Source: an uncultured Candidatus Saccharibacteria bacterium
Lineage (GTDB): Bacteria; Patescibacteriota; Dojkabacteria; GCA-002793355
Direction of reading: 5' to 3'
DNA: 64,000 bases
NCBI GenBank assembly: GCA_964525295.1
Contig: CAZGEO010000002.1
Location: forward strand, 129,230 to 193,229
Part shown: piece by piece, positions 1-64,000 of the stretch
Layout: every line of letters begins with the position of its first letter
Numbering within the stretch: the stretch's first letter is position 1
Translations under genes and position numbers: made by a program
Notes under the pieces: model-generated
The model's input: only the letters and a program-made list of their open reading frames with translations
The model's database searches: none
What the model was told of the DNA's origin: nothing

Positions 1-40
1 TACTATCAAATCGTAAAAAACTAATATAACCGTTATAAAT

Positions 41-322
41 ATGCAGATTAAACCAGTATCAAAGTTCATCGTTCTCAAGCCAGTTGTTCCAGAGGCGAAA
101 ACAAAATCAGGCCTTTTTATTCCAGAAACAGCAAAAGAAGATAAGGTCCCTATGATGGCAGAAGTTGTTGCGGTCGGCACCTCAAAGAAAATTGCAGAGC
201 AGGGGATTAAGGTCGGTGATTGGGTCGTGTATTCAAAATACGCAGGAACAGAAGTCGAACTTGATAACGAAAAGTATATGATCATTTCGATCAAAGACGT
301 TTTGGCGAAAATTGAAAAATAG
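41..322 (+). CDS. groES: co-chaperonin GroES (10 kDa chaperonin)
   Basis: 93 aa; mobile-loop and beta-barrel pattern typical of GroES (IKPVSK..VLKP...KTKSGLFIP...VVAVG); no groEL follows. Confidence 0.85.
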   Translation: MQIKPVSKFIVLKPVVPEAKTKSGLFIPETAKEDKVPMMAEVVAVGTSKKIAEQGIKVGDWVVYSKYAGTEVELDNEKYMIISIKDVLAKIEK

Positions 323-335
323 AGAACGCCACTCT

Positions 336-378
336 TAAAGCGATAAAGCAATAAAGCAATAAAGCAATAAAGCAATAG
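336..378. repeat. tandem octamer repeat (ATAAAGCA) x4 perfect copies plus partial flanking units
   Basis: read directly: ataaagca at 343-350, 351-358, 359-366, 367-374; partial units on both sides; lies just after groES stop. Confidence 0.9.
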
Positions 379-487
379 AACTCTTTACTAGGCCGAATTT
401 AATAGTTTGTTAGTTTAGTGGCTTATTAGCTCGTCTCATATCGTTATTGCAGATTAAAAATTGAAAATTAATAATTAATCAATTACA

Positions 488-706
488 ATGGTCGTTATGA
501 GAGATATCTATACAACTCGTACTCGTTCGCAAATCATTTTCGATAGCTTTTGGGGTGGTATGGCTTGGGGAATTGGTTCAATATTGGGAGCAGTTTTACT
601 CTTTGCGATTGTAGGTTTTATCATAACTCGTGTGCAAGCTATTCCCATAATTGGTAACTTTGTGTACAATGTTCTTATTGAAGTAGAAAAACTTCGAGGA
701 AATTAA
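488..706 (+). CDS. small single-pass membrane protein, unknown function
   Basis: 72 aa ORF with one hydrophobic helix (GIGSILGAVLLFAIVGFIIT); coding status uncertain. Confidence 0.35.
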   Translation: MVVMRDIYTTRTRSQIIFDSFWGGMAWGIGSILGAVLLFAIVGFIITRVQAIPIIGNFVYNVLIEVEKLRGN

Positions 707-733
707 AGAAAATTAATTATTAACTGCTCAACA

Positions 734-988
734 ATGATAGCTCTTGAAATTGTCATTCAAATTCTTACTATAGTAGTTTTACTAATGTTGGCTGGAGTGC
801 TTTGGTATCTTTTTACCATGATGCAGAAAGTTAATAAGCGCCTTGATTCTCTACTCGAAATTCTTGATTATTACGAAAAGATTAAGGCTGTCGCCTTAGA
901 ATTCATGAACGGCCCAGGCAAGATGTATATTGAAATCTTCCAGTCAGTCTTGTCATTTGTCGTGCCATTTTTCACTAAGAAAAAATAA
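734..988 (+). CDS. small single-pass membrane protein, unknown function
   Basis: 84 aa ORF, N-terminal TM helix, Lys-rich C-terminus. Confidence 0.35.
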   Translation: MIALEIVIQILTIVVLLMLAGVLWYLFTMMQKVNKRLDSLLEILDYYEKIKAVALEFMNGPGKMYIEIFQSVLSFVVPFFTKKK

Positions 989-1053
989 TTGAGAAAAAAT
1001 AACAGCCTGAGTATTTTCATTGTTGTGCGGAATCTGCCTTTTCGTTTGACAAA

Positions 1054-2634
1054 TTGGCGCTAAACCAAGTAGAATCTGTTATGAACAAATTCTTGAAGAA
1101 ATTCCTAGAAATCGGGGCAGTATTGTTGATTGCCGGGGTGATATTTGCACCTCCTATTGCAGCAGTTGAAGATGTAAACCTCTATCTTAAAGTATACGAA
1201 GACGATGCCCAAGTTTCTAAAGTCATGACTGAATCTGATTCTGAAGATAAGCAGAAATCGAAGAATCGTGATTTGGTTGCAATGCTTGTATCCTGGTATA
1301 AAACAATGTTCGGTCTTGATGGCGCACCAAAGGCAGTTGTTGCTGAAGCTATTCAGAATGGCGAATTGCGTCCAGAGTTACAATATGGCGTTGTTCGTTA
1401 TGCAACAGATACGTATGTGAGTGCATTTTTTTATAGTCCATCGGTAAGTATTCCAAATTACTATGCAGATATGTTGTTGCCTGATGTGTTGAATCCTGCA
1501 TCATCAACTGCTTACGCTGCTGCAACCGATCAACCAGATAATCGTTCAGCAACAGAGTATCTAAAAAGTATGGGAATCAATAAACTTTGGGGTATTACCT
1601 TCGGTTTAGCCATGCTCATTTTGGTACTAGTTCTTATGGTTGCCGGTTTTATGATTATGTTCAGATCAAAGGCTGGTGGTCAAACAGTAGTTACCGTCAC
1701 TATGGCGTTGCAAAATGTTATTATTGGCGCGTTGTTAGCACTCGCAAGTTATGCGATTGGTGGTGTCTTTTTAAATATTTCGAAATACTTGATTCTTCTG
1801 ATTGGTACATTATTTGCCGGTTTCATGTCAGATCAAGGGCTAAATGTTATCTATCTGTCAGGGCCATGGAATTTAACTAAGGATTTTTTCATCACAACAA
1901 TTTGGGGTTCAAAAGATATTCTCGGTACAGCAACCGGTGCAGTTCAATCATGGGGTGATAGCATTGCGCAAGGTTGGGCAGGCTTTACTCAAGGTTGGCA
2001 AGATGCAAAGCAAACGGTTATTAGTCTTGAAGCATATCTTAATGGTTTATCTTCAGGTTTGTCAGGTACAGCGGAATTATTGAGAAATACGATTGCATAC
2101 CCATTTGTATTTATGGGGGCAAGAGTTATTCTTGGTGGAGTTATTCTTGTTGCTGCAATTAGAATTTTCTGGACAGTACTTTCAACATATATCAAAATGG
2201 TTGTTGATATTGTAATTGCACCGTTGGTTTTCATGATTTCAGCTCTTCCTGGTAAGCAGTCAGGTTATACAAACTGGCTGAATAGAATGTTTAAGAATGC
2301 CATTACAGTTCCAATCATGTTCGCTTTTGTTAACATTGCAGCATATCTCTCATTGAGTGTTGCTTCAGCACAAGGTGGTTGCAGTAACAATCTTATTACT
2401 TGTATATCGGCTGGAGCGATTCCTGTGGGGCAGAGTACTGGTACTGATTGGTTGTTTAGCGCAATGGGGCCAGGAGGAGTTATTGCTGCGGTTATGTTAA
2501 ACATGGTTCCAACTATGCCGGCATTTGTAGAAGATCTATTCTCTGGAAAATCAAGTGGTGGTCCATCGAAAGCCTGGGAAGGCGTCAAGAAGAACCTTCA
2601 AGTTTTGCCAGTATTTGGTGGGTTAATTCAATAA
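1054..2634 (+). CDS. polytopic membrane protein; signal peptide plus ~170 aa extracytoplasmic domain plus >=6 TM helices; VirB6/TrbL-like topology (function unproven)
   Basis: 526 aa; N-terminal hydrophobic signal (AVLLIAGVIFAPPIAA), then multiple long hydrophobic segments through the C-terminal two-thirds; internal antisense ORFs in the track look spurious. Confidence 0.5.
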   Translation: MALNQVESVMNKFLKKFLEIGAVLLIAGVIFAPPIAAVEDVNLYLKVYEDDAQVSKVMTESDSEDKQKSKNRDLVAMLVSWYKTMFGLDGAPKAVVAEAIQNGELRPELQYGVVRYATDTYVSAFFYSPSVSIPNYYADMLLPDVLNPASSTAYAAATDQPDNRSATEYLKSMGINKLWGITFGLAMLILVLVLMVAGFMIMFRSKAGGQTVVTVTMALQNVIIGALLALASYAIGGVFLNISKYLILLIGTLFAGFMSDQGLNVIYLSGPWNLTKDFFITTIWGSKDILGTATGAVQSWGDSIAQGWAGFTQGWQDAKQTVISLEAYLNGLSSGLSGTAELLRNTIAYPFVFMGARVILGGVILVAAIRIFWTVLSTYIKMVVDIVIAPLVFMISALPGKQSGYTNWLNRMFKNAITVPIMFAFVNIAAYLSLSVASAQGGCSNNLITCISAGAIPVGQSTGTDWLFSAMGPGGVIAAVMLNMVPTMPAFVEDLFSGKSSGGPSKAWEGVKKNLQVLPVFGGLIQ

Positions 2635-2646
2635 CGATAATAACTG

Positions 2647-5598
2647 ATGCCTGCGCCAAAAGGTCAAGAGTCAATGAGTGCATTGGGGTCATTATATGAC
2701 CTATTGTTCGCGGTCGCAGAAGATACATCAAAAAAGAAAGGGCCTGCAGCAGTTCCTGATCTCGTGACTTCGCAGATTAGCGATGGCGTTGCAGAAGGTT
2801 TAGTTGGTTTAGGCTCTGCACTCGCGGGAATTTCGGGCGAAAAAGGTGTAGAAAGTTTGGTTGGTTATGAATTAAAGGATTTATTCAACTCGTCAGCCGG
2901 AACTGTACAAGGTGAGTACAAAAATTTGTTTGGTACTGGAGATGGAAATCCCTATGTTTTTGCTACTCCAACAGCTGATGATCCTGACAAGAAAGCTTAC
3001 AATAAACAGGGTTTTTATGTTTTTAAAGATGAGGAAGGTGCGGAATTAGGGCGTCTTGACGCTTCTGGTGGTGTAACTGCAGAAGTTAATGCGGGAATGG
3101 TAAACAGTATATTGTTGAATCCAGCAGGTCTTGCGAATAGCATTGTTACTGATTGGTGGACAAAACGTCAGCAAGCCCAAATGATTGAAACGATTTCAGC
3201 AATTGTATCAGGTCAAACAGATCCTTCGCGCTTTTTGATGGATTCTGTCAATTTGGCTGATGATGTCGCACTTGATAATACTAATGCGCAAATTGCTGGA
3301 AACTACGTAAAGAATAGAAAGCTAGGTATAGATAAAGATGTTGCAGCAGCGATCGCCCAGGTAGAAGCTGCAGATTCAGCACGTGTAGCTGCCTTAGCTC
3401 GTGATAATCGTGGATACACAAAAGATGACTTGAGCCGATATACACAAGCTATAGATACTGCAGTTGCAATGTTTGCTGGAATCGACAAAGAAGAAGAGCG
3501 TTCAGAATTTGTTAATCTGTACAATTCTAGAGTCAAACAAGAATTGTTGAATAGATATAATCAAATGTCTGCCAATTTACCCCAATTTCAGGCAGTCAAC
3601 TCATTTGATGAGCTCTTTCTAGCAGCCAATAGAGGGCAATTACTTTCTATGCTTGATAACAATACATTATTTAATCGAGCATATGGTGGTCGTAGTCTTG
3701 GTGATGAAATGCAAAATGCATTTATGGATGTTTTTGGGCACTTAGGTACAGACAATACGTTATCTCCTCAGATGCGCGCGCATTTTGCTGGATTGTGGAA
3801 CAAAGTTGGGAATGACGAAACTTTTGGAAATTTGCTACGTTCAATGTCAACAGCTGTTAATCCAGAAGTTAAGAATGCGAGACCATTGATGCGTATGGGA
3901 ATTTCGGAGTTATCTGAGAAGATTAAGAATAACGCTGAAGGGGTGAAAAGTTTCTTACAATCACGAGTATTACAGAGTAACGAAAAACGATTAGAACGCG
4001 GTGATCAATGGAAAGATTTTAACGATTGGCGAGCGAAAACTGCCAATACCCTAAGTTACGCATACTTACGTTGGCAAACGGTTCCCTCAATTAATAAAAT
4101 ATTTACGCCAATCGGCCTATTAACGGGGCAAAGTTGGTATGATCTTTCAAACTGGGCTGGCGGTCCTGTTGGGTATGGTTTTGCTAAAACTTCTCCAGCT
4201 GAGTCTTTGAATATTGAATCTCCTAAAGTTTTTGGTGCTTATGGTTGGAATAAATTGCTTTTAATGCCAAGTAAAGCGAATGGGTTCCAAAAATTTGCGT
4301 ACACGATGGGAACATTTAGTCCATTGGGTGCTGCACAAGGATTCTTTAATGGCGATTTATTCCAAAGAATGGTTTGGATTGGTTCAGGATTTGGAAAGAA
4401 TATTGGTGACCAAACTAAGTGGGGTTGGATGGCAAGAGTTGGCCACGGTTTTTTAAACAATAGCGTATATCAAGGAATGGTTGGTGGCGTAAATTTTGGT
4501 CGTTATGTGTTTAACTTGCCTTCAATGATGATCAATCAATCGATGATGTTTATTCAGAAGGAGATTATTGATAAACTGCGCCAAAAAATGGCAGATGCGG
4601 CGGCGGCAGCATTTAGAAAATTAGTTGGCCAGAAAATTGCCGATTGGATAATTGCAGCAATTGGTGTAGTTACTGGTGGAATCATTAATGCGATTCAAAT
4701 TACTTATAAAGCATTGAATTATTTAACACTTGGTTTACTGGATAAAGTTACCGAATTTACATTGAAGCTTGCAATGCAAATTGTGATTGGTGTCATTTTG
4801 GGGATTTTTGTCGTAATTCCAGCGATTGCTGGAGGTGTAAATAGCGGTGATTCCAACGAAGTCGCTGCAACCCTCGGTTCTGGTGGCTTGCGTGCTCCTG
4901 ATCCTGATTGGGAACCGATTCTAGTAGATGCTGCGAATTTGGAGCTTGAACCACCTCCTGATCCTGGAGATGTTCCAACTGATGATCCGATAGATATGCC
5001 CGGTGCTAAAGGTATCGATGTGAGCCATTGGAACGGTGATATTAATTGGCAAACAGTTAAGAAATCAGGGCTTGTAGAGTTCGCAATTATTAAGGCCTCT
5101 GAAGGAACGGGGTTTGTTGATCATAGATTTGTAAAGAATTGTCAAAGTGCCAAATCTGTAGGTATTAAACGTTCGGCTTATCACTTCTTTCATGGTGATA
5201 TGAACGGAAAAGATCAAGCGAATCATTTCCTCAATACAATTAAGAAATGTGGCTCCGCTATGGATTTTGAAGTTACCATTGATGTTGAATTACCTTATAA
5301 AAGACCACCTCCAGATGTTAGTGTTTCAACGAAGAATTTGAAATTAATGCTTGATACGTTAGAGGCAGCACTTGGGTATAAGCCGATGATCTATACCAGT
5401 GATGTAATGTGGAAAGCAATGACAGTTCAACCAGGATGGGGGGGAAATGAGTATCCATTATGGGTTGCTGCGTATAATAATGTAGGTCCAGGTAAATTGC
5501 CAAAAGGTTGGACAGAATGGGTAATTTGGCAGTATAGCAAGAAAGGTAAGATCCCAGGAATTCCTTCTTCAGTTGACTTAAACATTTGGAACGATTAG
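2647..5598 (+). CDS. large membrane-anchored protein with C-terminal GH25 muramidase (lysozyme) domain
   Basis: 983 aa; C-terminus contains GIDVSHWNGDINWQTVKKSGLVEFAIIKASEG...SAYHFF...DVE, the hallmark GH25 (Lyz2/Cpl-1 type) signature; two TM helices around aa 660-740; Pro/Asp-rich linker before the hydrolase. Confidence 0.75.
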   Translation: MPAPKGQESMSALGSLYDLLFAVAEDTSKKKGPAAVPDLVTSQISDGVAEGLVGLGSALAGISGEKGVESLVGYELKDLFNSSAGTVQGEYKNLFGTGDGNPYVFATPTADDPDKKAYNKQGFYVFKDEEGAELGRLDASGGVTAEVNAGMVNSILLNPAGLANSIVTDWWTKRQQAQMIETISAIVSGQTDPSRFLMDSVNLADDVALDNTNAQIAGNYVKNRKLGIDKDVAAAIAQVEAADSARVAALARDNRGYTKDDLSRYTQAIDTAVAMFAGIDKEEERSEFVNLYNSRVKQELLNRYNQMSANLPQFQAVNSFDELFLAANRGQLLSMLDNNTLFNRAYGGRSLGDEMQNAFMDVFGHLGTDNTLSPQMRAHFAGLWNKVGNDETFGNLLRSMSTAVNPEVKNARPLMRMGISELSEKIKNNAEGVKSFLQSRVLQSNEKRLERGDQWKDFNDWRAKTANTLSYAYLRWQTVPSINKIFTPIGLLTGQSWYDLSNWAGGPVGYGFAKTSPAESLNIESPKVFGAYGWNKLLLMPSKANGFQKFAYTMGTFSPLGAAQGFFNGDLFQRMVWIGSGFGKNIGDQTKWGWMARVGHGFLNNSVYQGMVGGVNFGRYVFNLPSMMINQSMMFIQKEIIDKLRQKMADAAAAAFRKLVGQKIADWIIAAIGVVTGGIINAIQITYKALNYLTLGLLDKVTEFTLKLAMQIVIGVILGIFVVIPAIAGGVNSGDSNEVAATLGSGGLRAPDPDWEPILVDAANLELEPPPDPGDVPTDDPIDMPGAKGIDVSHWNGDINWQTVKKSGLVEFAIIKASEGTGFVDHRFVKNCQSAKSVGIKRSAYHFFHGDMNGKDQANHFLNTIKKCGSAMDFEVTIDVELPYKRPPPDVSVSTKNLKLMLDTLEAALGYKPMIYTSDVMWKAMTVQPGWGGNEYPLWVAAYNNVGPGKLPKGWTEWVIWQYSKKGKIPGIPSSVDLNIWND

Positions 5599-5652
5599 GC
5601 ATTTATAATAGGAATGTTAGCCCCCCTTGCCCAATCATAATTCCTCAGTATA

Positions 5653-6816
5653 ATGTACATAATGAAAGCGTTTTCTTTGATGCAAAAATATGTAGTTAGA
5701 ACACTTATTGTGGCACTAACTGTAGCCCTTGTGCCTTTGTCATTTTCCTCTGAGGTTTATGCTGCGCCAAAATCAGCAAACCTTCCCATGACGTGTGATA
5801 GAAGTAAGGGAGTTTATAAAGAAATGTCAACACTCGTTGTCATTCCTCTTGATTCAATGTTTACACGAATGCCAGGTCAGAGTCCAGAAGATGCTGCAAA
5901 AGCTATCTTTTATGATCTTGTTTATGCCCGAGGGAATAAGGCTTCGCCGTTCAATGCGGTGTCAATAGATGGTGACATCTATCATTTATCTTGTGAATTT
6001 ATTGACTATACAGCGAATATTGAAACTGGTTTGAAGCAGGGTACTTTCATTTTGGGTGTTAGCGGGCAGGTTAAAACTGCAGAAATTCAGTCATTAATTG
6101 ATACGTACAAATTCACCTCCTTCTTGCAGGCTTCTATGGCAAAAAATACTGCCGAAAATGCGACAGCTACATTAGCTCTAGCGAATGTTAAAGAATGCGT
6201 AGCACCTTGTAAAGGTTTAAATGTCGCCAAAGACGGGCCCACCTCAAGATCCTATAAACTCGCAGTAAGCGATGTTGAATTTTCAAAGAGCGTTCGCCAA
6301 AGAGAACAAGCAGCATTGTCATTAAAAGTGAAAAATGAAAGTGAATTTCCAATCTATAATGTTGGTACTAATAGAGTAAAGTTACAAACTACTAGTTCAG
6401 GAACATCAGATTTGTATTATTCTACCTGGTTAGCTCCGAATATCGTAGCAATGAATACCGAAGTACTTTTGCCAGGGGCTGAGATGACATTTTCAACAAC
6501 TTTAGGTGCGCCTTTATTGCCTGGTAAATACTTCGAGAATTTTCAAGTTCAAGTAGGTAATTTCAAGCTTGAGAAACCGATCACTGTCGAATTTACGGTT
6601 GAAAAAGACAATCTAAAGTTAGGTCAAATAAAATCAAAAGATGGTGCAGCATTCGCAAACCTTCGTGAAGGGCCAAGTTTGACGGCAAATATTCTAGGTA
6701 GGCTTGATGTCGGCGTTTATGTCGTTATCAAAGAATATCAAGATGCTTGGGTCAAGGTCGAAACCAAAGAAGGTAAAACAGGGTGGGTATACAAGCCATC
6801 GATAAAAGAATTGTAA
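5653..6816 (+). CDS. secreted protein with C-terminal bacterial SH3 (SH3b) domain
   Basis: 387 aa; signal peptide (cleavage near VYA|AP); C-terminal ~65 aa resembles SH3b (GQIKSKDGAAFANLREGPS...GVYVVIKEYQDAWVKVE...GKTGWVY). Confidence 0.5.
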   Translation: MYIMKAFSLMQKYVVRTLIVALTVALVPLSFSSEVYAAPKSANLPMTCDRSKGVYKEMSTLVVIPLDSMFTRMPGQSPEDAAKAIFYDLVYARGNKASPFNAVSIDGDIYHLSCEFIDYTANIETGLKQGTFILGVSGQVKTAEIQSLIDTYKFTSFLQASMAKNTAENATATLALANVKECVAPCKGLNVAKDGPTSRSYKLAVSDVEFSKSVRQREQAALSLKVKNESEFPIYNVGTNRVKLQTTSSGTSDLYYSTWLAPNIVAMNTEVLLPGAEMTFSTTLGAPLLPGKYFENFQVQVGNFKLEKPITVEFTVEKDNLKLGQIKSKDGAAFANLREGPSLTANILGRLDVGVYVVIKEYQDAWVKVETKEGKTGWVYKPSIKEL

Positions 6817-6832
6817 GTTAGAAATAATTGCT

Positions 6833-8839
6833 ATGTCAGTACTTCTTGATTTGAATACGTTAAATGCTGCCCAAAAAGAGGCTGTTATTGAATGCGATGG
6901 CCCTTTACTCATCTTAGCTGGTGCAGGGTCAGGTAAAACACGCGTTATTACGTACAAAATTGTGCATTTAATTACCATGCTCAATTATGCTGCAGATGAA
7001 ATTTTGGCGGTTACCTTTACGAAAAAGGCAGCTGGTGAAATGCAGGAGCGTATCATGCAACTATTACCACCGCAATATCACGATAAGAAACCTTTTATTG
7101 GAACTTTCCACTCGTTTGGCGCTTTTTTGTTGCGTCGTCATGCAGACAAAATCGGGCTTGATAGAGCATTTTCGATTTATGACCAAGATGATCAGCTTTC
7201 GGTGATTAAGGCGATATGTAAAGATTTTGAAATTAGCGCCAATTTCAAACCGAATATGATCCATGAAAAAATTTCAGATGCGAAAAATAAAGGGATTACG
7301 GCAGACGATTATTTTGCTAATAGCTACGGTGATGACTTTGATGAAGCAGTGTCAAAAGTCTATAGAGAATATATGAAACGTTTGAAAGCTCAAAATGCCG
7401 TTGACTTTGATGATCTCTTGTCGCTAGTAGTGAAGCTTTTTGAGCAAAACGCTGATATTTTAGAGAAGTATCAAGATCGCTTCAAATATATACTGGTTGA
7501 TGAATACCAGGATACAAATATGGAGCAGTATCGAATAATTAGGTTGCTCGCCAAAAAACATCATAGACTGTGTGTTGTAGGTGATGAAGATCAGTCAATA
7601 TATTCTTGGCGTGGCGCAACAGTTGATAATATCCGTTTTTTTCAGAAAGATTTTCCAGATCATAAGATTGTAAAATTAGAGCAGAATTATCGTTCAACCA
7701 AGATAATTCTCGATGCTGCGAATCACGTAATCTCGAAAAATCCGAATCGAATTCCCAAAGCTTTGTGGACTGACAAAGACAAACAATACCCGATTGTCGT
7801 GTCGAGGCTTGAAGATCCATTTTCAGAGGCAATATACGTATTGCGCGAGTTACAAAATCATTTGAGGAATCTTGACGACGTGGCAGTTTTGTATCGCGTT
7901 AACTCGATGTCGCGAACATTTGAAGAAATGTTTGTGAAGTATGGGGTTCCATACAAATTGGTGGGTGGTGTCGGTTTTTATCAGCGTATGGAAGTAAAAG
8001 ATGTTTTGGCGTATTTAAAGTTTCTTAATAATCCAAAAGACGAAGTCAGTTTACTGCGAATCATAAATACGCCAACTCGAAAAATTGGTGATGGAGCAAT
8101 TAAAAATTTTCGTGAATTAGCTCGCAATGTGCATCTTGGGCTCGCTGAATTTGTTTGGTATGCGTCTCTCGTTGCACACGATGAAGACTTTGCTATGGTT
8201 ATGGTTAGTGAAGAATATCTTTCGAAAATTCAAGAATGTGCTGGCGATACATTGAAAAAATATCCTCAGTTATTCGAACAATTAGGGCGAGTCATAAAGA
8301 AGTCGTTTGATCCTGTTGTAGACATTTCGACATTTGTCATGGCATTGGTTGATGATGTTGGGTATAAAGCATGGATTGAAAAGATGGCAAGTTCGAAAGA
8401 AGAAATGATTTCTCGCTACGCAAATGTTCAAGAACTCGCTGCAGTTGCGCAGCGAAATAAATATGTGGGGCGCGAAGGTTTAACAAAATTTCTAGAAGAC
8501 GTAGCGCTTGTTGAAGAAGCAAAAGAAGTAACCGAAGAAACGAATTCAAATATTAAAGGAAAAGTGCACCTAATGTCGATTCATGCTGCAAAAGGCCTCG
8601 AGTTTGGAACTGTTTTTCTTGTTGGGCTAGAGGAAGGAATCTTCCCTCATAATCGTTCGTTAGATAATCCTGTACAAATGCAAGAAGAAAGACGACTGTT
8701 TTATGTCGCAATTACAAGAGCAAAAGAGCATCTTTTCTTGACAAGTGCACGTCGTAGGCAAATGGGAAATATGTCATTTGAGACTGTTCCGTCTCAATAT
8801 CTCGCAGATATTCCCGATAAACTCAAAGTCGAAGTGTAA
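6833..8839 (+). CDS. pcrA: ATP-dependent DNA helicase, UvrD/PcrA family
   Basis: 668 aa; Walker A AGAGSGKT, motif II VDEYQDTN, QNYRS, VGDEDQSIY; superfamily 1A helicase motifs in order. Confidence 0.9.
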   Translation: MSVLLDLNTLNAAQKEAVIECDGPLLILAGAGSGKTRVITYKIVHLITMLNYAADEILAVTFTKKAAGEMQERIMQLLPPQYHDKKPFIGTFHSFGAFLLRRHADKIGLDRAFSIYDQDDQLSVIKAICKDFEISANFKPNMIHEKISDAKNKGITADDYFANSYGDDFDEAVSKVYREYMKRLKAQNAVDFDDLLSLVVKLFEQNADILEKYQDRFKYILVDEYQDTNMEQYRIIRLLAKKHHRLCVVGDEDQSIYSWRGATVDNIRFFQKDFPDHKIVKLEQNYRSTKIILDAANHVISKNPNRIPKALWTDKDKQYPIVVSRLEDPFSEAIYVLRELQNHLRNLDDVAVLYRVNSMSRTFEEMFVKYGVPYKLVGGVGFYQRMEVKDVLAYLKFLNNPKDEVSLLRIINTPTRKIGDGAIKNFRELARNVHLGLAEFVWYASLVAHDEDFAMVMVSEEYLSKIQECAGDTLKKYPQLFEQLGRVIKKSFDPVVDISTFVMALVDDVGYKAWIEKMASSKEEMISRYANVQELAAVAQRNKYVGREGLTKFLEDVALVEEAKEVTEETNSNIKGKVHLMSIHAAKGLEFGTVFLVGLEEGIFPHNRSLDNPVQMQEERRLFYVAITRAKEHLFLTSARRRQMGNMSFETVPSQYLADIPDKLKVEV

Positions 8840-9829
8840 ATGGATGTGCTGAAAAAAGGTTTGCAAATTGTTAGAAGAAAACCGGTAAGGATTTTGCAGC
8901 TTTTAGGATTCATTCCTTTTAGTATCTTTTCATTGGTTCTTTTCCTTTTTCTTTTTTCAGCTCAATATAGTGTTTTAAGAAGGCAACTCTTTGTTCAGCA
9001 TATTATCGATACTTATATTGCTCAAGATAAATTCCAAGTGGGTTTTTCGCCCGATCAATATACTATTCTTACCTATGATTTAACGAAAAAGCCGAAAATT
9101 GATACGTGTATGGTATTGCAACCTGTCCAAATTCAATTACCGGGGCGTGCAATTCCAGTTTTTACCTGTGCAGACTCAGATGCTTCAGTTTTAGGAGAAA
9201 TTTTTCCAGGACAGTCACACGAAATTTCGGGTGAAACTCCGGTGGTCTTTGCGGGTAAAATTATTGCGGCTACACCGGTAGAGAAAACTGCACGAATGGA
9301 ATTTGAACAGGTCGCTTATGCAACGGAAACGTGGTATTCGAATGATATTGAAGATGGAAAAAAAATTGTTAAACAGGCTGGCCAGCCAGGTGTTAGAGCA
9401 AAAGTGATTGAAGAAATCGTTTATCCTGATAACCAAAAGAAGACGCAGGTGATTTCTAGCTGGATGGAAAAAGAGCCTGTAATTGAGAAGGTTGAGATAG
9501 GTACTAAACGAATTATGAAAACTGCAACGATTGACGGGGTAACATTTCAGTATTGGAAAACCCTAGATGTTGTTGCTACATCCTATGATAAAAACTGCAA
9601 GGGGTGTAATGAGTGGACTGCTACCGGGGCATATTTGAAGAAAGGAATAGTCGCGGTTGATCCGAAGGTTATTAAAATGCATACGAAAATGTACATCCCT
9701 GGCTATGGTTTTGGACAGGCAGAAGATACCGGTGGCGCAATCAAAGGAAACAAGATAGATCTAGCGTTTGATGATGTTAGATACGGAAACTGGAGCAAGA
9801 GGACGGTTACTATTTATTTAATTAACTAG
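8840..9829 (+). CDS. membrane-anchored 3D-domain protein (MltA-like / YabE-YuiC-like cell-wall-binding domain)
   Basis: 329 aa; N-terminal TM; C-terminus ATSYDKNCKGC...GYGFGQAEDTGGAIKGNKIDLAFDD matches 3D domain with its three conserved Asp. Confidence 0.6.
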   Translation: MDVLKKGLQIVRRKPVRILQLLGFIPFSIFSLVLFLFLFSAQYSVLRRQLFVQHIIDTYIAQDKFQVGFSPDQYTILTYDLTKKPKIDTCMVLQPVQIQLPGRAIPVFTCADSDASVLGEIFPGQSHEISGETPVVFAGKIIAATPVEKTARMEFEQVAYATETWYSNDIEDGKKIVKQAGQPGVRAKVIEEIVYPDNQKKTQVISSWMEKEPVIEKVEIGTKRIMKTATIDGVTFQYWKTLDVVATSYDKNCKGCNEWTATGAYLKKGIVAVDPKVIKMHTKMYIPGYGFGQAEDTGGAIKGNKIDLAFDDVRYGNWSKRTVTIYLIN

Positions 9830-9917
9830 TTTGTTAGTTCCGTAGTTTTCTTTAATAGTTAATATTTAATTTTCAATATTGATTAGCTATTATTTATTAA
9901 GTATTAACTATTAACAA

Positions 9918-10613
9918 TCAATACTTTGAGATAATGACGTCCTGTTCGTAGTAGAAGAGTTCTGTTTTGCCAGCTGTAATGTCTTTTATTATTTGTAGGT
10001 CATATTCGCCTGCATCGATATTGTTTTCTTCAAATTTGAGTGCGTTTGAAATATTTGTCCAAAAATTTTTACCATGCTCGTTTTGTTGCACCAACTCACC
10101 ACTTGGTTCTGACGCTATACAATAATGATAGAGCGAATCTTCGATGACTTCATTGTCGTTGTTCCTGCGGATTTTTCGCAATATTCCAGCAAGCGAAAAA
10201 TCCGCAACTAACCCTGCTTCCTCGAGAAGCTTTCGTTTTGCTGCGTCAATTACTTTTTCACCATATAAGATTTTTCCGGCAATTGTTGTCGTGTCGCCAA
10301 TAAACGGATTGCGCAGTCTTTCTTGCATCAGAAGTTCTGTCTTGTTATTGCGAAACACGACCAGTGCGACAGATGACTTAAAATATTTACGTGGATTGCC
10401 TTCGATATCTAGTTGCGACACATATTGCATACCATTTTGAGTTAGCTGATAGCCAATCTCTAGTTTCTGAATGTAGCCAGTTTTAACTAACTGTTGCAAA
10501 TGGTAATTAAATAAATCGTTTTCGATTCCAGGGATCATTAATTGAGCATAACGTTTGGAACTATCAGATTTCATCAGCAGAACAAGGATTTGAGTTTGAA
10601 TTGAGTGAAGCAT
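9918..10613 (-). CDS. winged-HTH plus Nudix hydrolase fusion protein (NrtR-like architecture)
   Basis: 231 aa; N-terminal wHTH-like segment, Nudix box GKILYGEKVIDAAKRKLLEEAGL. Confidence 0.6.
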   Translation of the reverse strand: MLHSIQTQILVLLMKSDSSKRYAQLMIPGIENDLFNYHLQQLVKTGYIQKLEIGYQLTQNGMQYVSQLDIEGNPRKYFKSSVALVVFRNNKTELLMQERLRNPFIGDTTTIAGKILYGEKVIDAAKRKLLEEAGLVADFSLAGILRKIRRNNDNEVIEDSLYHYCIASEPSGELVQQNEHGKNFWTNISNALKFEENNIDAGEYDLQIIKDITAGKTELFYYEQDVIISKY

Positions 10614-10690
10614 CGTTAATTATGCCGAAGTCACATTCACTTGTCCATGACGGATGAAAGTGCTGGATTTTCTCAATTGAAAATTGATAA

Positions 10691-10719
10691 TTGAGAATTG
10701 CAAATTAATATAGTATAAT
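10691..10719 (+). promoter_or_regulatory. candidate sigma70-type promoter for fusA operon (TTGAGA-17 nt-TATAAT)
   Basis: -35 TTGAGA 10691-10696, -10 TATAAT 10714-10719, ~80 nt upstream of fusA start. Confidence 0.3.
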
Positions 10720-10799
10720 CGCACGTTCCCTACATCTTAACGCACTAGTGAAGGTGGAAAAATTTTGGGAAATTGATATTTTAAATAAAAAGAAAAGGT

Positions 10800-12893
10800 A
10801 TGGCAAAAGCCGAAAACGTTAAGATCGACCTCCATTTGGTTCGAAACTTTGGTACGATTGCTCACATTGATGCGGGTAAAACGACCACTTCTGAAAGAAT
10901 CCTTTATTTTACTGGTAAAACCCACAAGGTTGGTGAAGTGCACGAAGGTGCCGCAACCATGGACTACCTCGCAGAAGAAAAAGCAAGAGGCGTAACTATC
11001 GTTGCAGCAGCAACTACCTGTTTCTGGACAAAAGACAGTATTAAACACCGTTTGAACTTGATTGATACCCCAGGGCACGTAGATTTTACGGCAGAAGTTG
11101 AGCGATCACTTCGCGTACTTGACGGTGCAGTTGTTATTTTCGATGGTAAAACGGGTGTTCAGGCTCAAACCGAAACGGTATGGAGACAAGCAGATAAATA
11201 TAATGTTCCTCGATTGTGTTTTGTTAACAAATTAAACATTGTCGGTGGTGATTTTGCAGCAAGCTTGAAATCCATTCAAGAAAGACTATCAAAGAATGCA
11301 ACTGCAATTGCGTTACCAATCGGTGCAGAAGATCAACTTCATGGTTTGATCGATCTTTTGGATATGAAAGCATATTCATATAAAGACATTAACCAATTCG
11401 AATTAGATGAAATCGCAGTCCCAGCGGAACTAGAAGCGAAGGCTCGCGAATACCGCAATATTCTTATCGAGAAGATTGTTGAATTTGATGACAAGTTGAT
11501 GGAACAATACCTCGAAGGAAAAGAAATTTCAGTTGCAGATTTGAAGAAGACCTTGCGAAAAGGTGTTATTTCGAGTGGAATCTTCCCAGTTCTTGGTGGA
11601 GACTCACGAAGCCCAATTACTCGAAAACTTCTTGACTGTATCGTTGATTATCTTCCATCTCCAATGGATGTTCCTCCAGTTGAAGGTACAAATCCAAAAA
11701 CGAAAGAGACCGTTGTGCGTCATCCAGATGAAAAAGAACCATTGTCAGCATTGGTCTTTAAGGTCGTTAGCGATGAGCATGTTGGAACTTTGTCATATGT
11801 ACGTGTTTACTCGGGAGTATTGAAGCCAGGTACCTATGTTTGGAACTCAACACAGAATGAAATGGAACGCGTTGGCCGTGTACTTCTTATCCACGCTGCT
11901 CACAGAGAAGAAGTTGAAGAACTTCGCGCAGGTGAGATCGGTGGTGTTGTAGGATTCAAAAAGAGTGTGACAGGTGATACATTGTCAGATCAAACAAGTC
12001 CAGTTGTTCTCGAAAACATTACCTTTGCAGAACCAGTCGTTTCAGCTTCTATCTTCCCAATGACAAAGCAAGACTCAGAGAAGATGGCAGATGTACTTGC
12101 AAAAGTGCAGGTTGAAGATCCAACGATCAAGGTTAAAGTTGATTCAGAAACCGGTGAAACAATTATCATGGGTATGGGACAATTCCACTTGCAGATTTGG
12201 ACAGAACGTATGGCAAGCGCAATGGGTCTACAGACACGTTTGGGTGAACCAAAGGTCGCATACCGTGAATCAATTGGCACTGCAATCAAGTCTGAAGGAA
12301 AATTCGTTCGTCAATCTGGTGGTAAGGGTCAGTATGGTCACTGTTGGTTGAGACTCGAGCCTCAGGAACGAGGAGTAGGATTTGAATTCGCCGACGAAAT
12401 TAAGGGTGGGGCAATTCCACGTGAATATGTTCCTGCAATTAAGAAAGGTGTTGAAGAAGCTCTTCAATCAGGTGTCGTCGCAGGTTACCCAGTAGTAGAT
12501 GTTAAGGTTACGGTTTACGATGGTTCATATCACGAAGTTGACTCATCAGAGTCAGCCTTCAAGGTAGCGGGTGCTACAGCCTTCAAAGATGGTCAAAAGG
12601 CTGCGCAACCATACCTTCTTGAACCAATTATGAAGATTGAAGTCATGGTTCCAGATCAGTACGTAGGTGAAGTCACCGGCTTACTCAACAGTAAGAGGTC
12701 ACAAATCCAGGGTACAAATGAGAAATTCGGGTTGCAAGTTATCTTGGCCGATATCCCATTGTCTGAAACATTTGACTTCACAACTAAGCTTCGCGCGGTA
12801 ACTTCTGGGCGTGGTTCTTCCTACATGGAATTCTCACACTACGATAGAGTACCAAACTCAATCGTTGCTCAGCTCGCAGCAGGCGGAAAATAG
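10800..12893 (+). CDS. fusA: translation elongation factor G
   Basis: 697 aa; AHIDAGKTTTSERIL, DTPGHVDF, full EF-G domain order. Confidence 0.95.
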   Translation: MAKAENVKIDLHLVRNFGTIAHIDAGKTTTSERILYFTGKTHKVGEVHEGAATMDYLAEEKARGVTIVAAATTCFWTKDSIKHRLNLIDTPGHVDFTAEVERSLRVLDGAVVIFDGKTGVQAQTETVWRQADKYNVPRLCFVNKLNIVGGDFAASLKSIQERLSKNATAIALPIGAEDQLHGLIDLLDMKAYSYKDINQFELDEIAVPAELEAKAREYRNILIEKIVEFDDKLMEQYLEGKEISVADLKKTLRKGVISSGIFPVLGGDSRSPITRKLLDCIVDYLPSPMDVPPVEGTNPKTKETVVRHPDEKEPLSALVFKVVSDEHVGTLSYVRVYSGVLKPGTYVWNSTQNEMERVGRVLLIHAAHREEVEELRAGEIGGVVGFKKSVTGDTLSDQTSPVVLENITFAEPVVSASIFPMTKQDSEKMADVLAKVQVEDPTIKVKVDSETGETIIMGMGQFHLQIWTERMASAMGLQTRLGEPKVAYRESIGTAIKSEGKFVRQSGGKGQYGHCWLRLEPQERGVGFEFADEIKGGAIPREYVPAIKKGVEEALQSGVVAGYPVVDVKVTVYDGSYHEVDSSESAFKVAGATAFKDGQKAAQPYLLEPIMKIEVMVPDQYVGEVTGLLNSKRSQIQGTNEKFGLQVILADIPLSETFDFTTKLRAVTSGRGSSYMEFSHYDRVPNSIVAQLAAGGK

Positions 12894-12903
12894 GTGATGG
12901 AGT

Positions 12904-12961
12904 AGTGCGATTTGCCGAAAGGCAAATCGCACTGCAGTGAAAAAGATACAAAATGATACAA
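12904..12961 (+). other. structured intergenic element: perfect 13-bp stem with GAAA tetraloop, followed by 9-nt direct repeat GATACAAAA x2
   Basis: agtgcgatttgcc-gaaa-ggcaaatcgcact at 12904-12933; gatacaaaa at 12943-12951 and 12953-12961; no T-run follows, so not a classic terminator. Confidence 0.5.
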
Positions 12962-13047
12962 AACCTCTTGCAATCGCAAGAAACATTTGGTATCATTAAG
13001 GAGCTTTTTCATAAGACTATATAAATATAATTTAAAAAGTCCAAAAG

Positions 13048-14214
13048 ATGGCAACATTTCAAAGAACAAAGCCACACTTTAATATCGGCACTCTTGGTCA
13101 CGTAGACCACGGAAAGTCAACACTTTCACGCGCAATCCTACGTGCATTCGATCCACAATGGTCAGCAACCGCTGATAAGATCGATAAAGCTCCAGAGTCA
13201 CGACAGCGTGGTATTACTATCGCAATTGCACACGTCGAATACGAAACACCAAATCGACACTATGCACACATTGACTGTCCAGGGCACAAAGACTTCATTA
13301 AGAACATGATTACCGGTGCTGCACAGTTAGACGGTGCACTCTTGGTTGTTTCTTCAACCGATGGTCCTATGCCACAGACTCGTGAACACGTACTTTTGGC
13401 TCGCCAAATTGGTGTTCCTAAACTCGCAGTTTGTATCAACAAATTTGGTGATACTGATGATGAAATTCTTGAACTCATTAAAGAAGATGTTCGTGATCTT
13501 CTTGCAAAGAATGGTTATGACCGCGAAGCACCAGTCTTCGTAATCGATGCATTCAAAGCACAAGAAGGTGATGAAACATGGTTAGGAGAAATCCGAAAGA
13601 TGTTCGACACAATCGACACATACTTCGAACTTCCACCACGTGAAGTTGACAAGCCATTCTTGATGGGTATTGAAGATGTATTCTCAATTACCGGTCGTGG
13701 TACAGTAGTAACCGGCCGTGTTGACCGAGGTACAATCAAGGTTAACGAAGAAGTCGAACTTACCGGTTTAGGTAAGAAGGCAATCAAGACAACCGCAACA
13801 GGTCTCGAAATGTTCCGCAAGTCACTCGATGAAGTAGTTGCAGGTGATAACGTTGGTGTCCTTGTTCGTGGTATCGAAAGAAAGGATGTCGAACGTGGTA
13901 TGGTCTTGGCAAAGCCAGGTTCAGTAACTATGCATACAGAATTCAAGGCAGAAGTCTACGTTTTGAAGAAAGAAGAAGGTGGTCGTCACACTGCATTCGT
14001 CAGTGGATACCGTCCACAGTTCTACATCAAGACTGCAGACGTAACTGGTGAAGTTACTCTTGATGCTGGCGTTGAAATGATTATGCCAGGTGATAACGCA
14101 AAGCTTTCAGTTAAGCTTATCGTCCCAGTTGTAATCGAAAAGGGAATGCGCTTCGCAGTTCGCGAAGGTGGTATGACCGTCGGTTCTGGTGTCGTCACCG
14201 AAATAATCAAATAG
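13048..14214 (+). CDS. tuf: translation elongation factor Tu
   Basis: 388 aa; [11 protein letters not shown]-loop, [12 protein letters not shown]; canonical EF-Tu. Confidence 0.95.
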
Positions 14215-14221
14215 GTTAGAA

Positions 14222-14247
14222 AAGGGGGGCTTCGGTCCCCCTTTTTC
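14222..14247 (+). terminator. rho-independent terminator after tuf
   Basis: GGGGGGC-TTCG-GTCCCCC hairpin followed by TTTTT. Confidence 0.7.
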
Positions 14248-14282
14248 TCGCTCTTTTACATAAAACAGGATACAGAATAAAC

Positions 14283-14606
14283 ATGGCAACAGACACAGGT
14301 GCTTATAAAATCAAGGTAAAGCTCGCTGCCTACGATATTAAATTACTTGACACGACGGTCAAGAATATCGTCGCGAACGTGCTTAAAACAGGTGCACAGG
14401 TCATTGGGCCTGTTATGCTCCCTGTTGAACGAAAGGTTTGGGCAGTTACTCGTTCTCCTCACGTGTATAAATCATCGATGGAACACTTCGAGATGAGAAC
14501 TCACAAGCGATTACTTTTAATCGCGAACTGGAACCCAAAGACAATTGAAGCCTTACAAGGCGTCAATGTCCCTGCCGGCGTATCAGTTGAATTGAATCAG
14601 AAATAG
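14283..14606 (+). CDS. rpsJ: 30S ribosomal protein S10
   Basis: 107 aa, S10 family pattern, first gene of S10 block. Confidence 0.9.
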   Translation: MATDTGAYKIKVKLAAYDIKLLDTTVKNIVANVLKTGAQVIGPVMLPVERKVWAVTRSPHVYKSSMEHFEMRTHKRLLLIANWNPKTIEALQGVNVPAGVSVELNQK

Positions 14607-14607
14607 C

Positions 14608-15186
14608 ATGACACTCTTTGGAAAGAAAATTGGAATGTCACACGTAGAGCAGGGATTTTTTGTCAAACCCGTAACAGTTCTTGATATTACAGAGAATGTT
14701 GTTGCAAAAATTTCTGACTCTAAAGTGTTGATTGGTTGGGGAAAAATTAAACACCCAACAAAGGCTCAGCTTGGTCAGTATAAAGATTTAGGTTTTGCAC
14801 CACAAGCAGTTACAGAAACTGATTTTGTTGCAGAAGGTCTTACCGTTGGTAAACTTAATCTTCCTGAATTACCTGCAAAAGTTTCAGCTACTGGAACATC
14901 AAAAGGTAAAGGATTTGCAGGTGTAGTCAAGCGATACAAATTTAGTGGTGGTCCTAAAACTCACGGTGCATCAGATCGTGAAAGAGCTCCTGGTTCAATT
15001 GGGCCGGGTACAACTCCAGGTCGTGTATTAAAAGGAACCCGTATGGCAGGCCGTATGGGTAGTGACACCGTCAAGGTCCAAAACCTTGAAGTCGTTAAGG
15101 TCTTTACCGATAACGACAAAACCTACTTAGTGCTCAAAGGTGCAGTACCTGGAGCAAATGGAAGTCTAATTCAACTTACGTGGTAA
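14608..15186 (+). CDS. rplC: 50S ribosomal protein L3
   Basis: 192 aa; GKKIGMS N-terminus, position in operon. Confidence 0.85.
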
Positions 15187-15818
15187 TGTCAGTAACTTTG
15201 CCAATATACAATTTGGATGCAAAGAAAGTAGGAGATTACTCCTATACACCTTTTGGTGAGTCACTTTCTGAGCAAACGCTCGCACAAATCATGCGAGTTT
15301 ATTTAACGAATACTCATCAAGGTACCGCGCAAGCGAAAACTCGTGGTGAAGTATCTCGTCCCGATAACAAACCATGGAGACAAAAAGGTACAGGTCGTGC
15401 TCGTCACGGTTCTAAGAACTCTCCAATTTGGGTCGGCGGTGGTGTAACTTTTGGTCCTCGTGCATATACGAAGCGAATGACACTCTCAAATGCATTGAAG
15501 CAAAAAGCGATGCGTTATCTATTAGATTTAGAGATTAGTGGCGGAAGCGTGGTTATCGTTAAAGATATGACCGAGAATGCAAAAACGAAAGATGTCGCTG
15601 CCTTCTTGCAGTCAGTTAATTCATTCAGAATTCCTGTTGTTGCAGTAGTTCAAGCAAAAGATGAAAAAACAGCTGCAATGTTCCGTAATATCCCAGGCGT
15701 AACTATTCGTAGAGCATCATTGATTTCCCCACTTGATATGAACAAAAAAGCACTTTATGTATTTGCAGAAAGTGCCCTAAATCGCTTAGTTGAAAGGGTA
15801 ACGAAACATGACGTCTAA
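15186..15818 (+). CDS. rplD: 50S ribosomal protein L4
   Basis: [15 protein letters not shown] motif; ATG at 15186 overlaps rplC stop (TAATG); the track start at 15180 is a GTG. Confidence 0.85.
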
Positions 15819-16083
15819 AGTATTTCCAGTAAAGACTGAAAAGACCTTTAAACTTGCCAATAAAGGTACATACACTTTTGCCACTATGCAAGATATGGCA
15901 AAATCTGATATAATCAAGGCGTTAAAGGAACTTTACAGTGTTGACGTTACGGATGTTACCTCTCTCGTTCGAAAAGGAAAAGAGAAAAGGAACGCTTTAA
16001 CCCGTAAAAAACATACAACTCCTTCATATAAGAAAGTGTATGTGAGACTTGCGAAAGGCCAGTCTCTAGATCTTTTTAAATAA
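15808..16083 (+). CDS. rplW: 50S ribosomal protein L23
   Basis: 91 aa, operon position between L4 and L2, L23-like sequence. Confidence 0.8.
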
Positions 16084-16095
16084 TGGTGAACAAGC

Positions 16096-16923
16096 ATGGC
16101 GCTTAAAAGATATAAACCTACAACTAGTACACGCAGACAGCGAGTGATCATCGACCGATCTTCATTTGCTAAAAAAACAGCTGCGCCGAAGAGTTTGCTT
16201 AGCAACAAGAAAAGGGCTTCGGGTCGAAATAATCAAGGAAGAATTACTGTTCGCCATAAACAAGGTGGAGTAAAGAAGACATATCGAGTAATCGACTTTA
16301 AACGCGATAACTTTGATATTGTTGGAACTGTTATCTCCATTGAATATGATCCAGGACGAACCGCTGCAATTGCATTAGTAAGTTTTGCAAATGGTGATAA
16401 AAGATTCATTCTTGCACCAGAAGGTATGGTCGTTGGTTCAAAAGTTGTCTCCAGTAAAAAAGAAGTAGCATTAGAACCAGGTAACGCAACAATCCTCAAG
16501 AATATTCCATCAGGTTTTTATGTTCACTGTGTTGAATCAGAACCAGGTCGAGGCGCAAGCATTGGCCGTTCAGCAGGTATGGCAATTCAAGTACAGGGTT
16601 CAGTTGGTAAGTATGTTCAAGTTAAAATGCCATCTGGTGAAATCAAATTGATTCATGGCGAGTCTCTCGCGACTCTTGGTAAAGCATCTAACGAAGATCA
16701 CATGCACGAAGTCATTGGAAGTGCTGGTACACACCGCAGAATGGGTGTTCGTCCAGGCGTCCGTGGTGTAGCAATGCATGCTCAGCAGCACCCACACGGT
16801 GGTGGTGAAGGTAAAACCGGAACTGGTGGTCCAGCAAAGGATATTTACGGTCATCGCGTAGGTAAGAGAACCCGAAATAACAGAAGAACTGATAAGTTCA
16901 TTCTTAAGAGAAGAACTAAGTAA
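16096..16923 (+). CDS. rplB: 50S ribosomal protein L2
   Basis: 275 aa; HGGGEGK motif. Confidence 0.95.
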   Translation: MALKRYKPTTSTRRQRVIIDRSSFAKKTAAPKSLLSNKKRASGRNNQGRITVRHKQGGVKKTYRVIDFKRDNFDIVGTVISIEYDPGRTAAIALVSFANGDKRFILAPEGMVVGSKVVSSKKEVALEPGNATILKNIPSGFYVHCVESEPGRGASIGRSAGMAIQVQGSVGKYVQVKMPSGEIKLIHGESLATLGKASNEDHMHEVIGSAGTHRRMGVRPGVRGVAMHAQQHPHGGGEGKTGTGGPAKDIYGHRVGKRTRNNRRTDKFILKRRTK

Positions 16924-16935
16924 ATCTAAATAACT

Positions 16936-17250
16936 ATGTCACGATCACTGAAAAAAGGAATATATATCACCCCGACAATACAAAAGAAAGTCGAGGCTCT
17001 ACGCGCATCTGGTAAAGCAACTGAAGTAGTTGTTAAAACCTGGGCACGTGATTGCACGATTTTCCCAGATATGGTTGGAATGAAATTTGCTGTGCACACA
17101 GGCAAAGACTTTACTACGGTACTTATTACCGAAGATATGGTAGGTCATCGCTTGGGAGAATTTGCAATTACCCGCAAATTCCAAGGTCACGCAAAGAAAG
17201 GTAAGATTTCAAAGCTCTACGGCTTCTCTGGTCGTTTCTTGAAAGATTAG
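16936..17250 (+). CDS. rpsS: 30S ribosomal protein S19
   Basis: MSRSLKKG N-terminus, 104 aa. Confidence 0.9.
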   Translation: MSRSLKKGIYITPTIQKKVEALRASGKATEVVVKTWARDCTIFPDMVGMKFAVHTGKDFTTVLITEDMVGHRLGEFAITRKFQGHAKKGKISKLYGFSGRFLKD

Positions 17251-17270
17251 TAATATGAAAGAATAGAACT

Positions 17271-17609
17271 ATGATTGTGACCGCAAAACAAATAAACATC
17301 CCAATGTCACCAAAGAAACTTGCAAGAGTTGTCGAGGTTGTCAAAGGGCATAATGCACTTAAAGCGTTAGATGAACTTAAGCTTCTTCCTCAGAAAGGTG
17401 CTTTTTATGCTCATAAGGTATTGTCTTCAGCAGTAGCAAACGCTGAACACAACTTCAAATTGGATACCTCAAAGCTTGTTATTAGTAAAATCTGGGCGTC
17501 AGATGGCATGAAGCGACTCCGCAAAATCAGATTCGCATCTCGTGGCCGTGTAACGTTCATCCGAAAATATCGATCTAACTTGTACCTAGAGTTGACTTAT
17601 GGGAAATAA
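17271..17609 (+). CDS. rplV: 50S ribosomal protein L22
   Basis: 112 aa, operon position, L22-like. Confidence 0.85.
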   Translation: MIVTAKQINIPMSPKKLARVVEVVKGHNALKALDELKLLPQKGAFYAHKVLSSAVANAEHNFKLDTSKLVISKIWASDGMKRLRKIRFASRGRVTFIRKYRSNLYLELTYGK

Positions 17610-18234
17610 GGTTAACGCCACTGGGTTTAGAATTGGAGTCATTAAGAATTGGCTCTCAACCTGGTTTAGTGGCAAAAAAGCTGATTACACGAAAAATCTT
17701 CAACAAGATTTAAAGGTTCGTGATTTCATCAACAAAACTTTTGTTGCAGCAGAAATTCAAGATATTGAAATCAACCGTGCAGCAAGCTCATTGGAAGTTA
17801 TCGTTCACGTTGGTCGTCCAGGTATGGCAATCGGTCGTGAAGGTAAGCTTATTGAGAAGGCTAAGAAAGATTTGATCCGTGAAGTTGGTACAAAAGCTGT
17901 TGATTTGCAAATTAAAGGTGTACAACAACCACAGTATTCAGCAAGAATTGTTGCACGACAAATCGCCGATGGTATCGAAAAACGTCGCTCAGTAAAATCG
18001 TTGGTAAAACGAGCTGTTGAATCAGCACAAAGAGCTGGTGTACAAGGCATCAAAATCTGGGTAGCAGGTCGTTTGACTGGTGGTGAACATGCTAACGTGT
18101 ATAAAAAACAGGTTGGTCGAGTTCCATTGCAAACACTTCGCGCAGATATCGATTATGCTTACGAACGAGCAAAATCAATGAACGCTGGTATTCTCAGTGT
18201 CAAAGTATGGATTTATAAGGGTGAAATTTATTAA
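17599..18234 (+). CDS. rpsC: 30S ribosomal protein S3
   Basis: MGNKVNATGFRIGV, KH domain region. Confidence 0.9.
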   Translation: MGNKVNATGFRIGVIKNWLSTWFSGKKADYTKNLQQDLKVRDFINKTFVAAEIQDIEINRAASSLEVIVHVGRPGMAIGREGKLIEKAKKDLIREVGTKAVDLQIKGVQQPQYSARIVARQIADGIEKRRSVKSLVKRAVESAQRAGVQGIKIWVAGRLTGGEHANVYKKQVGRVPLQTLRADIDYAYERAKSMNAGILSVKVWIYKGEIY

Positions 18235-18250
18235 AGTAAGAGAATAGATC

Positions 18251-18658
18251 ATGTTACAGCCAAACCGATTAAAATTCAGAAAACCACACGCAGTAAAGCC
18301 TGACAATAAGAAACCAGTTGTTGATCAACTCAACTTCGGTTCATTTGGTCTTATGTCACTCGAGAATGCGTTGGTTCCAGCTAATCAATTAGACGCAGTC
18401 CGCCGAGCAATCGTTGGCTACGTTAAGAGAAAAGGTAAACTTTGGATGAAAGTGTTTCCATCACATCCAGTAACTAAGCACCCTGCAGAAACTCGTATGG
18501 GTAGCGGTAAAGGTGATATCGATCATTATGCAGCCGTTGTAAAGAAAGGGAGAATCCTTTTTGAACTTGGTGGTGTTGATGAAAAAGATGCAATAGAAGC
18601 GTTTAGACGAGCAGGACACAAATTGTCAGTAAAAGTTAAGGTAGTTAAGAAGCAGTAA
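18251..18658 (+). CDS. rplP: 50S ribosomal protein L16
   Basis: [12 protein letters not shown]-terminus. Confidence 0.9.
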
Positions 18659-18659
18659 C

Positions 18660-18830
18660 ATGGATAAAAACGAAATTGTAACAAAAGTGCAAGAATTGAG
18701 AAAAACTATTGCAGAAAAAAGGCTTGCCTTGGTTAAGGGTGAGCTTAAAGATACCAGCAGTCTTTCAAAAGCAAGAAAGGAACTTGCAGCATTATTGACT
18801 AAGTTAAACACCACGCAATATGGCGCGTAG
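18660..18830 (+). CDS. rpmC: 50S ribosomal protein L29 (not in supplied ORF track, 56 aa)
   Basis: Translated by hand: MDKNEIVTKVQELRKTIAEKRLALVKGELKDTSSLSKARKELAALLTKLNTTQYGA; fits L29 length, pattern and position; overlaps rpsQ start. Confidence 0.8.
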   Translation: MDKNEIVTKVQELRKTIAEKRLALVKGELKDTSSLSKARKELAALLTKLNTTQYGA

Positions 18831-19068
18831 TGCCCTCCAAGGAGAAATTACCAAGATCAGTGGTAACAAAACATATCGCGTAACGATTCAGTACAAGAAA
18901 ATGAATCCGTTATATAGAAAAATTGTTTCATTCAAGAAGTCATTCCTCGCACATAGCGAAAATGATCATCAAGTTGGTGAAAAAGTTGAGATTATTCCAG
19001 CTTCACGCCGAATGTCAAAAATGAAACATTACGTAATTGTTGAAAACGCTAAGGTAACCAAGAACTAG
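18820..19068 (+). CDS. rpsQ: 30S ribosomal protein S17
   Basis: 82 aa, S17 OB-fold pattern, position. Confidence 0.85.
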   Translation: MARSALQGEITKISGNKTYRVTIQYKKMNPLYRKIVSFKKSFLAHSENDHQVGEKVEIIPASRRMSKMKHYVIVENAKVTKN

Positions 19069-19069
19069 T

Positions 19070-19441
19070 ATGATTAAGTTTGGAACATATGTAAACGTCG
19101 CTGACAATACTGGTGCCACTCGAGGTCGAGTTATCGGTACCTATGGCGGAACCAAGCGAAAAGTAATTCGTTTGGGCGATGTAGTAAAAATTACTGTTAA
19201 GGCAGCAAGACCAAATGGTGCAGTCAAGAAAAGTGAAATGCATCGCGCAGTTTTAGTGAGAGTTGTAAAAGAACAGCGCAGAGAAGATGGCACGTATATT
19301 CGATTTGATGATAACGCCGTCGTTATTCTTGATGGAAACACCAACGAGCCAAAAGGAACTCGTATTTTCGGACCAGTAGCACGTGAATTGAAATCATTTG
19401 GATTTGACAAGATAACTTACTTGGCACCTGAAACACTATGA
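19070..19441 (+). CDS. rplN: 50S ribosomal protein L14
   Basis: 123 aa; NVADNTGA motif. Confidence 0.9.
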   Translation: MIKFGTYVNVADNTGATRGRVIGTYGGTKRKVIRLGDVVKITVKAARPNGAVKKSEMHRAVLVRVVKEQRREDGTYIRFDDNAVVILDGNTNEPKGTRIFGPVARELKSFGFDKITYLAPETL

Positions 19442-19857
19442 AAAGGATAAAAGCAGGCGACACAGTTGTCGTCATTTCCGGTGACGAAAAGGGAAACAAA
19501 GGAAAAGTACTCAATGTCCTTGGTGACCGAGTAATCGTCGAAGGTATTAACAAGATGAAGAAATTCATCAAAAAGAATGTACTTGGAAAGAATCAAGAGG
19601 GAACAATGGTTGAAATCGAAAGACCATTCCATGTCTCAAACGTTCAGGTTATTGATCCAAAGACAGGTAAGGCAACAAAAACTCGATTTGAAACAAAAGA
19701 TAACAAGAAAGTACGTGTTGCAAGAAAGTCTGGTGAAGTAATTGTTCCAGTAACTATTGAAACAGCAAAAGATGAAGAAACCAAAGAGACTGAACCAAAA
19801 AGTAAGTCAACAAAGAAAGTAGTTAAGTCAAAAGCAAAGAAGAATGAAAACGCTTAG
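19438..19857 (+). CDS. rplX: 50S ribosomal protein L24 with Lys-rich C-terminal extension
   Basis: KAGDTVVVISGDEKGNKGKV (KOW motif); C-terminal KSTKKVVKSKAKK tail. Confidence 0.85.
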   Translation: MKRIKAGDTVVVISGDEKGNKGKVLNVLGDRVIVEGINKMKKFIKKNVLGKNQEGTMVEIERPFHVSNVQVIDPKTGKATKTRFETKDNKKVRVARKSGEVIVPVTIETAKDEETKETEPKSKSTKKVVKSKAKKNENA

Positions 19858-20383
19858 AGAACGCTTTGAAAAAGAGATTCTTCCCAAATTTATGACCGAT
19901 CATGGCATAAAGAACAAATTGGCAGCACCAGCTCCAGTCAAAGTTACCATCAATATGGGCTTAGGTGAAGCACTTAAAGATAAAGGTGTTATCGATGGTT
20001 ACACAAAAGATTTAGAGTTAATTGCAGGTCAAAAAGTCGTTGCAACCCGTGCCAAGAAGAGTATTGCAGACTTCGCTTTGAAAAAAGGCGATATAATCGG
20101 CTTGAAAGTAACTCTTAGAAATGATAGAATGTGGCATTTCTTAGACAAGCTCGTTAACATCGTTTTACCCCGAGTAAAAGACTTTCGTGGTACTTCGGCA
20201 ACTGCATTTGATGCACATGGTACATATACCTTAGGTATTACCGAATTGGTAATCTTCCCAGAAATCGATGCAACCAAAGTAACCAAAACGAAAGGATTCG
20301 GTATCACGATTACCTTCAAGAATGGAACGAAGGAATTAACAAGTGATATGTTGAAAAGATTTGGGTTTATATTTAAGGAATAA
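19844..20383 (+). CDS. rplE: 50S ribosomal protein L5
   Basis: 179 aa, L5 pattern, position. Confidence 0.9.
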   Translation: MKTLRERFEKEILPKFMTDHGIKNKLAAPAPVKVTINMGLGEALKDKGVIDGYTKDLELIAGQKVVATRAKKSIADFALKKGDIIGLKVTLRNDRMWHFLDKLVNIVLPRVKDFRGTSATAFDAHGTYTLGITELVIFPEIDATKVTKTKGFGITITFKNGTKELTSDMLKRFGFIFKE

Positions 20384-20389
20384 AAGAAT

Positions 20390-20584
20390 ATGTCAAAGAG
20401 AATAAGAGAAGCAAAACATAAGCGACTCGTGCAAAAAGCACCGTTTAAGACACGTATCTATAACCAGTGCTCACGTTGCGGACGACGCTCAGCGTACATT
20501 AGAGACTTTGGTGTCTGTCGTGTATGTTTGCGAGAACTTGCCCACCAGGGCCTACTTCCAGGTGTAACTAAATCCAGCCGGTAA
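20390..20584 (+). CDS. rpsN: 30S ribosomal protein S14 type Z (zinc-binding)
   Basis: 64 aa, CSRCGR...CRVC four-Cys motif. Confidence 0.85.
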
Positions 20585-20587
20585 ACG

Positions 20588-20971
20588 ATGACAAACTTTA
20601 ACATAGGAGACACACTCATCAGACTCAAGAATGCTGCAATGGTCAGCAAGAAGGTAATTGAAATTCCAAAGTATAAATTTGCAATTTCAGTTCTTGAAGT
20701 TTTGAAGAACAAAGGATATGTCGTAGATTATGAAGTAACAGGACGTGAGTTAGTTGTTACTCTTAAATATGCCGAAAATGGATTATCAGCGATTCAAGAC
20801 ATTCGTGTTTACTCACGACCAGGTCGACGTTGGTATATCAAGGCAGAAGAAATGAAACCTGTTCGATCAGGTACCGGTATCATGATTGTTTCTACTCCAC
20901 GTGGTGTTATGACTACTGTAGATGCAAAGAAAATGAACGTCGGTGGTGAACTTATCTGTGAGGTCTGGTAA
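20588..20971 (+). CDS. rpsH: 30S ribosomal protein S8
   Basis: 127 aa, S8 pattern. Confidence 0.9.
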   Translation: MTNFNIGDTLIRLKNAAMVSKKVIEIPKYKFAISVLEVLKNKGYVVDYEVTGRELVVTLKYAENGLSAIQDIRVYSRPGRRWYIKAEEMKPVRSGTGIMIVSTPRGVMTTVDAKKMNVGGELICEVW

Positions 20972-20973
20972 TT

Positions 20974-21513
20974 ATGTCACGAGTAGGATTAAAACTTATA
21001 AAAATTCCAACGGGAGTTACCGTTACGTTGCTTGACAATAAGGTAGTCGTTAAAGGCAAGTTGGGTGAACTTTCAGAGAATATTCCAGCAGGAATCACAG
21101 TAAAAATTGATGGTGATACTATCAATGTTGAACGACCTAATGATATTCGCACAATGAAGATGCTTCACGGAACCGTTCGAGCACTTATCGCAAATATGAT
21201 TACTGGTGTCACCGAAGGTTTTTCAGTAGAACTCGAATTGGTTGGTGTTGGATACCGTGTTTCTCTTGAAGGATCAAACCTTTCATTGGCAATTGGTTAT
21301 AAACACTTAGTAAAGTATGAGATTCCTTCTTACTTAAAAGTAGAAGTTCCATCTCAAACAAGTATCAAGATTTGGGGAATCGACAAGCAAAAAGTCGGTC
21401 TTTATGCTTCAATGGTTCGTGCATTAAAACCACCAGAACCATATAAAGGTAAAGGAATTCGATATGTTGGCGAGGTCGTTAAGAAGAAAGAAGTTAAGAC
21501 AGCAGCAGCATAA
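20974..21513 (+). CDS. rplF: 50S ribosomal protein L6
   Basis: 179 aa, L6 pattern. Confidence 0.9.
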   Translation: MSRVGLKLIKIPTGVTVTLLDNKVVVKGKLGELSENIPAGITVKIDGDTINVERPNDIRTMKMLHGTVRALIANMITGVTEGFSVELELVGVGYRVSLEGSNLSLAIGYKHLVKYEIPSYLKVEVPSQTSIKIWGIDKQKVGLYASMVRALKPPEPYKGKGIRYVGEVVKKKEVKTAAA

Positions 21514-21529
21514 GTTAGTGAATTGAAGT

Positions 21530-21877
21530 ATGGAAATTGCAACAAAAAGAAACAGAACACGCTTTAAAATGAAGATGGCAAGCAAGCTCCCACGAGTAAG
21601 CATTAATAAGACCAATCAGCATTTTTCAGCACAACTCATCGATATGCAAGCTGAGGGTAAAGTCTTAGCAGCAATTCATGAGAAAACCTTTGCAAAATCA
21701 GCAAAGGCTGAAAAGATGAAACCAGTCGAGAGAATTACAGCGATGGGTGAATCATTTGGAAAAATGATTCAAGAAGCTGGGGTAAAAGCCGTCAGTTACG
21801 ATCGCTCAGGGTATATCTATCACGGAAAAGTGAAAGCTTTTGCTGATGGAATGAGAAAATCAGGGTTAACATTATAA
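21530..21877 (+). CDS. rplR: 50S ribosomal protein L18
   Basis: 115 aa, position, L18-like. Confidence 0.85.
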   Translation: MEIATKRNRTRFKMKMASKLPRVSINKTNQHFSAQLIDMQAEGKVLAAIHEKTFAKSAKAEKMKPVERITAMGESFGKMIQEAGVKAVSYDRSGYIYHGKVKAFADGMRKSGLTL

Positions 21878-21887
21878 TTCCGAGTTC

Positions 21888-22436
21888 ATGGATCAGAAGA
21901 ACAACAACAACAATAATAACCGAGGACCACGCCAAAACAATGGTCGACGTCCACCATATGAGGAGAAGAAGTACAATTCAGAGTTAATTGCCCTTCGACG
22001 TGTTGCAAAAGCAACCGCAGGTGCAAAAAGACTCCGCTTTAGTGCAGTAGTTATTATTGGTGATAAAAAAGGTAAAGTCGGAATTGCAATGGGTAAGGGA
22101 TTAGATCCTCAAGAAGCAATGCAAAAAGCAATCAGAAAAGCCGAAGGCTCAATGATTACTATTCCATTGTCTGCAGAAGGAAAATCAGTGCCTCACCGTG
22201 TTGATGCAGAATATAAGGCAGCAGGAGTATTAATCAAACCAGCTCCAATCGGTACAGGTGTCGTTGCTGGTGGATCAATCCGAAAAGTATTAGAAATGGC
22301 CGGTATTGAAAATGTCGTTGCAAAGCGTATGGGAACACCAAATTCGTTAACAAACGCATATTGCACAATTGTGGCACTCTCTAAGTTGAAACAAGTGAAG
22401 AATGGAAATCGTTCTGAAAAAGTTAGTACTAAATAA
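21888..22436 (+). CDS. rpsE: 30S ribosomal protein S5 (with N-terminal poly-Asn low-complexity extension)
   Basis: 182 aa; S5 dsRBD and C-terminal domains; N-terminal NNNNNNN run encoded by an AAC/AAT triplet repeat. Confidence 0.9.
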   Translation: MDQKNNNNNNNRGPRQNNGRRPPYEEKKYNSELIALRRVAKATAGAKRLRFSAVVIIGDKKGKVGIAMGKGLDPQEAMQKAIRKAEGSMITIPLSAEGKSVPHRVDAEYKAAGVLIKPAPIGTGVVAGGSIRKVLEMAGIENVVAKRMGTPNSLTNAYCTIVALSKLKQVKNGNRSEKVSTK

Positions 22437-22836
22437 GCAGAAGCGACGAGGCCGAGGAATCGGTTCAGGCGTTGGTGGTCACACTGTTGGCTATGGTCAA
22501 AAAGGTCAGGGCTCACGTGGTGCACACAAAGTCGGTATTGCTGCAGAAGGTGGTAACATTCCATTGTTCCGTAAATTACCAGTACAGAGTGGTTTTCGCT
22601 CAGTAACTGCAAAGCCAGCAACGGTAACTCTTTCATGGTTAAATGTTCATACGAAAGAAGGCAGCGTTGTTGATGCAGCATTCTTGAAAGCTGAAAAAGT
22701 TCTTGCAAAAGTAACTGATGCTGCAAAGATTGTTGGAATTGATAAACTTGACCACAAAATCACGGTTAAAGGTCTCAAAGTTTCAGCAGGTGCTAAAAAG
22801 GCAATTGAAGAAGCTGGTGGGAACGTGATAGACTAG
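22402..22836 (+). CDS. rplO: 50S ribosomal protein L15
   Basis: RRGRGIGSG...GQKG pattern; follows rpsE directly with no L30 gene; start overlaps rpsE by 35 nt, alternative start possible. Confidence 0.85.
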   Translation: MEIVLKKLVLNKQKRRGRGIGSGVGGHTVGYGQKGQGSRGAHKVGIAAEGGNIPLFRKLPVQSGFRSVTAKPATVTLSWLNVHTKEGSVVDAAFLKAEKVLAKVTDAAKIVGIDKLDHKITVKGLKVSAGAKKAIEEAGGNVID

Positions 22837-22840
22837 GGCC

Positions 22841-24100
22841 ATGCTTTCATACTTGAAGAATAAAGATATTGTTCGTAAAGTTCTTTTTACGCTCATTATC
22901 ATTGCAATATTTAGATTAGTCGCAGTAATTCCAATTCCTGGTATTCCTCGTGACGCTATGCGCGAATTGCTTCAGGGCAATAACTTTGTTCAAGTTATCG
23001 GACTTTTATCTGGAGGTTTACTCGAAAGTATTGGTATTTTGACTATTGGTTTAGGACCATACATTAACGCATCTTATGCGTTTCAACTTTTGAGTGTCAT
23101 GGTTCCTCAAATCAAGGAGCTTTATCAAGGTGGCCCAGTTGAGCGAAAAATGTTAACGCTCTATACTCGTTTACTTGCCGTTCCACTAGCAGTAATTCAA
23201 TCTGTAGTTATCTATACGATTTTGAGCCAAACAGGCCTGCTAGGAACTATTCCTACACAGCTTGAGGTCGTTGCAATTATTGTGCTTCTTACGTTCGGTT
23301 CAATGTTCGCAATGTGGTTAGGTGAACTTATTACTGAATTCGGTTTAGGTGGAGGTACTTCAGTAATTATTCTTGCAGGCATTTTGGTAAGTGTGCCTAC
23401 TCGTTTGTATTCAGATATCACCTCAATGGGGTTACTCTGGAAGCAATTAACCTTAGTAGGTGTTGTCTTGGGTTCTGTTATTTTGGCAATCATAATTGCC
23501 TTGGCAGTTCGCAAGATAAAGCTCATCTACGCAAGACGTGTAAGACCAACAGGCTTGGGTGGTTACTCTAATTACATTCCGTTAAGTATTAATACCGCTG
23601 GTGTTATGCCAGTTATCTTTGCAATGTCAATTTTGGACGTTCCAAGAATTCTATTGCAGTACTTAAGTGGTCAAGTTACGAATCAAACTTTCCAGAATGT
23701 TGCTACCTCGGTTTTGACGTTTCTTGGAAACCAATACTATTATGATGCAACATTAATGGTAATTACTATTTTCTTTGCATTCTTCTCAGCATACATCGTT
23801 TTCAGGCCTGAGGAAGTCGCAGAAAACATTAACAAACAGGGAGCCTTTATCGAAGGTGTTCGCCCAGGTAAAGAAACTCAGCAATATTTGAACAAAGCAC
23901 TCTGGACAACTACATTGTTTGGATCACTCCTTCTCGCAGTTATCACCGTCGTTCCAAGTATTATCGTGACTCAGTTTGAATTACCACAACAGATTATTAG
24001 TGGTACAGGAGCAATGATTCTTGCAGCAGTTATCATGGACATTATCCGTCAAATTCAAGCTATGCGTTTGATGGATCAAAATGCAAAGAATTATTACTAA
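22841..24100 (+). CDS. secY: preprotein translocase subunit SecY
   Basis: 419 aa, 10 TM helices, SecY N-terminal pattern. Confidence 0.9.
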   Translation: MLSYLKNKDIVRKVLFTLIIIAIFRLVAVIPIPGIPRDAMRELLQGNNFVQVIGLLSGGLLESIGILTIGLGPYINASYAFQLLSVMVPQIKELYQGGPVERKMLTLYTRLLAVPLAVIQSVVIYTILSQTGLLGTIPTQLEVVAIIVLLTFGSMFAMWLGELITEFGLGGGTSVIILAGILVSVPTRLYSDITSMGLLWKQLTLVGVVLGSVILAIIIALAVRKIKLIYARRVRPTGLGGYSNYIPLSINTAGVMPVIFAMSILDVPRILLQYLSGQVTNQTFQNVATSVLTFLGNQYYYDATLMVITIFFAFFSAYIVFRPEEVAENINKQGAFIEGVRPGKETQQYLNKALWTTTLFGSLLLAVITVVPSIIVTQFELPQQIISGTGAMILAAVIMDIIRQIQAMRLMDQNAKNYY

Positions 24101-24860
24101 AGCAACTATGGAAAAACTTCCAGCGAAGATCCAGCTGATGAAAGCTGGTGGAAAGATTTTGACTTCAATAATGAAAACAGTTTTATCTCACGTAAAAGTG
24201 GGGACAACTGGTTTTGATCTCGAAGCAATCTTTGAGCAACAACTTAAGCAGTATAAAGTTGTATCCGCGTTTAAAAATTACGAAGGGTACCCGTATCATC
24301 TATGTATTGGGGTAAATGATATGGTAGTTCATGGATTTCCATCAGATAAAAAGTACGAAAATGGCGATATTGTTTCTGTAGATATGGGATGTATTTATCA
24401 AGGCTATTATCTTGATATGGCGCGAACCGTTGTAGTCGGTGAGGATATTCATGGTTATCAGCCATTTATTGATGCAGACAGACAGGCGCATTTTGCTTCA
24501 GTAAAACAGGCAAAAGTGGGAAATCGAATAGGAGACATGTCAGCTGCTTCGCAGTTTATCATGGAAGAGCAAAATCCGTATTCAATTGTGCGCGAAATGG
24601 TTGGTCATGGTGTCGGAGAAAGATTGCACCAGCCACCAGATGTTCCTGGTTACGGTAGAAAAGGTACAGGGCCACAAGTTAAAGAATTTCAAACATTGGC
24701 AGTTGAAATTATTGCCATAAACAATGTTGATCCAGCAATTAAAACACTCAAAGATGGCTGGCAGACAGTCACTAAAAGTGGCGGTGTTTGCGCAATTTAT
24801 GAAAACACGATATACGTCGGTAAAAATGGTGGTGTTTTGTTGACTGGCGAGGCAGAGTAA
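24081..24860 (+). CDS. map: methionine aminopeptidase type I
   Basis: 259 aa, pita-bread metal-ligand pattern (D..D..H..E..E); start may be the internal Met at 24108. Confidence 0.85.
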   Translation: MQRIITKATMEKLPAKIQLMKAGGKILTSIMKTVLSHVKVGTTGFDLEAIFEQQLKQYKVVSAFKNYEGYPYHLCIGVNDMVVHGFPSDKKYENGDIVSVDMGCIYQGYYLDMARTVVVGEDIHGYQPFIDADRQAHFASVKQAKVGNRIGDMSAASQFIMEEQNPYSIVREMVGHGVGERLHQPPDVPGYGRKGTGPQVKEFQTLAVEIIAINNVDPAIKTLKDGWQTVTKSGGVCAIYENTIYVGKNGGVLLTGEAE

Positions 24861-24996
24861 AGTACAATTCATCATAGGGCTTAGTTTGACGTTTAATGAA
24901 TTGAAAAATATTGTAAAACTACAAAACATGAATTTAGCGGAATCTTTGATTCTGCTACGTCTGTAAACCCTCTAATAAATTAGTTTGGTAAACACT

Positions 24997-26517
24997 ATGT
25001 TGTCAATTTGGCTACTAGTGCTGTTCGTTCTTCTGACCCTTGCAGGGGCAGGTGCGGCAGTGTATTTTTATATTCTTCTTCAGAAAGAGAGAGACAATTT
25101 CAAGTCTCAATCCTCAGAGAAAGTTAAGGAAATTGCACAAAAATTACTTAAAGATAAATACCGAGAAGCTGATGAAGAAGCGCAACAATTGAGAACTCAA
25201 GCTCGACAATTTTACGATCGAGTTAAAGCTCAGTTCAAAGCTCAACAGCAGGAACTTGAAAAGAAGGAAAAGCTTCTTGAAGAGCAACGTGCTCATGTTG
25301 AAAAAACAGAATTAGCATTGGTTAAAAAAGAAGAAGATGTTGCAGAGATTCGTAAGAATTTACTCGTAAAGCTTGAAAAAGTCGCAGGAATGAGCAAAGA
25401 AGAAGCTCAGCAACTCTACATGAAGGAATTTGAAGCCAGTTTGGTTTCATATAAAGCAAAGAAGATTTCGGATGTTGAAAAAGAAATCGCGGTATCAGCA
25501 AATGAAAAAGCTCAAGAACTAATCGTTGACGCGATGCAAAGCGTTGTTACTGATTATGTTGATGAAGTTACCGTAAGTAGTGTCGAAATTGGTAGCGAAG
25601 AAATTAAAGGAAAGATCATCGGTAAAGAGGGACGTAATATTCGTGCGTTTGAAAAGGTTACGGGTGTTGATGTCATTATTGATGAATCACCAACAGCAAT
25701 TGGATTGTCATCGTATGATCCAGTTCGCCGTGAAATTGCGCGTGTCGCGTTAGAAAAGTTGATCAAAGATGGACGTATTCATCCAGTCACAATTGAAGAA
25801 CAGTATGCAAAAGCAAAGAAAGATGTGGTTGTCGAACTAGAGAAAGCAGGTAAAATGCTTGCTGAAAAAGCAAATTGGTTTGATATTCCAGCAGAATTGG
25901 TACCAATTATCGGACGATTAAAATATCGTCGTAGTAAAGGTCAGAGTATGGTAGAGCATACTTTAGAAGTCATGGGAATTGGTGAGTATATTGCTCGCGA
26001 GATAAAAGCAGATGTATCTACCGTCTTAAAAGCCTGTTTGCTACATGATATCGGTAAAGTCTTAACCACAAAAGTTAAGAAGCCACATCATCATATTAGC
26101 GGAGATGTCGCTCGTAAATATGGTCTTGGCGAGAAGATTGCTAATGCAATTGAGGCTCACCATGAAGATATTGAACCAACAAGTATTGAAGCAGTTATTG
26201 TAAAAATGGCTGACTCAGTATCTGGTGCACGATCGGGCGCTCGAAAAGAAAGCGTTGGTGACTATGTCGAGAGAATCGAAAATCTTGAGAAAGTTGCATA
26301 TGAAGTAGCTGGCGATGCAGCTGAAGAGGTGTTCGCGGTTCGTGCAGGTCGCGAACTACGTGTCATGGTCAAACCAAATCAGATCAATGACGAAGAATCA
26401 GTTGTCTTGGCTCACAATATCGCTAAGAAGATTGATGAAACAGGTGTCTTTCCTGGAATCGTCAACGTTGTTGTCGTGAGAGAACTTCGTGCTCACGCTA
26501 GCTCGGGCAACTCGTAA
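24997..26517 (+). CDS. rny: ribonuclease Y
   Basis: N-terminal TM helix, coiled-coil, KH domain (IGKEGRNIRAFEKVTGVDVIIDE), HD domain (HTLEV...LLHDIGK); track start 24985 is a TTG, first ATG at 24997 begins the TM helix. Confidence 0.9.
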   Translation: MLSIWLLVLFVLLTLAGAGAAVYFYILLQKERDNFKSQSSEKVKEIAQKLLKDKYREADEEAQQLRTQARQFYDRVKAQFKAQQQELEKKEKLLEEQRAHVEKTELALVKKEEDVAEIRKNLLVKLEKVAGMSKEEAQQLYMKEFEASLVSYKAKKISDVEKEIAVSANEKAQELIVDAMQSVVTDYVDEVTVSSVEIGSEEIKGKIIGKEGRNIRAFEKVTGVDVIIDESPTAIGLSSYDPVRREIARVALEKLIKDGRIHPVTIEEQYAKAKKDVVVELEKAGKMLAEKANWFDIPAELVPIIGRLKYRRSKGQSMVEHTLEVMGIGEYIAREIKADVSTVLKACLLHDIGKVLTTKVKKPHHHISGDVARKYGLGEKIANAIEAHHEDIEPTSIEAVIVKMADSVSGARSGARKESVGDYVERIENLEKVAYEVAGDAAEEVFAVRAGRELRVMVKPNQINDEESVVLAHNIAKKIDETGVFPGIVNVVVVRELRAHASSGNS

Positions 26518-26537
26518 ACGAGTTGTCGTTTGTTTGT

Positions 26538-26589
26538 CAGAGGGGCGGAATGCTGCGCATTCCGCCCCTCTTTTCATTGTTTTTTTTGT
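26538..26589 (+). terminator. rho-independent terminator after rny
   Basis: 14-bp GC-rich stem CAGAGGGGCGGAATG/CATTCCGCCCCTC with 5-nt loop, then TTTTCATTGTTTTTTTT. Confidence 0.8.
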
Positions 26590-26650
26590 TATCTACCTTG
26601 CCCTATATTACTTTAATCCCCAGTTTCCCGAGCTGTATACGTAAATATCC

Positions 26651-26679
26651 TTGACAAGTAGCCTATTTTGCACTATAAC
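26651..26679 (+). promoter_or_regulatory. sigma70-type promoter for HU gene (TTGACA-17 nt-TATAAC)
   Basis: consensus -35 TTGACA at 26651-26656, 17-nt spacer, -10 TATAAC at 26674-26679; strong SD TAAGGAGG 8 nt before ATG. Confidence 0.6.
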
Positions 26680-26710
26680 TGAAAAAACATACTTAAGGAG
26701 GACAGAAAAC

Positions 26711-26992
26711 ATGACCAAAGCACAACTCTTCAGCATGCTTGCCGACAAGACAGGTATGTCAAAGAAAAATGCAAAGGCAGCCGTCGAAGCATTTGTTGAT
26801 GTCGTTACTTCAGCACTTAAAAAGCGCGATTCAGTAACCATCACTGGCTTCGGTAAGTTTGGTACTCGCCACGTCGAGGCTCGTGAAGGTGTTACACCAT
26901 CAAAGTCTGGATCAGGCAAGAAGTATAGTGTCAAAGCACACTATGCACCAACCTTCAAGGCTGGTAAGCAGCTCAAAGAAGCAGTAAAATAG
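26711..26992 (+). CDS. hup: DNA-binding protein HU (histone-like)
   Basis: 93 aa from ATG 26711 (track ORF starts earlier in frame); MTKAQL...GFGKF...R...P beta-arm pattern typical of HU/IHF family. Confidence 0.85.
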   Translation: MTKAQLFSMLADKTGMSKKNAKAAVEAFVDVVTSALKKRDSVTITGFGKFGTRHVEAREGVTPSKSGSGKKYSVKAHYAPTFKAGKQLKEAVK

Positions 26993-27042
26993 TTCAGCAG
27001 AACTATTGACTCTTAGTGCGTTGCATTAAGAGATGTCAGAAA

Positions 27043-27082
27043 AGGGGAGGGAAGACGCAAGTCTTGTCTCCCTTATTTTTTG
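27043..27082 (+). terminator. rho-independent terminator after hup
   Basis: GGGGAGGGAAGAC-GCAA-GTCTTGTCTCCC hairpin followed by TTATTTTTTG. Confidence 0.65.
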
Positions 27083-27334
27083 TAAAAAATCCCAATATGC
27101 TATAATTACGTGGTTCTTCAGAAGGTCGTCTTTGAGAATAGTAAAAAATATTTTCAAAAGTAGCTCAGTGGCCGAATGGACTAGAGCGTCTGGAGTTATC
27201 GAAGTATTTGAATTGGCATTAGCCAATTTATTCATTTTGATAACTTTGGGCGCTTTTTTTATGCACCCAGGGTAACCAATAACCATCTGCGACAAAATTG
27301 TCGTATTTGGAAATAAATTATTAGGTACCTGGGT

Positions 27335-27799
27335 ATGGCAAACGATTCCCAGTTCAAATTATCAACGCTTATTGTTGGAACAAGAGGCGTAAAAGAGTAT
27401 AGAGCTTCTATACCACAGTATATTCATTCTCAAGATTTTGTACTCGAAATTGGGTGCGAATGGGGAACAACAACAGAGATACTTGCAAAATATACGAGTA
27501 ACATTGTTGCCACTGACATAAGTCTTGAATGTATTGAACGAGCGCAACAAATGCGTCCAGCGATAAGATTCGAAACGCTAGATGTCTTTAATGTCCAGAA
27601 GGCAATGAGTTTTGGTATTTCATTTACGAAAATGTATATCGATGTTTCGGGATTTTCAGGATACAAATCTTTTCTAGATGTTGTCGCTCTTTGTGACCTA
27701 TATGCAAGTGTGTTCCCTTTGAGAGCAATAGTTATTAAAAGTGGAGCAATTAAAAACTTCGCAAAAAGATGCATTGCATTTAACACGTCTGAGATTTAA
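27335..27799 (+). CDS. small class I SAM-dependent methyltransferase-like protein
   Basis: 154 aa; motif I VLEIGCEWG and acidic residue ending the next beta-strand (VATDIS). Confidence 0.4.
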   Translation: MANDSQFKLSTLIVGTRGVKEYRASIPQYIHSQDFVLEIGCEWGTTTEILAKYTSNIVATDISLECIERAQQMRPAIRFETLDVFNVQKAMSFGISFTKMYIDVSGFSGYKSFLDVVALCDLYASVFPLRAIVIKSGAIKNFAKRCIAFNTSEI

Positions 27800-27897
27800 A
27801 GGTAACGAGTTGTAATTGAGAGAAGTTCTGAATTCAGGTGTATTGATCATTAAGAATTACTAATTGATAATTAGTGTCTTATCACTTATAATGCCTT

Positions 27898-29178
27898 ATG
27901 CTCCGAAACCTGGTACGTTTCTTCACGTTTTTCCTCATGTTGATGGTTTTGTTGGCACGTTTTGGTATTCCTGAAATTTTAGCTTCAGAGATTTCAAATA
28001 TTTATCTGGTAGAACAGGCAAATAAAGAGCGTTTGGCACAAGGGCTAACTCCACTCAAATATAACAAGAAACTTGAGAGAGCTGCTTTTTTGAAGGCAGA
28101 AAATATGCTTAAAGAGCAGTATTGGTCGCATTATGGCCCACATAAAGAAAGTCCATGGCAATTTATTTTGCAAACTGGTTACAGCTATCAGGTTGCAGGT
28201 GAAAATCTTGCAAAAGGTTTCAGTGAAGCACAATCTGTTCATGACGCTTGGATGGCGAGTCCAACGCATCGCGCAAATATCATGGACTCACGATATCAAG
28301 ACATTGGCATAGCAGTTGTAAAAGGCGATCTTCTGGGGAACAACGTATATTTAGTTGTTCAAATGTTCGGAAATGTCAATGCTTCTGTAACAGGTTCACC
28401 AGCTGATTATCCACGATTGCAGATAACTAGTCCAGAAGATGGCGATATTCTTGAAGATGGAATCATCGATATTCGAGGTGAAGCAGATAAAATTGAATCA
28501 TCTGGAGTATCCGTTTATATAGACAAAACAATGCTTGGCACTACGCAGCCTGTTGAGAAGAAGTTTTCCTTAGAAGCAAATTTATCGGGCTCACAGGGTG
28601 AACAAACTATTACTGCAAAAGCCGTAGGAATTGGAGATACGTATTTGGCAGATAATGTTGTAGTTACCGTTATTAAGAATGCCTCAACCGATGTAGCAAC
28701 CAAGAATTGTATAACCGGTAAAATTAATGCGGTTGATTTTGAACTTCGTTATTCATGTTCAACAAAACCTCAGAGTTTTACGGCAACAATTGAAGCTGTT
28801 AAATATACAGCTGATAGCGCGCAGAATCTTATTAAAATTCCGGTTTCAGCACTTCCCGAGAATGATGCGCAGATTATTGTGTCATTGCAATTTCCAAATC
28901 AAGCGAATACGGCAACGTCTTTTCTGCTTTCAGATTTTGGTGTTGTTGCATCGCAGCAACAAACGGTAGCAGGAAGTGGGCAGAATATCTTTTCGTCGCT
29001 TACATTGAAGCAGGGTATAACCGTCATTTTTGTTATAGCTGCAATTTTGCTTCTTTTGTATATTGCTCAACTTATCTATAAAAAACAGCTATTTGAGCAT
29101 CGCGCAGAAGTTCTCATTATTGCAATATTTCTGGTAATTCTATTTATTGTATTTAATGTTGGAATTGTCAGATTATGA
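27898..29178 (+). CDS. CAP/SCP/PR-1 domain (YkwD-like) protein with signal peptide and C-terminal TM anchor
   Basis: 426 aa; CAP domain motifs (HY..GENLA...AW..SP.HRANI); Ig-like middle; hydrophobic C-terminal helix. Confidence 0.6.
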   Translation: MLRNLVRFFTFFLMLMVLLARFGIPEILASEISNIYLVEQANKERLAQGLTPLKYNKKLERAAFLKAENMLKEQYWSHYGPHKESPWQFILQTGYSYQVAGENLAKGFSEAQSVHDAWMASPTHRANIMDSRYQDIGIAVVKGDLLGNNVYLVVQMFGNVNASVTGSPADYPRLQITSPEDGDILEDGIIDIRGEADKIESSGVSVYIDKTMLGTTQPVEKKFSLEANLSGSQGEQTITAKAVGIGDTYLADNVVVTVIKNASTDVATKNCITGKINAVDFELRYSCSTKPQSFTATIEAVKYTADSAQNLIKIPVSALPENDAQIIVSLQFPNQANTATSFLLSDFGVVASQQQTVAGSGQNIFSSLTLKQGITVIFVIAAILLLLYIAQLIYKKQLFEHRAEVLIIAIFLVILFIVFNVGIVRL

Positions 29179-29855
29179 TGTCACTAACTGCCCTTACAAT
29201 TATAACTTTGGTATGGTTGGCTTCTGTCTCAATTCAGGGTGTGCCCTTATTGTTCGCCCCAATTGCACGAGTTAAACGGGCTCAAGTTATTGCTATAACG
29301 GTCTTAACGTTATTGGCAATTGTTACAGCGTGGATTGGTAGAGAATATCTCCATTCGGTTAGCGGGTACTCATTACTCGTTGCTTGTGTCGCAGGTAGTA
29401 TAGGTTATGTCATATTGAAAAGGTTGGATTACTATGTTGATGACCTGTTGCGTGAGCTTTTGTTGGTGGTATCAATTTCGTCGGCGATTTCAATTATGAC
29501 TTCAGTATGGTTCTGGGGAATTGAGCAAAATCCTTCGCTTATTGGTATTCGCATTGCAATTGCCTTAATACCTCTTCTTATTTTAACCATTGTCTGGCTA
29601 ACACAGAAAGAAAGTTCACTTTTTTGGATGGCAGGTATATATATCGCGATGTTAGTCATCAAAACAGTAATCTTGCCGTGGTGGTTAATTTGGACTCCGA
29701 TCCTATCATTGCTTTTCGCAGTTCTTGCGGGATACACGGTATATTGGCAAATTACAACAACAAAAGCAGAAAAACTCTTTGCCTGGAATATTGAACCTGC
29801 AAAAATATGGCTAATGTTAGCCGGACTAGCGGGCTTATTAGTGTTAGCCTTTTAA
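29175..29855 (+). CDS. polytopic integral membrane protein, unknown function
   Basis: 226 aa, ~7 hydrophobic helices, start overlaps preceding gene. Confidence 0.4.
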   Translation: MMSLTALTIITLVWLASVSIQGVPLLFAPIARVKRAQVIAITVLTLLAIVTAWIGREYLHSVSGYSLLVACVAGSIGYVILKRLDYYVDDLLRELLLVVSISSAISIMTSVWFWGIEQNPSLIGIRIAIALIPLLILTIVWLTQKESSLFWMAGIYIAMLVIKTVILPWWLIWTPILSLLFAVLAGYTVYWQITTTKAEKLFAWNIEPAKIWLMLAGLAGLLVLAF

Positions 29856-30313
29856 ATCTTTTTGAGAATTTTTACCGTTTGCTCACCTGCAGGTGTTGAA
29901 AAGGCGATTTCTGCACCAACTTCCTTGCCAACAATGGCTTTTCCGATTGGTGATTCTTCTGAGAAGTGACCTTGTAATGGATCTGCTTCTAGTGTTGGTA
30001 CGATTTTAATCTTTAGTTTGTTACCGTTTATAGCGACTTCGAGAACATCACCAAGTTTGATTTGTTTTGATTTTGCTGAATCTTCGGTAACTAAAGTAGC
30101 TTCTTTGAGTAATTGCTTCAATTCGGTTACTCGAAGGCGTGCAATTTCCATTTCTTCTTTTGCTGTTATCCATGCGTTGTTCTCGCTTAGATCACCGTCT
30201 TCTCGTGCCGTTGCCATTCTTTTTTTGATATCAGGCAAGGTTACTTTTTGAAGTGTTTTTAATTCATCTTCTAATTTTTTGAATCCGTCCTTGGTTAGAA
30301 ACACAGCAGCCAT
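29852..30313 (-). CDS. greA: transcription elongation factor GreA
   Basis: 153 aa; N-terminal coiled coil with DLSENNAW, C-terminal FKBP-like domain. Confidence 0.85.
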   Translation of the reverse strand: MAAVFLTKDGFKKLEDELKTLQKVTLPDIKKRMATAREDGDLSENNAWITAKEEMEIARLRVTELKQLLKEATLVTEDSAKSKQIKLGDVLEVAINGNKLKIKIVPTLEADPLQGHFSEESPIGKAIVGKEVGAEIAFSTPAGEQTVKILKKI

Positions 30314-30430
30314 ATTTTTTTTGTTGAATTTATTTGGGGGTTATTAAAAAGTGCGTAATCTGAATACAGTCAATAGTCTAGCACAGAATGCAATACTGTC
30401 AAGCGTTTTTGTATTAGGGTAAAATAACGT

Positions 30431-30907
30431 ATGGATAGATCTTTTGTAATAAGAAAGGAAATAAATGTACAGGCTACTTTCGATATTGGTGAATTCAAAA
30501 TTGCAGTTGGAGCTATTATTGTTAATTCGAATGGAGAAATTTTATTGACTCAGAGATCTTCCTCACGACAAAATAATGTAGGACAATGGGAATTTATTTA
30601 CGGTCGCGTACATGTTGGTGAGCATCCGATTGATACTGCTCATCGGGAAGCACGTGAGGAAGTTGGTTTGGAGGTGGAGCCTCTTCATATTGTTGGAATT
30701 AAACACTTCAAACGTACCAAAGAAGACACTGATTTCGTCGGATTAGTCATATTGATGCGTGCAATAACTGAGGATGTGATGGCTGACTCTGCTGAAATCT
30801 CTGACTATCAATGGATATCGCCAGAGAAAGCTCTTTCGTTTATTGCTGAATATGACAAAGAATTCCTTGTGAAAGCAATCGACATTATGAAGTCGGGCGT
30901 TGTCTAG
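30431..30907 (+). CDS. Nudix hydrolase
   Basis: Nudix box GRVHVGEHPIDTAHREAREEVGLEV. Confidence 0.7.
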   Translation: MDRSFVIRKEINVQATFDIGEFKIAVGAIIVNSNGEILLTQRSSSRQNNVGQWEFIYGRVHVGEHPIDTAHREAREEVGLEVEPLHIVGIKHFKRTKEDTDFVGLVILMRAITEDVMADSAEISDYQWISPEKALSFIAEYDKEFLVKAIDIMKSGVV

Positions 30908-30937
30908 GAAGGAAAAATCTATTATAATTCAGTTGTT

Positions 30938-31009
30938 GCCGCTATCGTCTATCGGCTAGGACACTAGGTTCTCATCCTAGGAGGCGGGGTTCGATTCCCC
31001 GTAGCGGCA
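30938..31009 (+). tRNA. tRNA-Glu (anticodon CUC), no encoded CCA
   Basis: Hand-folded: acceptor GCCGCTA/TAGCGGC, D stem GTCT/GGAC, anticodon stem CTAGG/CCTAG with loop TTCTCAT, T stem CGGGG/CCCCG with loop TTCGATT, discriminator A. Confidence 0.8.
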
Positions 31010-31134
31010 TGATTTTTTATTTCACAATGTAAATGAATTCTTTCCTTGTTTTTTGTGGAATACAAAAGCATTTGGGGAATCGAAACTTGAGGAGAACATA
31101 ACTGACGTTATGTTGGTCACAATTTTTTCGAGAT

Positions 31135-31848
31135 ATGTATTACAATACAGAAATGCTTACCATTGACCTGCAAAAAATTGTCGCGGATATTAACAATCGT
31201 CGTTCACGTGTGCGATACGAGTTTCAGGAAACTGGATTGATGTTGGCAGAAAAATTGAATGATCCGCGACATAAAGCAATATATATGAGAATTGCAAAGG
31301 TCGAAGAGCGAGAATTGGTGATGGATGCGTTAAATCATGTGCTCGCAATGCCGAATAGTTCAGGAAATTTAGGGGCACTTTTTATGTGGAAATTAAAAGA
31401 AATCAAGAACCGGCCTTTGGAAACGCTCTATTTACGGTTTGATATTCCTGAGGGATATTTTCGTATTGGTGTCATTAGTAATGCTGTGCGTGGTGATATG
31501 CCACTAATTTTGGCTGCTCTTGATTTATTTCAAGAAGAACATGCTGAGTTGCTTTCAGTTGAAGTAATTTGGGTATCTCGAACCGCAACCTATGCAACAG
31601 TCAGAGTTAATAGTCCGTTTACTGGGTTGTTAGATTATCTTACTGAAGTGAATAAGAAATACAAAAGGCAGATTCGCCTAACTCAATATACTACATGGCA
31701 ATTTTTTCCTAAGCGAACCGAAAATGAGCTGACAGAAATTCCAACAACTAGTAGTAAATTTACTGGAGAATTGAGAGTTTCTAATCCTGTGTCAGTAAAA
31801 AAAGTATTCGAAAAAAGAGGTTTCGGTCGTGGCTATAAGAAGTCTTGA
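31135..31848 (+). CDS. hypothetical protein
   Basis: 237 aa ORF with no recognisable motif, wedged between tRNA-Glu and infA. Confidence 0.35.
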   Translation: MYYNTEMLTIDLQKIVADINNRRSRVRYEFQETGLMLAEKLNDPRHKAIYMRIAKVEERELVMDALNHVLAMPNSSGNLGALFMWKLKEIKNRPLETLYLRFDIPEGYFRIGVISNAVRGDMPLILAALDLFQEEHAELLSVEVIWVSRTATYATVRVNSPFTGLLDYLTEVNKKYKRQIRLTQYTTWQFFPKRTENELTEIPTTSSKFTGELRVSNPVSVKKVFEKRGFGRGYKKS

Positions 31849-31907
31849 GAAGGGTAGTTCAAACGTAGTTGCTATATCTGCAATGCTCTGATATAATTAA
31901 GCGATTT

Positions 31908-32120
31908 ATGATATCACTCGACGGCAAAATACTCTCATCTCTCCCTGACGGGAAGTACAAAGTAGAAGTCGAATATAACGGAAAGAAGAAGCAATTCATC
32001 TGCTACGTTTCGGGTAAGATCAGAATGAACCATATTGTTATCGTTGATAATGATAAGGTCAAAATAGAGGTCTCGGAGTATGATCCAGACCAAGGTAAAA
32101 TAGTCTATCGATATCGATGA
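31908..32120 (+). CDS. infA: translation initiation factor IF-1
   Basis: 70 aa from ATG 31908 (track start 31869 is TTG); S1-like OB fold, C-terminal GKIVYRYR matches IF-1 GRIVFR. Confidence 0.8.
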
Positions 32121-32260
32121 AGGTTAAAGCAAGCGTAACCAAGCGATGTCCTAAATGCTACGTAGTTATCCGTACCAAGAAGGGCGCGCATAAACCTAAT
32201 AAAAAGGTTGTATATGTTTACTGTAGCGCCAATCCAAGGCACAAACAGAAACAGGGATAA
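32117..32260 (+). CDS. rpmJ: 50S ribosomal protein L36 (not in ORF track, 47 aa)
   Basis: Hand translation [47 protein letters not shown]; C-x2-C...C-x4-H zinc ribbon; ATGA overlap with infA stop. Confidence 0.85.
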
Positions 32261-32277
32261 CTTATATATAGCAGCAC

Positions 32278-32661
32278 ATGCCAAGAATACTAGGTATTCA
32301 AATCCCTGATCAAAAGAAAGTAACGATCTCACTTCGTTATCTTTTTGGGGTCGGTCCAGCCAGAGCCGCTGAAATCTGCACTGCATGTAAGCTTGATCCA
32401 GATAAGCGAGCGTCAGAATTAACTGATGCCGAAATCAAGCTCATTCAGAACTATATTGAGACACACTTCACCGTTGAAGGGTATCTTCGTCAAGAAATCC
32501 GAGAGCACATTCGTCGCTTAAAGGATATTCGTAACTATCGTGGCATTCGCCACATCATCAATATGCCTACTCGCGGTCAGCGAACACGACACAACGCTCA
32601 CACACGACGTGGTCGAAACATGGCAGTTGGTGGTCTTAATCCAAAGATTACTAAGACTTAA
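32278..32661 (+). CDS. rpsM: 30S ribosomal protein S13
   Basis: MPRILGIQIP N-terminus, 127 aa. Confidence 0.9.
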   Translation: MPRILGIQIPDQKKVTISLRYLFGVGPARAAEICTACKLDPDKRASELTDAEIKLIQNYIETHFTVEGYLRQEIREHIRRLKDIRNYRGIRHIINMPTRGQRTRHNAHTRRGRNMAVGGLNPKITKT

Positions 32662-32679
32662 TTTTAAGTAGCTCGAACT

Positions 32680-33099
32680 ATGGCAGAAGTAAAGAAAGCA
32701 CAGACAAAAGCGAAAGAAACAGTCAAGAAAGTGAAGAAGGCGAAGGTAAAAGTTACCTCTGGTGAAGCACATATTCTTGCTACGTTTAATAACACAATCG
32801 TCTCAATCACCGACGAGCAGGGTAATGCACTCGTGCAATACACTCCAGGTCGCGTTGGTTTTAAGAACTCAAAAAAGAAAACAGCCTATGCAGCAACTCG
32901 TGCAGCATCAGCCGCAGCAACAGAAGCGATTGATAAGTACGGTTTACGCGAGGTCAAGGTTTATGTCAAAGGCGCAGGCGTTGGTAGAAACGCTGCAGTC
33001 AAAGGCTTAGCCTCGGCTGGGTTAGTAGTTAATCTCCTTGCTGATGTGACACGCACACCACATAATGGTTGCCGTCCACCACGCAAACCAAGGAAGTAG
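32680..33099 (+). CDS. rpsK: 30S ribosomal protein S11
   Basis: 139 aa, Lys-rich N-terminus then the conserved S11 fold. Confidence 0.9.
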   Translation: MAEVKKAQTKAKETVKKVKKAKVKVTSGEAHILATFNNTIVSITDEQGNALVQYTPGRVGFKNSKKKTAYAATRAASAAATEAIDKYGLREVKVYVKGAGVGRNAAVKGLASAGLVVNLLADVTRTPHNGCRPPRKPRK

Positions 33100-33119
33100 T
33101 TATTTGAAAGCTTTGAAAT

Positions 33120-33728
33120 ATGATTGGACCAAAAGAAAGATTAAGCCGACGCGAAGGAGTTAACCTCTTCGTTAAAGGCGCACGAAGCTTCTCAGCAAAA
33201 GAAGCCTCTGCAAAGCGTCAGACACGCCCTGGGCAGCATGGTGCATCATCACCAAAACTCTCAGCGTATGCCCGACAGCTCCGTGAAAAACAGAAAGTTA
33301 AGCGCTTATACGGAATGAAAGAAAAGCAATTCCGACGATTCTATGCATTAGCAGTTAAGTCAGCTAAAAACCAGGATCAAGATAAGGGCTATGTCATGTT
33401 GCAATTGTTAGAACGTCGTTTAGATAACGTCGTCTACCTTGCTCAAATGGCACGTTCGAAGAACGCTGCACGTCAAGTCGTATCACACGGTCACGTGTAT
33501 GTAAACGGCAAGCGTGTAACAATTCCTTCATTTGTTGTTCGCGTTAATGACGTAGTAACAATGAAAGAAGACATGTTCAACAAGGTCAAGGTCGATTATA
33601 AAGGACCAATGACCCCAGCATGGTTGGAAACGAAAAAGAATGAGGTCAAAATAGTTGCTCTCCCAACAAGACAGCAAATTGACCCATCAATCAGAGAGAA
33701 TTTAATTGTCGAGTTGTACTCGAGATAA
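33120..33728 (+). CDS. rpsD: 30S ribosomal protein S4
   Basis: LSRREG...PGQHG N-terminus, S4 domain. Confidence 0.9.
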   Translation: MIGPKERLSRREGVNLFVKGARSFSAKEASAKRQTRPGQHGASSPKLSAYARQLREKQKVKRLYGMKEKQFRRFYALAVKSAKNQDQDKGYVMLQLLERRLDNVVYLAQMARSKNAARQVVSHGHVYVNGKRVTIPSFVVRVNDVVTMKEDMFNKVKVDYKGPMTPAWLETKKNEVKIVALPTRQQIDPSIRENLIVELYSR

Positions 33729-33745
33729 CTTTAATCAAATCAGTC

Positions 33746-34690
33746 ATGTTAGATTTCTCAGGAATTACATCGACAAAGACTGCAGAGAAGGTGCAGGGAG
33801 TCTCGGCAACATTCGAAATTGGACCTTTACCAAAGGGATATGGCAATACACTTGGCAACTCACTTCGCCGAGTTATGCTTTCATCTCTTGCAGGTGCAGC
33901 TATTACGAGTATTCGTATTAACAACTTAACCCATGAATTCACAACAATTCCAGGTGTTAAGCAAAACGTTCTCGATATTGTTCTTCGCTTGAAGAATGTT
34001 CGCGTACGCATTAACGATAATGAAACTTCATCAGTATTAACCCTAACCAAGAAAGGTAAGGGAGTAATCACTGCCGGAGATTTCTCATCATCAAAGGGTG
34101 TTGAAATCGTTAATAAAGATTATGTCATTGCAGAAATTACCGATGATTCTGCATCTCTTTCGATCGAAGCAATCGTAGAGGTTGGTGTCGGTTACCGCAG
34201 AGCAGATGAATCACTTCGCGATGAAATCGGAAGAATTCCAGTAGATACAGTCTTCAGCCCAGTAAAATTGGTTGATTTCACTGTATTGCCAGCTCGAAAA
34301 GGATCACGCGCAGACCTCGACAAGGTTGTAATGACCGTTACTACTGATGGTACTGTTACTCCAGAAGAATCACTTTCACAAGCAGGAGCAATCCTTCGTG
34401 ATTTCTTCTCAAACATTGCAATCGTTTTTGGTAGCAATGCAGCAGCAGTAGAAGCAGTTTCAACAGATTCGTCAGATTGGAAACTTTCTGAAGTAGGTGT
34501 AGATGAAAAAGTAGTCGCAATGTTAGCAGCAGCTAAAATTGAAACAATTTCAGAAGCGGCAGCAAAAGCGAAGACTTATTATTCAAAAGAGTTAGGAATG
34601 ACTGCAAAGCAAGTCAAAGCAATTGCAGATGTGTTAGCTCAGTATAACTTGACGTTTGCTAAGGATGCGAAAAAGAGTAAAAAGGCTTAA
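33746..34690 (+). CDS. rpoA: DNA-directed RNA polymerase alpha subunit
   Basis: 314 aa; GYGNTLGNSLRRVMLSSL, C-terminal alpha-CTD. Confidence 0.9.
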   Translation: MLDFSGITSTKTAEKVQGVSATFEIGPLPKGYGNTLGNSLRRVMLSSLAGAAITSIRINNLTHEFTTIPGVKQNVLDIVLRLKNVRVRINDNETSSVLTLTKKGKGVITAGDFSSSKGVEIVNKDYVIAEITDDSASLSIEAIVEVGVGYRRADESLRDEIGRIPVDTVFSPVKLVDFTVLPARKGSRADLDKVVMTVTTDGTVTPEESLSQAGAILRDFFSNIAIVFGSNAAAVEAVSTDSSDWKLSEVGVDEKVVAMLAAAKIETISEAAAKAKTYYSKELGMTAKQVKAIADVLAQYNLTFAKDAKKSKKA

Positions 34691-35039
34691 CCTTAACGCA
34701 AGTAATAAAGCACACGACAAGTTGATGGCGAAGAATCTCTTCACCTCCTTGTTGATGTACGGAAAGATTACTACAACAAAGCCACGTGCGAAAGCCGTAA
34801 AAGCATATGCATTGTCAAAGGTTAATGCATATAAAAAACTTACAACTTCATTAGAGCAGAAGCGATGGTTGAATGCGGAAGTATCAACTAAAACTTATGC
34901 AAAACGAGTTGCAAACAAAATTACAGGATTTGAGAACTTTGCAGTTTCTGTTGTCATGGCTCAACCAAGAAAGGGTGACAATGCACAGCGTTACGAAGTT
35001 AGCATCCTAAATTATGATGCCGAAAAGAAGAATGAATAA
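34665..35039 (+). CDS. rplQ: 50S ribosomal protein L17
   Basis: ATG at 34665 gives MRKRVKRLNLN..., matching L17 N-terminus; track start 34656 is TTG. Confidence 0.85.
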   Translation: MRKRVKRLNLNASNKAHDKLMAKNLFTSLLMYGKITTTKPRAKAVKAYALSKVNAYKKLTTSLEQKRWLNAEVSTKTYAKRVANKITGFENFAVSVVMAQPRKGDNAQRYEVSILNYDAEKKNE

Positions 35040-35463
35040 GACAACATGGACAAGTGCCAAAGACGTAAAGCGTAATTGGTACGAAATTGACGCAACCGGT
35101 ATTTCATTAGGAAGACTTGCAGTAAAAGTTGCAAAGCTTCTTATGGGAAAGACTTCAGCTGAATATGTACCAAATATTGATATGGGTAACTATGTCATTA
35201 TTACAAATGCAGCAGCAGTCAAATTGACCGGAACAAAAGTTAATTACTTGGACATTCGCCATTACACTGGCTATCCAAGTGGTTTACGAAAGCAAAAAGT
35301 TTCAACTTTAATGGAGAAAAATCCAGCAAAAGTTATTGAAACAGCAATTCGTGGTATGCTTCCAGATACAAAAATGAAAGACACATTCATGTCACGTTTG
35401 AATATCTACAAAGAAGCTACGCATAAACACGAAGCACAAAAGCCAACTAAGATTACCGTTTAA
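35032..35463 (+). CDS. rplM: 50S ribosomal protein L13
   Basis: NWYEIDA motif; ATG at 35032 overlaps rplQ stop. Confidence 0.85.
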   Translation: MNKTTWTSAKDVKRNWYEIDATGISLGRLAVKVAKLLMGKTSAEYVPNIDMGNYVIITNAAAVKLTGTKVNYLDIRHYTGYPSGLRKQKVSTLMEKNPAKVIETAIRGMLPDTKMKDTFMSRLNIYKEATHKHEAQKPTKITV

Positions 35464-35466
35464 AGC

Positions 35467-35871
35467 ATGGCAACAGTAAAGGTCAAATATTACGAAGGAA
35501 TCGGAAGAAGAAAAACCACTATTGCTCGCGTTCGCTTGACGGAAGATTCAGCAGCATCATTTGTTGTGAATGGTAAACCTATGGTTGAACTATTCCCAAA
35601 TGCTTTAGCACAAGAGAAAGTTATGAAACCATTGGTAGTTGCAGGCGTTAACGGAAAATTTAGCGTTTCAGTAAAGGTTACTGGTGGTGGCGTTACTGGC
35701 TGGGTTGATTCAATTTCACTCGGAATCGCTCGTGCACTTGTTGAATACGATGCCAAGATGAAATCAGGCCTTCGCACCGAAGGTTTGGTTACTCGTGACC
35801 CAAGAGCAGTCGAACGAAAGAAGGCTGGTTTGAAGAAGGCACGTAAGGCACCACGATTCTCAAAGCGTTAG
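35467..35871 (+). CDS. rpsI: 30S ribosomal protein S9
   Basis: GRRKTTIARV ... KAPRFSKR C-terminus. Confidence 0.9.
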   Translation: MATVKVKYYEGIGRRKTTIARVRLTEDSAASFVVNGKPMVELFPNALAQEKVMKPLVVAGVNGKFSVSVKVTGGGVTGWVDSISLGIARALVEYDAKMKSGLRTEGLVTRDPRAVERKKAGLKKARKAPRFSKR

Positions 35872-36071
35872 TCGCAGTTTATCCTGGCGAATTTCTTCGT
35901 TACTTGTGCGTTCCGCATTCACGGTATATATACATACCGTTTCACTGTGGTACTCCGCATGTTTCGAATTCACTCAGGCTAATTCAGCTCCTTTGATGAT
36001 TTGCTAAGTGTGGCTTGGAAAAGTATTTTCCAAGCTTTCACTCGCAAGCCGAAAATGCTATCGAACTTTGT

Positions 36072-36863
36072 TTAAGAAAAGAGGGGGGAGAAAAAATCTT
36101 CCCTCTCTTTTTTTTGAGCCATAGTCGTTTGCACAGTCAAATTAAGATGCTCACGATTGAGTGCCAGCCAATGAAAAAGCTTTTCATCTGGCAAGTTTTG
36201 TAAATCTGCCCAAATTAAAGGTATTTGTCGTAAAAATTCTGATTCAATTTTTTGAAGGAGCGATAAAGGAGTATTTTCCAGTTGCAAATATCCGTATGGA
36301 AATAAAAATCCCGGTAACAACAACTTATAGAGTATTGGCATTGCACGTTGTTTTAAGGTTGTTGCTAAAGTAAACTTTGGTGATTGAGTGCTTGTTAGCT
36401 TTTGTTTGGGAAATTCATATTTTTGTTGTCCAATTTGGTTGAGTGCAGTAAGTAAAGGAGAATTGTTATCAGAATTATGTAATTTGCCGTCGAAGAAATC
36501 GTTTATCGCTCTAAATATATGATCAGGTAAAAAGATTTTTTGTTCTAATGAAATTTTTCCAAGTGCAAACATTTCAGTCGAATTAGGAAGTAGTTTTAAT
36601 TCGCCTAAGACGGCGAGAAGAATGGGCCATTCATAATAATGATGAGAAATTGTGACTGGAATATCGATATCAATATAGATGCGTTGCAGGAATTTTTTGT
36701 ATCCAAGTCGTTGCAAAATTGCCCACAATCTTGGTGCAAAATCTTGATAGTTTTTACGTAATTGGCGAGAAAAACGCATTCGCCGTGGCCCTCGCAAGAT
36801 TGTTACAAAAATTGAGGTGAATTGGGGCAGCCTATATGGCTCGAGTAGTAATGTTGTGACCAT
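36072..36863 (-). CDS. hypothetical protein
   Basis: 263 aa ORF with no recognisable motif; divergent from next gene. Confidence 0.35.
   Translation of the reverse strand: MVTTLLLEPYRLPQFTSIFVTILRGPRRMRFSRQLRKNYQDFAPRLWAILQRLGYKKFLQRIYIDIDIPVTISHHYYEWPILLAVLGELKLLPNSTEMFALGKISLEQKIFLPDHIFRAINDFFDGKLHNSDNNSPLLTALNQIGQQKYEFPKQKLTSTQSPKFTLATTLKQRAMPILYKLLLPGFLFPYGYLQLENTPLSLLQKIESEFLRQIPLIWADLQNLPDEKLFHWLALNREHLNLTVQTTMAQKKEREDFFSPLFS
36080..36116 (+). terminator. rho-independent (possibly bidirectional) terminator downstream of rpsI
   Basis: AGAGGGGGGAG...CTTCCCTCTCT hairpin followed by T8 on + strand; A-run on the other side; overlaps the 3' end of the minus-strand ORF. Confidence 0.55.
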
Positions 36864-36945
36864 GTTTAAGTATAATCTGCCAATTATGATTGATAACTAT
36901 GCTAGAAAAATGATATAATATAGGACATAAATTGCTATAAGAAAA

Positions 36946-37440
36946 ATGAAAACTATTCCAGCCACAATTGATAGAGGTGGTTTATTCGTAGTTAACGTTC
37001 GAGATGAGCAACATGGTGTGACATCACTATTGTGTGTAGCTTCATCGCAAGGTGATTCCTATTCAATTATCGCAAGTAGGGATACGGATCCAGAAAAGAA
37101 ATCAGAACGAGTTCGATTTTATTCAGAAAAACAATACAAGGATTACTATTCTATAGACGCAGTTAAGTTTGAAAATACTTGTAACGAATTTGGTAACGTA
37201 AACACTGCTATTTTGAGTATATTAGATGTTAATCGCAAAGATGATTTGAAAAGTTGGATAGATCTGGGGAAGGATTCGATAGGTGCTACGCGAAAAGAGT
37301 ACTTAGTTTATGCAGTTTATGATCTATTTTTGTTAGCAGGCTTAAGTGAAGAATGGCGTGAAAAAATCGCAGAATTCGCATACGAAGTGTATCCAGATGA
37401 GAACGATTCGACTGACAGCAAAGAAAGAATGCGTGGTTAG
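36946..37440 (+). CDS. hypothetical protein
   Basis: 164 aa ORF, acidic C-terminus, no motif recognised. Confidence 0.35.
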   Translation: MKTIPATIDRGGLFVVNVRDEQHGVTSLLCVASSQGDSYSIIASRDTDPEKKSERVRFYSEKQYKDYYSIDAVKFENTCNEFGNVNTAILSILDVNRKDDLKSWIDLGKDSIGATRKEYLVYAVYDLFLLAGLSEEWREKIAEFAYEVYPDENDSTDSKERMRG

Positions 37441-37480
37441 CGAAAGTATCAAAATTGTTTTTGAAATGGTAAAATACACA

Positions 37481-37718
37481 GAAATAGGGTGCATGAGCAG
37501 GAGCTTTGGTCCTTTGGGCTAAAGAGGAAAGTCCCGCCTCACATAAGTCACTAGCGAAAGCTAGGTAGGAGAAATCTTACGGATAGGGTCACAGAAATAT
37601 ACCCAGAAATGGGGTGAAATGCCGAACTGGCTATAGATAACCCCTGGCAGTGAGCAAGTCTAAGACGCTAAGATAAATTCCTGCGTAACAGAAGCGGGCT
37701 TACGGTGCGCCCTATTTC
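37481..37718 (+). ncRNA. rnpB: RNase P RNA, reduced bacterial type (~238 nt)
   Basis: P4 5' strand GAGGAAAGTCCCGCCTC; GGGGTGAAATGCC; 3' element TAACAGAAGCGGGCTTACGGT; 12-bp P1 pairing between GAAATAGGGTGC (37481-) and GCGCCCTATTTC (-37718). Confidence 0.75.
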
Positions 37719-37799
37719 AATTTGTAATTCATAATTGTCAATTTTCAGTAGATTTTGTGTGGAATTGATAATTGAAGATTAGTAATTAACAATTAAGTC

Positions 37800-38924
37800 A
37801 TGCATATTTCAGAATACAATTATGAATTTCCACAAGAGGCGATCGCAATGTTCCCTCCTGAGGAGCGTGGTTCTACTAAATTATTCGTAGTAGACACGCA
37901 GAAAGCTACTATTGCGATTTCTCGATATGATGAATTGGATCAGTTTTTTGATACAAATTGGCATTTGGTAAGAAATGTTACAAAGGTGTTTCACGCACGA
38001 TTATTTGGGGTTCCGCAATATTCGGATGGCTCGGCGCGTGAAACAGTTGAAATCTTCATCACTGAACCTCGGGCACAGTCACTTGACGAGTATATCGCGC
38101 GTCAATGGAGTGAAGAATTCCAGGGTTTTGAACTTGAATTTTTAAGTACGCTCAAGCGTAATCAACTTTCACAATTAGTGTCAATTCAAGGTGACGACGA
38201 TTTCGAATGGGTTAATGTGCGCAAAATCGATGATGCTTTTCGTGCGATTTTGCGCAAGCGCAGCTCGAAAATCACAGCACAAGATATTTTCGAGCTACTC
38301 GAACAAAAAGGCAAAGTACCTTTGCCACCGTATATTAAGAGAGATACCATTACTGCTGATGATGCGCGGTATCAGACAATCTTTGCTAAGAAAACTGGTT
38401 CTGTCGCAGCACCTACAGCGTCATTGAATTTTACAAAAGCTCTTGAAAAGCGACTGCAAAATAAGAAGGTAACAATTGACGAAATTATCCTTCATGTAGG
38501 GCGTGGCACGTTTATGCCTCTCCGCGATGAAACCATTGAAAAAAATGTCTTACATCATGAGCCAATTTACATTCCGACTGAAACGTTGCAATCGCTTTAT
38601 GAGGCAAAAACAAGAGGGCAGCGGGTAGTCGCAATTGGTACAACGGTAACACGAACATTAGAAACAGTCGCACAGCAAATTATGACAAAGCAAGTGCAAC
38701 CAATTCTCGATGAAACGAATCTATTTATTTATCCGCCGTATGAGTTCAAAATCATCGATGGATTACTTACGAATTTCCACTTTCCGAAGAGTTCATTGAT
38801 AACGTTGGTCGATGCCTTTTTGCGTCACAAAAATTCGAAACTTTCATGGAGAGAAATTTACGAATTCGGAATAAAAAATGACGCTAAACTTTTCTCTTAC
38901 GGAGATTCAATGTTAATTATTTAA
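37800..38924 (+). CDS. queA: S-adenosylmethionine:tRNA ribosyltransferase-isomerase
   Basis: 374 aa; N-terminus YNYEFPQEAIAMFPPEERGSTKLFVV and C-terminal LLTNFHFPKSSLITLVDAF match QueA. Confidence 0.8.
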   Translation: MHISEYNYEFPQEAIAMFPPEERGSTKLFVVDTQKATIAISRYDELDQFFDTNWHLVRNVTKVFHARLFGVPQYSDGSARETVEIFITEPRAQSLDEYIARQWSEEFQGFELEFLSTLKRNQLSQLVSIQGDDDFEWVNVRKIDDAFRAILRKRSSKITAQDIFELLEQKGKVPLPPYIKRDTITADDARYQTIFAKKTGSVAAPTASLNFTKALEKRLQNKKVTIDEIILHVGRGTFMPLRDETIEKNVLHHEPIYIPTETLQSLYEAKTRGQRVVAIGTTVTRTLETVAQQIMTKQVQPILDETNLFIYPPYEFKIIDGLLTNFHFPKSSLITLVDAFLRHKNSKLSWREIYEFGIKNDAKLFSYGDSMLII

Positions 38925-38985
38925 TAGTTAATAGATAATATCAAATAAAAAAGCTACTGATTATTAAATATTACCTATTAAGATT

Positions 38986-39591
38986 CTACACAACTCCCTT
39001 AAACAAATTCTCCTTCTTTCCAACCAACAAGACTGTTTGTTTTTCAAGAATGTTCCAAATGAATGGATCCATTTTTTGTTTACGATTTCTAAAATCTGAG
39101 GTGGTAATTATGGTGTAGAGCAATTCTTTCTGTAAGTTCGTTTCAATATTGTGTAAGAAAATTGAGACTTGATCAATTTTTGGAGAGCCTACAATCAGTA
39201 AATCGATATCATATTTATCTTTTGGTAAACCAAAAAGAAAGTGTGAAGTCAGAAGAACAAAATCTGTACCATCGAAAATATCTTGGTTGTTCATGATCAT
39301 TCCGCCAACACCGTAAGATTTATGGAATAATGAAACGATCTCATCAAAGAAAGGATGTTCACGATTTAGTGAATAAAAATTCTTCGAAGGAGTCTTTTCT
39401 TCAATAAGTAGGTTTGTCTTTTTCAAAAGGGCTACTTCGCGACCAACTGCATGAACCTGCAATTTAACGATTCTACTAAGCTCTCTAAGCCCTGAGCGAA
39501 CTTCAATATTCTCGAGAAAATGCCAAAGAATTCGAGTTCTTGTTTTTGAGCGGAGCAGCTTTTCAATAGTTAACGCAGTATTAAATTGCAT
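38986..39591 (-). CDS. winged-HTH protein with C-terminal nucleotidyltransferase-like region
   Basis: 201 aa; N-terminal wHTH pattern; later FGLPKDKYDIDLLIVG resembles a Pol-beta-type NTase G-x-D-x-D segment. Confidence 0.35.
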   Translation of the reverse strand: MQFNTALTIEKLLRSKTRTRILWHFLENIEVRSGLRELSRIVKLQVHAVGREVALLKKTNLLIEEKTPSKNFYSLNREHPFFDEIVSLFHKSYGVGGMIMNNQDIFDGTDFVLLTSHFLFGLPKDKYDIDLLIVGSPKIDQVSIFLHNIETNLQKELLYTIITTSDFRNRKQKMDPFIWNILEKQTVLLVGKKENLFKGVV

Positions 39592-39747
39592 TGTCGTGTG
39601 TATTTATCTTAAATGTATACCTTTTGTATGATAACATGAGTTTTTGAGAAATGCTATACCGAAATAATGGTTAAATGGTAAAAATCAAATATACTTTGTG
39701 ATATAGGACTCATTGACCGATTACTAAGCAACTTGTTATAGTGACTT

Positions 39748-40497
39748 ATGAATTCGTTAATTATGGTTAGGCACGGTCAATCCCGCTGGAATGCAGTAAA
39801 CAAATTTACCGGGTGGGTAGACGTTGCGCTTAGCGTGCGAGGAATTCGAGAAGCAGAAGTGTGTGCGAATAAATTACATGAAACTGCCATTGATGTTGCT
39901 TTCGTATCAGAATTGGTGCGTGCGCAACAGACGTTATTAATTATCTTGGCAAGACAAAATAAAACTGGAATCATTGTGCACAATGACAGTACAAACGATT
40001 TAACGCTAACCTCTAATCTCTTAACTCCTGAAGATTTACCAATTTATGAATCAGCTTGTTTAAATGAGAGACATTATGGTCTTTTACAGGGTCTTGATAA
40101 AGCTGAAGTCAGGCAAAAGTTCGGCGAAGATAAAACGTTGCAATGGAGACGAGGATACAAAGCAAAACCCCCGAATGGTGAGAGTTTAGAGGATGTTTAC
40201 AAACGAGCGATTCCATATTTCAAAGACACGGTAATGCCCTTTGTTTCGTCAGGAAAAAATGTAATCATTTCAGCTCACGGTAATAGTTTACGAGCGATTG
40301 TTAAGTATATTGAGAATATTTCAGATGATGATATTGTCAACCTTGATATTCCAACGGGAGAAATCATCACTTATGAATTTGATGCTGGTCAAGTGAGTAA
40401 GCGTCACGGCGATCTTTCGTTTGAACGTAAGGTTTATTGGACACCGTGGGTGCAAAATGCTAAACTTGATGCAGATAAGACCGAAAAATTTAATTAA
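39748..40497 (+). CDS. gpmA: 2,3-bisphosphoglycerate-dependent phosphoglycerate mutase
   Basis: VRHGQSRWNAVNKFTGWVD signature, 249 aa. Confidence 0.85.
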   Translation: MNSLIMVRHGQSRWNAVNKFTGWVDVALSVRGIREAEVCANKLHETAIDVAFVSELVRAQQTLLIILARQNKTGIIVHNDSTNDLTLTSNLLTPEDLPIYESACLNERHYGLLQGLDKAEVRQKFGEDKTLQWRRGYKAKPPNGESLEDVYKRAIPYFKDTVMPFVSSGKNVIISAHGNSLRAIVKYIENISDDDIVNLDIPTGEIITYEFDAGQVSKRHGDLSFERKVYWTPWVQNAKLDADKTEKFN

Positions 40498-40508
40498 TAC
40501 TGCCCAGT

Positions 40509-40973
40509 ATGCAAAAACTCGTTACCAAAAAAGTTACCAAAAAAACAGTTAAAACTGTTACCAAGTCTGTTGATTCAAAAACTAATCCAATTGTGCCACT
40601 CGCAGCAATAATTATTTCAGCAATTTTTGTTGGGCCATTACTGACCGTTTATACTGGTTATGTTATTGCTGTTTTTCTAGTACCAGCAGTCGTTTCATTT
40701 ATTGTCGCATTTACGTACAAAGACATGACAGGCTTAGAATTAACTGAAGAAATGAGACGAAGTGCAACAGTTATAACGTCTGTTTTAGGAATCCTTCTTG
40801 TTGTTTTCTGGACTATGTTGGTACCAACGCAAACAGTTAACGAAATTCCACAAAATACTTTCACCGTGTATCAGATTGTTTTCAGATCACTTTGGGTAAT
40901 TGCAGGTGTTTTGGTGTCAGTATTTTTACCTCTCGGGGTAACTGTGCCAAAAACTGCGGTAAAGAAAAAATAA
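40509..40973 (+). CDS. membrane protein, unknown function
   Basis: 154 aa, Lys-rich N-terminus, 4 hydrophobic helices. Confidence 0.4.
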   Translation: MQKLVTKKVTKKTVKTVTKSVDSKTNPIVPLAAIIISAIFVGPLLTVYTGYVIAVFLVPAVVSFIVAFTYKDMTGLELTEEMRRSATVITSVLGILLVVFWTMLVPTQTVNEIPQNTFTVYQIVFRSLWVIAGVLVSVFLPLGVTVPKTAVKKK

Positions 40974-40977
40974 CGAC

Positions 40978-41406
40978 TTAGAGTTTTAGCTCGTCAATCG
41001 AATTTGTGCAAATCCATGCGCAGGCGCTACCGTATCCGGTTTTATCGACCTTGAAGGCAGGAATCGCAATTGGCTCTGAAAGAAAAATTAATATCGCGTA
41101 ACGTTTTTTCGCTAACCAATTAAAGTTTTCAAGCGAATCTTTAGTAAAGCAGAGGCGTTCCTGATATTCTTTGACTAAAGCAATCGCAGAATCTAGATCC
41201 GTCAATTCTATTTGCAATACATTTTCTGCAATTGCTTTCGCAACTACAGGCTTGCCAGCATCTTTAAAGTATATAATCTCTCCAGAAGAAATTTTTCCCC
41301 ACGGTGCGACCTTGTTTATGTACCAGCGTGATTCAACTGTTTTTTCTTTTGCTAAAATCTTATCAATTAGCCTCCATTTAGGATTCATTATTGCAAGGTG
41401 CTCCAT
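40978..41406 (-). CDS. ASCH/PUA-like domain protein (tentative)
   Basis: 142 aa, small beta-barrel-like pattern; weak assignment. Confidence 0.3.
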   Translation of the reverse strand: MEHLAIMNPKWRLIDKILAKEKTVESRWYINKVAPWGKISSGEIIYFKDAGKPVVAKAIAENVLQIELTDLDSAIALVKEYQERLCFTKDSLENFNWLAKKRYAILIFLSEPIAIPAFKVDKTGYGSACAWICTNSIDELKL

Positions 41407-41446
41407 ACGAAATCAAACGATCTTAACTAGATAGTACGATTAGCTA

Positions 41447-42124
41447 TTACCTATTAAAGCAGGCTTTATATAATTCTTCAGCAAATTCTTCCTCTTTCCA
41501 ATTTTCCAGCCAGTGTTTGAATGAATCGTATAGTGGCGATTCACCAGTTGTAATTTTTTGACAATAAATCATTTCTTCGATTGTAGAAGAGAGTTGAATC
41601 GCCGGTTTTTTGGTGAATTTATTGAAATATTTTGCTTCATTCGAGAAAAGTATAGCTGTCCGATAGATAAGTAATAGTAAATTGTCGGCGAGTGAAGTGG
41701 TGGGTAAGTGCCAAACTTCAGAAAAATAAGGATTATCGCGCAAATGTTCAAAAACTTTCGTACTCAATCTCTCGTCAGTTCTTAATAACTCGAAGATTTC
41801 AGTCATAGTAGGTAAAGGTTTCTGCATTAATGCATTTGATTCTTGCGCATTGACACACCACAACCAAGGAAAGTCGCTTTCAAAATCTGATTTTCTCTCT
41901 CTGTTGTAAATTGAAATTGCTTTATTAAAATGCGGTATATTGTTCACGAGTGCTATCTCAATGGCTGGTAACTGTTCGCTATCTGAAAATTTTTCAGATA
42001 AATATGTTTTAATCTGCGATAACATAGCGGAATCGTTCATATCTAAGTGGTAGCTCGATACTTGTGAAGAAATCTGTTGAATCTTGTGCGCCTTCTTTTG
42101 TATATTGGGAGCTGTGTGCAGCAA
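41447..42124 (-). CDS. hypothetical protein
   Basis: 225 aa ORF; 5' end overlaps the 3' end of the PIG-L gene in another frame, so the true start is probably an internal Met. Confidence 0.3.
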   Translation of the reverse strand: MLHTAPNIQKKAHKIQQISSQVSSYHLDMNDSAMLSQIKTYLSEKFSDSEQLPAIEIALVNNIPHFNKAISIYNRERKSDFESDFPWLWCVNAQESNALMQKPLPTMTEIFELLRTDERLSTKVFEHLRDNPYFSEVWHLPTTSLADNLLLLIYRTAILFSNEAKYFNKFTKKPAIQLSSTIEEMIYCQKITTGESPLYDSFKHWLENWKEEEFAEELYKACFNR

Positions 42125-42746
42125 TTGCGTTTGTTCTCGTTTCGGTAAAACCAGTTACATCGATGGCAATTGTTTCTGAATGATTGTAGTAATCGACGAA
42201 TAGGAACTCTGTTACTGTATGTGACTCAACGCCGGGTTCGGCAAGCTGTTCAGGAAAGAAGAGAATATCACGACTATAGGGATATGCTGCATCAAGTGCT
42301 GATTTCCCAGTATTGCGATGATCTCGATGATTAACCCAGTTTACGTCTTTATCAAAATTTATAATTGCGTCTTCGGGGTTATGAGTAATTAGAATATCTG
42401 GCTTGAAAAGTCTGATTTGCCTGACAATTTTACCGATGGTGTTTAGTGAGTTATCGACCTCACCGTCGCTAATGTCGAGAAAAATATCGTTTTCCGGTTT
42501 TATTCCGAGGGCCTTCATAGCATTGGTATTTTCGACGGTTCGCTGTTCTATGAGAGCTGCCTCTGAAATGTTTTCTTGGCGTGAGCCTTTGTTACCATAG
42601 GTCATTTTAACGATACGGACGTCTTTTTTGTCTGCAATTAGTCTGGCTATTGTTGCTCCAGCATAAATTTCGGCGTCATCTGGATGTGCCATGACAAACA
42701 GGATGCGCTGTTTGTTTCCGAAAATTTTTTCATAGGAATCAGTCAT
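42009..42746 (-). CDS. PIG-L/LmbE family N-acetylglucosaminyl deacetylase
   Basis: 245 aa; AHPDDAEIYAGATIARL zinc-binding motif of the LmbE/PIG-L family. Confidence 0.7.
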   Translation of the reverse strand: MTDSYEKIFGNKQRILFVMAHPDDAEIYAGATIARLIADKKDVRIVKMTYGNKGSRQENISEAALIEQRTVENTNAMKALGIKPENDIFLDISDGEVDNSLNTIGKIVRQIRLFKPDILITHNPEDAIINFDKDVNWVNHRDHRNTGKSALDAAYPYSRDILFFPEQLAEPGVESHTVTEFLFVDYYNHSETIAIDVTGFTETRTNAIAAHSSQYTKEGAQDSTDFFTSIELPLRYERFRYVIAD

Positions 42747-43926
42747 TGCGCAATGCTTTTAAATTATTCCCAATTATATAAGTTATTACTAGTAGAATAA
42801 ACGTGGTAAATGCTAATCCCCAAGCAACTAATGGGGTATTATTTGCGTTGGTTGCATAACCAGCAAGAAGAGCTAGAACTGAATAGGGTAGTTTAGTAAT
42901 CATTGCAATTGTTGAGAGTGTTGTTGCACGATCTATAGAAGGAACGTATTCATTAATAATGCTAGAAATCCAGGGAGCAGCAAAGCTTTTCATTGCCTCA
43001 AGAATTAATAAAAACACTACGGCAAACAGACCAATTTTGAATCCCAGTAAAAGGAATGAGAACATAACTATGACTGCAAGAATTGAAATACCTACGAAAT
43101 CGCTAAGTTTTTTACGAAAAAGAGGAACGAGCAAAACACTACCCGCTGAAAGTAAGATAGCTATTGCAAAAATGATACTCTGCGCTACCTGGTCGAACCC
43201 TTGAAAAGAACTGAGGGCTGGTCGAATAAGTCCTACAGCGAAAAGAAATGGTAACCCTTGAACTATAAGTATTAAGGGTAAGTATGCTCGAATATGTGGT
43301 TCTAATAATCTGACAAATCCTTGCTTATATTGGGTCAGATATGCTGATAATGAGAATTTCTCTTTTGAGATAGAGAAGTTTTCTTTAAAGAATAATGACA
43401 CAATGAAAGCGATGCCATAACCAGCTCCCCATAAGAAGTGTGGTAAACGAACATCGACAGTGAAAAGCCAGGCACCAAGTAATGAAACAATGACTAGTGT
43501 GATCATACCAATACTTGCTGATCTAGAAAGAATATCGTCAAATTCGTCTTCACGTTTTTCTTTCTTAAGTGCATCAAATAAAAACGCTTCATTCGCGCCC
43601 GAATAGAATGCCCACCCAAGACTGATGATTAAATATCCAATCATCATTAACCTGAAGGTTCCCCCAAAAGTCAGTGTCATGACACCAACGACACCAAGAA
43701 GCATTCCTAGTGAAATACTCCATTTACGGCCAAGTTTATCTGCCAAAGCTCCTGTCGGGATTTCCATTAACATGCCGAATGTAAAACAAATAGTATCGAA
43801 AATACCGAGTTGTTGGTAATTCATGTAAATCAAATAGAAGAAAACCCAGTTGCCGGCGTGAAATTCCCAGTTATAGAAAAACTGAAAAATATAATAGAGA
43901 AGTTCGTTTCGCGATATATTCTTCAT
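42739..43926 (-). CDS. MFS transporter
   Basis: 395 aa, 12 TM helices, G-x-L-x-D-(R/K)-x-G-R-K motif (GALADKLGRKWS). Confidence 0.75.
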   Translation of the reverse strand: MKNISRNELLYYIFQFFYNWEFHAGNWVFFYLIYMNYQQLGIFDTICFTFGMLMEIPTGALADKLGRKWSISLGMLLGVVGVMTLTFGGTFRLMMIGYLIISLGWAFYSGANEAFLFDALKKEKREDEFDDILSRSASIGMITLVIVSLLGAWLFTVDVRLPHFLWGAGYGIAFIVSLFFKENFSISKEKFSLSAYLTQYKQGFVRLLEPHIRAYLPLILIVQGLPFLFAVGLIRPALSSFQGFDQVAQSIIFAIAILLSAGSVLLVPLFRKKLSDFVGISILAVIVMFSFLLLGFKIGLFAVVFLLILEAMKSFAAPWISSIINEYVPSIDRATTLSTIAMITKLPYSVLALLAGYATNANNTPLVAWGLAFTTFILLVITYIIGNNLKALRND

Positions 43927-44021
43927 AACAATTACAATAGTACTATGCGGGATTATACTGCATAACGAAAAAAGGAGCCAACCGAAGTTGGCTCCTTTCT
44001 CGCCTTATGAGGTAACCTGAA

Positions 44022-45470
44022 TTATTTCAGATACACTTTGATTTGGTTAGAGTAATTGTCACAGCCACCGCCGGTGTAGCGACATACTCGCACATAGTAG
44101 TAACCTTCACCCTTGAAAGCTGATAATTCCCCAAATGAACGAACAGAACTTGATGATAAGTATTGGTTTTTATCACCTCCATCATCTCGGCCAGGGTAGG
44201 TTGGCCCACTATTTTTTGACCAAACTACTTTGAAACCGTTTGGTGTATCAAGGTTGCTAACTGTCCATGCAACTGAGGTTGCGCCGGTACTCTTGATGCA
44301 GAGTTTGAAACCTGTACACGCATTGGTTGGTGGCTTAGTTGGTGCTGGGGTAACTGGGGGTGGTGGGGATTCGCGTGTTACTGTGAGCTCAACTTTTGCC
44401 ATGTTGCCTGCTTTGTCTAATGCTTTGACGACGAAGTTGTTGGTACCAAGCTTTAGGTCAAATTCTTTTGAGAATTGCCCTTCATTGTTTTCAACTTTTA
44501 CGCCGTTAATCCAGACATAGGCTTCTTTTTCTGTTTTTCCAGAGATTTTTGCCGTCCAGTTTGTTGTTTTGCTGTTGTTTTGTGGTTCAGTAACAGTAAG
44601 TTCTGGAGCAGTTGTGTCTGCAAAAATGCCTAAATCTTCTTTGTATTCTTTTGAAGATTCATCAACTGTTTTATTCCAATCAACAAAGGTATCATTTTTC
44701 AGATCTTCTTCTTTTACAATCGGCTGAACGATTTTTTCTGTTGTTGGCGCTTTGGTATCAACTAAATAATATTTCTTACCTTCATCTACAACAATTTCCT
44801 TACCTTGATCAATAACATTTACTTTGTTGGCAAAAACTTCGACACCCTTTTTTGAGGAATTCTCGGTGACTCGGTAGGCTGTTCCCATCGCTTTATAACT
44901 AACGCCATTTGCTGAAACAATAAATTCACGAGTTTCAGATTTTGAAACGCGAGCATAGATTTCTCCTCGAGTATTTGTTACTACGATATTTCGTGGATCA
45001 AGTGAAGTCAGAATAATTTCTGAATCGCTATTCAATCGAATTGCGCTCCCGTCGTCTAGGTTTACAATAGCTTTACTATTTTGAGCGACACGAATGACAT
45101 CTCCTTGCTGTAATTTTGTATCAAGATTTGCGGTAGTCCATTTACCATCACGTTGATATTCAACCGTGCCTTCGGCAAATGCTATTTCTAGTCCGAGATT
45201 TTTATTAATTATTTTTTCTGAAATAAATAATGAGCCAACCACAAAAATGGTTGCTGCTACAATAACTGCCCCGCCAAGAAGCATGAACCTCTTGAGGAAG
45301 GTTTGAGTTGGTGACATATTTTTTGTCGTTATATTAATGTAACGATCAAGCACCTTTTGTCTGAGCTCTTCCTTGAACGCAGAATCTCGCCCTGAACGGG
45401 TTTTCCTGATTACTGCTTTTTTGAAGAATCCGTGCGCAGCGGTTTCTTCCGGAAGTGGTGAGTTGACCAT
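44022..45470 (-). CDS. FecR-like anti-sigma factor with single TM and C-terminal Ig/fibronectin-like extracytoplasmic domains
   Basis: 482 aa; cytoplasmic N-terminus, one TM helix (LLGGAVIVAATIFVVGSLFI), FecR-like beta-rich region, Pro-rich linker, Cys-containing C-terminal domain; directly downstream of ECF sigma. Confidence 0.5.
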   Translation of the reverse strand: MVNSPLPEETAAHGFFKKAVIRKTRSGRDSAFKEELRQKVLDRYINITTKNMSPTQTFLKRFMLLGGAVIVAATIFVVGSLFISEKIINKNLGLEIAFAEGTVEYQRDGKWTTANLDTKLQQGDVIRVAQNSKAIVNLDDGSAIRLNSDSEIILTSLDPRNIVVTNTRGEIYARVSKSETREFIVSANGVSYKAMGTAYRVTENSSKKGVEVFANKVNVIDQGKEIVVDEGKKYYLVDTKAPTTEKIVQPIVKEEDLKNDTFVDWNKTVDESSKEYKEDLGIFADTTAPELTVTEPQNNSKTTNWTAKISGKTEKEAYVWINGVKVENNEGQFSKEFDLKLGTNNFVVKALDKAGNMAKVELTVTRESPPPPVTPAPTKPPTNACTGFKLCIKSTGATSVAWTVSNLDTPNGFKVVWSKNSGPTYPGRDDGGDKNQYLSSSSVRSFGELSAFKGEGYYYVRVCRYTGGGCDNYSNQIKVYLK

Positions 45471-45471
45471 C

Positions 45472-46071
45472 TTACTTAATAAAACGATTATCTAAGCTAA
45501 ATATGTCAGTACTTGGATAGCGTTCAAGAAATTTCTTACGAAAATCTTGTAATGCGCGGTATAGAAGTACAGAAACTTGAGTCGGTTTAATTTGCATAAT
45601 TGAAGCAATTTCGGGATTGTCCATTTCTTCAAAAAATTTTAAGGAAAGAATATGTTGGTATCTTTCATGAAGTAGTGTAAGAACTGTAAAAACTTTGATT
45701 CTGTGCTCTTGACTTATTGCAGGATCTTCAACATCTACAGCGATTTCTGGTAATTCTTCGGCATCTTCTACACTTAAAAAGAGATGCACTTTTTGCTTTT
45801 TGAGGTAATCAATGATTGCATTGTGCGCAGTTCGGTAAAGCCAACTGCCAAAGCGAATACCTTTGCGTGTATCAAAATTTTTAATTGCTTCAACCGCTTT
45901 GAGAAAAACTATGCTAGTGACATCTTCGGCCGACTCGCGATTTGGCAAACGATTTCTGCAATACGAAAAGATTGATTGAAAATATAAATCGTACAATTTT
46001 TCGAATGCAACTATATCTTTTTTTGCTTGTTCAATAAGATGTAATTCTTCTTGAACTGAGAGTTCAATCAT
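45472..46071 (-). CDS. ECF-type RNA polymerase sigma factor
   Basis: 199 aa; sigma-70 region 2 (FEKLYDLYFQSIFSYC...WLYRTAHNAIID) and region 4 HTH (NPEIASIMQIKPTQVSVLLYRAL). Confidence 0.8.
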   Translation of the reverse strand: MIELSVQEELHLIEQAKKDIVAFEKLYDLYFQSIFSYCRNRLPNRESAEDVTSIVFLKAVEAIKNFDTRKGIRFGSWLYRTAHNAIIDYLKKQKVHLFLSVEDAEELPEIAVDVEDPAISQEHRIKVFTVLTLLHERYQHILSLKFFEEMDNPEIASIMQIKPTQVSVLLYRALQDFRKKFLERYPSTDIFSLDNRFIK

Positions 46072-46129
46072 TTAGTGAATTATAACTGATTCTTCGTTCA
46101 ATACCAAAAAGGCGAGAAAAAGATTCATT

Positions 46130-47617
46130 CTACCATTGGTAATAATAATTCAATTCGTTCTCAATTAATGGAGGTTCACCAATCGCAAACAGAATTTCAT
46201 TCGCATAGGTGATAACTTCGGCTGTTCTCGCAAATGTCATCATAATGAAGTGATTCTGATATTTTTTATAAAATCCTTGCCCGTAAGCGCGATCAAGTTC
46301 AGTCTCAAGCTTTTTCGCATCTTTCGTGTTGTAAATGGAAATCCAAGTTGTTTCAGGAATTTTTTTCATCATCTGTCTGACAATAAATGTAGGATAGGCA
46401 TAAGAAGAGTAGTCACCACGTTCAATGACCGCAAGGTGAACAGTTTTTAACGTAAGGTGTTGAGTCATCGCTTCTTCAAAGAAAGATGGAAGAGCATTAC
46501 CCGATTGACTTGACTGATAGTGCAGTTGCTCGTGAGTAATTACCTCGGCCATGACTTTTGGCTTGCTTGCAAGTTCAGGAAGAAAGTTAATACTGATTGT
46601 ACTTGGTGGGCTAAATCTGCCCCATTGAATGTTTACAATGGTTTTTTGCTGTAAGGCTTCTTTTAGTAAAGTACGGCCTTTTGTGATGGCATTGCGAGTT
46701 TGGGAGATGCTGGTTTCAAGGCTAGTTTGTGCGTTTCTAGTATAGCTACCACTTCCTCTTGCGATTTCACTTTTTACAAGAGAAAGTTCATTTTCAAGAA
46801 TGCCAAGGTTATTTTCTAACTTTGAAATATAAGAACGCACGTCTGCAATGTATGCATTCAGTTCATCTTGTGCTCCTTTTTCGAAGTCTGCGGGTGCCAA
46901 TACAATAAATACTGGTTTAATATTTTTTTGCGGTAATTTAAGGCAAGACATTAAGGAAGTGCCCACTTCAGGGAGAATAGTTTGTCCCATTGCAAGTGTT
47001 AATGATTGCAAATAGATAGAATTATTATATGCAAAAATCGGGTAATTTCGCTCAGAAATGGTTAACTTTTTCGTTGAATCATCTAATGCTTTCGCAAATA
47101 TAATTTCTGTATAAAAGTTCTCTGTGTTAAGTCGTGTGCGCTCCTTTTCTATGACTAACGCTCGCTCAAGTTCGCGCACATTAAACTTATACAGCTGACA
47201 GCTTCGTTGCGTTTGCGCAAGGATTTTAATGGTCGCGATATCAGTAACAATCGTGTTCGGCAGATCTTTTTCAATAGTTGCCACATTTTCGCGCACATTA
47301 AGACCTGCATAATAAGCTACAGCAGCGAAGGCAAAAGAGATTCCCACAAATAAAAGAAAGAACGAAAATAAAAGATTCTTTAAGATTTCTGCAAAAATTT
47401 TTGTTGCATTGAGAAAATCCCAATTACGTTTTGGAACAAATATAAGGAAAGTTGCGATAATTATTACATAGGTAATGATTGAGGTCGCTAACCATATCGG
47501 GAAAGTCGCAAGTGATAAATTTGTTGGAAGAAGGTAAAGAAAAGTGAAAAATGCGACTATTACATTTAATACAAGAATAGCAATAACTTGAAGAGGCGAT
47601 CGAGATTGTTCTTGCAT
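46130..47617 (-). CDS. membrane protein with extracytoplasmic domain containing HExxH motif (putative metallopeptidase-like)
   Basis: 495 aa; 3-4 N-terminal TM helices; HEQLH near C-terminus; first gene of apparent operon with ECF sigma and anti-sigma. Confidence 0.35.
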   Translation of the reverse strand: MQEQSRSPLQVIAILVLNVIVAFFTFLYLLPTNLSLATFPIWLATSIITYVIIIATFLIFVPKRNWDFLNATKIFAEILKNLLFSFFLLFVGISFAFAAVAYYAGLNVRENVATIEKDLPNTIVTDIATIKILAQTQRSCQLYKFNVRELERALVIEKERTRLNTENFYTEIIFAKALDDSTKKLTISERNYPIFAYNNSIYLQSLTLAMGQTILPEVGTSLMSCLKLPQKNIKPVFIVLAPADFEKGAQDELNAYIADVRSYISKLENNLGILENELSLVKSEIARGSGSYTRNAQTSLETSISQTRNAITKGRTLLKEALQQKTIVNIQWGRFSPPSTISINFLPELASKPKVMAEVITHEQLHYQSSQSGNALPSFFEEAMTQHLTLKTVHLAVIERGDYSSYAYPTFIVRQMMKKIPETTWISIYNTKDAKKLETELDRAYGQGFYKKYQNHFIMMTFARTAEVITYANEILFAIGEPPLIENELNYYYQW

Positions 47618-48492
47618 TGAGTATAGTACGATTTTTTCATTGTATTGTAAACCGAATGAAAGATGACAATTTGATAGACATTCATGTTACAATTATCGAT
47701 AAAATGCAAATACTGAATTATATTAAGATTCTGAAGCCTCGTTTTTCGGTTGTTACGCACCTTTCATTTTTGCTCGGTGTCTTCGCACTATACTCCAGTG
47801 AGAGAATTCAAGTTCCTTTGTGGTGGTTATTATGTATAATTTTCTACCTGTTTTACGGAGCAATTTACATTATGAATGATTTGTTTGATTACGAAGGTGA
47901 CAAGGCAGATCCTTTATTGAGACTGCGCCCTATTCCTGCTGGTATTGTTCCCTATCATCATGCGGTAATTGAAATGTTGGTATTAATAACAGTCTCGTTG
48001 TTGATTGCATTTTTCGTTCAATTTGAATTCTTTATCGCATTACTTATTTTGTTGGTCATGAATATTATTTATTCTGGCTTTCTCAAAAAAGTAGCGTATC
48101 TTGATTTCTTGTTTATGGCGTTTTCGCACCCAATGAAATTTGTGACTGGTGGGTTAGTATTTGGCAGTTTAACTTTCAGCTTTCCTTTGATTCCGGTGTT
48201 AATAGCGATGTATGCTGTTTCAATAATTGTTCACGCAGATAAGCAGTATGTTCGCTTGTTACAAGGCAGAAAACGAAAGTTTCTCTTTGGCGAATATACG
48301 ATTCCAGGATTAACGATTTGTAGCGTCATTGCAATAACTCTACTGATATCACAATTGTTTTTCATTTCTGGTTGGCTACAAATCGTATTTGCTTTGCTTG
48401 CAGTTGTAGCGATTGTTATCGCTCTCGGCAAGCCGTTGAGTAGAAGAGTACGAAGATTTCAGCAAAATGTTGAAATGGAGGTAAGCAAGTAA
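47617..48492 (+). CDS. UbiA-family aromatic/isoprenoid prenyltransferase (polyprenyl-phosphate acceptor type)
   Basis: 291 aa; 8-9 TM helices; first Asp-rich motif NDLFDYEGD (NDxxDxxxD) in the first cytoplasmic loop; real start probably internal (MQILNY...). Confidence 0.7.
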   Translation: MSIVRFFHCIVNRMKDDNLIDIHVTIIDKMQILNYIKILKPRFSVVTHLSFLLGVFALYSSERIQVPLWWLLCIIFYLFYGAIYIMNDLFDYEGDKADPLLRLRPIPAGIVPYHHAVIEMLVLITVSLLIAFFVQFEFFIALLILLVMNIIYSGFLKKVAYLDFLFMAFSHPMKFVTGGLVFGSLTFSFPLIPVLIAMYAVSIIVHADKQYVRLLQGRKRKFLFGEYTIPGLTICSVIAITLLISQLFFISGWLQIVFALLAVVAIVIALGKPLSRRVRRFQQNVEMEVSK

Positions 48493-49103
48493 TGAAAGAA
48501 TTTTTGAATAAAATTGGCTTATTTCGTTTGCACGAACTACGTGCAATGAAAGACAAAATACTTGACAATCAAAAATTGAAGAATCTATCGTTGAAATTAT
48601 ATGCCTTTGGTCTTCGTGCGAATTATATAACTCTTTTTAATGCTGTAATTGGTTTTGTTGCAATATACTTCTTATTTGAAAACACACTGGTTTTTGCGTT
48701 GTTATTAATTTTGAATAGTATTCTAGATGCTGTTGATGGGTTATTTGCACGTTATACGAATTCATCATCTAAACTTGGCGACAAGTTGGATCATTTTTTT
48801 GATATTGTTTTTCCATTTTTAGCGTTGGTGAAATCATATTTCTATTATACGAATGGTTGGGTTCTTGCATTAATCATCTTCTTTGTGTTCGAGGCAGTAT
48901 ATTTATGGTCACAAAAACAAATTGAACGATGGATTCCTACAAAAACTGCAATGATTTTCTTCGCCTTTGGGTTAAATGAACTCGGGCTTTTGATTCAAGG
49001 AATTTACGAACCCGTAACCTTTATTTTGTTTCTGGTAAATTACTGGAACGCACCAGTTATCGACCCACCGGGAACAAAAGTTGAGCAAAATATACAAAAA
49101 TGA
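48492..49103 (+). CDS. CDP-alcohol phosphatidyltransferase family protein
   Basis: 203 aa; exact D-G-x2-A-R-x8-G-x3-D-x3-D motif (DAVDGLFARYTNSSSKLGDKLDHFFD). Confidence 0.85.
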   Translation: MKEFLNKIGLFRLHELRAMKDKILDNQKLKNLSLKLYAFGLRANYITLFNAVIGFVAIYFLFENTLVFALLLILNSILDAVDGLFARYTNSSSKLGDKLDHFFDIVFPFLALVKSYFYYTNGWVLALIIFFVFEAVYLWSQKQIERWIPTKTAMIFFAFGLNELGLLIQGIYEPVTFILFLVNYWNAPVIDPPGTKVEQNIQK

Positions 49104-49140
49104 GAGTTTTATCGGTTATAACATTATTGAATAAGGCAAT

Positions 49141-49653
49141 ATGTCACAATTCATTCTAGATCTTTTAGTTATTGTATTACCTGCTGGATTTGCCAATATG
49201 GTGCCCCCATTTGCTATGAAGGTTTTGCCAAAGTTTACAGCTCCTGCAGATTTTGGCTTAGAATTTCGAGGTCGAAGGATTTTAGGTGAGCACAAAACAA
49301 TTCGGGGATTTCTGTTTGGAACTCTCTTTGCTGGACTATTGTTTCAGCTACTTGATTATTCGGGCATTAACTCACTCGGTTTACCTTGGTTTTATGGCTA
49401 TGTTGTTGGGTTTTCAGCTTTAGTGGGTGATTCGATAAAAAGTTTCGTTAAACGGCAGCTTGATATTTCTCCAGGTAAAGCATGGTTCCCGTTTGATCAG
49501 ATTGATTGGATAATCGCCTCGCTTTTGATTATGCCATTCTTTGGCATAACTTACGTGTGGTATTACGTCGCATTTCTAGGTGTTGGTTTTGGTGGTCATT
49601 TGCTCGCCAAAGTGCTTGGTTTTTATTTAGGCCTAAACGATACGAAGATTTGA
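49141..49653 (+). CDS. small 5-TM membrane protein, CTP-transferase-like (CarS/DUF46 or CdsA-like; tentative)
   Basis: 170 aa, five hydrophobic helices, basic patch SIKSFVKRQLDI before the last helices, reminiscent of the K-R...K-D segment of CdsA/CarS; size matches CarS family. Confidence 0.35.
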   Translation: MSQFILDLLVIVLPAGFANMVPPFAMKVLPKFTAPADFGLEFRGRRILGEHKTIRGFLFGTLFAGLLFQLLDYSGINSLGLPWFYGYVVGFSALVGDSIKSFVKRQLDISPGKAWFPFDQIDWIIASLLIMPFFGITYVWYYVAFLGVGFGGHLLAKVLGFYLGLNDTKI

Positions 49654-49663
49654 AGGCTTCGTT

Positions 49664-50056
49664 TTATTCCTGCGTTGGTTTTGTTTCGTAAACCTTAACA
49701 GATGCTTCGCCACGCTTTTTAATGAGGTAGTTACCAACGGTGTAGCCTTTAATTGCGTCAATCTTTTTTATTTTTCCGGTTGAAAGTTTTACGACAGCCT
49801 TTAATCTTTTTTCGACTGAACCTCCGTCGTCATCTGAAACATAAACTTGTTCTTCTTTGATTTCAATGATTTCACCTTCCCATTGTTCAGTCATTGTTTT
49901 TATTAAAAAAGCAAGGCTAATTATCGCAGCAATGCCAACACCATAGAGAACATCTGGGGTTTCTTGCCCGACAAATGCGTAAACGACAATACCAATGATG
50001 AGCCAGATAACAGCCCACCAGATTAATGATTTAGTCATATTTGGTTGTAACTCCAA
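49664..50056 (-). CDS. membrane protein, unknown function
   Basis: 130 aa, two N-terminal TM helices plus soluble C-terminus. Confidence 0.35.
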   Translation of the reverse strand: MELQPNMTKSLIWWAVIWLIIGIVVYAFVGQETPDVLYGVGIAAIISLAFLIKTMTEQWEGEIIEIKEEQVYVSDDDGGSVEKRLKAVVKLSTGKIKKIDAIKGYTVGNYLIKKRGEASVKVYETKPTQE

Positions 50057-50093
50057 AAATGGATTTCTGCAAGTGCCTGCCGTATAATGAATT

Positions 50094-50666
50094 ATGGCGA
50101 CAGTTTATGCGACTTTTGGTGTGCTTCTTGCATTTATTGCGTACATCCCATATCTGCAGGATACTTTCTCAGGAAAAACGAAGCCACATTTTTTTAGCTG
50201 GTTCCTTTGGTCGGTTGTGTCGTTTATTGCAGGAGGTATTCAAATTAGTGATGGTGCAGGCGTCGGCGCATTAACTAATCTTGCAATGGGTTTTATCTGT
50301 TTGGTCATTGCTACACGAAGTTTACTAAATGGTACGAAAGATATTACTCGATTTGACATCTTTTCGGCAATTATGGCTTTGGTAGCTCTGATCTTGTGGC
50401 TACTGATAAAACAGCCACTTTGGTCAATGATACTTATTGTTATTACTGATTTCTTGTCATTCATTCCAACGATACGTAAATCTTGGTATAAACCTGAACA
50501 AGAAACGCTAGCAACGTGGGTGATTAGTTGTACCAGGCAAATTTTGACTATTTTGGCAATGCAAAATTTTACCGTCATTACCGTGCTTTATCCTGCGTAT
50601 AGTTTGTTAGTGAACTCATTGTTTGTATCAATGCTAATTATGAGAAGGAGTCAATTAAAGAAGTGA
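50094..50666 (+). CDS. polytopic membrane protein, unknown function
   Basis: 190 aa, ~6 TM helices. Confidence 0.4.
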   Translation: MATVYATFGVLLAFIAYIPYLQDTFSGKTKPHFFSWFLWSVVSFIAGGIQISDGAGVGALTNLAMGFICLVIATRSLLNGTKDITRFDIFSAIMALVALILWLLIKQPLWSMILIVITDFLSFIPTIRKSWYKPEQETLATWVISCTRQILTILAMQNFTVITVLYPAYSLLVNSLFVSMLIMRRSQLKK

Positions 50667-51139
50667 GTATGGAACAAATTAATTATTCAGCAGTATTTGT
50701 AAGATTGACACGAAATATCGAACTCTTTTTGGAGGAATTCGATAAGAAGGAGAAGGAACTTCTTGCCACAGAATTATGGTCGGTAAAGGAAATCCTTTGT
50801 CACCTTGTCTTTTGGCATGAAAATTATGCTGCCAATTATGATGCTATGGTGAAAGGTGTAACGCCACCGTTATTTGATAAGACTGCGAATCACTTGAATA
50901 TTGATGGGGTAGAGTCACTGAAAAATGTTCCAGTTAAAGAATTGCGAGAACGACTGCTTAAGGCGAATGATATTTTACGTTATTGTATTGTTGAGAAAAT
51001 GATTCCTCAGATGACCTATACAAAACGCGGGCGAACGTATGATACCTTGTATTTTGTCGAAATGATTGCTGGGCATTTTGCTACCCACACGAAACAGGTG
51101 AAGAGGGCGAAGTGGAGGGCTGTTAATAGTGGTAAATAA
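50663..51139 (+). CDS. ClbS/DfsB-like or DinB-like four-helix-bundle protein (tentative)
   Basis: 158 aa; WSVKEILCHLVFWHENY segment resembles DinB/ClbS-type bundles; weak. Confidence 0.3.
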   Translation: MSMEQINYSAVFVRLTRNIELFLEEFDKKEKELLATELWSVKEILCHLVFWHENYAANYDAMVKGVTPPLFDKTANHLNIDGVESLKNVPVKELRERLLKANDILRYCIVEKMIPQMTYTKRGRTYDTLYFVEMIAGHFATHTKQVKRAKWRAVNSGK

Positions 51140-51163
51140 TGCCTAATAAGAATATAATTACAA

Positions 51164-52000
51164 ATGTATTTATTAATAATAATCTCCGGAATTCTGCTCG
51201 GATTAATGTATGTTTTCGTTAAATTGCTTTCGTCCGAGAAGTATCATCCAGCAACATTTTCAGCAGTTTACGCATTAATTTGTACAGTATTTATTCTGCC
51301 ATTTGCCTTTATTGGTGCAAAATTTCCTACCTCTTGGCAGTTTTGGGCATTGTCAATTATTTCTCCGATAATGTTTGGTTTAAGTTTCTTTGCTAGTGTT
51401 AAAGAATATAGTATTCTTGATGTTTCGGTCGGCAGTTTGATTGGTAGATTGAGTTTGGTGTTCGGTACTGTTGCTGGAATCATACTTATAAATGATCCAA
51501 TTCCGAAATACTTTGTTATATCTATGGTATTACTTTTAATTGGTAGTGGAATAATCGTCTATGAAAAAGGGAAGTTCGAGTTGAATATGGGTGTTTTCTG
51601 GGCTGTGTGCGCTGCAGTAGGGTATGGATTAATTGCGGTTTTAGATAAAAAAATTTTAGAACAGTTTTCACCATTAACGTATGTATTTTTTAATAATCTC
51701 GTCGTTTTCGTTACATTCTTTATGGTCATCCCGCGGAAGATGGAAATATTTGAGGCAATAAAAGAATTTCCCGTTAAAACGATAGTAATGTCTTTATGTG
51801 GCGTTGCTAGTTGGTCACTATTTCTTCTTGTGATTCCTAATCTGTCAATAGTAATAGCCTATCCGATGTGGGAAAGTATTGCCTTGCTAACAACAATGAT
51901 TGTTGGAGTTTTTGTTCTTAACGAAAAAACGCGAATTAAGCAAAAAGTTATCGGGACTTTACTGACAATTATTGGAATTGTGTTTATCTCGCTTTTATAA
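51164..52000 (+). CDS. EamA/DMT-family transporter
   Basis: 278 aa, 10 TM helices in two 5-helix halves. Confidence 0.6.
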   Translation: MYLLIIISGILLGLMYVFVKLLSSEKYHPATFSAVYALICTVFILPFAFIGAKFPTSWQFWALSIISPIMFGLSFFASVKEYSILDVSVGSLIGRLSLVFGTVAGIILINDPIPKYFVISMVLLLIGSGIIVYEKGKFELNMGVFWAVCAAVGYGLIAVLDKKILEQFSPLTYVFFNNLVVFVTFFMVIPRKMEIFEAIKEFPVKTIVMSLCGVASWSLFLLVIPNLSIVIAYPMWESIALLTTMIVGVFVLNEKTRIKQKVIGTLLTIIGIVFISLL

Positions 52001-52022
52001 AAAATCGGTAGTAGAATGAATT

Positions 52023-52670
52023 ATGAAAAAAGAAAACAAAACCATGAGTAATGAAGTAGGTGCTGCTTCAACAATTTTGACGAAAATCCTCTATTTATTA
52101 ATTCCGCTTGTCATTATTGCAGTTGTTTATGTTTATGCTACGAAATTTAGTGGCAAAGACATTCAGTCACCACAGCAAAATTCAAATAACATAACAGTAA
52201 CTACGCCTGTGGCTAGTGTAGCACCAAGTACCAAGGGGCCCTTGTATGATGCCGGCGCATATACATTTACCTATCCAATTGGCTGGAATACGTTGAAAAT
52301 TTCACAGGAAGGAACATTGATGGTTGCACCTCAGGCAAGTATTGATGAAGTCAAGAAAATTGTTGGGAGTGGTTTTGGGGGCGGAACATTTTTGGTCTCA
52401 ACTATTAATCAATCAGCGAAAAAATTCGAATTGCCAATCAGTGATGAATATGAAACATCAACATGTGAGAGCGCTATGATTGGAACGATTTCAGGAACAA
52501 TTTGTACAAGAACAGTTTTGCAAGACTTAGCTGGTGATTTCGAAAAAGGAAGTAAAATTCTTTCGGCATTTTTTGAAGTTAAGGGAACATATGTGCAATT
52601 TGAGTTGGTTAACAGCAAATACGAAGCGGAATTCAGGGCAATGCTAGCTTCGGTGAAAGTGAAGCAATGA
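52023..52670 (+). CDS. membrane-anchored exported protein, unknown function
   Basis: 215 aa, single N-terminal TM, Cys-containing C-terminal domain. Confidence 0.35.
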   Translation: MKKENKTMSNEVGAASTILTKILYLLIPLVIIAVVYVYATKFSGKDIQSPQQNSNNITVTTPVASVAPSTKGPLYDAGAYTFTYPIGWNTLKISQEGTLMVAPQASIDEVKKIVGSGFGGGTFLVSTINQSAKKFELPISDEYETSTCESAMIGTISGTICTRTVLQDLAGDFEKGSKILSAFFEVKGTYVQFELVNSKYEAEFRAMLASVKVKQ

Positions 52671-52704
52671 GCCGAAGTACCGATCTTTTCATGTCTGATA
52701 TTGT

Positions 52705-53289
52705 TTGCAGTATAATACATGTATGATTTATACTCAGGAGCACACAAACCCAATGACTTGGGAAGAATTTGGCAATATTTGCGATAAATTAGTAAGTGAT
52801 ATCAGGAATTCAGCCATAAAATTTGATGCTATTGCTCCAATATTGCGAAGTGGAATGATTCCAGCAACGATTATTGCTAATAAGTTGAAGATTTTGACGA
52901 TATTGCCAGTACATGTTAAATGTATGCAAAATCCTGCTGAAATCAAGCAAATGTTGCCAATTTCTAAACCTTTGAGTGATAATTTATCTAAAAATCCAAA
53001 AATTCTTGTCATTGAAACCAATACTTCAAGTGGATCTTCTGCCAAAAAAGTACATGAGTTGTTAATGGCTGAATTTCCGCACGCAGAACTATTCTATGCA
53101 ACGGTAGCCAGGGTATTTAGGAAACCTCAAATCAACCTTGAAATGTATAAAGAATATTTTTGGGGAATTATGACAGATGAAAAATTGATTGCTACGCCAG
53201 AAGAGCAACGTGAATTCAATTTACGGCAGAAGATAACAATATTTCCGTGGGAAACCGCGGAATTTGAACTGGAAGAAATTAATGCGTAG
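52705..53289 (+). CDS. phosphoribosyltransferase-fold protein (tentative)
   Basis: 194 aa; KILVIETNTSSGSSAK resembles a PRTase PRPP-binding loop; weak. Confidence 0.3.
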   Translation: MQYNTCMIYTQEHTNPMTWEEFGNICDKLVSDIRNSAIKFDAIAPILRSGMIPATIIANKLKILTILPVHVKCMQNPAEIKQMLPISKPLSDNLSKNPKILVIETNTSSGSSAKKVHELLMAEFPHAELFYATVARVFRKPQINLEMYKEYFWGIMTDEKLIATPEEQREFNLRQKITIFPWETAEFELEEINA

Positions 53290-53440
53290 GGAATTTGCAC
53301 TTAGAAGTTGTTTTGAGCAGCTGTAATATATATTTCTTCATGACAAGGATTCGCCTACCTCGTAACCCAAAACTTTTACGCTACGCGTATCAATGTGTTG
53401 CTTCCTCAGGCCCGCCCCATCGTTGAATATATAAGATTAC

Positions 53441-53881
53441 TTAATGTGACTTTGTAACTCGATACGGTTTCTGGTCATCAGTAAATTGGTAACCTGCTTT
53501 TAGTAAAATACTTTGTATTTGTTCTCCACCAATTGTATCTGCAAAAAGTAAAACTCCTTCAGGCACGGTATTTTCTGCTTGATTAACGAGCAGTGTTCCA
53601 ATCCCCATTCTTCTAAACTTTGGATTGACATAGACTTTTGCAATCTCGCCTTGTTCAGGATAAACAATTACAAAACCTGCATATTCATCAGTTTCTGTAC
53701 ATTTGGCTATACGTAATTGAGCTTGTTTTTCCTGTATAGCGATTTCGTCTTTTTCGAAATCAAACTGTACTTCGCCAAACGTAATATCACGTATCTTACT
53801 TGGTGGAACCTTGTTGTCGTTAAGTTGGGATTTTATTATATTTAAATCAGCGGAATTTCTTTCGGAGATTTCTATTGCCAT
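53441..53881 (-). CDS. GNAT family N-acetyltransferase
   Basis: 146 aa; acetyl-CoA motif RRMGIGTLLV. Confidence 0.7.
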   Translation of the reverse strand: MAIEISERNSADLNIIKSQLNDNKVPPSKIRDITFGEVQFDFEKDEIAIQEKQAQLRIAKCTETDEYAGFVIVYPEQGEIAKVYVNPKFRRMGIGTLLVNQAENTVPEGVLLFADTIGGEQIQSILLKAGYQFTDDQKPYRVTKSH

Positions 53882-54042
53882 AGAACTATTGTATCAGGAT
53901 ATTAATAGTCTTTCGAACAAGCCTGTCACGAAACATTCAAGTGACATTGTTTTCTATTCATTTCCACTCTCCCTCGTTGACACGTTTAGGAACCGAGAGC
54001 TCGATTTAACATCTGTTGATATGACACGCTATTCAGTTCTGG

Positions 54043-54477
54043 TTAATTTGCCGATTTAGCAGAATGGCTTCTCAGATAGTCTTCAATTAACTTTATATCG
54101 TTTTTATCTTTTTCACGAGGTATTTTGTCGGTTGCCACCCAAAGCTTTTTTATTTCTAACAAAAATTTCAATGTGATATATCGTACGCCATCTATTATTA
54201 CCGAATTTTCGAGCAGTTCATTAAAGGAATAAGCCATATTAGTTTCTGTCATATACCAATTTGGAAAAATCTCAATACCGTCAGATTTCAGAGAACCGTT
54301 ATTTTCCTGTAATCTCGAATTGAGTTTAAGTCTGTCATAATTATGAGCATCGACAACAAGATCAATATCATTGCTACTGCGAATGTTCATAACCTGCAAT
54401 ATTCCCGACCCAATTACAATTGAGTTGGAGCTGTCTAGCACGTATTGAGCAAGTATGTTTCGAACTGAGTTGTTCAT
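54043..54477 (-). CDS. nucleotidyltransferase (Pol-beta-like minimal NTase)
   Basis: IGSGILQVMNIRSSNDIDLVV = G-S-x(9-13)-D-x-D NTase signature; likely start is the ATG at 54477 (track start 54492 is GTG). Confidence 0.55.
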   Translation of the reverse strand: MNNSVRNILAQYVLDSSNSIVIGSGILQVMNIRSSNDIDLVVDAHNYDRLKLNSRLQENNGSLKSDGIEIFPNWYMTETNMAYSFNELLENSVIIDGVRYITLKFLLEIKKLWVATDKIPREKDKNDIKLIEDYLRSHSAKSAN

Positions 54478-54525
54478 AGAGAATGATAACACTTGTCTAC
54501 AGTTAGAGGAATGAAATTACTGGAA

Positions 54526-54597
<72 letters not shown>

Positions 54598-54674
54598 ACG
54601 GTAATGAATTATAGCGCACTCAAAAAAAAATTCAATATCACAAGCACTAGAAAGTCGTTTCGGTGGAGTAGAGG

Positions 54675-55190
54675 CTAGGCTGCTGCTTTTAGCTCTTCAA
54701 GAGAGATTTCTAATCGTCCATCGACGTATTTATCTTTGTAATTTTCTAAAGACACGTATTTCCATATTTTTTGAGGGATTGCCTGGTAAAGCCTGAAGGG
54801 AGAGTTTAATAAAAAATCCTCCGGATGCTTCATGAAAAGCTCTACAGCTTGCTTCGTCATTACATTTACTTTTAGTGCCTTACTCGCATAAGTCATCATT
54901 CCTGCGATTACGTTAGACATCCCTTTTACTTCAGATGCGATTGCTTCAATATAAAGACCATCGACTTCTGCATTTTCGGGAGAAATGTATAGGTTTAGTG
55001 CGATTTGTGGCCTAATTGAAATGTTTTGTGAATGTCTCGTTTCGATTCGAGAATACCAATAGAAAGTATAATTTTTATCATGTGAAAAGAATACATTGGA
55101 AATCCATGGAGTCCCATTCGCATCGGCAGTAGCAAGAGTGAAGTAATTGTTTGATTCTAGTAGCTTTTGAGTTTGTTTGATCTCTGTCAT
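54675..55190 (-). CDS. pyridoxamine 5'-phosphate oxidase-like FMN-binding split-barrel protein
   Basis: 171 aa; N-terminus LLESNNYFTLATADANGTPWISNVFF typical of the PNPOx-like / general stress protein 26 family. Confidence 0.5.
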   Translation of the reverse strand: MTEIKQTQKLLESNNYFTLATADANGTPWISNVFFSHDKNYTFYWYSRIETRHSQNISIRPQIALNLYISPENAEVDGLYIEAIASEVKGMSNVIAGMMTYASKALKVNVMTKQAVELFMKHPEDFLLNSPFRLYQAIPQKIWKYVSLENYKDKYVDGRLEISLEELKAAA

Positions 55191-55270
55191 TAACGATTAT
55201 AGCTCTTTTTTGTAAAACGTCATAAAAGAAAAGGGAGAACTACCCATCTTTCAGATGTGTAATTCCCCCT

Positions 55271-55289
55271 TTGGGTCGACAGGGATTCG
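55271..55289 (-). repeat. 19-bp direct repeat of the 3' end of tRNA-Lys (tRNA fragment / putative att scar)
   Basis: TTGGGTCGACAGGGATTCG occurs at 55271-55289 and again at 55473-55491 (3' part of the tRNA-Lys gene) in the same orientation; a second, degenerate T-arm-like copy (CAGGGATTTGAAAC) lies at ~55418-55431. Confidence 0.6.
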
Positions 55290-55473
55290 GTCCCCCAACA
55301 ATTTCAGGTTTCATTCTTCACCACTGAAATTGCACATTGTTCTCTAGAGGTTGTTAGGCTTGACCACGCTCTTCGTTCGACAACAAATTGTTGTTGTCTC
55401 GCTTGAGTTTCAAATCCCTGGTTAATAAAAAAAGGGAAGCACTGTCAATCATTGTGATTGCCACTACTTCCCT

Positions 55474-55545
55474 TGGGTCGACAGGGATTCGAACCCTGAA
55501 CCTACTGATTAAAAGTCAGCTGCTCTACCGTTGAGCTATCGACCC
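55474..55545 (-). tRNA. tRNA-Lys (anticodon UUU)
   Basis: Hand-folded: acceptor GGGTCGA/TCGACCC, D arm GCTC-AACGGTA-GAGC, anticodon stem GCTGA/TCAGT with loop CTTTTAA, T arm CAGGG-TTCGAAT-CCCTG, discriminator A. Confidence 0.85.
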
Positions 55546-55696
55546 AACGGTGAATTATAGCGCAAAACAAGAGTAACTTACAAGAGGTTGAATGAGGTTG
55601 CTCTCTATGAGAAGTAATGTAGTAGAAAGGTATTGTAAAAAACGATTTTATTGACGGTTGTAAGAAAAATTGCTATTCTGAAATGATAATATTATA

Positions 55697-56371
55697 ATGA
55701 ATAATATGGATTTCAAAAGGAATTTTTTTAGCATAATTATTGGATTAGCACTTATACTTGTTGGTATTGGCGCATTACTTGATACTGCAAATGTTGTAGA
55801 TATTGGCTGGATATTTGGCACTTTTTGGCCATTATTGGTGATTAGTCTGGCTGTCTCACGATTTCTTGTCAAAGATATAAAAGGCGGTGTAATCATGGGG
55901 TTAATTGGTGTCGTTGCACAATTAAATGCATTAAAAATTACGTCAATTGATTTATGGCAGTTGGTTTGGCCGTTGATTTTAGTACTTATTGGTTTTTCAA
56001 TTATTAGCAAGTCGTTGAGATTTCAAAAAAAAGGAGATAGTTCAGCAACTTTCGCAGAAACAACAATTTTTAGTGGTTTAGAAAAGACAATACGAGATCA
56101 AGCTTTCAAATCAGGAAGCTTCATGACTTTTTTTGGAGGAACTGAACTTGACTTGACTCAAGCGAAGTTCGAAAACGGTGAAGCGGTTATTGATAGTCTT
56201 GTTGCATTCGGGGCAGCAGAATTAAAAGTGGCACCTGAAGTGAACGTAGTTATGGAAGTCACTGCACTTTTCGGTGGAAGTAGTGACACACGAAAAATTG
56301 AACAAACAAAAAACGATCAAACATTAATTGTTAGAGGCTATGTTCTTTTCGGGGCTATTGAGGTAAAATAG
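55697..56371 (+). CDS. LiaF-like / cell-wall-stress membrane protein (tentative)
   Basis: 224 aa; four N-terminal TM helices then a beta-rich C-terminal domain, architecture similar to LiaF/YvqF; immediately upstream of a receiver-domain gene. Confidence 0.35.
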   Translation: MNNMDFKRNFFSIIIGLALILVGIGALLDTANVVDIGWIFGTFWPLLVISLAVSRFLVKDIKGGVIMGLIGVVAQLNALKITSIDLWQLVWPLILVLIGFSIISKSLRFQKKGDSSATFAETTIFSGLEKTIRDQAFKSGSFMTFFGGTELDLTQAKFENGEAVIDSLVAFGAAELKVAPEVNVVMEVTALFGGSSDTRKIEQTKNDQTLIVRGYVLFGAIEVK

Positions 56372-56387
56372 TAAACATTTAGCTAGT

Positions 56388-56786
56388 ATGATAGAAATTA
56401 CGACAATGCCAGGCAGAACAATACTCATTGCGGACGATGAAAAACCTCTTGCAAATGCGCTTCAGTTGAAACTCAAAAAAGAAGGATTTGATGTTAATGT
56501 TTCTTACGATGGATTAGAGTGCATTCAAGCTGTACAAAAAGTCGACCCAGAGATATTACTTCTTGATTTGGTCATGCCAAATCTAGATGGTTTTGGTGTA
56601 CTTGAGAAGCTGAAAGAATTGAAATCAAAAGCAAAAGTCATAGTTTTGTCGAATCTTAGCCAAGATGAAGATGTCACACGCGTAAAAAGTCTCGGTGCAG
56701 TTAATTACTTTGTAAAGTCAAATACTCCGTTAAAAGATATTGTAGATTATGTAATCAAACTGCTCCAAGATGAACCGCCTCAATGA
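56388..56786 (+). CDS. stand-alone response-regulator receiver (REC) domain protein
   Basis: 132 aa; DD...D (LIADDE...LLDLVMP) phospho-acceptor pattern, no output domain. Confidence 0.75.
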   Translation: MIEITTMPGRTILIADDEKPLANALQLKLKKEGFDVNVSYDGLECIQAVQKVDPEILLLDLVMPNLDGFGVLEKLKELKSKAKVIVLSNLSQDEDVTRVKSLGAVNYFVKSNTPLKDIVDYVIKLLQDEPPQ

Positions 56787-58440
56787 CGAACAAATTGCAA
56801 AAATTTTAGTAGACAATAGTTACCTCGAACCAGAACTGGTTACGGTAATGATTTCTCGCGCGAGAACCAGAAGTATTCCTTTTATAAATGTTTTACTGAG
56901 CGAGCAATTCTTAACAAAAGACTTGTTGGGTCAGGCTTTAGCAGAATATTATAAAGTTCCTTACGCTGATTTAAATAGCGTTATTCCATCAAAAGAACAG
57001 GTACTCCTTATACCAGAAGTCTTGGCACGTGAGTATAATTTGGTAGTTTTTAAATTTGACAAGAAATCGTTGATTTTTACGACAGATGATCCGAAAAATC
57101 CACGATTGATTCAGGCAATTGAACAATTGGCTACTTCGGTAAAAGATTTTGCAGAAGTTCAAAACATTGAAGTTTCCTATTCCTTAACAGATGATATTGA
57201 AAATCTTTTTGCGGTTTATGAGAAACCTTTACCTGAGAAGCTTACAAAACTTCTTGAATCGCACGATGTTCCTGTAAAAGAGCTTGTAGAAGCAATTCTA
57301 GAAAATGCATTTGAGACAAAAGCAACAGATATTCACTTCGAGCCCAATAATCTTACGGTGCAGGTGCGTTTTCGTATCGATGGTATGTTGCATGAAGTCG
57401 CAGATTTAACAAAAGAAGTATACGAAAAGGTTATTAATAGAATTAAGGTACTTGCCAGATTACGAATTGATGAACACTTTTCAATTCAAGATGGAGCCTT
57501 TGCTTTTGAAAGTGGTAAAAAGAAGTTCGATTTGCGTGTTTCTTTTGTACCAACTCTTTATGGTGAGAAAATGGCTTTACGTGCACTTTCGCAGTATGTT
57601 GGGGGGCTTGGTCTTGAGCAGGTTGGGTTAAGTCCTGAACATCAGGAGTTATTGATGGCTGCAGCTAAAAAGCCTTTTGGTATGATTATTGTTTCTGGGC
57701 CAACTGGTTCAGGAAAAACGACCACCTTATATTCTGTTTTGAGTAAAGTCATTTCTCCTGGGGTCAATATTATGACCATTGAAGATCCTGTTGAGTATCG
57801 TGTTAAAGGTATTACTCAAGTACAAGTCAATAAAGAAACAGGCATTACCTTTACTGCGGGGCTTCGTTCGTTAGTTCGACAAGATCCTGATGTTATTTTG
57901 GTAGGTGAAATTCGAGATAAAGATTCAGCTGAGATTGCAGTAAATGCAGCGTTAACAGGGCACTTATTACTTTCAACTTTTCATGCAAATGATTCAGCAA
58001 CAGTTATTCCTCGTATGGCAGACATGGGGGTAGAACCATTCCTATTATCATCGACACTTGAACTCATTATTGCGCAGCGTTTAGTTCGTAAACTTTGTGA
58101 AAATTGTCGCGTAAGTGTCACCAAATCAGCCAAAAGTATTCAAAAGGAATACGGCGATGTTTCGAAATATTTTGGTTCTGGTTCTACGACAATGTATGAA
58201 GCAAAGGGCTGTGAGCAGTGTGGTTTTCGTGGATTCAAAGGAAGAACAGCAATTTTTGAATTGTTACCGATGACAAAAGATCTTAAAGAGAAGATGTTAA
58301 CACTTCCGTCTGCTGATGAAATCAGAAAGATGTCTAAGAAAATGGGTATGAAATCAATGTTTGAAGATGGAGTTGATAAAGTTCGAAAGGGTATTACCAC
58401 AATTGGAGAAGTACTTCGTGTAGCTCAAATGACTGATTAA
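56770..58440 (+). CDS. pilB: type IV pilus assembly ATPase PilB / GspE family
   Basis: 556 aa; N-terminal T2SSE_N domain, Walker A GPTGSGKTTT, Asp and His boxes, tetracysteine C-x2-C...C-x2-C. Confidence 0.85.
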   Translation: MNRLNDEQIAKILVDNSYLEPELVTVMISRARTRSIPFINVLLSEQFLTKDLLGQALAEYYKVPYADLNSVIPSKEQVLLIPEVLAREYNLVVFKFDKKSLIFTTDDPKNPRLIQAIEQLATSVKDFAEVQNIEVSYSLTDDIENLFAVYEKPLPEKLTKLLESHDVPVKELVEAILENAFETKATDIHFEPNNLTVQVRFRIDGMLHEVADLTKEVYEKVINRIKVLARLRIDEHFSIQDGAFAFESGKKKFDLRVSFVPTLYGEKMALRALSQYVGGLGLEQVGLSPEHQELLMAAAKKPFGMIIVSGPTGSGKTTTLYSVLSKVISPGVNIMTIEDPVEYRVKGITQVQVNKETGITFTAGLRSLVRQDPDVILVGEIRDKDSAEIAVNAALTGHLLLSTFHANDSATVIPRMADMGVEPFLLSSTLELIIAQRLVRKLCENCRVSVTKSAKSIQKEYGDVSKYFGSGSTTMYEAKGCEQCGFRGFKGRTAIFELLPMTKDLKEKMLTLPSADEIRKMSKKMGMKSMFEDGVDKVRKGITTIGEVLRVAQMTD

Positions 58441-58446
58441 TCAATC

Positions 58447-59508
58447 ATGGCACTTTTTTCACAAGGAGAAGAAAAAAATTACATAATCGAGCAGTTGTAT
58501 GTACTTATCAACGCCGGTATGGATGTACATTCTGCATTAGAATCGTTGACGGAAGAAGTTCATAATAAATCTTTAAAAGAAACATTAATCAAGGTTAGAG
58601 ATCGTGTTAATTCAGGTTCACAACTGTCTGATGCTTTTGAAGGAACAAGAATTATTCCAACTGAGTTTTTGTCATTTATCCGCTCTGGCGAAGCTTCAGG
58701 AAATCTTAAAGAGCAGTTGCGCATGGTTGCAGAACAATTCGCACGAGATAAAGAGCTCAGATCAAAGGTTATTTCCGCGTCCATTTACCCAATATTTATT
58801 TTTGTCGTAGTGATAATCCTTGGTGGTGTTAATCTCTTTCTTGTTTTGCCACAGGTAACCAGTTCATTTACGAAACTTGGCGGGGAATTGCCATGGTTCA
58901 CTCAGTTATTGCTTGATTTTGGAATATTCACTTCTCAATATGGAGCGATTGTGTTTCCTTCTGCACTCGTTTTAATATTGTTAACAATCTTCTTGGTTTT
59001 TTTTAATACTAAAACGAAATTCATTGGTCAAGAAATATTACTGAGAACTCCTGGAATTAAAGATATTCTGCGCCAAGTAGAATTATCGCGCTTTGGGTTT
59101 GTCTTTGGGTTATTAACAAAGTCAGGCATTACGTTCACTGATGCTTTGAACTTTTTGGCTGGTTACGCTGGTGTTCAACGATATCGTAACTTCTATAAAT
59201 ACTTGATGGAAGGTATAAACGATGGGTTGAATTTTCGTGAACTATTCGCCGCGTATAAGAATTTGCATATGTTATTTCCAAGATCAGTACAGAATCTGAT
59301 TACGTCAGCTGAAAAGTCGGGTCATCTTTCTGAAACACTAATGCAAATTGGTGATATTTATAAGAAAAAGTTAGATATTAGTACGCAGACTTTATCGGCG
59401 GTTATTGAGCCAGTACTTATCTTTATTGTATGGGGATTTGTATTGCTTTTGGCACTTGCAATTATTTTCCCACTTTATAGCATAATTGGTAATATTGGAA
59501 TTTTCTAA
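58447..59508 (+). CDS. pilC: type IV pilus platform protein PilC / GspF family
   Basis: 353 aa, two T2SSF repeats each with a TM hairpin. Confidence 0.8.
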   Translation: MALFSQGEEKNYIIEQLYVLINAGMDVHSALESLTEEVHNKSLKETLIKVRDRVNSGSQLSDAFEGTRIIPTEFLSFIRSGEASGNLKEQLRMVAEQFARDKELRSKVISASIYPIFIFVVVIILGGVNLFLVLPQVTSSFTKLGGELPWFTQLLLDFGIFTSQYGAIVFPSALVLILLTIFLVFFNTKTKFIGQEILLRTPGIKDILRQVELSRFGFVFGLLTKSGITFTDALNFLAGYAGVQRYRNFYKYLMEGINDGLNFRELFAAYKNLHMLFPRSVQNLITSAEKSGHLSETLMQIGDIYKKKLDISTQTLSAVIEPVLIFIVWGFVLLLALAIIFPLYSIIGNIGIF

Positions 59509-59939
59509 TGAAGGCATTTACTTTATTTGAAGTTCTTCTTGCTATGGCAATTGGAGCCATGCTTATGACGGTACCTTTTGCGATAAATTCAACAACTATA
59601 TATAGAATTCAAGTTGAAACGGTACAATCTCAGGTAGGTGATGCATTTAGAAAAGCACAAAATTATGCAAAAAGTTCGCGATTAGATAGCGACTGGGGTG
59701 TGTATATTCAAACAAGAACCATCACAGTTTTTAAAGGAAGTACTTATGCTACACGCGATACAGCGTTTGATGATAGTGTTGCTTTTGACACAAAAATTTC
59801 GATGAGTGCAACTGCAGCAGAAATTGTTTTTGCAAAAGCAACAGGGAATACAGGAACTTCCTCGACGATTACAATTTTCGGTGGACCAAATACAAAAACA
59901 GTAACCTATACAGCAAATGGGAATGTTGTATTCAATTAG
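59508..59939 (+). CDS. prepilin-type (type IV pilin / pseudopilin) protein
   Basis: MKA|FTLFEVLLAMAIGAMLM: class III signal with Glu at +5, Ala at -1; 143 aa. Confidence 0.7.
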   Translation: MKAFTLFEVLLAMAIGAMLMTVPFAINSTTIYRIQVETVQSQVGDAFRKAQNYAKSSRLDSDWGVYIQTRTITVFKGSTYATRDTAFDDSVAFDTKISMSATAAEIVFAKATGNTGTSSTITIFGGPNTKTVTYTANGNVVFN

Positions 59940-61338
59940 AAAAATTTTATCTGCGCGCTTGAACGCGGTAAGTACCGTTGAAGGTTTGCTGGCAATGTCA
60001 TTGTTCATGTTATATGGTACATTTTTAATCGGAGCCCTCGCCTTTAGTACTCAAAGCACGAAATATCCAAGTGTCAGAGATTCGGCTATTCGCTATGCAG
60101 AAGAAGGAATTGAAGTAGCAAGATATTTGCGAAAAGGAGCAATTACGAATCTTCCTAATGGCATCTATGGATTGCAGGAGCAAGCTAACGAATGGGCATT
60201 AGTTTCATCGCCTGAGACAATTTCGGCAAATTTCTCTCGAAGTATTTCGATCTCATCACCGACAACCAATACGCGTGCAATAACTAGTTCAGTAAACTGG
60301 ACTGATGGTGGAAGAACCGGTACTGAAAGCGTTTCTACCATAATTTCAAATTGGGTAGGGCCAGCAAGCAGTCCATGGTCATTACCAACACTTCTAACAA
60401 CTTTTGATGCATTTCGGAACGAGGATATGAGTAGGCTTCATGTTGAAGGTTCTACTCTTTTCGCATTGCGAAGAAATAGCACAACAAACGGTTACGCGGT
60501 TTCATTCAATATTTCAGCATTGCCAACAATAACGCAAACACAATCGTTCGCAGTATCAGCAGATACAACTGATGCATTATTTACTCCGACAAGGCTGTAT
60601 GCGTCGAGTACAGCAAATAGCCGTGAACTTTTTGCGGTAAATATATCCAATCCTGCAGCAATGTCGTTGTATGGCACACTTGACCTTGCGCGAACAACCA
60701 ATGCTCAAGGTATTGCGCTAATTAACTCACGAATCTATGTTACCCAAGGTTCTGCATTTAGAAGGATTACTGATAACGGAACAGGAACATTTGCCAACTC
60801 ACATACTTATACAGGCACTGGGACACTCTATGATATTGCCAATTTCAATAACACTTATGCGTATGTATCAACTTCATCAACAACGCAGGAAATATATGTA
60901 ATGGACATTTCGAATCTTTCAGCCACACCCACCCGCCCAGCAACAATTAATCTTCCTACTTCAACAACAGGCAAGATTCGTTTAGGCACGCTAGGTAATT
61001 ACCTTTTGGTCTTTTCGTATCAAGGTGGTATTTATATTTATAATACAACAACAAGTGCAACAGCACCAACTTTTGTAGCAAACTTCCCCATTGGTGGTGC
61101 TTATTTGATAAATGATTTTGTTATCGATTCAGCTCGAAATTTAGTATTTATTGCAACAACAAACCCAAGTGCTGAAATTCAGATTCTTGATTTTACAAAC
61201 CCTTCGACTGTAGTTACTCGCGGTACGTATAATATGTCAGTTACGCCATTATCTCTTGCTCTTGATACTGCAAATGATCGACTATTTATTGGCTCAGCAG
61301 ACAATACAACTGAATTAACGGTTCTTGATGCAAAATGA
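59917..61338 (+). CDS. large pilin-like protein with class III signal peptide and beta-propeller-like (LVIVD-type) repeat C-terminal domain
   Basis: 473 aa; RLNA|VSTVEGLLAMSLFML (Glu +5); recurring ~40-aa segments ending in hydrophobic-x-D (IYVMDISN, IQILDFTN, LTVLDAK). Confidence 0.5.
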   Translation: MGMLYSIRKILSARLNAVSTVEGLLAMSLFMLYGTFLIGALAFSTQSTKYPSVRDSAIRYAEEGIEVARYLRKGAITNLPNGIYGLQEQANEWALVSSPETISANFSRSISISSPTTNTRAITSSVNWTDGGRTGTESVSTIISNWVGPASSPWSLPTLLTTFDAFRNEDMSRLHVEGSTLFALRRNSTTNGYAVSFNISALPTITQTQSFAVSADTTDALFTPTRLYASSTANSRELFAVNISNPAAMSLYGTLDLARTTNAQGIALINSRIYVTQGSAFRRITDNGTGTFANSHTYTGTGTLYDIANFNNTYAYVSTSSTTQEIYVMDISNLSATPTRPATINLPTSTTGKIRLGTLGNYLLVFSYQGGIYIYNTTTSATAPTFVANFPIGGAYLINDFVIDSARNLVFIATTNPSAEIQILDFTNPSTVVTRGTYNMSVTPLSLALDTANDRLFIGSADNTTELTVLDAK

Positions 61339-61856
61339 GCGTAAAAAATATTCGTCTACAGGCTTTTACACTTGTTGAGGCAATTCTATATACAGTTCTT
61401 CTTTCAGCGATTATTTTAATCGTTGGGAGTTTTGTAAATGAGACGATAAAGTCAAGAAATAAGCAGCAAGCTGTTATAACAGTTGAACAAGAGGCAAACT
61501 ATTTGCTTGAGCGAATCGAAGCAGATTTAAAAAATGCAGTTGCAGTATCAGTACCTGTTGCTGGCGCTACAGGTTCTACATTAACAATGACTGTTAATCC
61601 AGGGGTTTCTGAAACTCACACATTTACTCAATCTGGCAATTACCTGACATATGCTGTAAATGCTGCACCTGCAATAAATTTGAATTCGAATAGAGCGCAG
61701 GTTGTAACTTTTACGGTCAAACACATCAGCCCATCAGCGCAGTATCATACAATAAATATTGATTTAACAGTTAAATACATAAATCCCGGAAATAGAGGTG
61801 ATCTACAATATCAAAAAAGTTTCAGAAAAACAGTTAATTTACGTCCGAATCTATGA
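61335..61856 (+). CDS. prepilin-type protein
   Basis: RLQA|FTLVEAILYTVLL class III signal, Glu +5; 173 aa. Confidence 0.7.
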   Translation: MSVKNIRLQAFTLVEAILYTVLLSAIILIVGSFVNETIKSRNKQQAVITVEQEANYLLERIEADLKNAVAVSVPVAGATGSTLTMTVNPGVSETHTFTQSGNYLTYAVNAAPAINLNSNRAQVVTFTVKHISPSAQYHTINIDLTVKYINPGNRGDLQYQKSFRKTVNLRPNL

Positions 61857-62242
61857 TGAGACTTAATGCAGCAGCTGCAACAACGACAGTGTTAATAATG
61901 GGTTCAATTGCAGCAATAATCGCTAGTTACTTACTGTTTCAGTCGACTGATAGAGTATTATCATCTCGAGTAACACATGATGCTATCAAGGCTGAGTATG
62001 CTGCCAATGCCTGTGCAGAATATGCGCTTGAACAAGTACGTTCAATATCTGGTTATGCAGGCAATGAAACAATAGTCGTCGTGACACCAATATCATGTCA
62101 AATTCAAACAATAACTAACGTTTCGGGAACTTACACCTTGAACGTCAATGCAACGGTAGGTGAGTCTACAAAAAGATTACGAATCATTTACACCAAAGGT
62201 GCAACAATTTCGGTTACTTCATGGAAAGAAGTTGCGAATTAA
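61853..62242 (+). CDS. pilin-like / pilus-associated small membrane protein (tentative)
   Basis: 129 aa, N-terminal hydrophobic helix but no Glu +5; last gene of the pilin run. Confidence 0.35.
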   Translation: MMRLNAAAATTTVLIMGSIAAIIASYLLFQSTDRVLSSRVTHDAIKAEYAANACAEYALEQVRSISGYAGNETIVVVTPISCQIQTITNVSGTYTLNVNATVGESTKRLRIIYTKGATISVTSWKEVAN

Positions 62243-62643
62243 GTTTCAGAAGGTGTTTTTTCTGCCGCTTGTTTAACAATTTCAACGATTTCTGCTAGTG
62301 AAGTTTCGGCTTTACCAATATATTTGAAAATTCCTTGACGGTGATATTCTGCGATTTTTTCTGAACTTGCTGAATTAGATACAACAACAATTGGTATGTC
62401 TGCCGTACGCTGAATTGGTTTAATTGTTGCAACGAGATCAAGCCCATTTTCATCGCCTAGTAAATAATGATCGAGCCAAATAACATCTGGTTTAGGATAA
62501 AATCCTTTCGCAAGATATTTGAGCGCAGCAGGCACGCTTCTTGCTGAAAGGGTGCGGATTCCTTCACCAGTTAATTTGGTAATGATTGCCCGAAGTAACT
62601 GAGAATCATCTTCAACTACTAAAACAGTGAGCTTTTTATTCAT
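62239..62643 (-). CDS. stand-alone response-regulator receiver (REC) domain protein
   Basis: 134 aa; VVEDD...D (WLDHYLLG) ... K pattern. Confidence 0.75.
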   Translation of the reverse strand: MNKKLTVLVVEDDSQLLRAIITKLTGEGIRTLSARSVPAALKYLAKGFYPKPDVIWLDHYLLGDENGLDLVATIKPIQRTADIPIVVVSNSASSEKIAEYHRQGIFKYIGKAETSLAEIVEIVKQAAEKTPSET

Positions 62644-62653
62644 AATAGGTCGA

Positions 62654-64000
62654 TTAACTAAGAGCTTTGCTACTTGAATGAGCTTTCATCCCTTTAAGCG
62701 GGATTTTAACGGTAAATGTGGTACCTTTATCTTTCTCTGAAGTGAAGGCAATTTTACCTTTTGCTTTATCAAGAATTGATTTTACGATATAGAGACCGAG
62801 TCCCGTTCCTTCAGTTACTAATTCTTTTGCATTATCGGCTCTGAATAATTTTTCAAATACGTGTTCTTGCTGTTCTTTAGGAATTCCCATACCAGTATCT
62901 TGAATTTCAATAACGAAATGTTTCAAGCCTTTCTTGATGCTGATTGAGATTTTTCCACCATCAGGGGTATATTTCACGGCATTTGAAAGTAAGTTCTGGA
63001 AAATAATAAACATTAACTTTTTATCGACTTTTACTAGTGGTAATCGACCATACTCTTTGTTTACAGAAAGATTTTTAATCACAATAAGTTGTGTTAATTC
63101 TTTAAGTGCTTCTTCAGCAAGGTCAACGAGATTTGTAGGAACAGGTTCAATCGAGAAAGATTGCATTTCAAGTCGCGAAACATTCAGAAGTGAAGTAACC
63201 AAATCGACCATTCGTTTGTTGCCCTTATAGATTTCGGTCAAATACGTTTTTTGCTGTTCATTTAACTCGCCTGCGTCGCCATCGAGGAGCATTTCTGTGT
63301 ACCAGTTAATTGCCGAAAGTGGTGTACGTAATTGATGTGAGGCAAGCGAGACAAATTCAGATTTAGCCCGATCAATTTCTTTCTCTTTAGTAATGTCACG
63401 TTCGATACCTGTGTAAAAGACAATCTCGCCTTTATTATTTAAAACAGGTGAAACAGTTGCATAAACTGTATATTGCGTGCCATCTTTATGATGATTGATA
63501 ACTTCTCCTGAGAATGGTTTCTTTTTTATTTTTATTGTTTTCCAGAATTTTTCGTAAAAGGCTTGAGACATTAACCCTCCCCAGTTAGATTTACTACCGG
63601 CTTTTTGGCCGATTATTTCATCTGGTGAAAACCCGGTAATTTTGTGAACAGCTTCATTGGCATAAATGATCGATCCTTCTGGGTCAGTAATAATTATGTG
63701 GTCTGATGCGTTGGCAACTGCCAATTGGAATTTCATGAGATCTTGCGCCAGTTCATCACTTTTTTCCTTCTCGTCTTCAAGATTGTTGAGCAGTTTTACC
63801 ATTCTTTTTTGTTGCTGAATCAACGATTCACGTTGAGCAATGAGATCTTTGGTTTGCGATAAGACTTTTTCGGTAATTGATTCTTGCGTTGATTTCAATC
63901 GCTTCGCCATTGTATCGAATGATTGCGCTAACTCTCCGATTTCGTCGTTAGTATCAATATTCACTCGTACATTATAATTTCCATCAGAAATTTGTTTTGT
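62654..64000 (-). CDS. sensor histidine kinase with PAS domain (5' end lies beyond the window)
   Basis: HAMP end (DEIGELAQSFDTMAKRL), PAS, HisKA H-box SHQLRTPLSAI, HATPase N/G1/G2 boxes; reading frame stays open to position 64000, so the N-terminal TM/HAMP part is outside the window. Confidence 0.8.
   Translation of the reverse strand, partial: TKQISDGNYNVRVNIDTNDEIGELAQSFDTMAKRLKSTQESITEKVLSQTKDLIAQRESLIQQQKRMVKLLNNLEDEKEKSDELAQDLMKFQLAVANASDHIIITDPEGSIIYANEAVHKITGFSPDEIIGQKAGSKSNWGGLMSQAFYEKFWKTIKIKKKPFSGEVINHHKDGTQYTVYATVSPVLNNKGEIVFYTGIERDITKEKEIDRAKSEFVSLASHQLRTPLSAINWYTEMLLDGDAGELNEQQKTYLTEIYKGNKRMVDLVTSLLNVSRLEMQSFSIEPVPTNLVDLAEEALKELTQLIVIKNLSVNKEYGRLPLVKVDKKLMFIIFQNLLSNAVKYTPDGGKISISIKKGLKHFVIEIQDTGMGIPKEQQEHVFEKLFRADNAKELVTEGTGLGLYIVKSILDKAKGKIAFTSEKDKGTTFTVKIPLKGMKAHSSSKALS

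Follow-up and report, generated by a model that had tools for sequence, protein, structure and literature searches.

A VirB6-like protein and muramidase gene block of Dojkabacteria as a candidate detached sub-module of the Patescibacteria T4SS

Introduction

A T4SS has been described in the Patescibacteria, the phylum to which the locus analyzed here belongs, and is represented by the genes SEML1_0006-0019 of Southlakia epibionticum (Quinonero-Coronel et al. 2025, PMC12102498). In Southlakia, the peptidase and the lysozyme adjoining virB4 are essential. T4SS have also been reported in Dojkabacteria, two genomes of which are marked VirB4-positive in Table S1 of the same study (PMC12102498). In surveys of several CPR classes, VirB6 and VirB1 often went undetected, or were scarce or distant from virB4. 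In the pCF10 system of Enterococcus faecalis, a degenerate LytM domain and a muramidase are joined in PrgK, which binds the protein encoded by the following gene (PMC11323569).

Here, we characterize a block of five genes from a tiny-genome bacterium of the Dojkabacteria (CPR/Patescibacteria), located in a 64-kb stretch of DNA that was analyzed as a whole and is referred to as the window. We propose, with an about even chance of being right, that the five genes form a sub-module, specific to Dojkabacteria, chromosomal and encoded apart from virB4, of the monoderm, MPF-FATA-like Patescibacteria T4SS.

Results

Five genes for exported and membrane proteins form a unit downstream of groES

The original prediction, made from the letters of the window, had pointed at five consecutive plus-strand genes whose products are all exported or membrane proteins. 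All five ORFs were verified at the coordinates given below, and their topologies and domains were confirmed in the sequence. Features of the locus are as follows, in nucleotide positions of the window.

41 to 322, plus strand: groES (Pfam Cpn10, 6.8e-23; orthologue identity 74-81%)
488 to 6816, plus strand: the five-gene block
488 to 706, plus strand: small membrane protein 1, 72 aa (Pfam DUF5665, PF18910, 6.5e-10; one hydrophobic segment, aa 20-60)
734 to 988, plus strand: small membrane protein 2, 84 aa (TM helix aa 1-33; no above-threshold family in Pfam or NCBIfam)
1054 to 2634, plus strand: polytopic protein, 526 aa from a TTG start (517 aa from a probable ATG start at 1081)
2647 to 5598, plus strand: 983-aa protein with GH25 at its C-terminus
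2647 to 4629, plus strand: orphan N-terminal domain of the 983-aa protein, aa 1-661, without a signal peptide
4630 to 4851, plus strand: membrane-anchor region of the same protein, aa 662-735 (hydropathy peaks 1.88 and 2.67)
4852 to 5013, plus strand: LG.GGL.APDP motif and Pro/Asp-rich linker of the same protein, aa 736-789 (orthologue alignment)
5014 to 5562, plus strand: GH25 muramidase domain of the same protein, aa 790-972 (PF01183, 1.1e-44)
5653 to 6816, plus strand: secreted SH3b protein, 387 aa (signal peptide; SH3_3 1.2e-11, SH3_4 4e-10)
6655 to 6795, plus strand: C-terminal SH3b wall-binding domain of the 387-aa protein, aa 335-381

A run of five exported or membrane products alone is not improbable for a CPR genome. 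Intergenic gaps measure 12-92 nt within the window block and 2-59 nt in relatives, and the five block proteins are 26-55% identical between lineages compared with 74-81% for the flanking groES and uvrD. Tight spacing, common orientation and a common fast rate, set against slowly evolving flanking genes, argue that the block is a real unit. Its gene order is shared by nine Dojkabacteria lineages, in line with the conserved synteny that the original prediction had singled out as a check. Synteny alone says little on functional linkage, as the genomes are fairly closely related (UvrD identity 77-80%) and remain collinear as far as EF-G, and this collinearity beyond the block is compatible with a chance neighborhood of a transporter and a wall-turnover enzyme. 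We consider such a neighborhood, or else a relic of a prophage lysis cassette or integrated conjugative element, very improbable. The spacing, the similar rate of the five proteins and the lack of any permease family or fold speak against chance; in no lineage does the block have phage, integrase or relaxase genes beside it, and its GC content equals that of the rest of the window, which speaks against a mobile element.

In 9/9 Dojkabacteria lineages, groES is found directly upstream of the block. In the window, 165 nt separate the end of groES from the block, close to the ~170 nt estimated before. A motif scan yielded no groEL motif in the window or in any of the fetched loci. Co-transcription of groES with the block is possible; groES itself is outside the machine proper. 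Elsewhere in the window, a Pfam scan of 20 further ORFs identified PilB/PilC type IV pilus genes.

The block is located between groES and uvrD, with another wall enzyme (G5+3D) and translation-factor genes nearby. This core position, the same in nine lineages, together with the lack of any sign of a mobile element, would suit a housekeeping machinery of wall growth or division, in which a membrane complex controls an autolysin of muramidase or LytM type in cell separation, as FtsEX does PcsB, CwlO or EnvC, and in which the link to T4SS is ancestral only. We regard this as quite unlikely: a rate of evolution 2-3 times that of the neighbors and swaps of catalytic domains, both seen in the block, would be unexpected of housekeeping division proteins.

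A polytopic protein from a T4SS-associated family

The true start of the polytopic protein is probably the ATG at 1081, which agrees with the called protein P0001 and with orthologue N-termini. Hydropathy and the AF2 model point at a signal-like helix, a helical outside domain of ~135 aa and 6-7 TM helices. The signal-like helix and the at least six TM helices described originally are therefore retained, whereas the outside domain is shorter than the ~170 aa assumed. With these helices (hydropathy; AF2 membrane helices at pLDDT >=90), the protein has the at least five TM helices characteristic of VirB6/TrbL. Motifs of its conserved core are FMIMFRSK.GGQ, ALASYA.G, IRIFW..L.TYIKM..D...AP, PGKQ and W..RMF.

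Curated families in Pfam, NCBIfam and PHROG gave no match to the polytopic protein. Direct assignment to TrbL/VirB6, as envisaged in the original prediction, failed at the profile level, the window protein matching none of Pfam TrbL (PF04610; nothing at E<=0.1, gathering score 25.9 bits), PrgH and Tn916 Orf15 (hhalign probability 1.8%). HMMs of all five block proteins run against PrgD-M, PcfA and Tn916 Orf13-17, complemented by hhalign of key pairs, likewise yielded noise only. Among relatives of the polytopic protein, PF04610 is the Pfam family matched by most of them, namely by 5/60, all below threshold (best E 5.4e-4); P0125 scores 17.1 bits, short of the gathering score. The sub-threshold match falls on the conserved core.

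A profile search (E<=1e-3) revealed a family of 2,825 cluster representatives. In all four readable non-Dojkabacteria contexts of distant relatives (4/4), genes for PF18895 T4SS pilins are located within two genes. The relative P0013 is encoded together with PrgI/VirB3, five pilins and a VirB4 split into TraC-like and P-loop_TraG parts, and pilin genes adjoin P0162, P0165 and P0168. Giant unannotated proteins of 1,167 and 1,425 aa encoded beside distant relatives are not homologues of the 983-aa protein according to BLASTP and hhalign.

The AF2 model reached a pLDDT of 82.7 with a 100-sequence input (an 11-sequence input gave pLDDT 56). In a Foldseek search of the PDB, R388 TrwI/VirB6 chains occupied ranks 1, 2, 4 and 16 with probabilities of 0.77, 0.44, 0.57 and 0.47, matches that are not significant (E 0.19-0.54; TM-score 0.34-0.36 normalized to target). 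In a viral library, the matches to the model include a TrbL-annotated phage protein, with a probability of 0.82, and Bacillus phage G gp153. The sole match of the family profile to PDB sequences is a chance one (E 0.15). Transporter folds are absent from the top 50 Foldseek PDB matches; permease and glycan-polymer families (MFS, SEDS, MurJ/Wzx, Wzy) produced no Pfam or NCBIfam match and no such fold among these 50. Absence of a transporter family or fold, and a wider family that is T4SS-associated and weakly VirB6/TrbL-like, thus sustain the earlier assignment as a VirB6-like protein rather than a metabolite permease. FtsX, SEDS, MurJ and other wall-synthesis membrane proteins also remained unmatched in Pfam and in the fold search, which argues against a housekeeping wall machinery.

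A GH25 muramidase at the end of a giant carrier protein

The gene of the 983-aa protein starts 12 nt past the polytopic gene and encodes a wall-cutting enzyme of unusually large and changeable architecture. Its N-terminal ~660-aa domain, probably cytoplasmic judging from its sequence, contains the motif SMSALG.FYDA.Y, which is invariant among orthologues. No relatives of this domain were identified in Pfam, NCBIfam, PHROG, PDB sequences, or plasmid or phage records, and when the first 780 aa of the protein were used in a word-indexed homologue search, only the protein itself came back. Orthologues, including those from a metagenome scan with the alignment of the domain, are confined to Dojkabacteria (26-37% identity), a distribution that again counts against housekeeping wall growth or division. 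To our knowledge, no VirB1-type hydrolase carries a cytoplasmic domain of ~660 aa, and this counts against the T4SS reading as well.

The anchor region, conserved across all orthologues, comprises a weakly hydrophobic conserved helix followed by one strongly hydrophobic TM helix (aa 700-735). Basic residues before and acidic residues after the anchor suggest an N-in/C-out topology, so that the GH25 domain is predicted to lie outside the cell. As in a VirB1-type protein, the hydrolase domain is positioned beyond an anchor helix and a Pro-rich linker, its outside location being suggested by the charge distribution. The catalytic-type motifs IDVS and DVE are readable in the GH25 domain, which is 49% identical to that of the orthologue at locus L002.

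The succession of small TM proteins, a GH25 and an SH3b domain is reminiscent of a holin-endolysin arrangement, and the GH25 domain matches PHROG endolysin families down to 7e-46, both compatible with a prophage lysis cassette. GH25 nevertheless makes up only the last 20% of the 983-aa protein, the other 780 residues having no phage or plasmid relative. A phage lysis cassette, with a small holin and a stand-alone endolysin in a prophage, does not fit, since GH25 is fused C-terminally and phage neighbors are missing. The phage-like injection considered in the original prediction found no backing either, PHROG and phage matches being confined to the GH25 domain, and the N-terminal part, for which conjugation, tail and tape-measure families had been suggested, matched none of them in profile and PHROG searches. 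A tape-measure protein was rejected on the grounds that the N-terminal 743 aa and seven orthologues match no tape-measure PHROG and that tail genes are absent nearby. Neither large protein had a tblastn match outside GH25 among 72,556 plasmids and 50,697 phage records, which argues against a mobile-element origin. Altogether, chance, prophage and conjugative-remnant explanations are largely refuted, and the prophage, plasmid and permease readings gained no support.

In orthologues, the position of the hydrolase is taken by an M23-like, an M23-like plus GH25, or an HExxH domain. Monoderm VirB1-type T4SS hydrolases such as PrgK, TraG of pIP501, CwlT and Tn916 Orf14 typically carry an SLT or lysozyme-like domain along with CHAP or NlpC/P60, and in some cases LytM. 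SLT, CHAP and NlpC/P60 domains are absent from the 983-aa protein and its orthologues, and the window protein carries GH25 only. The M23/LytM-like domain of orthologues lacks the first His ligand. Such domains without a zinc ligand are typical of division-hydrolase regulators, as exemplified by EnvC and NlpD, and thereby favor housekeeping wall machinery. Exchange of the catalytic domain on a conserved carrier also resembles polymorphic effectors. It is in agreement with a further possible, if somewhat unlikely, explanation: the block would be a T4SS-independent envelope module, descended from or resembling VirB6, in which the polytopic protein scaffolds or gates an anchored hydrolase that breaches the host wall at the epibiont-host interface, and in which the SH3b protein aids attachment. 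Enzyme swaps and fast change would then reflect adaptation to differing host walls, and the 26-55% identity of block proteins against the 74-81% of their flanks fits the rate of surface or host-interaction proteins. An anchor in the membrane of the producer with a linker of ~50 residues, by contrast, favors the cell's own wall as target unless cells are tightly apposed.

Two conserved small membrane proteins and a secreted SH3b protein complete the block

Small protein 1 consists of a TM helix and a conserved amphipathic tail, IPIIGEFVYN..EV.KL.GK, with orthologues of 39-52% identity in eight loci; it shows no similarity to PrgF, PrgG or PrgI, and a literature search on DUF5665/PF18910 returned nothing. 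In small protein 2 (orthologue identity 44-55%), the helix is followed by a conserved soluble part, KLDS..E...YYEK.K....F..GPG..Y, and a basic C-terminus. Pfam matches to VirB2-like pilins (PF18895/PF04956), PrgI/VirB3 or TrsD were obtained for neither of them. The 387-aa protein (orthologue identity 44-48%) harbors a ~300-aa domain, and its residues C48, C114, C182 and C186 are invariant among orthologues; matches of its profile to solved structures are confined to the SH3b part.

T4SS ATPase and pilin genes are absent from the surroundings of the block

The source genome (L009) was read across the 64-kb window and 7 kb upstream of it. In accordance with the original prediction, VirB4 and VirD4 ATPases are absent from the window, as judged by Pfam scans of 20 further ORFs and by motif scans, and from the 7 kb upstream. 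This upstream segment encodes an alpha/beta hydrolase, DUF998, HARE-HTH, Abi_C and a type ISP restriction enzyme. A continuation of the system upstream of the window, considered at the outset, is not supported by these genes. Phmmer searches using five CPR pilins as queries revealed no VirB2-like pilin in the window or the Dojkabacteria loci. In 9/9 lineages, VirB4, VirD4, VirB3 and pilin genes are missing within 10 kb of the block (window plus 7 kb upstream; 10-kb flanks of the eight others).

The absence of T4SS ATPase and pilin genes near the block in nine lineages lends itself to the host-wall explanation outlined above, whereas the consistent location of other polytopic family members beside T4SS genes speaks against it. 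A bolder version, which we consider unlikely, is that the block constitutes an ATPase-less, self-contained wall-breaching device evolved from T4SS parts, its VirB6-derived platform displaying a carrier with a lineage-exchanged enzyme cassette matched to the host wall. If so, the five fast-evolving proteins would be host-range determinants of Dojkabacteria, and the orphan 660-aa domain would represent a novel module controlling or energizing the device from the cytoplasm.

Discussion

As a sub-module of the Patescibacteria T4SS, the block could function as follows. The 517-aa polytopic protein would be a VirB6-like membrane translocon or platform subunit, and the 983-aa protein its VirB1-type partner, with a cytoplasmic N-terminal domain, one anchoring helix and a Pro-rich linker holding the hydrolase outside. 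The hydrolase, a GH25 muramidase in this genome, would open a local gap in the wall, across which the machine or a VirB2-type pilus could pass. The SH3b protein may bind peptidoglycan and position or restrain the hydrolase, the two small membrane proteins may act as assembly or stabilizing subunits, and VirB4 and pilins encoded elsewhere would provide energy and fiber. We infer that the block proteins are physically coupled among themselves and with VirB4, and likewise infer the topology of the N-terminal domain and the target wall, be it the cell's own or that of a host.

The idea of a cell-wall-crossing machine of the T4SS type, as initially put forward, is strengthened by the VirB6-like family context, by the adjacency of the hydrolase and by synteny, and is not supported with respect to phage-like injection, upstream continuation and a new type of system. 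The last of these went too far, as Patescibacteria T4SS with VirB6- and VirB1-like parts have already been published (PMC12102498, PMC10633639). The locus suggests one reason why VirB6 seems to be scarce or missing in several CPR classes, namely that the VirB6-like protein is too divergent for standard profiles and can be encoded at a distance from virB4; a profile of this family, recovering as many representatives as it does, could fill the VirB6 gap across CPR genomes. The block moreover offers a candidate means, open to testing, by which an ultrasmall epibiont could open its own wall or that of its host: an anchored carrier whose muramidase and peptidase heads are interchangeable, combined with a wall-binding partner and rapid evolution.

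Comparison with pCF10 reveals a shared order of two small proteins, a polytopic VirB6-like protein, a multidomain hydrolase of ~870-980 aa and an exported or membrane partner of ~200-390 aa, such that prgF-prgG-prgH-[prgI-prgJ]-prgK-prgL is collinear with the block apart from the bracketed genes. Similar to PrgK, Dojkabacteria orthologues pair an M23/LytM-like domain with GH25. Unlike in pCF10, the polytopic gene is followed by the hydrolase gene with no prgI (VirB3) or prgJ (VirB4) in between, and unlike in PrgK, the muramidase of the block is GH25 instead of SLT-like, is not accompanied by CHAP and has its hydrolase placed C-terminal to a large, probably cytoplasmic domain. In Tn916, orf15-orf14-orf13 likewise encode a polytopic VirB6-like protein, directly followed by a bifunctional lysozyme/peptidase and then by a further transfer protein, and conG-cwlT of ICEBs1 has the same order of VirB6-like protein and bifunctional lysozyme/peptidase. 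These modules are located directly downstream of VirB4 (orf16, conE) in mobile elements with relaxases, whereas the block is core chromosomal and free of ATPase and mobility genes. R388 TrwI/VirB6 (PDB 7o3v, 8rt9, 8rtd) and Pfam TrbL share with the block protein a polytopic, helical build and a conserved central region; in contrast to them, the block protein possesses an extra N-terminal helical outside domain as well as conserved outside cysteines, and no VirB5 partner is known for it.

The Patescibacteria T4SS itself resembles the block in being monoderm and MPF-FATA-like, in having VirB6-like and VirB1-like parts (peptidase, lysozyme) and in its chromosomal location without a relaxase. Its clusters hold distant relatives of the polytopic protein beside PF18895 pilins, PrgI and VirB4, whereas the block genes are isolated next to groES, with no VirB4, VirB3 or pilin gene within 10 kb. 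The peptidase and lysozyme functions are, in the block and its orthologues, fused onto a giant anchored protein with an orphan 660-aa N-terminal domain, and two conserved small TM proteins and an SH3b protein are included in addition. These observations overturn nothing in the recently described Patescibacteria T4SS but refine it.

Gene content and conservation of the block

All five open reading frames of the original prediction are present as described, and the block is a real feature that had been observed accurately. Its homologues place the window in a genome of the Dojkabacteria (WS6, CPR/Patescibacteria). Base composition is even over the whole window, the intergenic gaps inside the block are short (2–92 nt) and groES lies 165 nt upstream. 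The first small protein (72 aa, Pfam DUF5665 at 6.5e-10) carries a single hydrophobic helix and the second (84 aa, with no family in Pfam or NCBIfam) a single N-terminal helix; both are well conserved within Dojkabacteria and show no similarity to PrgF, PrgG, PrgI or CPR pilins. The SH3b protein (387 aa) combines a signal peptide with a C-terminal SH3b domain. Its four invariant cysteines are consistent with an extracellular location, and no relative could be detected for the rest of the protein beyond the SH3b domain.

Features of the block and its flanks
41–322: groES
~341–378: short tandem repeat, ~4–5 copies of AATAAAGC, within the groES–DUF5665 intergenic spacer
488–6816, + strand: five-gene block
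1046–1075: best promoter-like site of the first 11 kb (TTGACA, 18 nt, TAGAAT; 11/12)
6833–8839, + strand: uvrD/pcrA-type helicase gene
8840–9829, + strand: G5 plus 3D-domain gene, abutting the helicase gene with no spacer

The order groES, DUF5665, 82–87-aa protein, polytopic protein, 932–1,214-aa protein, SH3b protein, uvrD is shared by nine independent Dojkabacteria lineages (the window with L009, the same contig in another assembly; L001; L002–4; L005; L007; L008; L013; L014; L017), confirming the five-gene synteny. After uvrD, most lineages continue with the G5 plus 3D gene, a NUDIX gene and fusA, and gene content upstream of groES varies (two-component genes in L001, ndk in L002, a histidyl-type tRNA synthetase in L008). 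Because the compared genomes are fairly close (74–81% identity to the window for groES, 77–80% for UvrD) and collinearity reaches past the block limits, synteny alone is weak evidence of functional linkage. Tight spacing and fast shared evolution are more telling: orthologue identities amount to 39–52% and 44–55% for the first and second small proteins, 39–51% for the polytopic protein, 26–37% for the N-terminal part of the 983-aa protein and 44–48% for the SH3b protein, so that all five evolve far faster than their neighbors. A chance neighborhood or the remnant of a prophage or ICE is the least likely reading and very improbable.

The groES gene never precedes groEL, in the window or in L001, L002, L005, L007–L009, L013, L014 and L017, and a motif scan found the GroEL signature absent from the window and every fetched locus. 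The DUF5665 gene is always next after groES, at a distance of 39–165 nt.

Secretion ATPases and other features of the window

Neither motif scans nor Pfam scans covering 28 window proteins revealed a VirB4, VirD4 or groEL, in line with the claimed lack of a VirB4/VirD4 ATPase. The sole secretion ATPase is PilB, in the type IV pilus cluster at 56.8–62.2 kb. A continuation of the system upstream, also proposed, is contradicted by the 7 kb that L009 adds there: the genes encode an alpha/beta hydrolase, DUF998, HARE-HTH, Abi_C, a 765-aa protein of unknown function and a type ISP restriction enzyme, and the block therefore does not run on into ATPase genes. Within L009 1–7202, the type ISP restriction-modification enzyme, the 765-aa protein, Abi_C and the HARE-HTH protein form a small defense-type islet.

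Type IV pilus cluster and other features
55697–62242, + strand: type IV pilus cluster, including a LiaF-like membrane protein and a response regulator
56770–58440, + strand: PilB (T2SSE, 4.9e-120)
58447–59508, + strand: PilC (T2SSF)
59508–59939, + strand: pilin with N-methylation motif
37485–37718, + strand: RNase P RNA (bacterial class A)
27898–29178, + strand, and 44022–47617, − strand: further exported proteins of unknown role

The pilin is followed by a 473-aa LVIVD-repeat protein and two unannotated ORFs, and the opposite strand of the pilus locus encodes a response regulator and a PAS histidine kinase. The RNase P RNA is strongly reduced, covering the whole 367-position model in only 234 nt (101.4 bits; gathering score 100). 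Of the further exported proteins, one of 426 aa combines CAP and Big_7 domains, one of 482 aa combines FecR and Glucodextran_B domains, and the product of a 495-aa ORF matches no family.

The polytopic protein is probably a divergent VirB6

The 526-aa ORF (1054–2634) opens with TTG; in the called protein P0001 (517 aa) and in every orthologue the first residue corresponds to Met10, and ATG 1081 is the probable true start. The promoter-like site at 1046–1075 ends 5 nt before this codon, so that the mRNA would be nearly leaderless; relatives have a gap of only 2–8 nt before the polytopic gene, and the site is therefore not conserved between genes. The predicted signal-like helix and at least six membrane helices (six to seven) were recovered, with a helical outside domain of ~135 rather than ~170 residues.

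Nothing in Pfam, NCBIfam or PHROGs matched the protein, the proposed Pfam comparison with TrbL included, and a word-indexed search yielded just 13 relatives. A family profile built from 11 orthologues and scored against 1.84 billion cluster representatives matched 2,825 proteins at E<=1e-3 and 1,561 at E<=1e-10, which points to a large and very divergent family. The profile found no match among PDB sequences, and PrgH and Tn916 Orf15 scored at noise level against the protein in hmmsearch and hhalign.

Four lines link the family to VirB6. The first is genomic context, readable outside Dojkabacteria for four family members: P0013 is flanked by five PF18895 T4SS pilin genes and by PrgI (VirB3-like), TraC-like and P-loop_TraG genes (a split VirB4), and P0162, P0165 and P0168 each adjoin a PF18895 pilin gene. 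Second, in a Pfam scan of 60 diverse members TrbL/VirB6 was the commonest match (five members, best E 5.4e-4), followed by TrbC/VirB2 (three members), all below the Pfam threshold; the sub-threshold TrbL match of member P0125 (profile positions 97–185) coincides with the family's conserved core. Third, an AlphaFold2 model from a 100-sequence alignment (pLDDT 82.7, pTM 0.66) gave no significant Foldseek match in the PDB, where R388 T4SS TrwI/VirB6 chains held ranks 1, 2, 4 and 16 at non-significant scores (E 0.19–1.2, probability up to 0.77, target-normalized TM-score 0.28–0.36) and no transporter fold appeared in the top 50. Fourth, a viral model library returned Bacillus phage G gp153 (E 3e-3) and A7KUX7 as best matches and a TrbL-named protein at probability 0.82. 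The polytopic protein is thus probably a highly divergent VirB6-type protein, one that the curated TrbL profile does not recognize. An unrelated transporter beside a wall-turnover enzyme had been expected to bring a permease match and loss of synteny, and neither was found. With the family profile, the VirB6 that seems to be "missing" from many CPR lineages may come to light.

A Peptidase_C39_2 (papain-like) gene lies directly upstream of the family member in two of the three P0162/P0165/P0168 loci. In these two distant CPR lineages (L011 8187–9458, L012 7532–8803) a 1,248–1,589-aa ClpB-like multi-AAA protein is encoded next to it on the opposite strand, and more pilin genes follow; a hydrolase may thus be paired with a VirB6-like protein here in a different arrangement.

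A giant carrier with exchangeable hydrolase heads

The GH25 domain of the 983-aa protein occupies residues 790–972 at its C-terminal end (Pfam 1.1e-44) and contains IDVS and DVE motifs, as active GH25 enzymes typically do. Orthologues can be aligned over the first ~745 residues. They share the invariant motif SMSALG.FYDA.Y near the N-terminus, two helices (one weakly and one strongly hydrophobic), an LG.GGL.APDP motif and a Pro-rich linker. As there is no signal peptide and basic residues precede the hydrophobic region, with acidic residues after it, the ~660-aa N-terminal domain would be cytoplasmic and the C-terminal enzyme outside.

C-terminal enzymes of the 983-aa protein and its orthologues
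Window: GH25 alone
L001, L005, L008, L013, L017: M23/LytM-like domain
L002: M23-like domain plus GH25 (49% identical to that of the window)
L014: HExxH-containing domain

The M23-like domains keep the HxH motif and may be degenerate, since the first zinc-ligand His (four positions before the Asp of YAID) appears to be replaced by N, E or R. The L014 orthologue (2599–5493) ends in a domain rich in cysteines and with an HELTH (HExxH) motif, neither GH25 nor M23 and without a Pfam match; here the shared carrier may bear an unclassified metallopeptidase of another kind.

No relative of the N-terminal domain turned up in the Pfam, NCBIfam and PHROG libraries, in PDB sequences, in plasmid and phage records or, apart from orthologues, in a metagenome scan, and none among the giant proteins adjoining distant polytopic-family members. 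No conjugation, tail or tape-measure family thus emerged for it, which speaks against the suggested phage-like injection. Domain swapping and fast evolution are best accounted for by the main rival reading, in which the same parts form a wall-breaching or host-contact device without a T4SS ATPase; we consider this possible, if rather unlikely. The G5 plus 3D protein is an RpfB/YabE-like wall enzyme, and a second wall-active protein is therefore encoded 2 kb downstream of the GH25 fusion. A housekeeping complex controlling autolysins is less likely than the ATPase-free device, and on our assessment improbable.

Comparison with known T4SS

The best explanation, to which we assign an even chance, is that the block would be a sub-module of the Patescibacteria T4SS, VirB6-like plus VirB1-like and detached from the rest, that acts together with VirB4 and pilins from other loci. 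The T4SS relationship, one of several originally suggested, is favored by the pilin and VirB4 context of relatives, sub-threshold TrbL matches and weak TrwI/VirB6 fold ranks. Patescibacteria T4SS of monoderm (MPF-FATA) ancestry have already been described, and that of Southlakia epibionticum is essential and has VirB1-, VirB3-, VirB4- and VirB6-like parts with VirB2-like pilin arrays (PMC10633639; PMC12857230); the proposal of a new type of system is thereby set aside. A published survey (PMC12102498) detected VirB4 in 2,417 of 3,035 genomes, its Table S1 marks at least two Dojkabacteria genomes as VirB4-positive, and a preprint counts Dojkabacteria among T4SS-bearing lineages. According to the survey, VirB6 is apparently scarce in some classes, which its authors attribute to extreme divergence, VirB1 homologues lie mostly away from virB4, some with M23 domains, and the essential genes of Southlakia include those for a peptidase and a lysozyme downstream of virB4.

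The annotated order in pCF10 is prgF (75 aa), prgG (98 aa), prgH (VirB6-like), prgI, prgJ (VirB4), prgK (871-aa hydrolase), prgL, and in Tn916 orf16 (VirB4), orf15 (membrane protein), orf14 (lysozyme/C40 peptidase), orf13; less VirB3 and VirB4, the window block is collinear with both. PrgK carries a degenerate LytM domain and a second domain that proves to be a muramidase, and its binding partner PrgL is encoded by the next gene (PMC11323569). An M23-like plus GH25 protein followed by an SH3b protein is a close functional parallel, one of architecture and order only; no sequence homology was found. New here, besides the family profile, are the separation of the VirB6-like and hydrolase genes from virB4, and the giant carrier with its orphan N-terminal domain and exchangeable hydrolase heads.

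Follow-up and report, generated by a model that had tools for sequence, protein, structure and literature searches.

Most known GH25 enzymes are small proteins, secreted or of phage origin, that bear wall-binding repeats, and they (PF01183; Cellosyl 1JFX, Cpl-1, LytA-type phage and bacterial lysozymes) share a complete domain with a catalytic Asp/Asp/Glu. The protein described here shares this domain, but as the exchangeable tip of a 983-aa, predicted membrane-anchored polypeptide whose orthologues bear M23 instead. Comparable designs also include the SpoIIQ-SpoIIIAH 'feeding tube' and FtsEX-PcsB/EnvC, where a (pseudo)hydrolase domain, membrane-anchored and outside the cell, is linked to machinery in the membrane or the cytoplasm, and phage tape-measure and ejection proteins that carry lytic domains, for example T5 Pb2 and mycobacteriophage tape measures. 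How Patescibacteria remodel their own wall or that of a host is poorly understood.

A further related design is that of the VirB1-type hydrolases of monoderm conjugation, CwlT (ICEBs1), PrgK (pCF10), TraG (pIP501) and TcpG (pCW3) (in part after PMC12102498). These are membrane-tethered extracytoplasmic peptidoglycan hydrolases, often combining a glycosidase with a peptidase, and the same design is predicted here; in addition, a Paenibacillus plasmid cluster carries a hydrolase directly behind a polytopic gene at the VirB6 position, and the hydrolase gene described here likewise follows a polytopic, possibly VirB6-like gene. The present locus differs in that its catalytic families are GH25 and M23 rather than SLT, CHAP, NlpC-P60 or GH73, in that the anchor follows a novel N-terminal domain of ~700 aa that CwlT, PrgK, TraG and TcpG lack, and in that the locus is chromosomal and vertically inherited beside ribosomal protein operons, with no T4SS pilin, coupling protein or relaxase family recorded in the flanks examined.

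A large fraction of bacterial diversity belongs to Patescibacteria, of which every cultivated member lives attached to another microbe (PMC12206443). The DNA analysed here, referred to as the window, is a stretch of 64,000 nt from an uncultured Candidatus Saccharibacteria bacterium (GTDB lineage Bacteria; Patescibacteriota; Dojkabacteria; GCA-002793355), taken from assembly GCA_964525295.1, contig CAZGEO010000002.1, positions 129,230-193,229 of the forward strand. The window shows CPR-like traits, for example an RNase P RNA of 234 nt. Its GH25-bearing gene defines a lineage-restricted, previously undescribed family in which a large helical scaffold is joined to a membrane anchor and to a wall-cutting head that can be exchanged.

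Domain architecture of the GH25-bearing protein

The initial annotation had described an unusual architecture, in which an N-terminal part of unknown function is followed by hydrophobic helices, a Pro/Asp-rich linker and a C-terminal GH25 domain, and this is borne out by the open reading frame and by Pfam (Table 1). The longest ORF on the opposite strand encodes only 94 aa. A complete GH25 domain occupies the C-terminal 195 aa: the Pfam search aligned aa 790-972 with profile positions 1-180 of 180 of PF01183 (score 153.3 bits, curated cut-off 27, E 1.1e-44), and GIDVSHWNGDINW, quoted in the annotation as the start of the domain, maps to aa 789-801. PHROG endolysin families match the same region, and the nearest solved relative is Cellosyl (1JFX, E 2.8e-26). 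The annotation had also called for an alignment of the catalytic residues. In a MAFFT alignment of Cellosyl with six family GH25 domains, including this one, Asp791, Asp879 and Glu881 are invariant and correspond to Asp9, Asp98 and Glu100 of Cellosyl, the DxE being assigned from this multiple alignment since pairwise alignments shift it by 3-4 residues. The catalytic residues are thus all intact, and the domain is predicted to be an active muramidase.

Table 1. Features of the hydrolase gene and its neighbours (positions in the window)
Feature	Position (nt)	Strand	Details and basis
DUF5665 protein, 72 aa, single TM	488..706	+	First after groES; ~71-aa counterpart in several related loci, missing in others
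84-aa protein, N-terminal TM helix	734..988	+	In most related loci a counterpart of ~87-91 aa lies before the partner gene
Conserved partner gene, 517-aa polytopic membrane protein	1081..2634	+	TM scan; signal anchor, ~150-aa ectodomain, then at least 6 hydrophobic segments
GH25-bearing gene	2647..5598	+	ATG start, 983 aa; novel N-domain, one TM anchor, Pro/Asp-rich linker, GH25 muramidase
Novel all-helical N-terminal domain	2647..4632	+	aa 1-662; AF2 model, conserved columns, Cys counts
Extreme N-terminal motif MSALGxxYD	2674..2700	+	aa 10-18; invariant columns in alignment
Helix H1	4636..4707	+	aa 664-687; amphipathic or of weak hydrophobicity, unlikely to span the membrane
Juxtamembrane motif YxILNxLTFGxLDK	4705..4746	+	aa 687-700; conserved columns
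Helix H2, single conserved transmembrane anchor	4768..4839	+	aa 708-731; Hessa dG, KD peak 2.67
Acidic Pro-rich linker, predicted extracytoplasmic	4840..5010	+	aa 732-788; composition
PDPxYxP motif in linker	4897-4917	+	aa 751-757; P751 and P757 at least 90% conserved
GH25 muramidase domain	5014..5562	+	aa 790-972; Pfam, Cellosyl match, multiple alignment
Catalytic residues	Asp791 5017-5019; Asp879 5281-5283; Glu881 5287-5289	+	Alignment to Cellosyl
Secreted 387-aa protein, C-terminal SH3_3 wall-binding domain	5653..6816	+	After the hydrolase gene in every related locus reaching past it
PcrA/UvrD helicase	6833-8839	+	Conserved downstream neighbour; 16 nt after the SH3 gene
Membrane-anchored G5 + 3D (RpfB/YabE-like) wall protein	8840-9829	+	Conserved downstream neighbour; 0 nt after PcrA

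The first two-thirds of the protein had been reported to lack a signal peptide and any recognisable motif. Hydropathy and Hessa-scale scans detected neither a hydrophobic segment nor a signal peptide in aa 1-650, aa 1-789 yielded no Pfam, NCBIfam or PHROG family match, and Foldseek searches of the N-domain against PDB and BFVD gave no match at E<=0.001. Overall, the ~750 N-terminal residues have no relative in PDB, by sequence or by fold, or among deposited phages or plasmids. In the AF2 model the domain is all alpha, with pLDDT of 80-93 at aa 210-450 and 70-90 at aa 470-630, and its conservation peaks at aa ~470-630 (YRWQTxPxINKIFTPxGLLTG; KANxFQKxAY...NGDxFQRxxWIGSGFG). Near the extreme N-terminus, M10, S11, L13, G14, Y17 and D18 are invariant in a 6-sequence alignment. 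The resulting MSALGxxYD motif is found in most of the 22 family members and is specific enough to pull four related loci out of 185,579 species genomes. The domain (aa 1-662) contains no cysteine. Against a cytoplasmic placing, a 700-aa domain without any cysteine is unusual for a cytoplasmic protein and would also fit a polypeptide exported unfolded.

A Patescibacteria family with interchangeable catalytic heads

An exhaustive search of 1.84 billion proteins defines a rare family of 22 representatives, the query and 21 others, all of 716-1241 aa; together with the lack of known family or fold matches, this agrees with the earlier proposal that the N-terminal domain is a new family. The named genomes that encode it all belong to Patescibacteria (Saccharibacteria, Dojkabacteria or 'Patescibacteria group'), and in the cultivated Saccharibacterium S. 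epibionticum the gene is absent at the corresponding position. The question had been raised whether homologues are fused to other hydrolases, and they are: the catalytic head of most relatives is M23 instead of GH25, and some bear GH25 plus M23. Interchangeable catalytic heads sit on a conserved scaffold. When the swaps are mapped on the N-domain tree, the M23 endopeptidase looks to be the ancestral head, and GH25 was gained beside it or took its place on at least 2-3 occasions, this genome among them. Such repeated exchange of M23 and GH25 on a fixed scaffold is a clean natural case of modular wall-hydrolase evolution outside phages.

Membrane topology

Two closely spaced hydrophobic helices (~664-687 and ~708-731), described initially as transmembrane, are visible in the protein, of which the second alone has a predicted tendency to enter the membrane. 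The Hessa dG of H1 is +3.0 kcal/mol here, with a family median of +4.65 and a favourable value in only 1 of 21 proteins, and charged residues lie within it in most homologues; for H2 the value is -0.3 kcal/mol here, the family median is -2.0 and insertion is favourable in 18 of 21. In the juxtamembrane motif, conservation reaches at least 90% for Y687, G696, L698 and K700 among the 22 sequences, and likewise for G696, L698 and K700 in alignment A1. The composition of aa 745-790 (22% Pro, 17% Asp, net charge -9) agrees with the acidic Pro-rich spacer of the annotation, whose quoted linker peptide maps to aa 751-786. The PDPxYxP motif within the linker is present in 19 of 25 family proteins, and the tether from this motif to the catalytic domain is ~20-55 aa across the family.

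The hydrolase had been placed on the opposite side of the membrane from the N-terminal domain on the strength of two transmembrane helices. That argument is wrong, since two such helices would leave both termini on the same side, but the topology itself is probably right, because there is one conserved transmembrane helix with 2-7 K/R residues before H1 and an acidic segment after H2, and because the tail beyond it is rich in even-numbered cysteines. The pre-TM part has no cysteine in 20 of 25 proteins and only six in total; at the 0.40% Cys of nine cytoplasmic proteins of the window, ~75 would be predicted in the pre-TM parts of the 25 proteins. The post-TM tails contain 0-14 cysteines, at least six in 20 of 25 proteins and nearly always an even number. 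Charge bias and cysteine distribution therefore favour a probable N-in/C-out topology. With GH25 or M23 following the helix, the family members are predicted to be membrane-anchored extracytoplasmic hydrolases.

Conserved gene order at a housekeeping locus

The order groES, small TM proteins, ~500-aa polytopic protein, hydrolase, SH3 protein, PcrA, G5/3D protein and EF-G is kept in 10 of 11 relatives' loci, and the contig of the eleventh ends early. Eight relatives' loci had gene calls and precomputed Pfam annotation, and three genome loci were judged by ORF pattern only. The ten syntenic loci span ~20-37% identity, and a second contig with an identical protein repeats the same gene order. Gaps between genes of the conserved order are 12-65 nt in the window, and the locus adjoins the EF-G/EF-Tu/S10 operon. 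The locus is chromosomal and vertically inherited.

No T4SS pilin, coupling protein or relaxase families were recorded in the relatives' flanks (eight loci with precomputed Pfam), and ATPase families other than PcrA were recorded neither in these eight loci nor on the duplicate contig, which likewise showed no T4SS pilin family. Ten large ORFs scanned within the 64-kb window contained no VirB4-like family. As no T4SS pilin family was recorded in the stretches examined, the module cannot be called a T4SS. The annotation had likened the protein to conjugative coupling/hydrolase fusions. A coupling-protein fusion is ruled out, as the N-domain model is all-helical and matches no AAA or other ATPase family; what stands of the comparison is a link to conjugation through the neighbouring gene only, by way of its weak VirB6/TrbL affinities.

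The polytopic partner protein and its possible relation to VirB6/TrbL

The partner gene ends 12 nt upstream of the hydrolase gene, an adjacency that is conserved, and has an alternative TTG start at 1054. Its orthologues (n=9) show 47% mean column identity. A KD scan reveals a signal anchor and several strong hydrophobic segments, indicating a polytopic protein with at least five TM helices, and the AF2 model contains long helices at aa 166-487 (mean pLDDT 64). VirB6/TrbL proteins, including 'extended' VirB6 and ConG/TcpH-like forms, are likewise polytopic with at least six hydrophobic segments.

PF04610 (TrbL/VirB6) is matched by one of 23 partner-family members (E 4.8e-5), by elimination P0029 or P0031, which are close orthologues. 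When the partner model was compared with PDB using Foldseek, chains of R388 TrwI/VirB6 ranked top by probability (0.90, 0.72 and 0.69; TM-score 0.40-0.47) but with E of 0.3-1.3, followed by DotA at probability 0.44, the remaining matches listed being at or below 0.16. In a tblastn search P0031 matched (E 8e-4) a 949-aa gene that takes the VirB6 position in a conjugation cluster of Paenibacillus, where an M23 plus glucosaminidase hydrolase directly follows, and the only plasmid match of the window's partner is this same gene at a non-significant E of 2. The distant partner homologues P0039 and P0050 adjoin T4SS-pilin genes (PF18895). Against this, the window's partner has no Pfam match, its PDB sequence-profile search found nothing, hhalign gave a probability of 0.2 with TrwI and 8% with the Paenibacillus protein, and no T4SS pilins were recorded near its own subfamily in the relatives' loci examined. 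The partner is possibly a divergent VirB6/TrbL-like protein.

Proposed function and alternative explanations

We give an even chance to the explanation that this bitopic N-in/C-out Patescibacteria protein and its VirB6-like partner form a T4SS-derived wall-hydrolase module that has become fixed in the chromosome. The GH25 muramidase would be held just outside the cytoplasmic membrane on a Pro/Asp-rich tether of ~55 residues, while the ~700-aa cysteine-free helical N-domain would stay cytoplasmic and membrane-proximal. The 983-aa protein would most likely act in complex with the polytopic, possibly VirB6/TrbL-like partner, probably joined by the SH3 wall-binding protein from the downstream gene. 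Its task would be local cleavage of the bacterium's own peptidoglycan, in the manner of VirB1-type hydrolases beside VirB6-like proteins in monoderm conjugation; the short tethers (~20-55 aa) point to the producer's own wall as the substrate. Should the pairing prove functional, part of a T4SS would have parted from its ATPases and become a fixed core module of the chromosome, and the locus would offer a concrete candidate for envelope remodelling in Patescibacteria.

A housekeeping autolysin for growth, division or budding, whose N-domain senses or docks with the divisome or cytoskeleton and gates the external hydrolase across the membrane, would follow FtsEX-PcsB/EnvC/CwlO logic in one polypeptide, with the partner as a regulator unrelated to secretion. 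We regard this as unlikely, although a glycosidase or an endopeptidase would each serve septal wall splitting, and although the gene is a core gene kept in strict synteny with groES, PcrA, EF-G/EF-Tu and the S10 operon down to ~20% identity, shares an apparent operon with the G5/3D RpfB-like and SH3 wall-binding proteins and has FtsA/FtsQ-like or PilM/FtsA-like genes nearby in loci L013 and L015. The only detectable affinities of the partner, though weak, are to VirB6/TrbL and to genes of T4SS-pilin or conjugation clusters; repeated head swapping is more typical of accessory or arms-race proteins; and rarity of the family, with its absence at the corresponding position in cultivated Saccharibacteria, would be odd for an essential division enzyme. 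The protein could instead be an exported or injected attack protein, functionally like phage tape-measure/ejection proteins or T4SS antibacterial effectors, with the N-domain passing unfolded, and independently of a Sec signal, through either the VirB6-like partner or a T4SS whose genes lie elsewhere, the helices inserting into a host membrane and the hydrolase breaching the host wall. CPR bacteria live on host bacteria and need T4SS to do so (PMC10633639), the N-parts of 700-960 aa are near cysteine-free without a signal peptide, the conserved motif at the extreme N-terminus could act as a signal for recognition, and head swapping is a trait shared with polymorphic toxins and tape-measure proteins. 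Such a role is nevertheless decidedly improbable, as no secretion ATPase family apart from PcrA was recorded in the neighbouring genes, no immunity gene is obvious, H2, whose flanking charges follow the positive-inside pattern, resembles an ordinary stable anchor and the short tether of M23 members suits action beside the producer's own membrane.

Phage comparisons bear on this attack reading as well as on the tape-measure one. Like tape-measure/ejection proteins, the protein is long and helical, with hydrophobic helices near its C-terminal third and with an M23 or lysozyme domain that can be exchanged, and the family's M23 columns match the phage internal/ejection proteins 9k2v_E and 9m7n_A. 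However, the suggestion of a tape-measure-like protein is not supported: beyond the hydrolase domain there is no sequence or significant fold similarity, the locus is cellular and conserved, no Pfam or PHROG tape-measure family matched aa 1-789 or the N-regions of seven homologues, tblastn against 50,697 phage genomes gave no match, and neither integrase, capsid nor tail module is annotated near the gene in the window or the relatives' loci examined. Minor-tail, tape-measure and DNA-transfer proteins do recur among the BFVD matches, but all of these are non-significant (best E 0.049, TM-scores ~0.1). Helical viral proteins are mostly tape measures in any case. A decayed prophage lysis cassette, with holin-like TM proteins, an endolysin and an SH3 module and with the long N-part as an accidental fusion, could draw on the two small single-TM proteins upstream and on GH25, M23 and SH3 as classic endolysin modules, of which the first is matched by PHROG endolysin families. 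It is barely credible, since the N-domain is itself conserved with invariant motifs and has no match in phage genomes, and it is effectively refuted by the identical gene order at a housekeeping locus in ten relatives' loci, which excludes a recent prophage.

Going beyond the chromosomally fixed wall-hydrolase module that we favour, it is conceivable, but very doubtful, that the locus is a minimal Patescibacteria envelope-breaching or 'feeding' device distinct from the canonical CPR T4SS. A VirB6-derived platform without a dedicated ATPase alongside would then export or deploy the N-domain, recognised via MSALGxxYD, and the choice of hydrolase head (M23, GH25 or both) would suit the kind of peptidoglycan in the host bacterium. 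If true, this would be a new kind of contact-dependent apparatus. SpoIIQ-SpoIIIAH and FtsEX-PcsB/EnvC are conceptual analogues, although there are no ABC ATPase or SpoIIIA-like genes here and homology is limited to the generic M23 fold, SpoIIQ being among the weak matches of the family's M23 columns.

A GH25 muramidase joined to a new N-terminal domain family

The open reading frame of the fusion protein is real: it runs from an ATG start through 983 codons, and the longest ORF on the opposite strand encodes 94 aa. Its C-terminal GH25 domain is ordinary and complete by Pfam (aa 790–972, 153 bits, profile positions 1–180 of 180), and both PHROG endolysin families and solved GH25 enzymes match this region of the protein only, the closest of the latter being Cellosyl (1JFX, E = 2.8e-26). 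When Cellosyl and the family's other GH25 domains are aligned together with this one, Asp791, Asp879 and Glu881 are invariant and line up with Asp9, Asp98 and Glu100, the catalytic residues of Cellosyl; pairwise alignments misplaced the DxE motif by a few residues. The initial annotation had described a large uncharacterised N-terminal region, a Pro/Asp-rich linker and a C-terminal GH25 lysozyme; the ORF, the Pfam match, the catalytic residues and the composition of the linker (aa 745–790; 22% Pro, 17% Asp, net charge −9) all agree with this architecture.

Residues 1–789 have no match in Pfam, NCBIfam or PHROGs. In an AF2 model built from a 22-sequence alignment the N-domain is all-helical (mean pLDDT 62.7), with pLDDT values of 80–93 at aa 210–450 and 70–90 at aa 470–630. 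Foldseek searches with the fusion model found nothing at E ≤ 0.001 in either the PDB (best 0.27) or BFVD (best 0.049, TM-scores near 0.1), and the family profile matched only M23 enzymes in the PDB. Tape-measure and minor-tail proteins recur among the non-significant BFVD matches; since most long helical viral proteins are tape measures, we regard this recurrence as a base-rate effect. A tape-measure origin, raised in the initial annotation, finds no footing elsewhere either, as seven trimmed N-regions of homologues matched no PHROG family, and tblastn gave no match in 50,697 phage genomes or in 72,556 plasmids. The other suggestion made there, that the N-domain represents a new family, is upheld. 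Literature searches on DUF5665, or on CPR together with GH25, M23 or VirB6, returned no description of the fusion family, and both the N-domain family and its architecture appear to be undescribed in the literature searched.

Hydrolase heads are exchanged within the family

Word-indexed homologue searches with the N-region or the family alignment returned the query alone, and an exhaustive HMMER search was required to find the family: a scan of 1.84 billion representatives with aa 1–745 recovered 21 further proteins, all of 716–1241 aa. Retrieval of loci with a 6-sequence alignment worked through the N-terminal motif only, the 22-sequence alignment having too few conserved stretches. Family members share the motif MSALGxxYD close to the N-terminus, several conserved helical motifs (strongest at aa ~470–630), a juxtamembrane motif, YxILNxLTFGxLDK, and one strongly hydrophobic helix followed shortly by PDPxYxP and then by the C-terminal hydrolase.

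N-domain homologues are indeed fused to other hydrolases, a question that the initial annotation had left for comparison. M23 is the only head in 15 members and GH25 in three (the window protein, P0010 and P0014); GH25 precedes M23 in P0012 and P0019, and the order is reversed in P0022, a further event. One further protein is truncated. P0016 ends in a 266-aa tail (aa ~780–1046) that has 10 cysteines but in which neither GH25 nor M23 nor any other Pfam domain can be recognised, and which may represent a catalytic head of a third, so far unknown kind. In a neighbour-joining tree of the N-domain all deep branches are M23 and GH25 falls in two separate clades; together with the reversed order in P0022, this indicates at least two or three exchanges of the hydrolase head.

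A single membrane pass probably separates the N-domain from the hydrolase

The initial annotation combined two TM helices with opposite-side placement of the N-domain and the hydrolase, whereas with two TM helices the N- and C-termini would share one side. Only the second of the two hydrophobic helices is favourable across the family: the Hessa ΔG of H2 (aa 708–731) has a family median of −2.0 kcal/mol, is favourable in 18 of 21 proteins and is −0.3 in the window protein, and that of H1 (aa 664–687), which usually contains charged residues, has a median of +4.65 kcal/mol, is favourable in 1 of 21 and is +3.0 in the window protein. Lys and Arg cluster before the helices and an acidic segment follows H2. 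The 700–960 residues preceding the membrane segment (aa 1–711 in the window protein) are Cys-free in 20 of 25 proteins and hold 6 Cys in total, against ~75 expected at the 0.40% Cys that cytoplasmic proteins encoded in the window show, and the tails beyond it contain 0–14 Cys, with at least 6 in 20 of 25 proteins and nearly always an even count. From charge bias and cysteine distribution we infer that the protein crosses the membrane once, N-in/C-out, and that disulfide bonds stabilise the hydrolase outside; the opposite-side placement is thus probably right, though not by way of two TM helices.

The fusion gene belongs to a vertically inherited core locus

The window looks like chromosomal DNA of a reduced-genome bacterium, with groES upstream of the fusion gene and the genes for PcrA, EF-G, EF-Tu and ribosomal proteins downstream. 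Genome records containing relatives are named Saccharibacteria, Dojkabacteria or 'Patescibacteria group'; the identical protein also occurs on a second contig (L001), and the longest of the contigs from which it comes measures 383,677 bp. We examined gene order at the loci of 11 relatives (L002–L004, L006–L010 and L013–L015), eight with gene calls and precomputed Pfam annotation and three as genome records checked by ORF pattern; L010 ends inside the fusion gene and shows the upstream side only. The order is groES, DUF5665 (annotated in some loci), a small TM protein (in most), a polytopic protein of ~460–545 aa, the fusion gene, sometimes a ~300-aa gene, a ~375-aa SH3 protein, PcrA, a G5/3D protein, EF-G, EF-Tu and the S10 operon. 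It is kept even among members that are ~20% identical, L001 follows it as far as the contig extends, and intergenic gaps in the window are 12–65 nt. Neither a T4SS pilin family nor a phage tail module or plasmid gene was recorded near the fusion gene in the loci examined. This is a vertically inherited core locus in which the enzyme head has been replaced in place. A scan for promoters and terminators gave no excess over shuffled controls. S. epibionticum, a cultivated Saccharibacterium, has TIM, SEML1_0669 and PcrA in succession at the corresponding position and, by its Tn-seq tables (PMC10633639), lacks a counterpart there; these published data therefore have no bearing on the fusion gene.

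The position of PcrA/UvrD is kept in every related locus (L002–L015) that extends far enough, a conserved link between a DNA helicase and genes of the envelope. The extra gene before the SH3 gene, found in more divergent, M23-bearing lineages and absent from the window, encodes ~290–330 aa without a Pfam match. In L013, a divergent relative, one of two inserted small proteins has weak, sub-threshold PilO/T2SSM similarity, and the opposite strand just upstream carries FtsA and a faint POTRA match (possibly FtsQ).

The upstream partner has a likely affinity to VirB6

The polytopic partner encoded immediately upstream is much better conserved than the fusion protein, with 47% mean column identity over nine orthologues; the figure for the fusion family is 20%. 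A Pfam TrbL/VirB6 match (E = 4.8e-5) comes from one close orthologue, by elimination either P0029 or P0031. When the partner model was compared with 350,542 PDB chains, the highest-probability folds were R388 TrwI/VirB6 chains (0.90, 0.72 and 0.69; TM-score ≤0.47, E 0.3–1.3), followed by the DotA protochannel (0.44), the remaining matches listed being ≤0.16. P0031 matched a 949-aa protein on Paenibacillus plasmids (E = 8e-4) over the most conserved TM motif of the partner family. The gene for this protein occupies the VirB6 position of a conjugation cluster: TcpE and an 880-aa ATP-binding protein, which we take to be in the VirB4 position, come directly before it, and directly 3′ of it is an M23 plus glucosaminidase hydrolase gene. 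In Paenibacillus urinalis plasmid NZ_CP118110 (L017) this hydrolase, annotated only as 'glucosaminidase domain-containing protein', also has M23 at aa ~118–217 (hhalign probability 92%) and is therefore a two-activity T4SS hydrolase. The sole plasmid match of the window partner is the same Paenibacillus gene at a non-significant E of 2, and P0029 had none by tblastn. Profile alignment of the partner family by hhalign gave no signal for R388 TrwI or for TrwJ as control and only 8% probability for the Paenibacillus protein, and a PDB sequence-profile search was empty. In our view, the VirB6 affinity of the partner is likely but unproven.

A further pointer to VirB6 is that distant members of the partner family are found alongside PF18895 T4SS-pilin genes and giant proteins without annotation, in surroundings resembling Patescibacteria T4SS clusters (PMC10633639, PMC12102498). 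Two such clusters, L011 and L012 from other genomes, include very large unannotated proteins (1303, 1124, 759 and 573 aa) as well as an M23 protein of 1486 aa, and L011 also encodes a 1589-aa ClpB-like AAA protein and has a weak C39-peptidase match. The fusion-family HMM found no similarity in any protein of these clusters, which eliminated the large unannotated proteins as N-domain relatives. Similarly, the N-domain is not recognisable as a split-off C-terminal domain of an extended VirB6, as hhalign of its family against the Paenibacillus 949-aa protein found nothing. VirB6 and VirB1-like homologues away from virB4 have been reported in Patescibacteria by a study that does not describe the fusion family (PMC12102498). 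A chromosomally fixed pair, possibly of a VirB6-like protein and a swappable hydrolase, appears to be undescribed in the literature searched.

A putative wall-opening module

In ConG-CwlT of ICEBs1 and Orf15-Orf14 of Tn916, as in the Paenibacillus cluster, a polytopic gene in the VirB6 position is followed by a membrane-tethered glycosidase/peptidase. From this shared order we infer, as regards function, that fusion protein and partner may constitute a T4SS-derived two-component module for opening the wall. The partner would supply a platform in the membrane, and the N-domain together with the juxtamembrane motif would bind to it from inside the cell. The tethered hydrolase, which is GH25 here and M23 in other members, would cleave peptidoglycan of the producer itself near the membrane, and the SH3 protein may target or restrain its activity. 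M23 members have only ~20 residues between PDPxYxP and the catalytic domain, and such short tethers favour the cell's own wall over that of a host as substrate. Such an opening could serve growth and budding, an interface with the host, or the assembly of a T4SS or of pili whose genes lie elsewhere.

An autolysin of cell division controlled from the cytoplasm would be consistent with a gene that behaves as part of the core and has wall and division genes close by, but we consider it less likely than the T4SS-derived module. We give rather less credence to a protein exported or injected to attack another cell: the Cys-free N-part keeps export in an unfolded form alive, and the conserved N-terminus fits it too. 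The conserved gene order all but rules out a decayed phage lysis cassette.

Other features of the window and of related loci

At only 234 nt, the RNase P RNA covers all 367 positions of the model and scores just over the gathering threshold (101.4 against 100); it is strongly reduced, consistent with a CPR genome. Upstream of groES in L001, a few kb from the locus, is a defence-like island with a type ISP restriction-modification enzyme (N6_Mtase/Type_ISP_C), an Abi_C protein and a HARE-HTH protein. One of the ~480-aa window proteins lacking a Pfam match sits within the PilB/PilC type IV pilus cluster.

Coordinates of features in the window and in related loci
Feature	Sequence	Position (strand)	Remark
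8-bp tandem repeat TAAAGCAA	Window	336–377	5.2 copies, 97% matches; directly 3′ of groES, before DUF5665 gene
Partner gene	Window	1081–2634 (+)	517 aa; ends 12 nt before fusion gene
Fusion gene	Window	2647–5598 (+)	983 aa
Segment before TM helix	Window	2647–4779
PcrA/UvrD helicase	Window	6833–8839	Between SH3 and G5/3D genes; gaps 16 nt and 0 nt
CAP-domain protein	Window	27898–29178	426 aa; envelope/secreted candidate
FecR + Glucodextran_B protein; two ~480-aa proteins without Pfam match	Window	44022–45470 (−); 46130–47617 (−); 59917–61338	Envelope/secreted candidates
RNase P RNA, bacterial class A	Window	37485–37718
Type IV pilus cluster	Window	56–61 kb
Defence-like island	L001	1–4288
Extra gene between fusion and SH3 genes	L006	5167–6108
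Extra gene between fusion and SH3 genes	L013	12826–13701
Extra gene between fusion and SH3 genes	L015	12865–13857
PilM_2/FtsA-like actin-fold protein and two small proteins	L013	5732–8047	Between groES and partner gene
T4SS-pilin cluster	L011	1–13610	Two PF18895 genes; distant partner homologue
T4SS-pilin cluster	L012	1–21713	Five PF18895 genes; distant partner homologue
M23 + glucosaminidase hydrolase	L017	13941–15791

Follow-up and report, generated by a model that had tools for sequence, protein, structure and literature searches.

Organisation of the locus

The window, that is, the whole 64-kb stretch of DNA analysed, comes from a CPR/Patescibacteria-type bacterium with a reduced genome, the signs of which are a bacterial RNase P RNA and an S5-L15 interval without an L30 gene. 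Three ORFs are present on the same (+) strand in the region 47617-49653. The three membrane-enzyme genes described there by the first-pass annotation are all real, each product exceeding its Pfam gathering score, and the features of the locus are as follows.

42009..42746, minus strand: PIG-L family deacetylase gene (BshB1/MshB-like; Pfam PIG-L), approximately 5 kb upstream of the module
47656..48492, plus strand: UbiA-superfamily intramembrane transferase gene, 278 aa from ATG 47656 or 262 aa from ATG 47704
47875-47901, plus strand: first Asp-rich motif, NDLFDYEGD, aligned with N73, D77 and D81 of Rv3806c
48232..48246, plus strand: HADKQ, where the second Asp-rich motif would lie (alignment A2; HMM alignments to 8j8j and 6m31)
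48479..48494, plus strand: GGAGG ribosome-binding site and TAATG stop/start overlap between the UbiA and transferase genes, read from the sequence
48492..49103, plus strand: CDP-alcohol phosphatidyltransferase gene, 203 aa (PF01066)
48735-48803, plus strand: transferase catalytic signature DG-x2-AR-x8-G-x3-D-x3-D, DGLFARYTNSSSKLGDKLDHFFD, residues 82-104
49141..49653, plus strand: CarS-family gene, predicted CTP:lipid-phosphate cytidylyltransferase, 170 aa, 5 transmembrane helices (PF01864)
49291-49308, plus strand: CarS segment HKTIRG, aligned with GKTIEG of 5guf
49426-49455, plus strand: CarS segment GDSIKSFVKR, aligned with GDMAGSFVKR of 5guf
49492-49506, plus strand: CarS segment FDQID, aligned with LDQLD of 5guf

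The mechanically listed ORF of the UbiA gene opens at TTG 47617, which had been taken as the start of the module, whereas gene callers pick ATG 47656. TTG 47617 is an unlikely start because its first base is also used by the start codon of a divergent 495-aa gene and, since the alignments of UbiA homologues begin at about residue 17-25, ATG 47704 appears to be the more likely start, giving a protein of 262 aa. The UbiA stop codon and the transferase start codon overlap in a TAATG at 48490-48494, with a GGAGG 8 bases upstream, and this overlap with its good ribosome-binding site implies co-expression of the two genes. Touching or overlapping codons had been reported for every junction of the module; this is true of the UbiA/transferase junction but not of the transferase and CarS genes, which lie 37 nt apart.

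Assignment of the three proteins

The CarS protein was assigned to its family by a Pfam search (PF01864, 60.4 bits against a gathering cut-off of 22), with the NCBIfam model NF003114 likewise matching at the level of the family but not of the equivalog (97.6 bits, cut-off 148). Residues 5-166 were aligned to ApCarS (5guf) with E=1.3e-12 and an identity of about 30%, and all of the invariant residues in alignment A1 (14/14) are kept. The AF2 model (pLDDT 94) displays five helices and its best PDB match in Foldseek was 5GUF (E=1.2e-5, TM 0.68/0.73, rmsd 3.4 Å), compared with a TM of 0.49 for TmCdsA, while PF01148 gave 16.6 bits, under its cut-off. The CarS call had been regarded as the weakest of the three, with membership of an unrelated family kept in view; it is instead the strongest family assignment. 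We found no published account of CarS in CPR bacteria.

The transferase passed PF01066 (54.2 bits, gathering cut-off 22) and carries at 48735-48803 the D-G-x2-A-R...G-x3-D-x3-D motif previously noted. Its best NCBIfam model was archaetidylinositol-phosphate synthase (NF040950, 58 bits, cut-off 180), and pssA (43.7 vs 107) and NF045883 (25.3 vs 170) gave lower scores, so that neither NF040950 nor NF045883 gave an equivalog-level score for an inositol-phosphate synthase. No close homologue was returned by a word-indexed search, and the protein is, as judged from its sequence, a very divergent member of the family. Against a profile built from CarS-adjacent transferases it scored 105.8 bits.

The UbiA protein scored 65.8 bits against PF01040 (gathering cut-off 34.2), and its AF2 model (pLDDT 89.5) has the fold of this superfamily. 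The first Asp-rich motif, which in known UbiA enzymes is the binding site for Mg2+ and diphosphate, is present as the NDxxDxxxD sequence that had been claimed. At the second Asp-rich position, in contrast, the HADKQ segment holds no acidic cluster, the region reading KQYVRLLQGR where the DGGGP synthase (DGGGPS) of M. jannaschii has KDFEDMEGD. The Lys of HADKQ is nearly invariant in the UbiA family and was aligned with Rv3806c K191, which binds the phosphate of decaprenyl phosphate; the roles of Rv3806c N73, D77 and D81 were taken from the same source (PMC10994848). Among the Rv3806c residues that contact PRPP and the acceptor lipid phosphate, Y70, N73, D77, D81, R90, Y138, K143 and K191 are kept, Q135 is replaced by N, K87 by L (with an adjacent R) and Y157 by H, and R22 and K28 could not be aligned. 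In the loop-IV motif, the R..E of PPPRS is Q..R in the window protein.

An exhaustive phmmer search yielded 168 UbiA homologues with E below 1e-10, of which the closest are 25-37% identical to the window protein. The profile of this family matched Rv3806c (8j8j) with 104.6 bits and M. jannaschii DGGGPS (MjDGGGPS, 6m31) with 66.1 bits in the PDB and, among NCBIfam models, the DPPRS or PPPRS models, and likewise PRK08238, matched 24 of 24 members, compared with 15/24 and 11/24 for the two DGGGPS models. The window protein itself missed all of these cut-offs: the DPPRS/PPPRS equivalogs gave 55.5, 53.7 and 52.2 (cut-offs 234, 207 and 474), PRK08238 gave 67 bits (351), and the DGGGPS models NF009521 and NF009522 gave 39.7 (296) and 30.8 (353). 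It belongs, on these profile and motif comparisons, to a family of about 260 aa on a phosphoribosyltransferase-like branch and not to DGGGPS, which was rejected because the second Asp-rich motif is missing and Rv3806c-type models outscore those of DGGGPS. A place among the quinone enzymes UbiA and MenA, which would have reduced the cluster to housekeeping, was likewise rejected, the TIGR01474 score being just 36.5 bits and MenA models giving no match.

Gene neighbourhoods of CarS

For comparison, 80 CarS loci in other genomes of the CPR and DPANN groups were compiled and neighbours within 3 kb were counted. A CDP-alcohol phosphatidyltransferase gene was located within this distance in 61 of the 80 loci, where about one would be expected on a rough estimate; the pairing is more than chance and the two genes form a conserved unit. 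A UbiA gene was near CarS in 0/80 of these loci and was absent too from the locus of the closest relative. Its adjacency to CarS is not beyond chance, and its translational coupling to the CarS/transferase pair is confined to this genome. Five contexts of UbiA homologues contained neither CarS nor a transferase gene; PAP2 genes were found near the homologues in L086 and L087.

The other partners of CarS are enzymes of several kinds. CarS-PgsA-PgpA-SDR operons occur in L003, L005, L007 and L091, the L091 transferase lying above the pgsA equivalog cut-off (110.4 vs 109.1) and PgpA scoring 100.8 bits. DAGK_cat/YegS lipid kinases were identified by profile beside CarS in seven loci; in L055 and L075, both of Levybacteria type, CarS is immediately preceded by the kinase gene. 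PHP-like phosphoesterases were found within 3 kb in 39 loci, where the usual arrangement has them between CarS and a PIP-synthase-like transferase. EEP phosphoesterases adjoin CarS in L004, L030, L051 and L090, the last being the nearest relative of the window, in which the EEP gene is divergently upstream of CarS; the EEP subfamily encoded 3' of the UbiA homologue in L085 and L087 is also found divergently upstream of CarS in L004 (E=2e-23). PIG-L genes are within 3 kb of CarS in 14/80 loci. No kinase, PgpA or PHP partner is encoded within the window. Its PIG-L protein matched a profile made from the PIG-L proteins next to CarS with 227 bits (NCBIfam BshB1, 83.5 bits, below cut-off) and is of the same family as the PIG-L encoded next to CarS in Saccharibacteria; that it acts in the same lipid or glycolipid pathway is possible, if unproven.

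Proposed function of the module

The CarS protein and the transferase may constitute a head-group module operating on scavenged membrane lipids, with CarS replacing CdsA, a reading that we favour while judging its chances to be about even. The CarS-family enzyme would activate a membrane lipid phosphate with CTP, yielding a CDP-lipid from which the transferase would displace CMP with a polar alcohol. Because the organism is of CPR type and the 64 kb and the next 10 kb (~74 kb in all) showed no lipid synthesis genes, with GGGPS, G1PDH, polyprenyl synthase, CdsA, PlsC and PlsY all missing there, the lipid phosphate would most likely be phosphatidic acid (PA) from scavenged host lipids, and CarS would stand in for the CdsA of other bacteria. 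In the relatives, the pair and the added enzymes would form a full head-group exchange route, in which lipid kinases would convert DAG to PA, bona fide PgsA and PgpA would lead to PG, or PIP-synthase-like enzymes and the PHP-like phosphoesterase to PI, and EEP phosphoesterases and a PIG-L deacetylase would also take part. The UbiA-like protein probably works on the same lipid-phosphate pool, as it resembles, in its one diphosphate-binding motif and the conserved Lys in place of the second, the Rv3806c-type enzymes, for which a lipid phosphate is the acceptor of a polar group activated by diphosphate.

CPR bacteria are thought to obtain lipids from neighbours, and in a small-cell fraction rich in CPR of lineages other than this organism every intact polar lipid was an acylglycerol (PMC7242380), making salvage and head-group replacement the best reading. 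Head-group interconversion through a 'putative phosphatidate cytidylyltransferase' has been proposed earlier for a Saccharibacterium (PMC6031116). The suggestion, made in the first-pass annotation, that a bacterium lacking lipid synthesis scavenges or remodels lipids is the one that the evidence favours. Against it, the archaeal CarS enzymes characterised so far favour geranylgeranyl substrates over phosphatidic acid and AfCarS fails to rescue an E. coli cdsA mutant (PMC4244643, PMC9385802), so that a CarS working on acyl lipids would have to have altered its specificity, and PgsA-type enzymes are reported to take CDP-archaeol (PMC7852524), so that the lipid core cannot be read from the bacterial type of the partners. 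The best model of the window transferase is an archaeal one, though weakly matched, the kinase, PgpA and PHP partners are missing from the window, the gene absences cover ~74 kb only and the lipidomics stem from other lineages. If the reading is true, CarS, an archaeal-family CDP-lipid synthase, serves bacterial head-group exchange.

The first alternative concerns the UbiA gene alone, which may be functionally unrelated and merely placed upstream of the CarS/transferase pair in this lineage. Compact operons of mixed function are common in reduced genomes, and both the want of a UbiA gene in the other CarS loci, the closest relative's included, and the five contexts of UbiA homologues fit this explanation. 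We nevertheless hold it to be rather unlikely, given the TAATG overlap and ribosome-binding site, the indirect EEP link from the UbiA homologues of L085 and L087 to the CarS of L004 (with an EEP gene also in L090), and the plausibility of lipid phosphates as substrates for all three enzymes.

A second alternative places the three enzymes on polyprenyl phosphate or another non-glycerolipid carrier, where they would build a precursor of an envelope glycoconjugate or teichoic-acid-like polymer, UbiA making polyprenyl-P-ribose-5-P from PRPP and CarS with the transferase making a polyprenyl-phospho-alcohol. It draws on the DPPRS/PPPRS models being the best for the UbiA family, on the retention of most donor and acceptor residues of Rv3806c, on UbiA homologues whose neighbours include PAP2 phosphatases and additional paralogues of UbiA, an arrangement like that of Rv3806c beside Rv3807c, and on the sugar-modifying genes (SDR epimerase, PIG-L, GlmS, SIS) that recur near CPR CarS. 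This alternative is distinctly improbable, however: equivalog-level PgsA, PgpA and DAG-kinase-type partners indicate glycerophospholipids, every DPPRS cut-off was missed widely, the loop-IV motif and the K87 and Y157 equivalents are altered, and the window lacks GT-C glycosyltransferase, flippase and PAP2 genes. No CarS-family cytidylyltransferase is known to act on polyprenyl phosphate, which also counts against it.

Least probable, and in our view very unlikely, is the headline pathway of the first-pass annotation, in which a DGGGPS-like UbiA, CarS (forming CDP-archaeol) and an archaetidyl-inositol- or -serine-type synthase would make isoprenoid ether phospholipids in a bacterium. In its favour, the CarS family is otherwise archaeal with geranylgeranyl-selective characterised members, translation of the UbiA gene is coupled to that of the transferase gene, the top transferase model is archaetidylinositol-phosphate synthase, the UbiA profile retains 66 bits to MjDGGGPS and one Parcubacteria genome is reported to carry homologues of GGGPS and DGGGPS (PMC7852524). 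Against it, the second Asp-rich motif, on which binding of a prenyl-diphosphate donor depends, is missing from the UbiA protein, which matches phosphoribosyltransferase-type models better than those of DGGGPS, UbiA genes are not found beside CarS elsewhere, GGGPS, G1PDH and polyprenyl synthase were not found in the ~74 kb, the CPR-rich fractions held acylglycerols only and CPR CarS is partnered by bacterial-type PgsA, PgpA and lipid kinases. The three family calls behind that proposal stand; the DGGGPS identity of UbiA and the pathway itself are not supported by motif, synteny and partners. The substrate of the window CarS is probably other than DGGGP.

Comparison with known systems

MjDGGGPS (6M31) resembles the window UbiA in overall fold, in having the first Asp-rich motif and in its N-terminal helix, and matches the family profile with 66 bits, but the window protein is without the KDFEDMEGD motif and a GGGPS gene is not nearby. 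The best structural and profile match to the UbiA family is Rv3806c DPPRS and the PPPRS of three-component pentofuranose systems. Rv3806c, like the window UbiA, has the first NDxxDxxxD motif and a Lys at the K191 position instead of the second Asp-rich motif; the window protein differs from Rv3806c and PPPRS in being shorter (~262 aa), in missing the equivalog cut-offs and in the K87, Y157 and loop-IV substitutions, and the PAP2, HAD phosphatase, flippase, epimerase and GT-C partners of DPPRS systems are all absent from the window.

The pathway of CdsA with PgsA/PgpA or PIP synthase has the same logic as the module, CTP activating a lipid phosphate ahead of a CDP-alcohol phosphatidyltransferase. 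The activating enzyme here is instead on the CarS branch, as seen from the PF01148 score and the TmCdsA comparison, and its substrate, unlike that of the CDP-diacylglycerol pathway of bacteria, would be salvaged and not made de novo. Archaeal CarS (ApCarS 5GUF; AfCarS) agrees with the window CarS in PF01864 membership, size, five-helix topology and full-length alignment, and the polar segments K-T-x-x-G, G-D-x3-S-F-x-K-R and D-Q-x-D are common to ApCarS and the window protein. The window CarS differs from the archaeal enzymes in belonging to a bacterium and in scoring below the NF003114 equivalog cut-off, and its relatives are accompanied by bacterial PgsA, PgpA and lipid kinases in place of GGGPS and DGGGPS.

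Genomic setting and the three-gene locus

The window is bacterial. Its class A RNase P RNA (37485-37718) spans the entire 367-position model and is strongly reduced, being 234 nt long with a score of 101.4, barely at the gathering score of 100, and in the ribosomal protein operon at 21888-22836 the S5 gene is followed by an overlapping L15 gene, the L30 gene being absent. Loss of L30 is typical for the Candidate Phyla Radiation (CPR), and the S5-L15 arrangement fits a CPR/Patescibacteria origin of the window, the G+C content of which is 36-44%. Genes of other lipid synthesis families were found neither in the window nor in the 10 kb past its end. A 983-aa protein with a Glyco_hydro_25 (lysozyme) domain is encoded at 2647-5598 with SH3-domain and G5/3D-domain proteins nearby, and these may be an epibiont's cell-wall-degrading equipment.

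The first-pass annotation had described three adjacent membrane-enzyme genes; all three open reading frames were recovered, each above its own Pfam gathering score, together with every motif quoted for their products. The genes of this region are listed here.

44022-46071, - strand: ECF-type sigma factor (Sigma70_r2/r4_2) and 482-aa protein with FecR plus Glucodextran_B domains, just upstream of the lipid genes and divergent from them
47617-49653, + strand: UbiA protein (PF01040, 65.8 bits), CDP-alcohol phosphatidyltransferase (CDP-OH_P_transf, PF01066, 54.2 bits) and CarS-family protein (CarS-like, PF01864, 60.4 bits), in this order
49664-50056, - strand: 130-aa membrane-anchored protein
50094-50666, + strand: 190-aa polytopic membrane protein with two similar halves (IPYLQDTFSGKTKP, IPTIRKSWYKPEQ), beside the 130-aa protein

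The UbiA stop codon overlaps the transferase start codon (TAATG), with a GGAGG eight bases upstream, and a spacer of 37 nt separates the transferase gene from the CarS gene. A TTG start for the UbiA gene at 47617 is not credible, since its first base is common to the start codon of a divergent gene encoding 495 aa. Gene callers begin at the ATG at 47656, and since homologue alignments begin only at residue 17-25, translation probably starts from the ATG at 47704. Promoter and terminator scans returned sites no more numerous than in shuffled sequence.

CarS and the CDP-alcohol transferase

The CarS assignment, regarded as the weak link of the first-pass annotation, turns out to be the firmest. 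The protein scored 97.6 bits against the NCBIfam CarS model, under the equivalog cut-off of 148, and was aligned over residues 5-166 to Aeropyrum pernix CarS (PDB ID: 5GUF) with E=1.3e-12, the segments KT-x-x-G, GD-x3-SF-x-KR and DQ-x-D being common to both. The predicted structure consists of five helices (pLDDT 94) and was superposed on 5GUF with TM values of 0.68/0.73, compared with only 0.49 for Thermotoga CdsA. Archaeal CarS acts on geranylgeranyl substrates in preference to phosphatidic acid, and AfCarS fails to complement E. coli cdsA (PMC4244643, PMC9385802).

The catalytic signature of the transferase is intact. The protein is very divergent, a word-indexed homologue search returning one match, namely itself; its top subfamily model was archaetidylinositol-phosphate synthase, at 58 bits where the cut-off is 180, with PssA next (43.7 bits).

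Gene neighbourhoods of CarS in other genomes

At least 557 CarS relatives were identified when one genome of each species was scanned, and the best 80 loci (numbered with the prefix L, as are the UbiA-homologue loci) were analysed by calling and clustering open reading frames and building profiles. By label most of these loci are CPR, six are archaeal (four of them Woesearchaeota) and approximately eleven are from other bacteria. Genes located within 3 kb of CarS were counted as neighbours.

Genes found within 3 kb of CarS among the best 80 loci
CDP-alcohol transferase: 61
PHP-like phosphoesterase: 39
SIS protein: 23
DUF1361: 22
PIG-L deacetylase: 14
SDR epimerase: 9
DAGK_cat lipid kinase: 7
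PgpA: 4
UbiA: 0

The conserved functional unit is thus CarS with the CDP-alcohol transferase. Collierbacteria-type loci recurrently display the order CarS-PgsA-PgpA-SDR, and the transferase of locus L091 scored above the pgsA equivalog cut-off; in Saccharibacteria the recurrent order is transferase-PHP-CarS, with a transferase resembling phosphatidylinositol-phosphate (PIP) synthase (approximately 95 bits). The PHP-like gene between the two (L011:5304-5966, and likewise in 38 further loci such as L014, L019 and L039) encodes a CehA-McbA-type metallophosphoesterase of approximately 217 aa, which is a candidate phosphatidylinositol-phosphate phosphatase, a step for which we know of no firmly assigned gene in bacteria or archaea. 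A YegS-type lipid kinase gene lies immediately 5' of CarS in L055 and L075, and the window's own PIG-L gene (42009-42746) falls into one family with the PIG-L genes that neighbour CarS (227 bits). Directly upstream of CarS in Dojkabacteria-type loci (L043:5031-5975, L018:4192-5214 and four more) a conserved protein of 310-340 aa is encoded, for which Pfam and NCBIfam gave no match.

In the closest relative, L090, whose CarS is 62% identical, the position upstream of CarS is taken by a gene of the endonuclease/exonuclease/phosphatase (EEP) family and not by UbiA and transferase genes. The 130-aa and 190-aa proteins, the latter without a match in Pfam and NCBIfam, are also encoded directly 3' of CarS in L090 (approximately 65% identity) and in no other fetched locus; being conserved only in this nearest relative, they were left out of the module.

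Among the matches listed, the nearest CarS relatives are from Collierbacteria, Woesebacteria and Shapirobacteria. A neighbour-joining tree, which is crude, carries no support values and serves as a hint only, placed the window CarS with Microgenomates-type sequences and Woesearchaeota interspersed among CPR. Eleven loci come from metagenome-assembled genomes labelled Gammaproteobacteria, Pseudomonadales, Bdellovibrionales or Limnocylindrales (L004, L005, L007, L012, L013, L017, L023, L027, L028, L035 and L061). Some of these share CPR gene order, L005 and L007 resembling L003 from Collierbacteria, L013 the Saccharibacteria loci, and L035 and L061 resembling L037, and the labels of at least these five look unreliable.

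The UbiA protein

The UbiA protein is also very divergent, and as a word-indexed search yielded only three matches an exhaustive search was required, which identified a family of approximately 260-aa proteins 25-37% identical to it. In the family alignment the first motif, Y..ND..D...D, and a segment N..YS..LKK are conserved, the second Asp-rich motif is missing and a near-invariant lysine occupies its position. The window protein reads HADKQYVRLLQGR there, compared with KDFEDMEGD in the DGGGP synthase (DGGGPS) of M. jannaschii and GKRYAEL in Rv3806c, the decaprenyl-phosphate phosphoribosyltransferase (DPPRS). The lysine at this position in Rv3806c, K191, binds the acceptor, decaprenyl phosphate, at its phosphate group, and PRPP is held through its Mg2+ and diphosphate by N73 and D77 (PMC10994848).

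The family profile scored 104.6 bits against Rv3806c, 66.1 against DGGGPS and 50.8 against AfUbiA. DPPRS models and the HAD-UbiA model PRK08238 were matched by 24/24 members (best E 4e-31), and two DGGGPS models by only 15/24 and 11/24. The structure prediction gave a UbiA-like fold, for which Foldseek TM values (0.65-0.73) were alike for Rv3806c, DGGGPS and AfUbiA and so do not discriminate subfamilies; the distinction between Rv3806c and DGGGPS accordingly rests on motifs and profile scores. Models for a quinone role (UbiA/MenA), heme o synthase and chlorophyll synthase scored low or were absent, and these roles were rejected for that reason.

The UbiA protein is no DGGGP synthase, and the archaeal lipid pathway in a bacterium originally proposed for the three genes is not supported by the sequence. 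The protein resembles enzymes moving a diphosphate-activated polar group onto a lipid phosphate. Nor can it be counted with confidence among the phosphoribosyltransferases: it is under every cut-off of the corresponding models, the loop-IV motif is Q..R where polyprenyl-phosphate enzymes (PPPRS) have R..E (PMC11127046), and the equivalents of Rv3806c K87 and Y157 are L and H.

Whether the trio is conserved around the UbiA gene was judged from only five contexts of UbiA homologues, in which genes for UbiA paralogues, PAP2, EEP and NUDIX proteins are present and none for CarS. A metagenome scan with the alignment pattern of the UbiA subgroup gave no confirmed relative, and two other alignments were too variable for patterns. 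The association of UbiA with the CarS and transferase pair is specific to the window's lineage. EEP genes flank CarS (L004:5219-6040(-), L090:3-185(-), L030:2119-3012 and L051:6488-7381) and follow the approximately 260-aa UbiA homologue (L085:6813-7580 and L087:5816-6583), and the EEP proteins of L085, after UbiA, and L004, upstream of CarS, form one subfamily (E=2e-23). This subfamily is the sole indirect tie between the UbiA family and CarS, and its protein may be a lipid phosphodiesterase bridging the two gene sets.

Proposed route and comparison with known systems

From the partners in relatives a route may be outlined in which a phosphodiesterase or kinase would yield a lipid phosphate, CarS would activate it with CTP, a transferase would attach glycerol-3-phosphate or inositol-phosphate, and a phosphatase would complete the head group. 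CPR/Patescibacteria lack lipid synthesis. As acyl lipids have been reported for CPR, salvaged phosphatidic acid is the most likely CarS substrate, with CarS in the role of CdsA; our confidence in this step is evenly divided, because we infer it and because it conflicts with the specificity of archaeal CarS. It is possible, if rather doubtful, that CarS was exchanged between DPANN and CPR and serves there as a general CDP-lipid synthase replacing CdsA on scavenged ester lipids, with a hitherto unrecognised set of partners (a YegS-type kinase, EEP/PHP phosphoesterases and the approximately 260-aa UbiA-like transferase without the second Asp-rich motif), of which the UbiA-like enzyme would contribute a new lipid-phosphate reaction in this lineage.

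The polar lipids of a CPR-rich small-cell fraction were acylglycerol only, and lipid synthesis was incomplete in its CPR genomes (PMC7242380). A 2024 review describes the mechanisms by which Patescibacteria acquire and take up lipids as unidentified (PMC11665869). For a Saccharibacterium, an interconversion of head groups was put forward by Starr et al. via a 'putative phosphatidate cytidylyltransferase' (PMC6031116). The literature searched contained no paper describing CarS/CDP-archaeol synthase in CPR, Patescibacteria or Saccharibacteria; one homologue has already been labelled 'CDP-archaeol synthase [Candidatus Parcubacteria bacterium]' by NCBI. The protein families are already known, as is the idea of scavenging, which has been proposed in general terms; the pairing of a bacterial CarS with bacterial head-group enzymes and the UbiA family without the second Asp-rich motif seem undescribed.

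The CarS and transferase module with its lipid kinases and phosphatases is a concrete gene set, conserved in numerous genomes of CPR and DPANN, with which ultrasmall symbionts could re-head host lipids. CarS is considered an archaeal enzyme and one of the factors that maintain the lipid divide. As the CarS enzymes characterised discriminate against phosphatidic acid, a pointed biochemical question arises: there may have been a change of substrate in the CPR enzymes, or else isoprenoid lipids are handled by these bacteria, and either outcome would bear on the lipid-divide debate.
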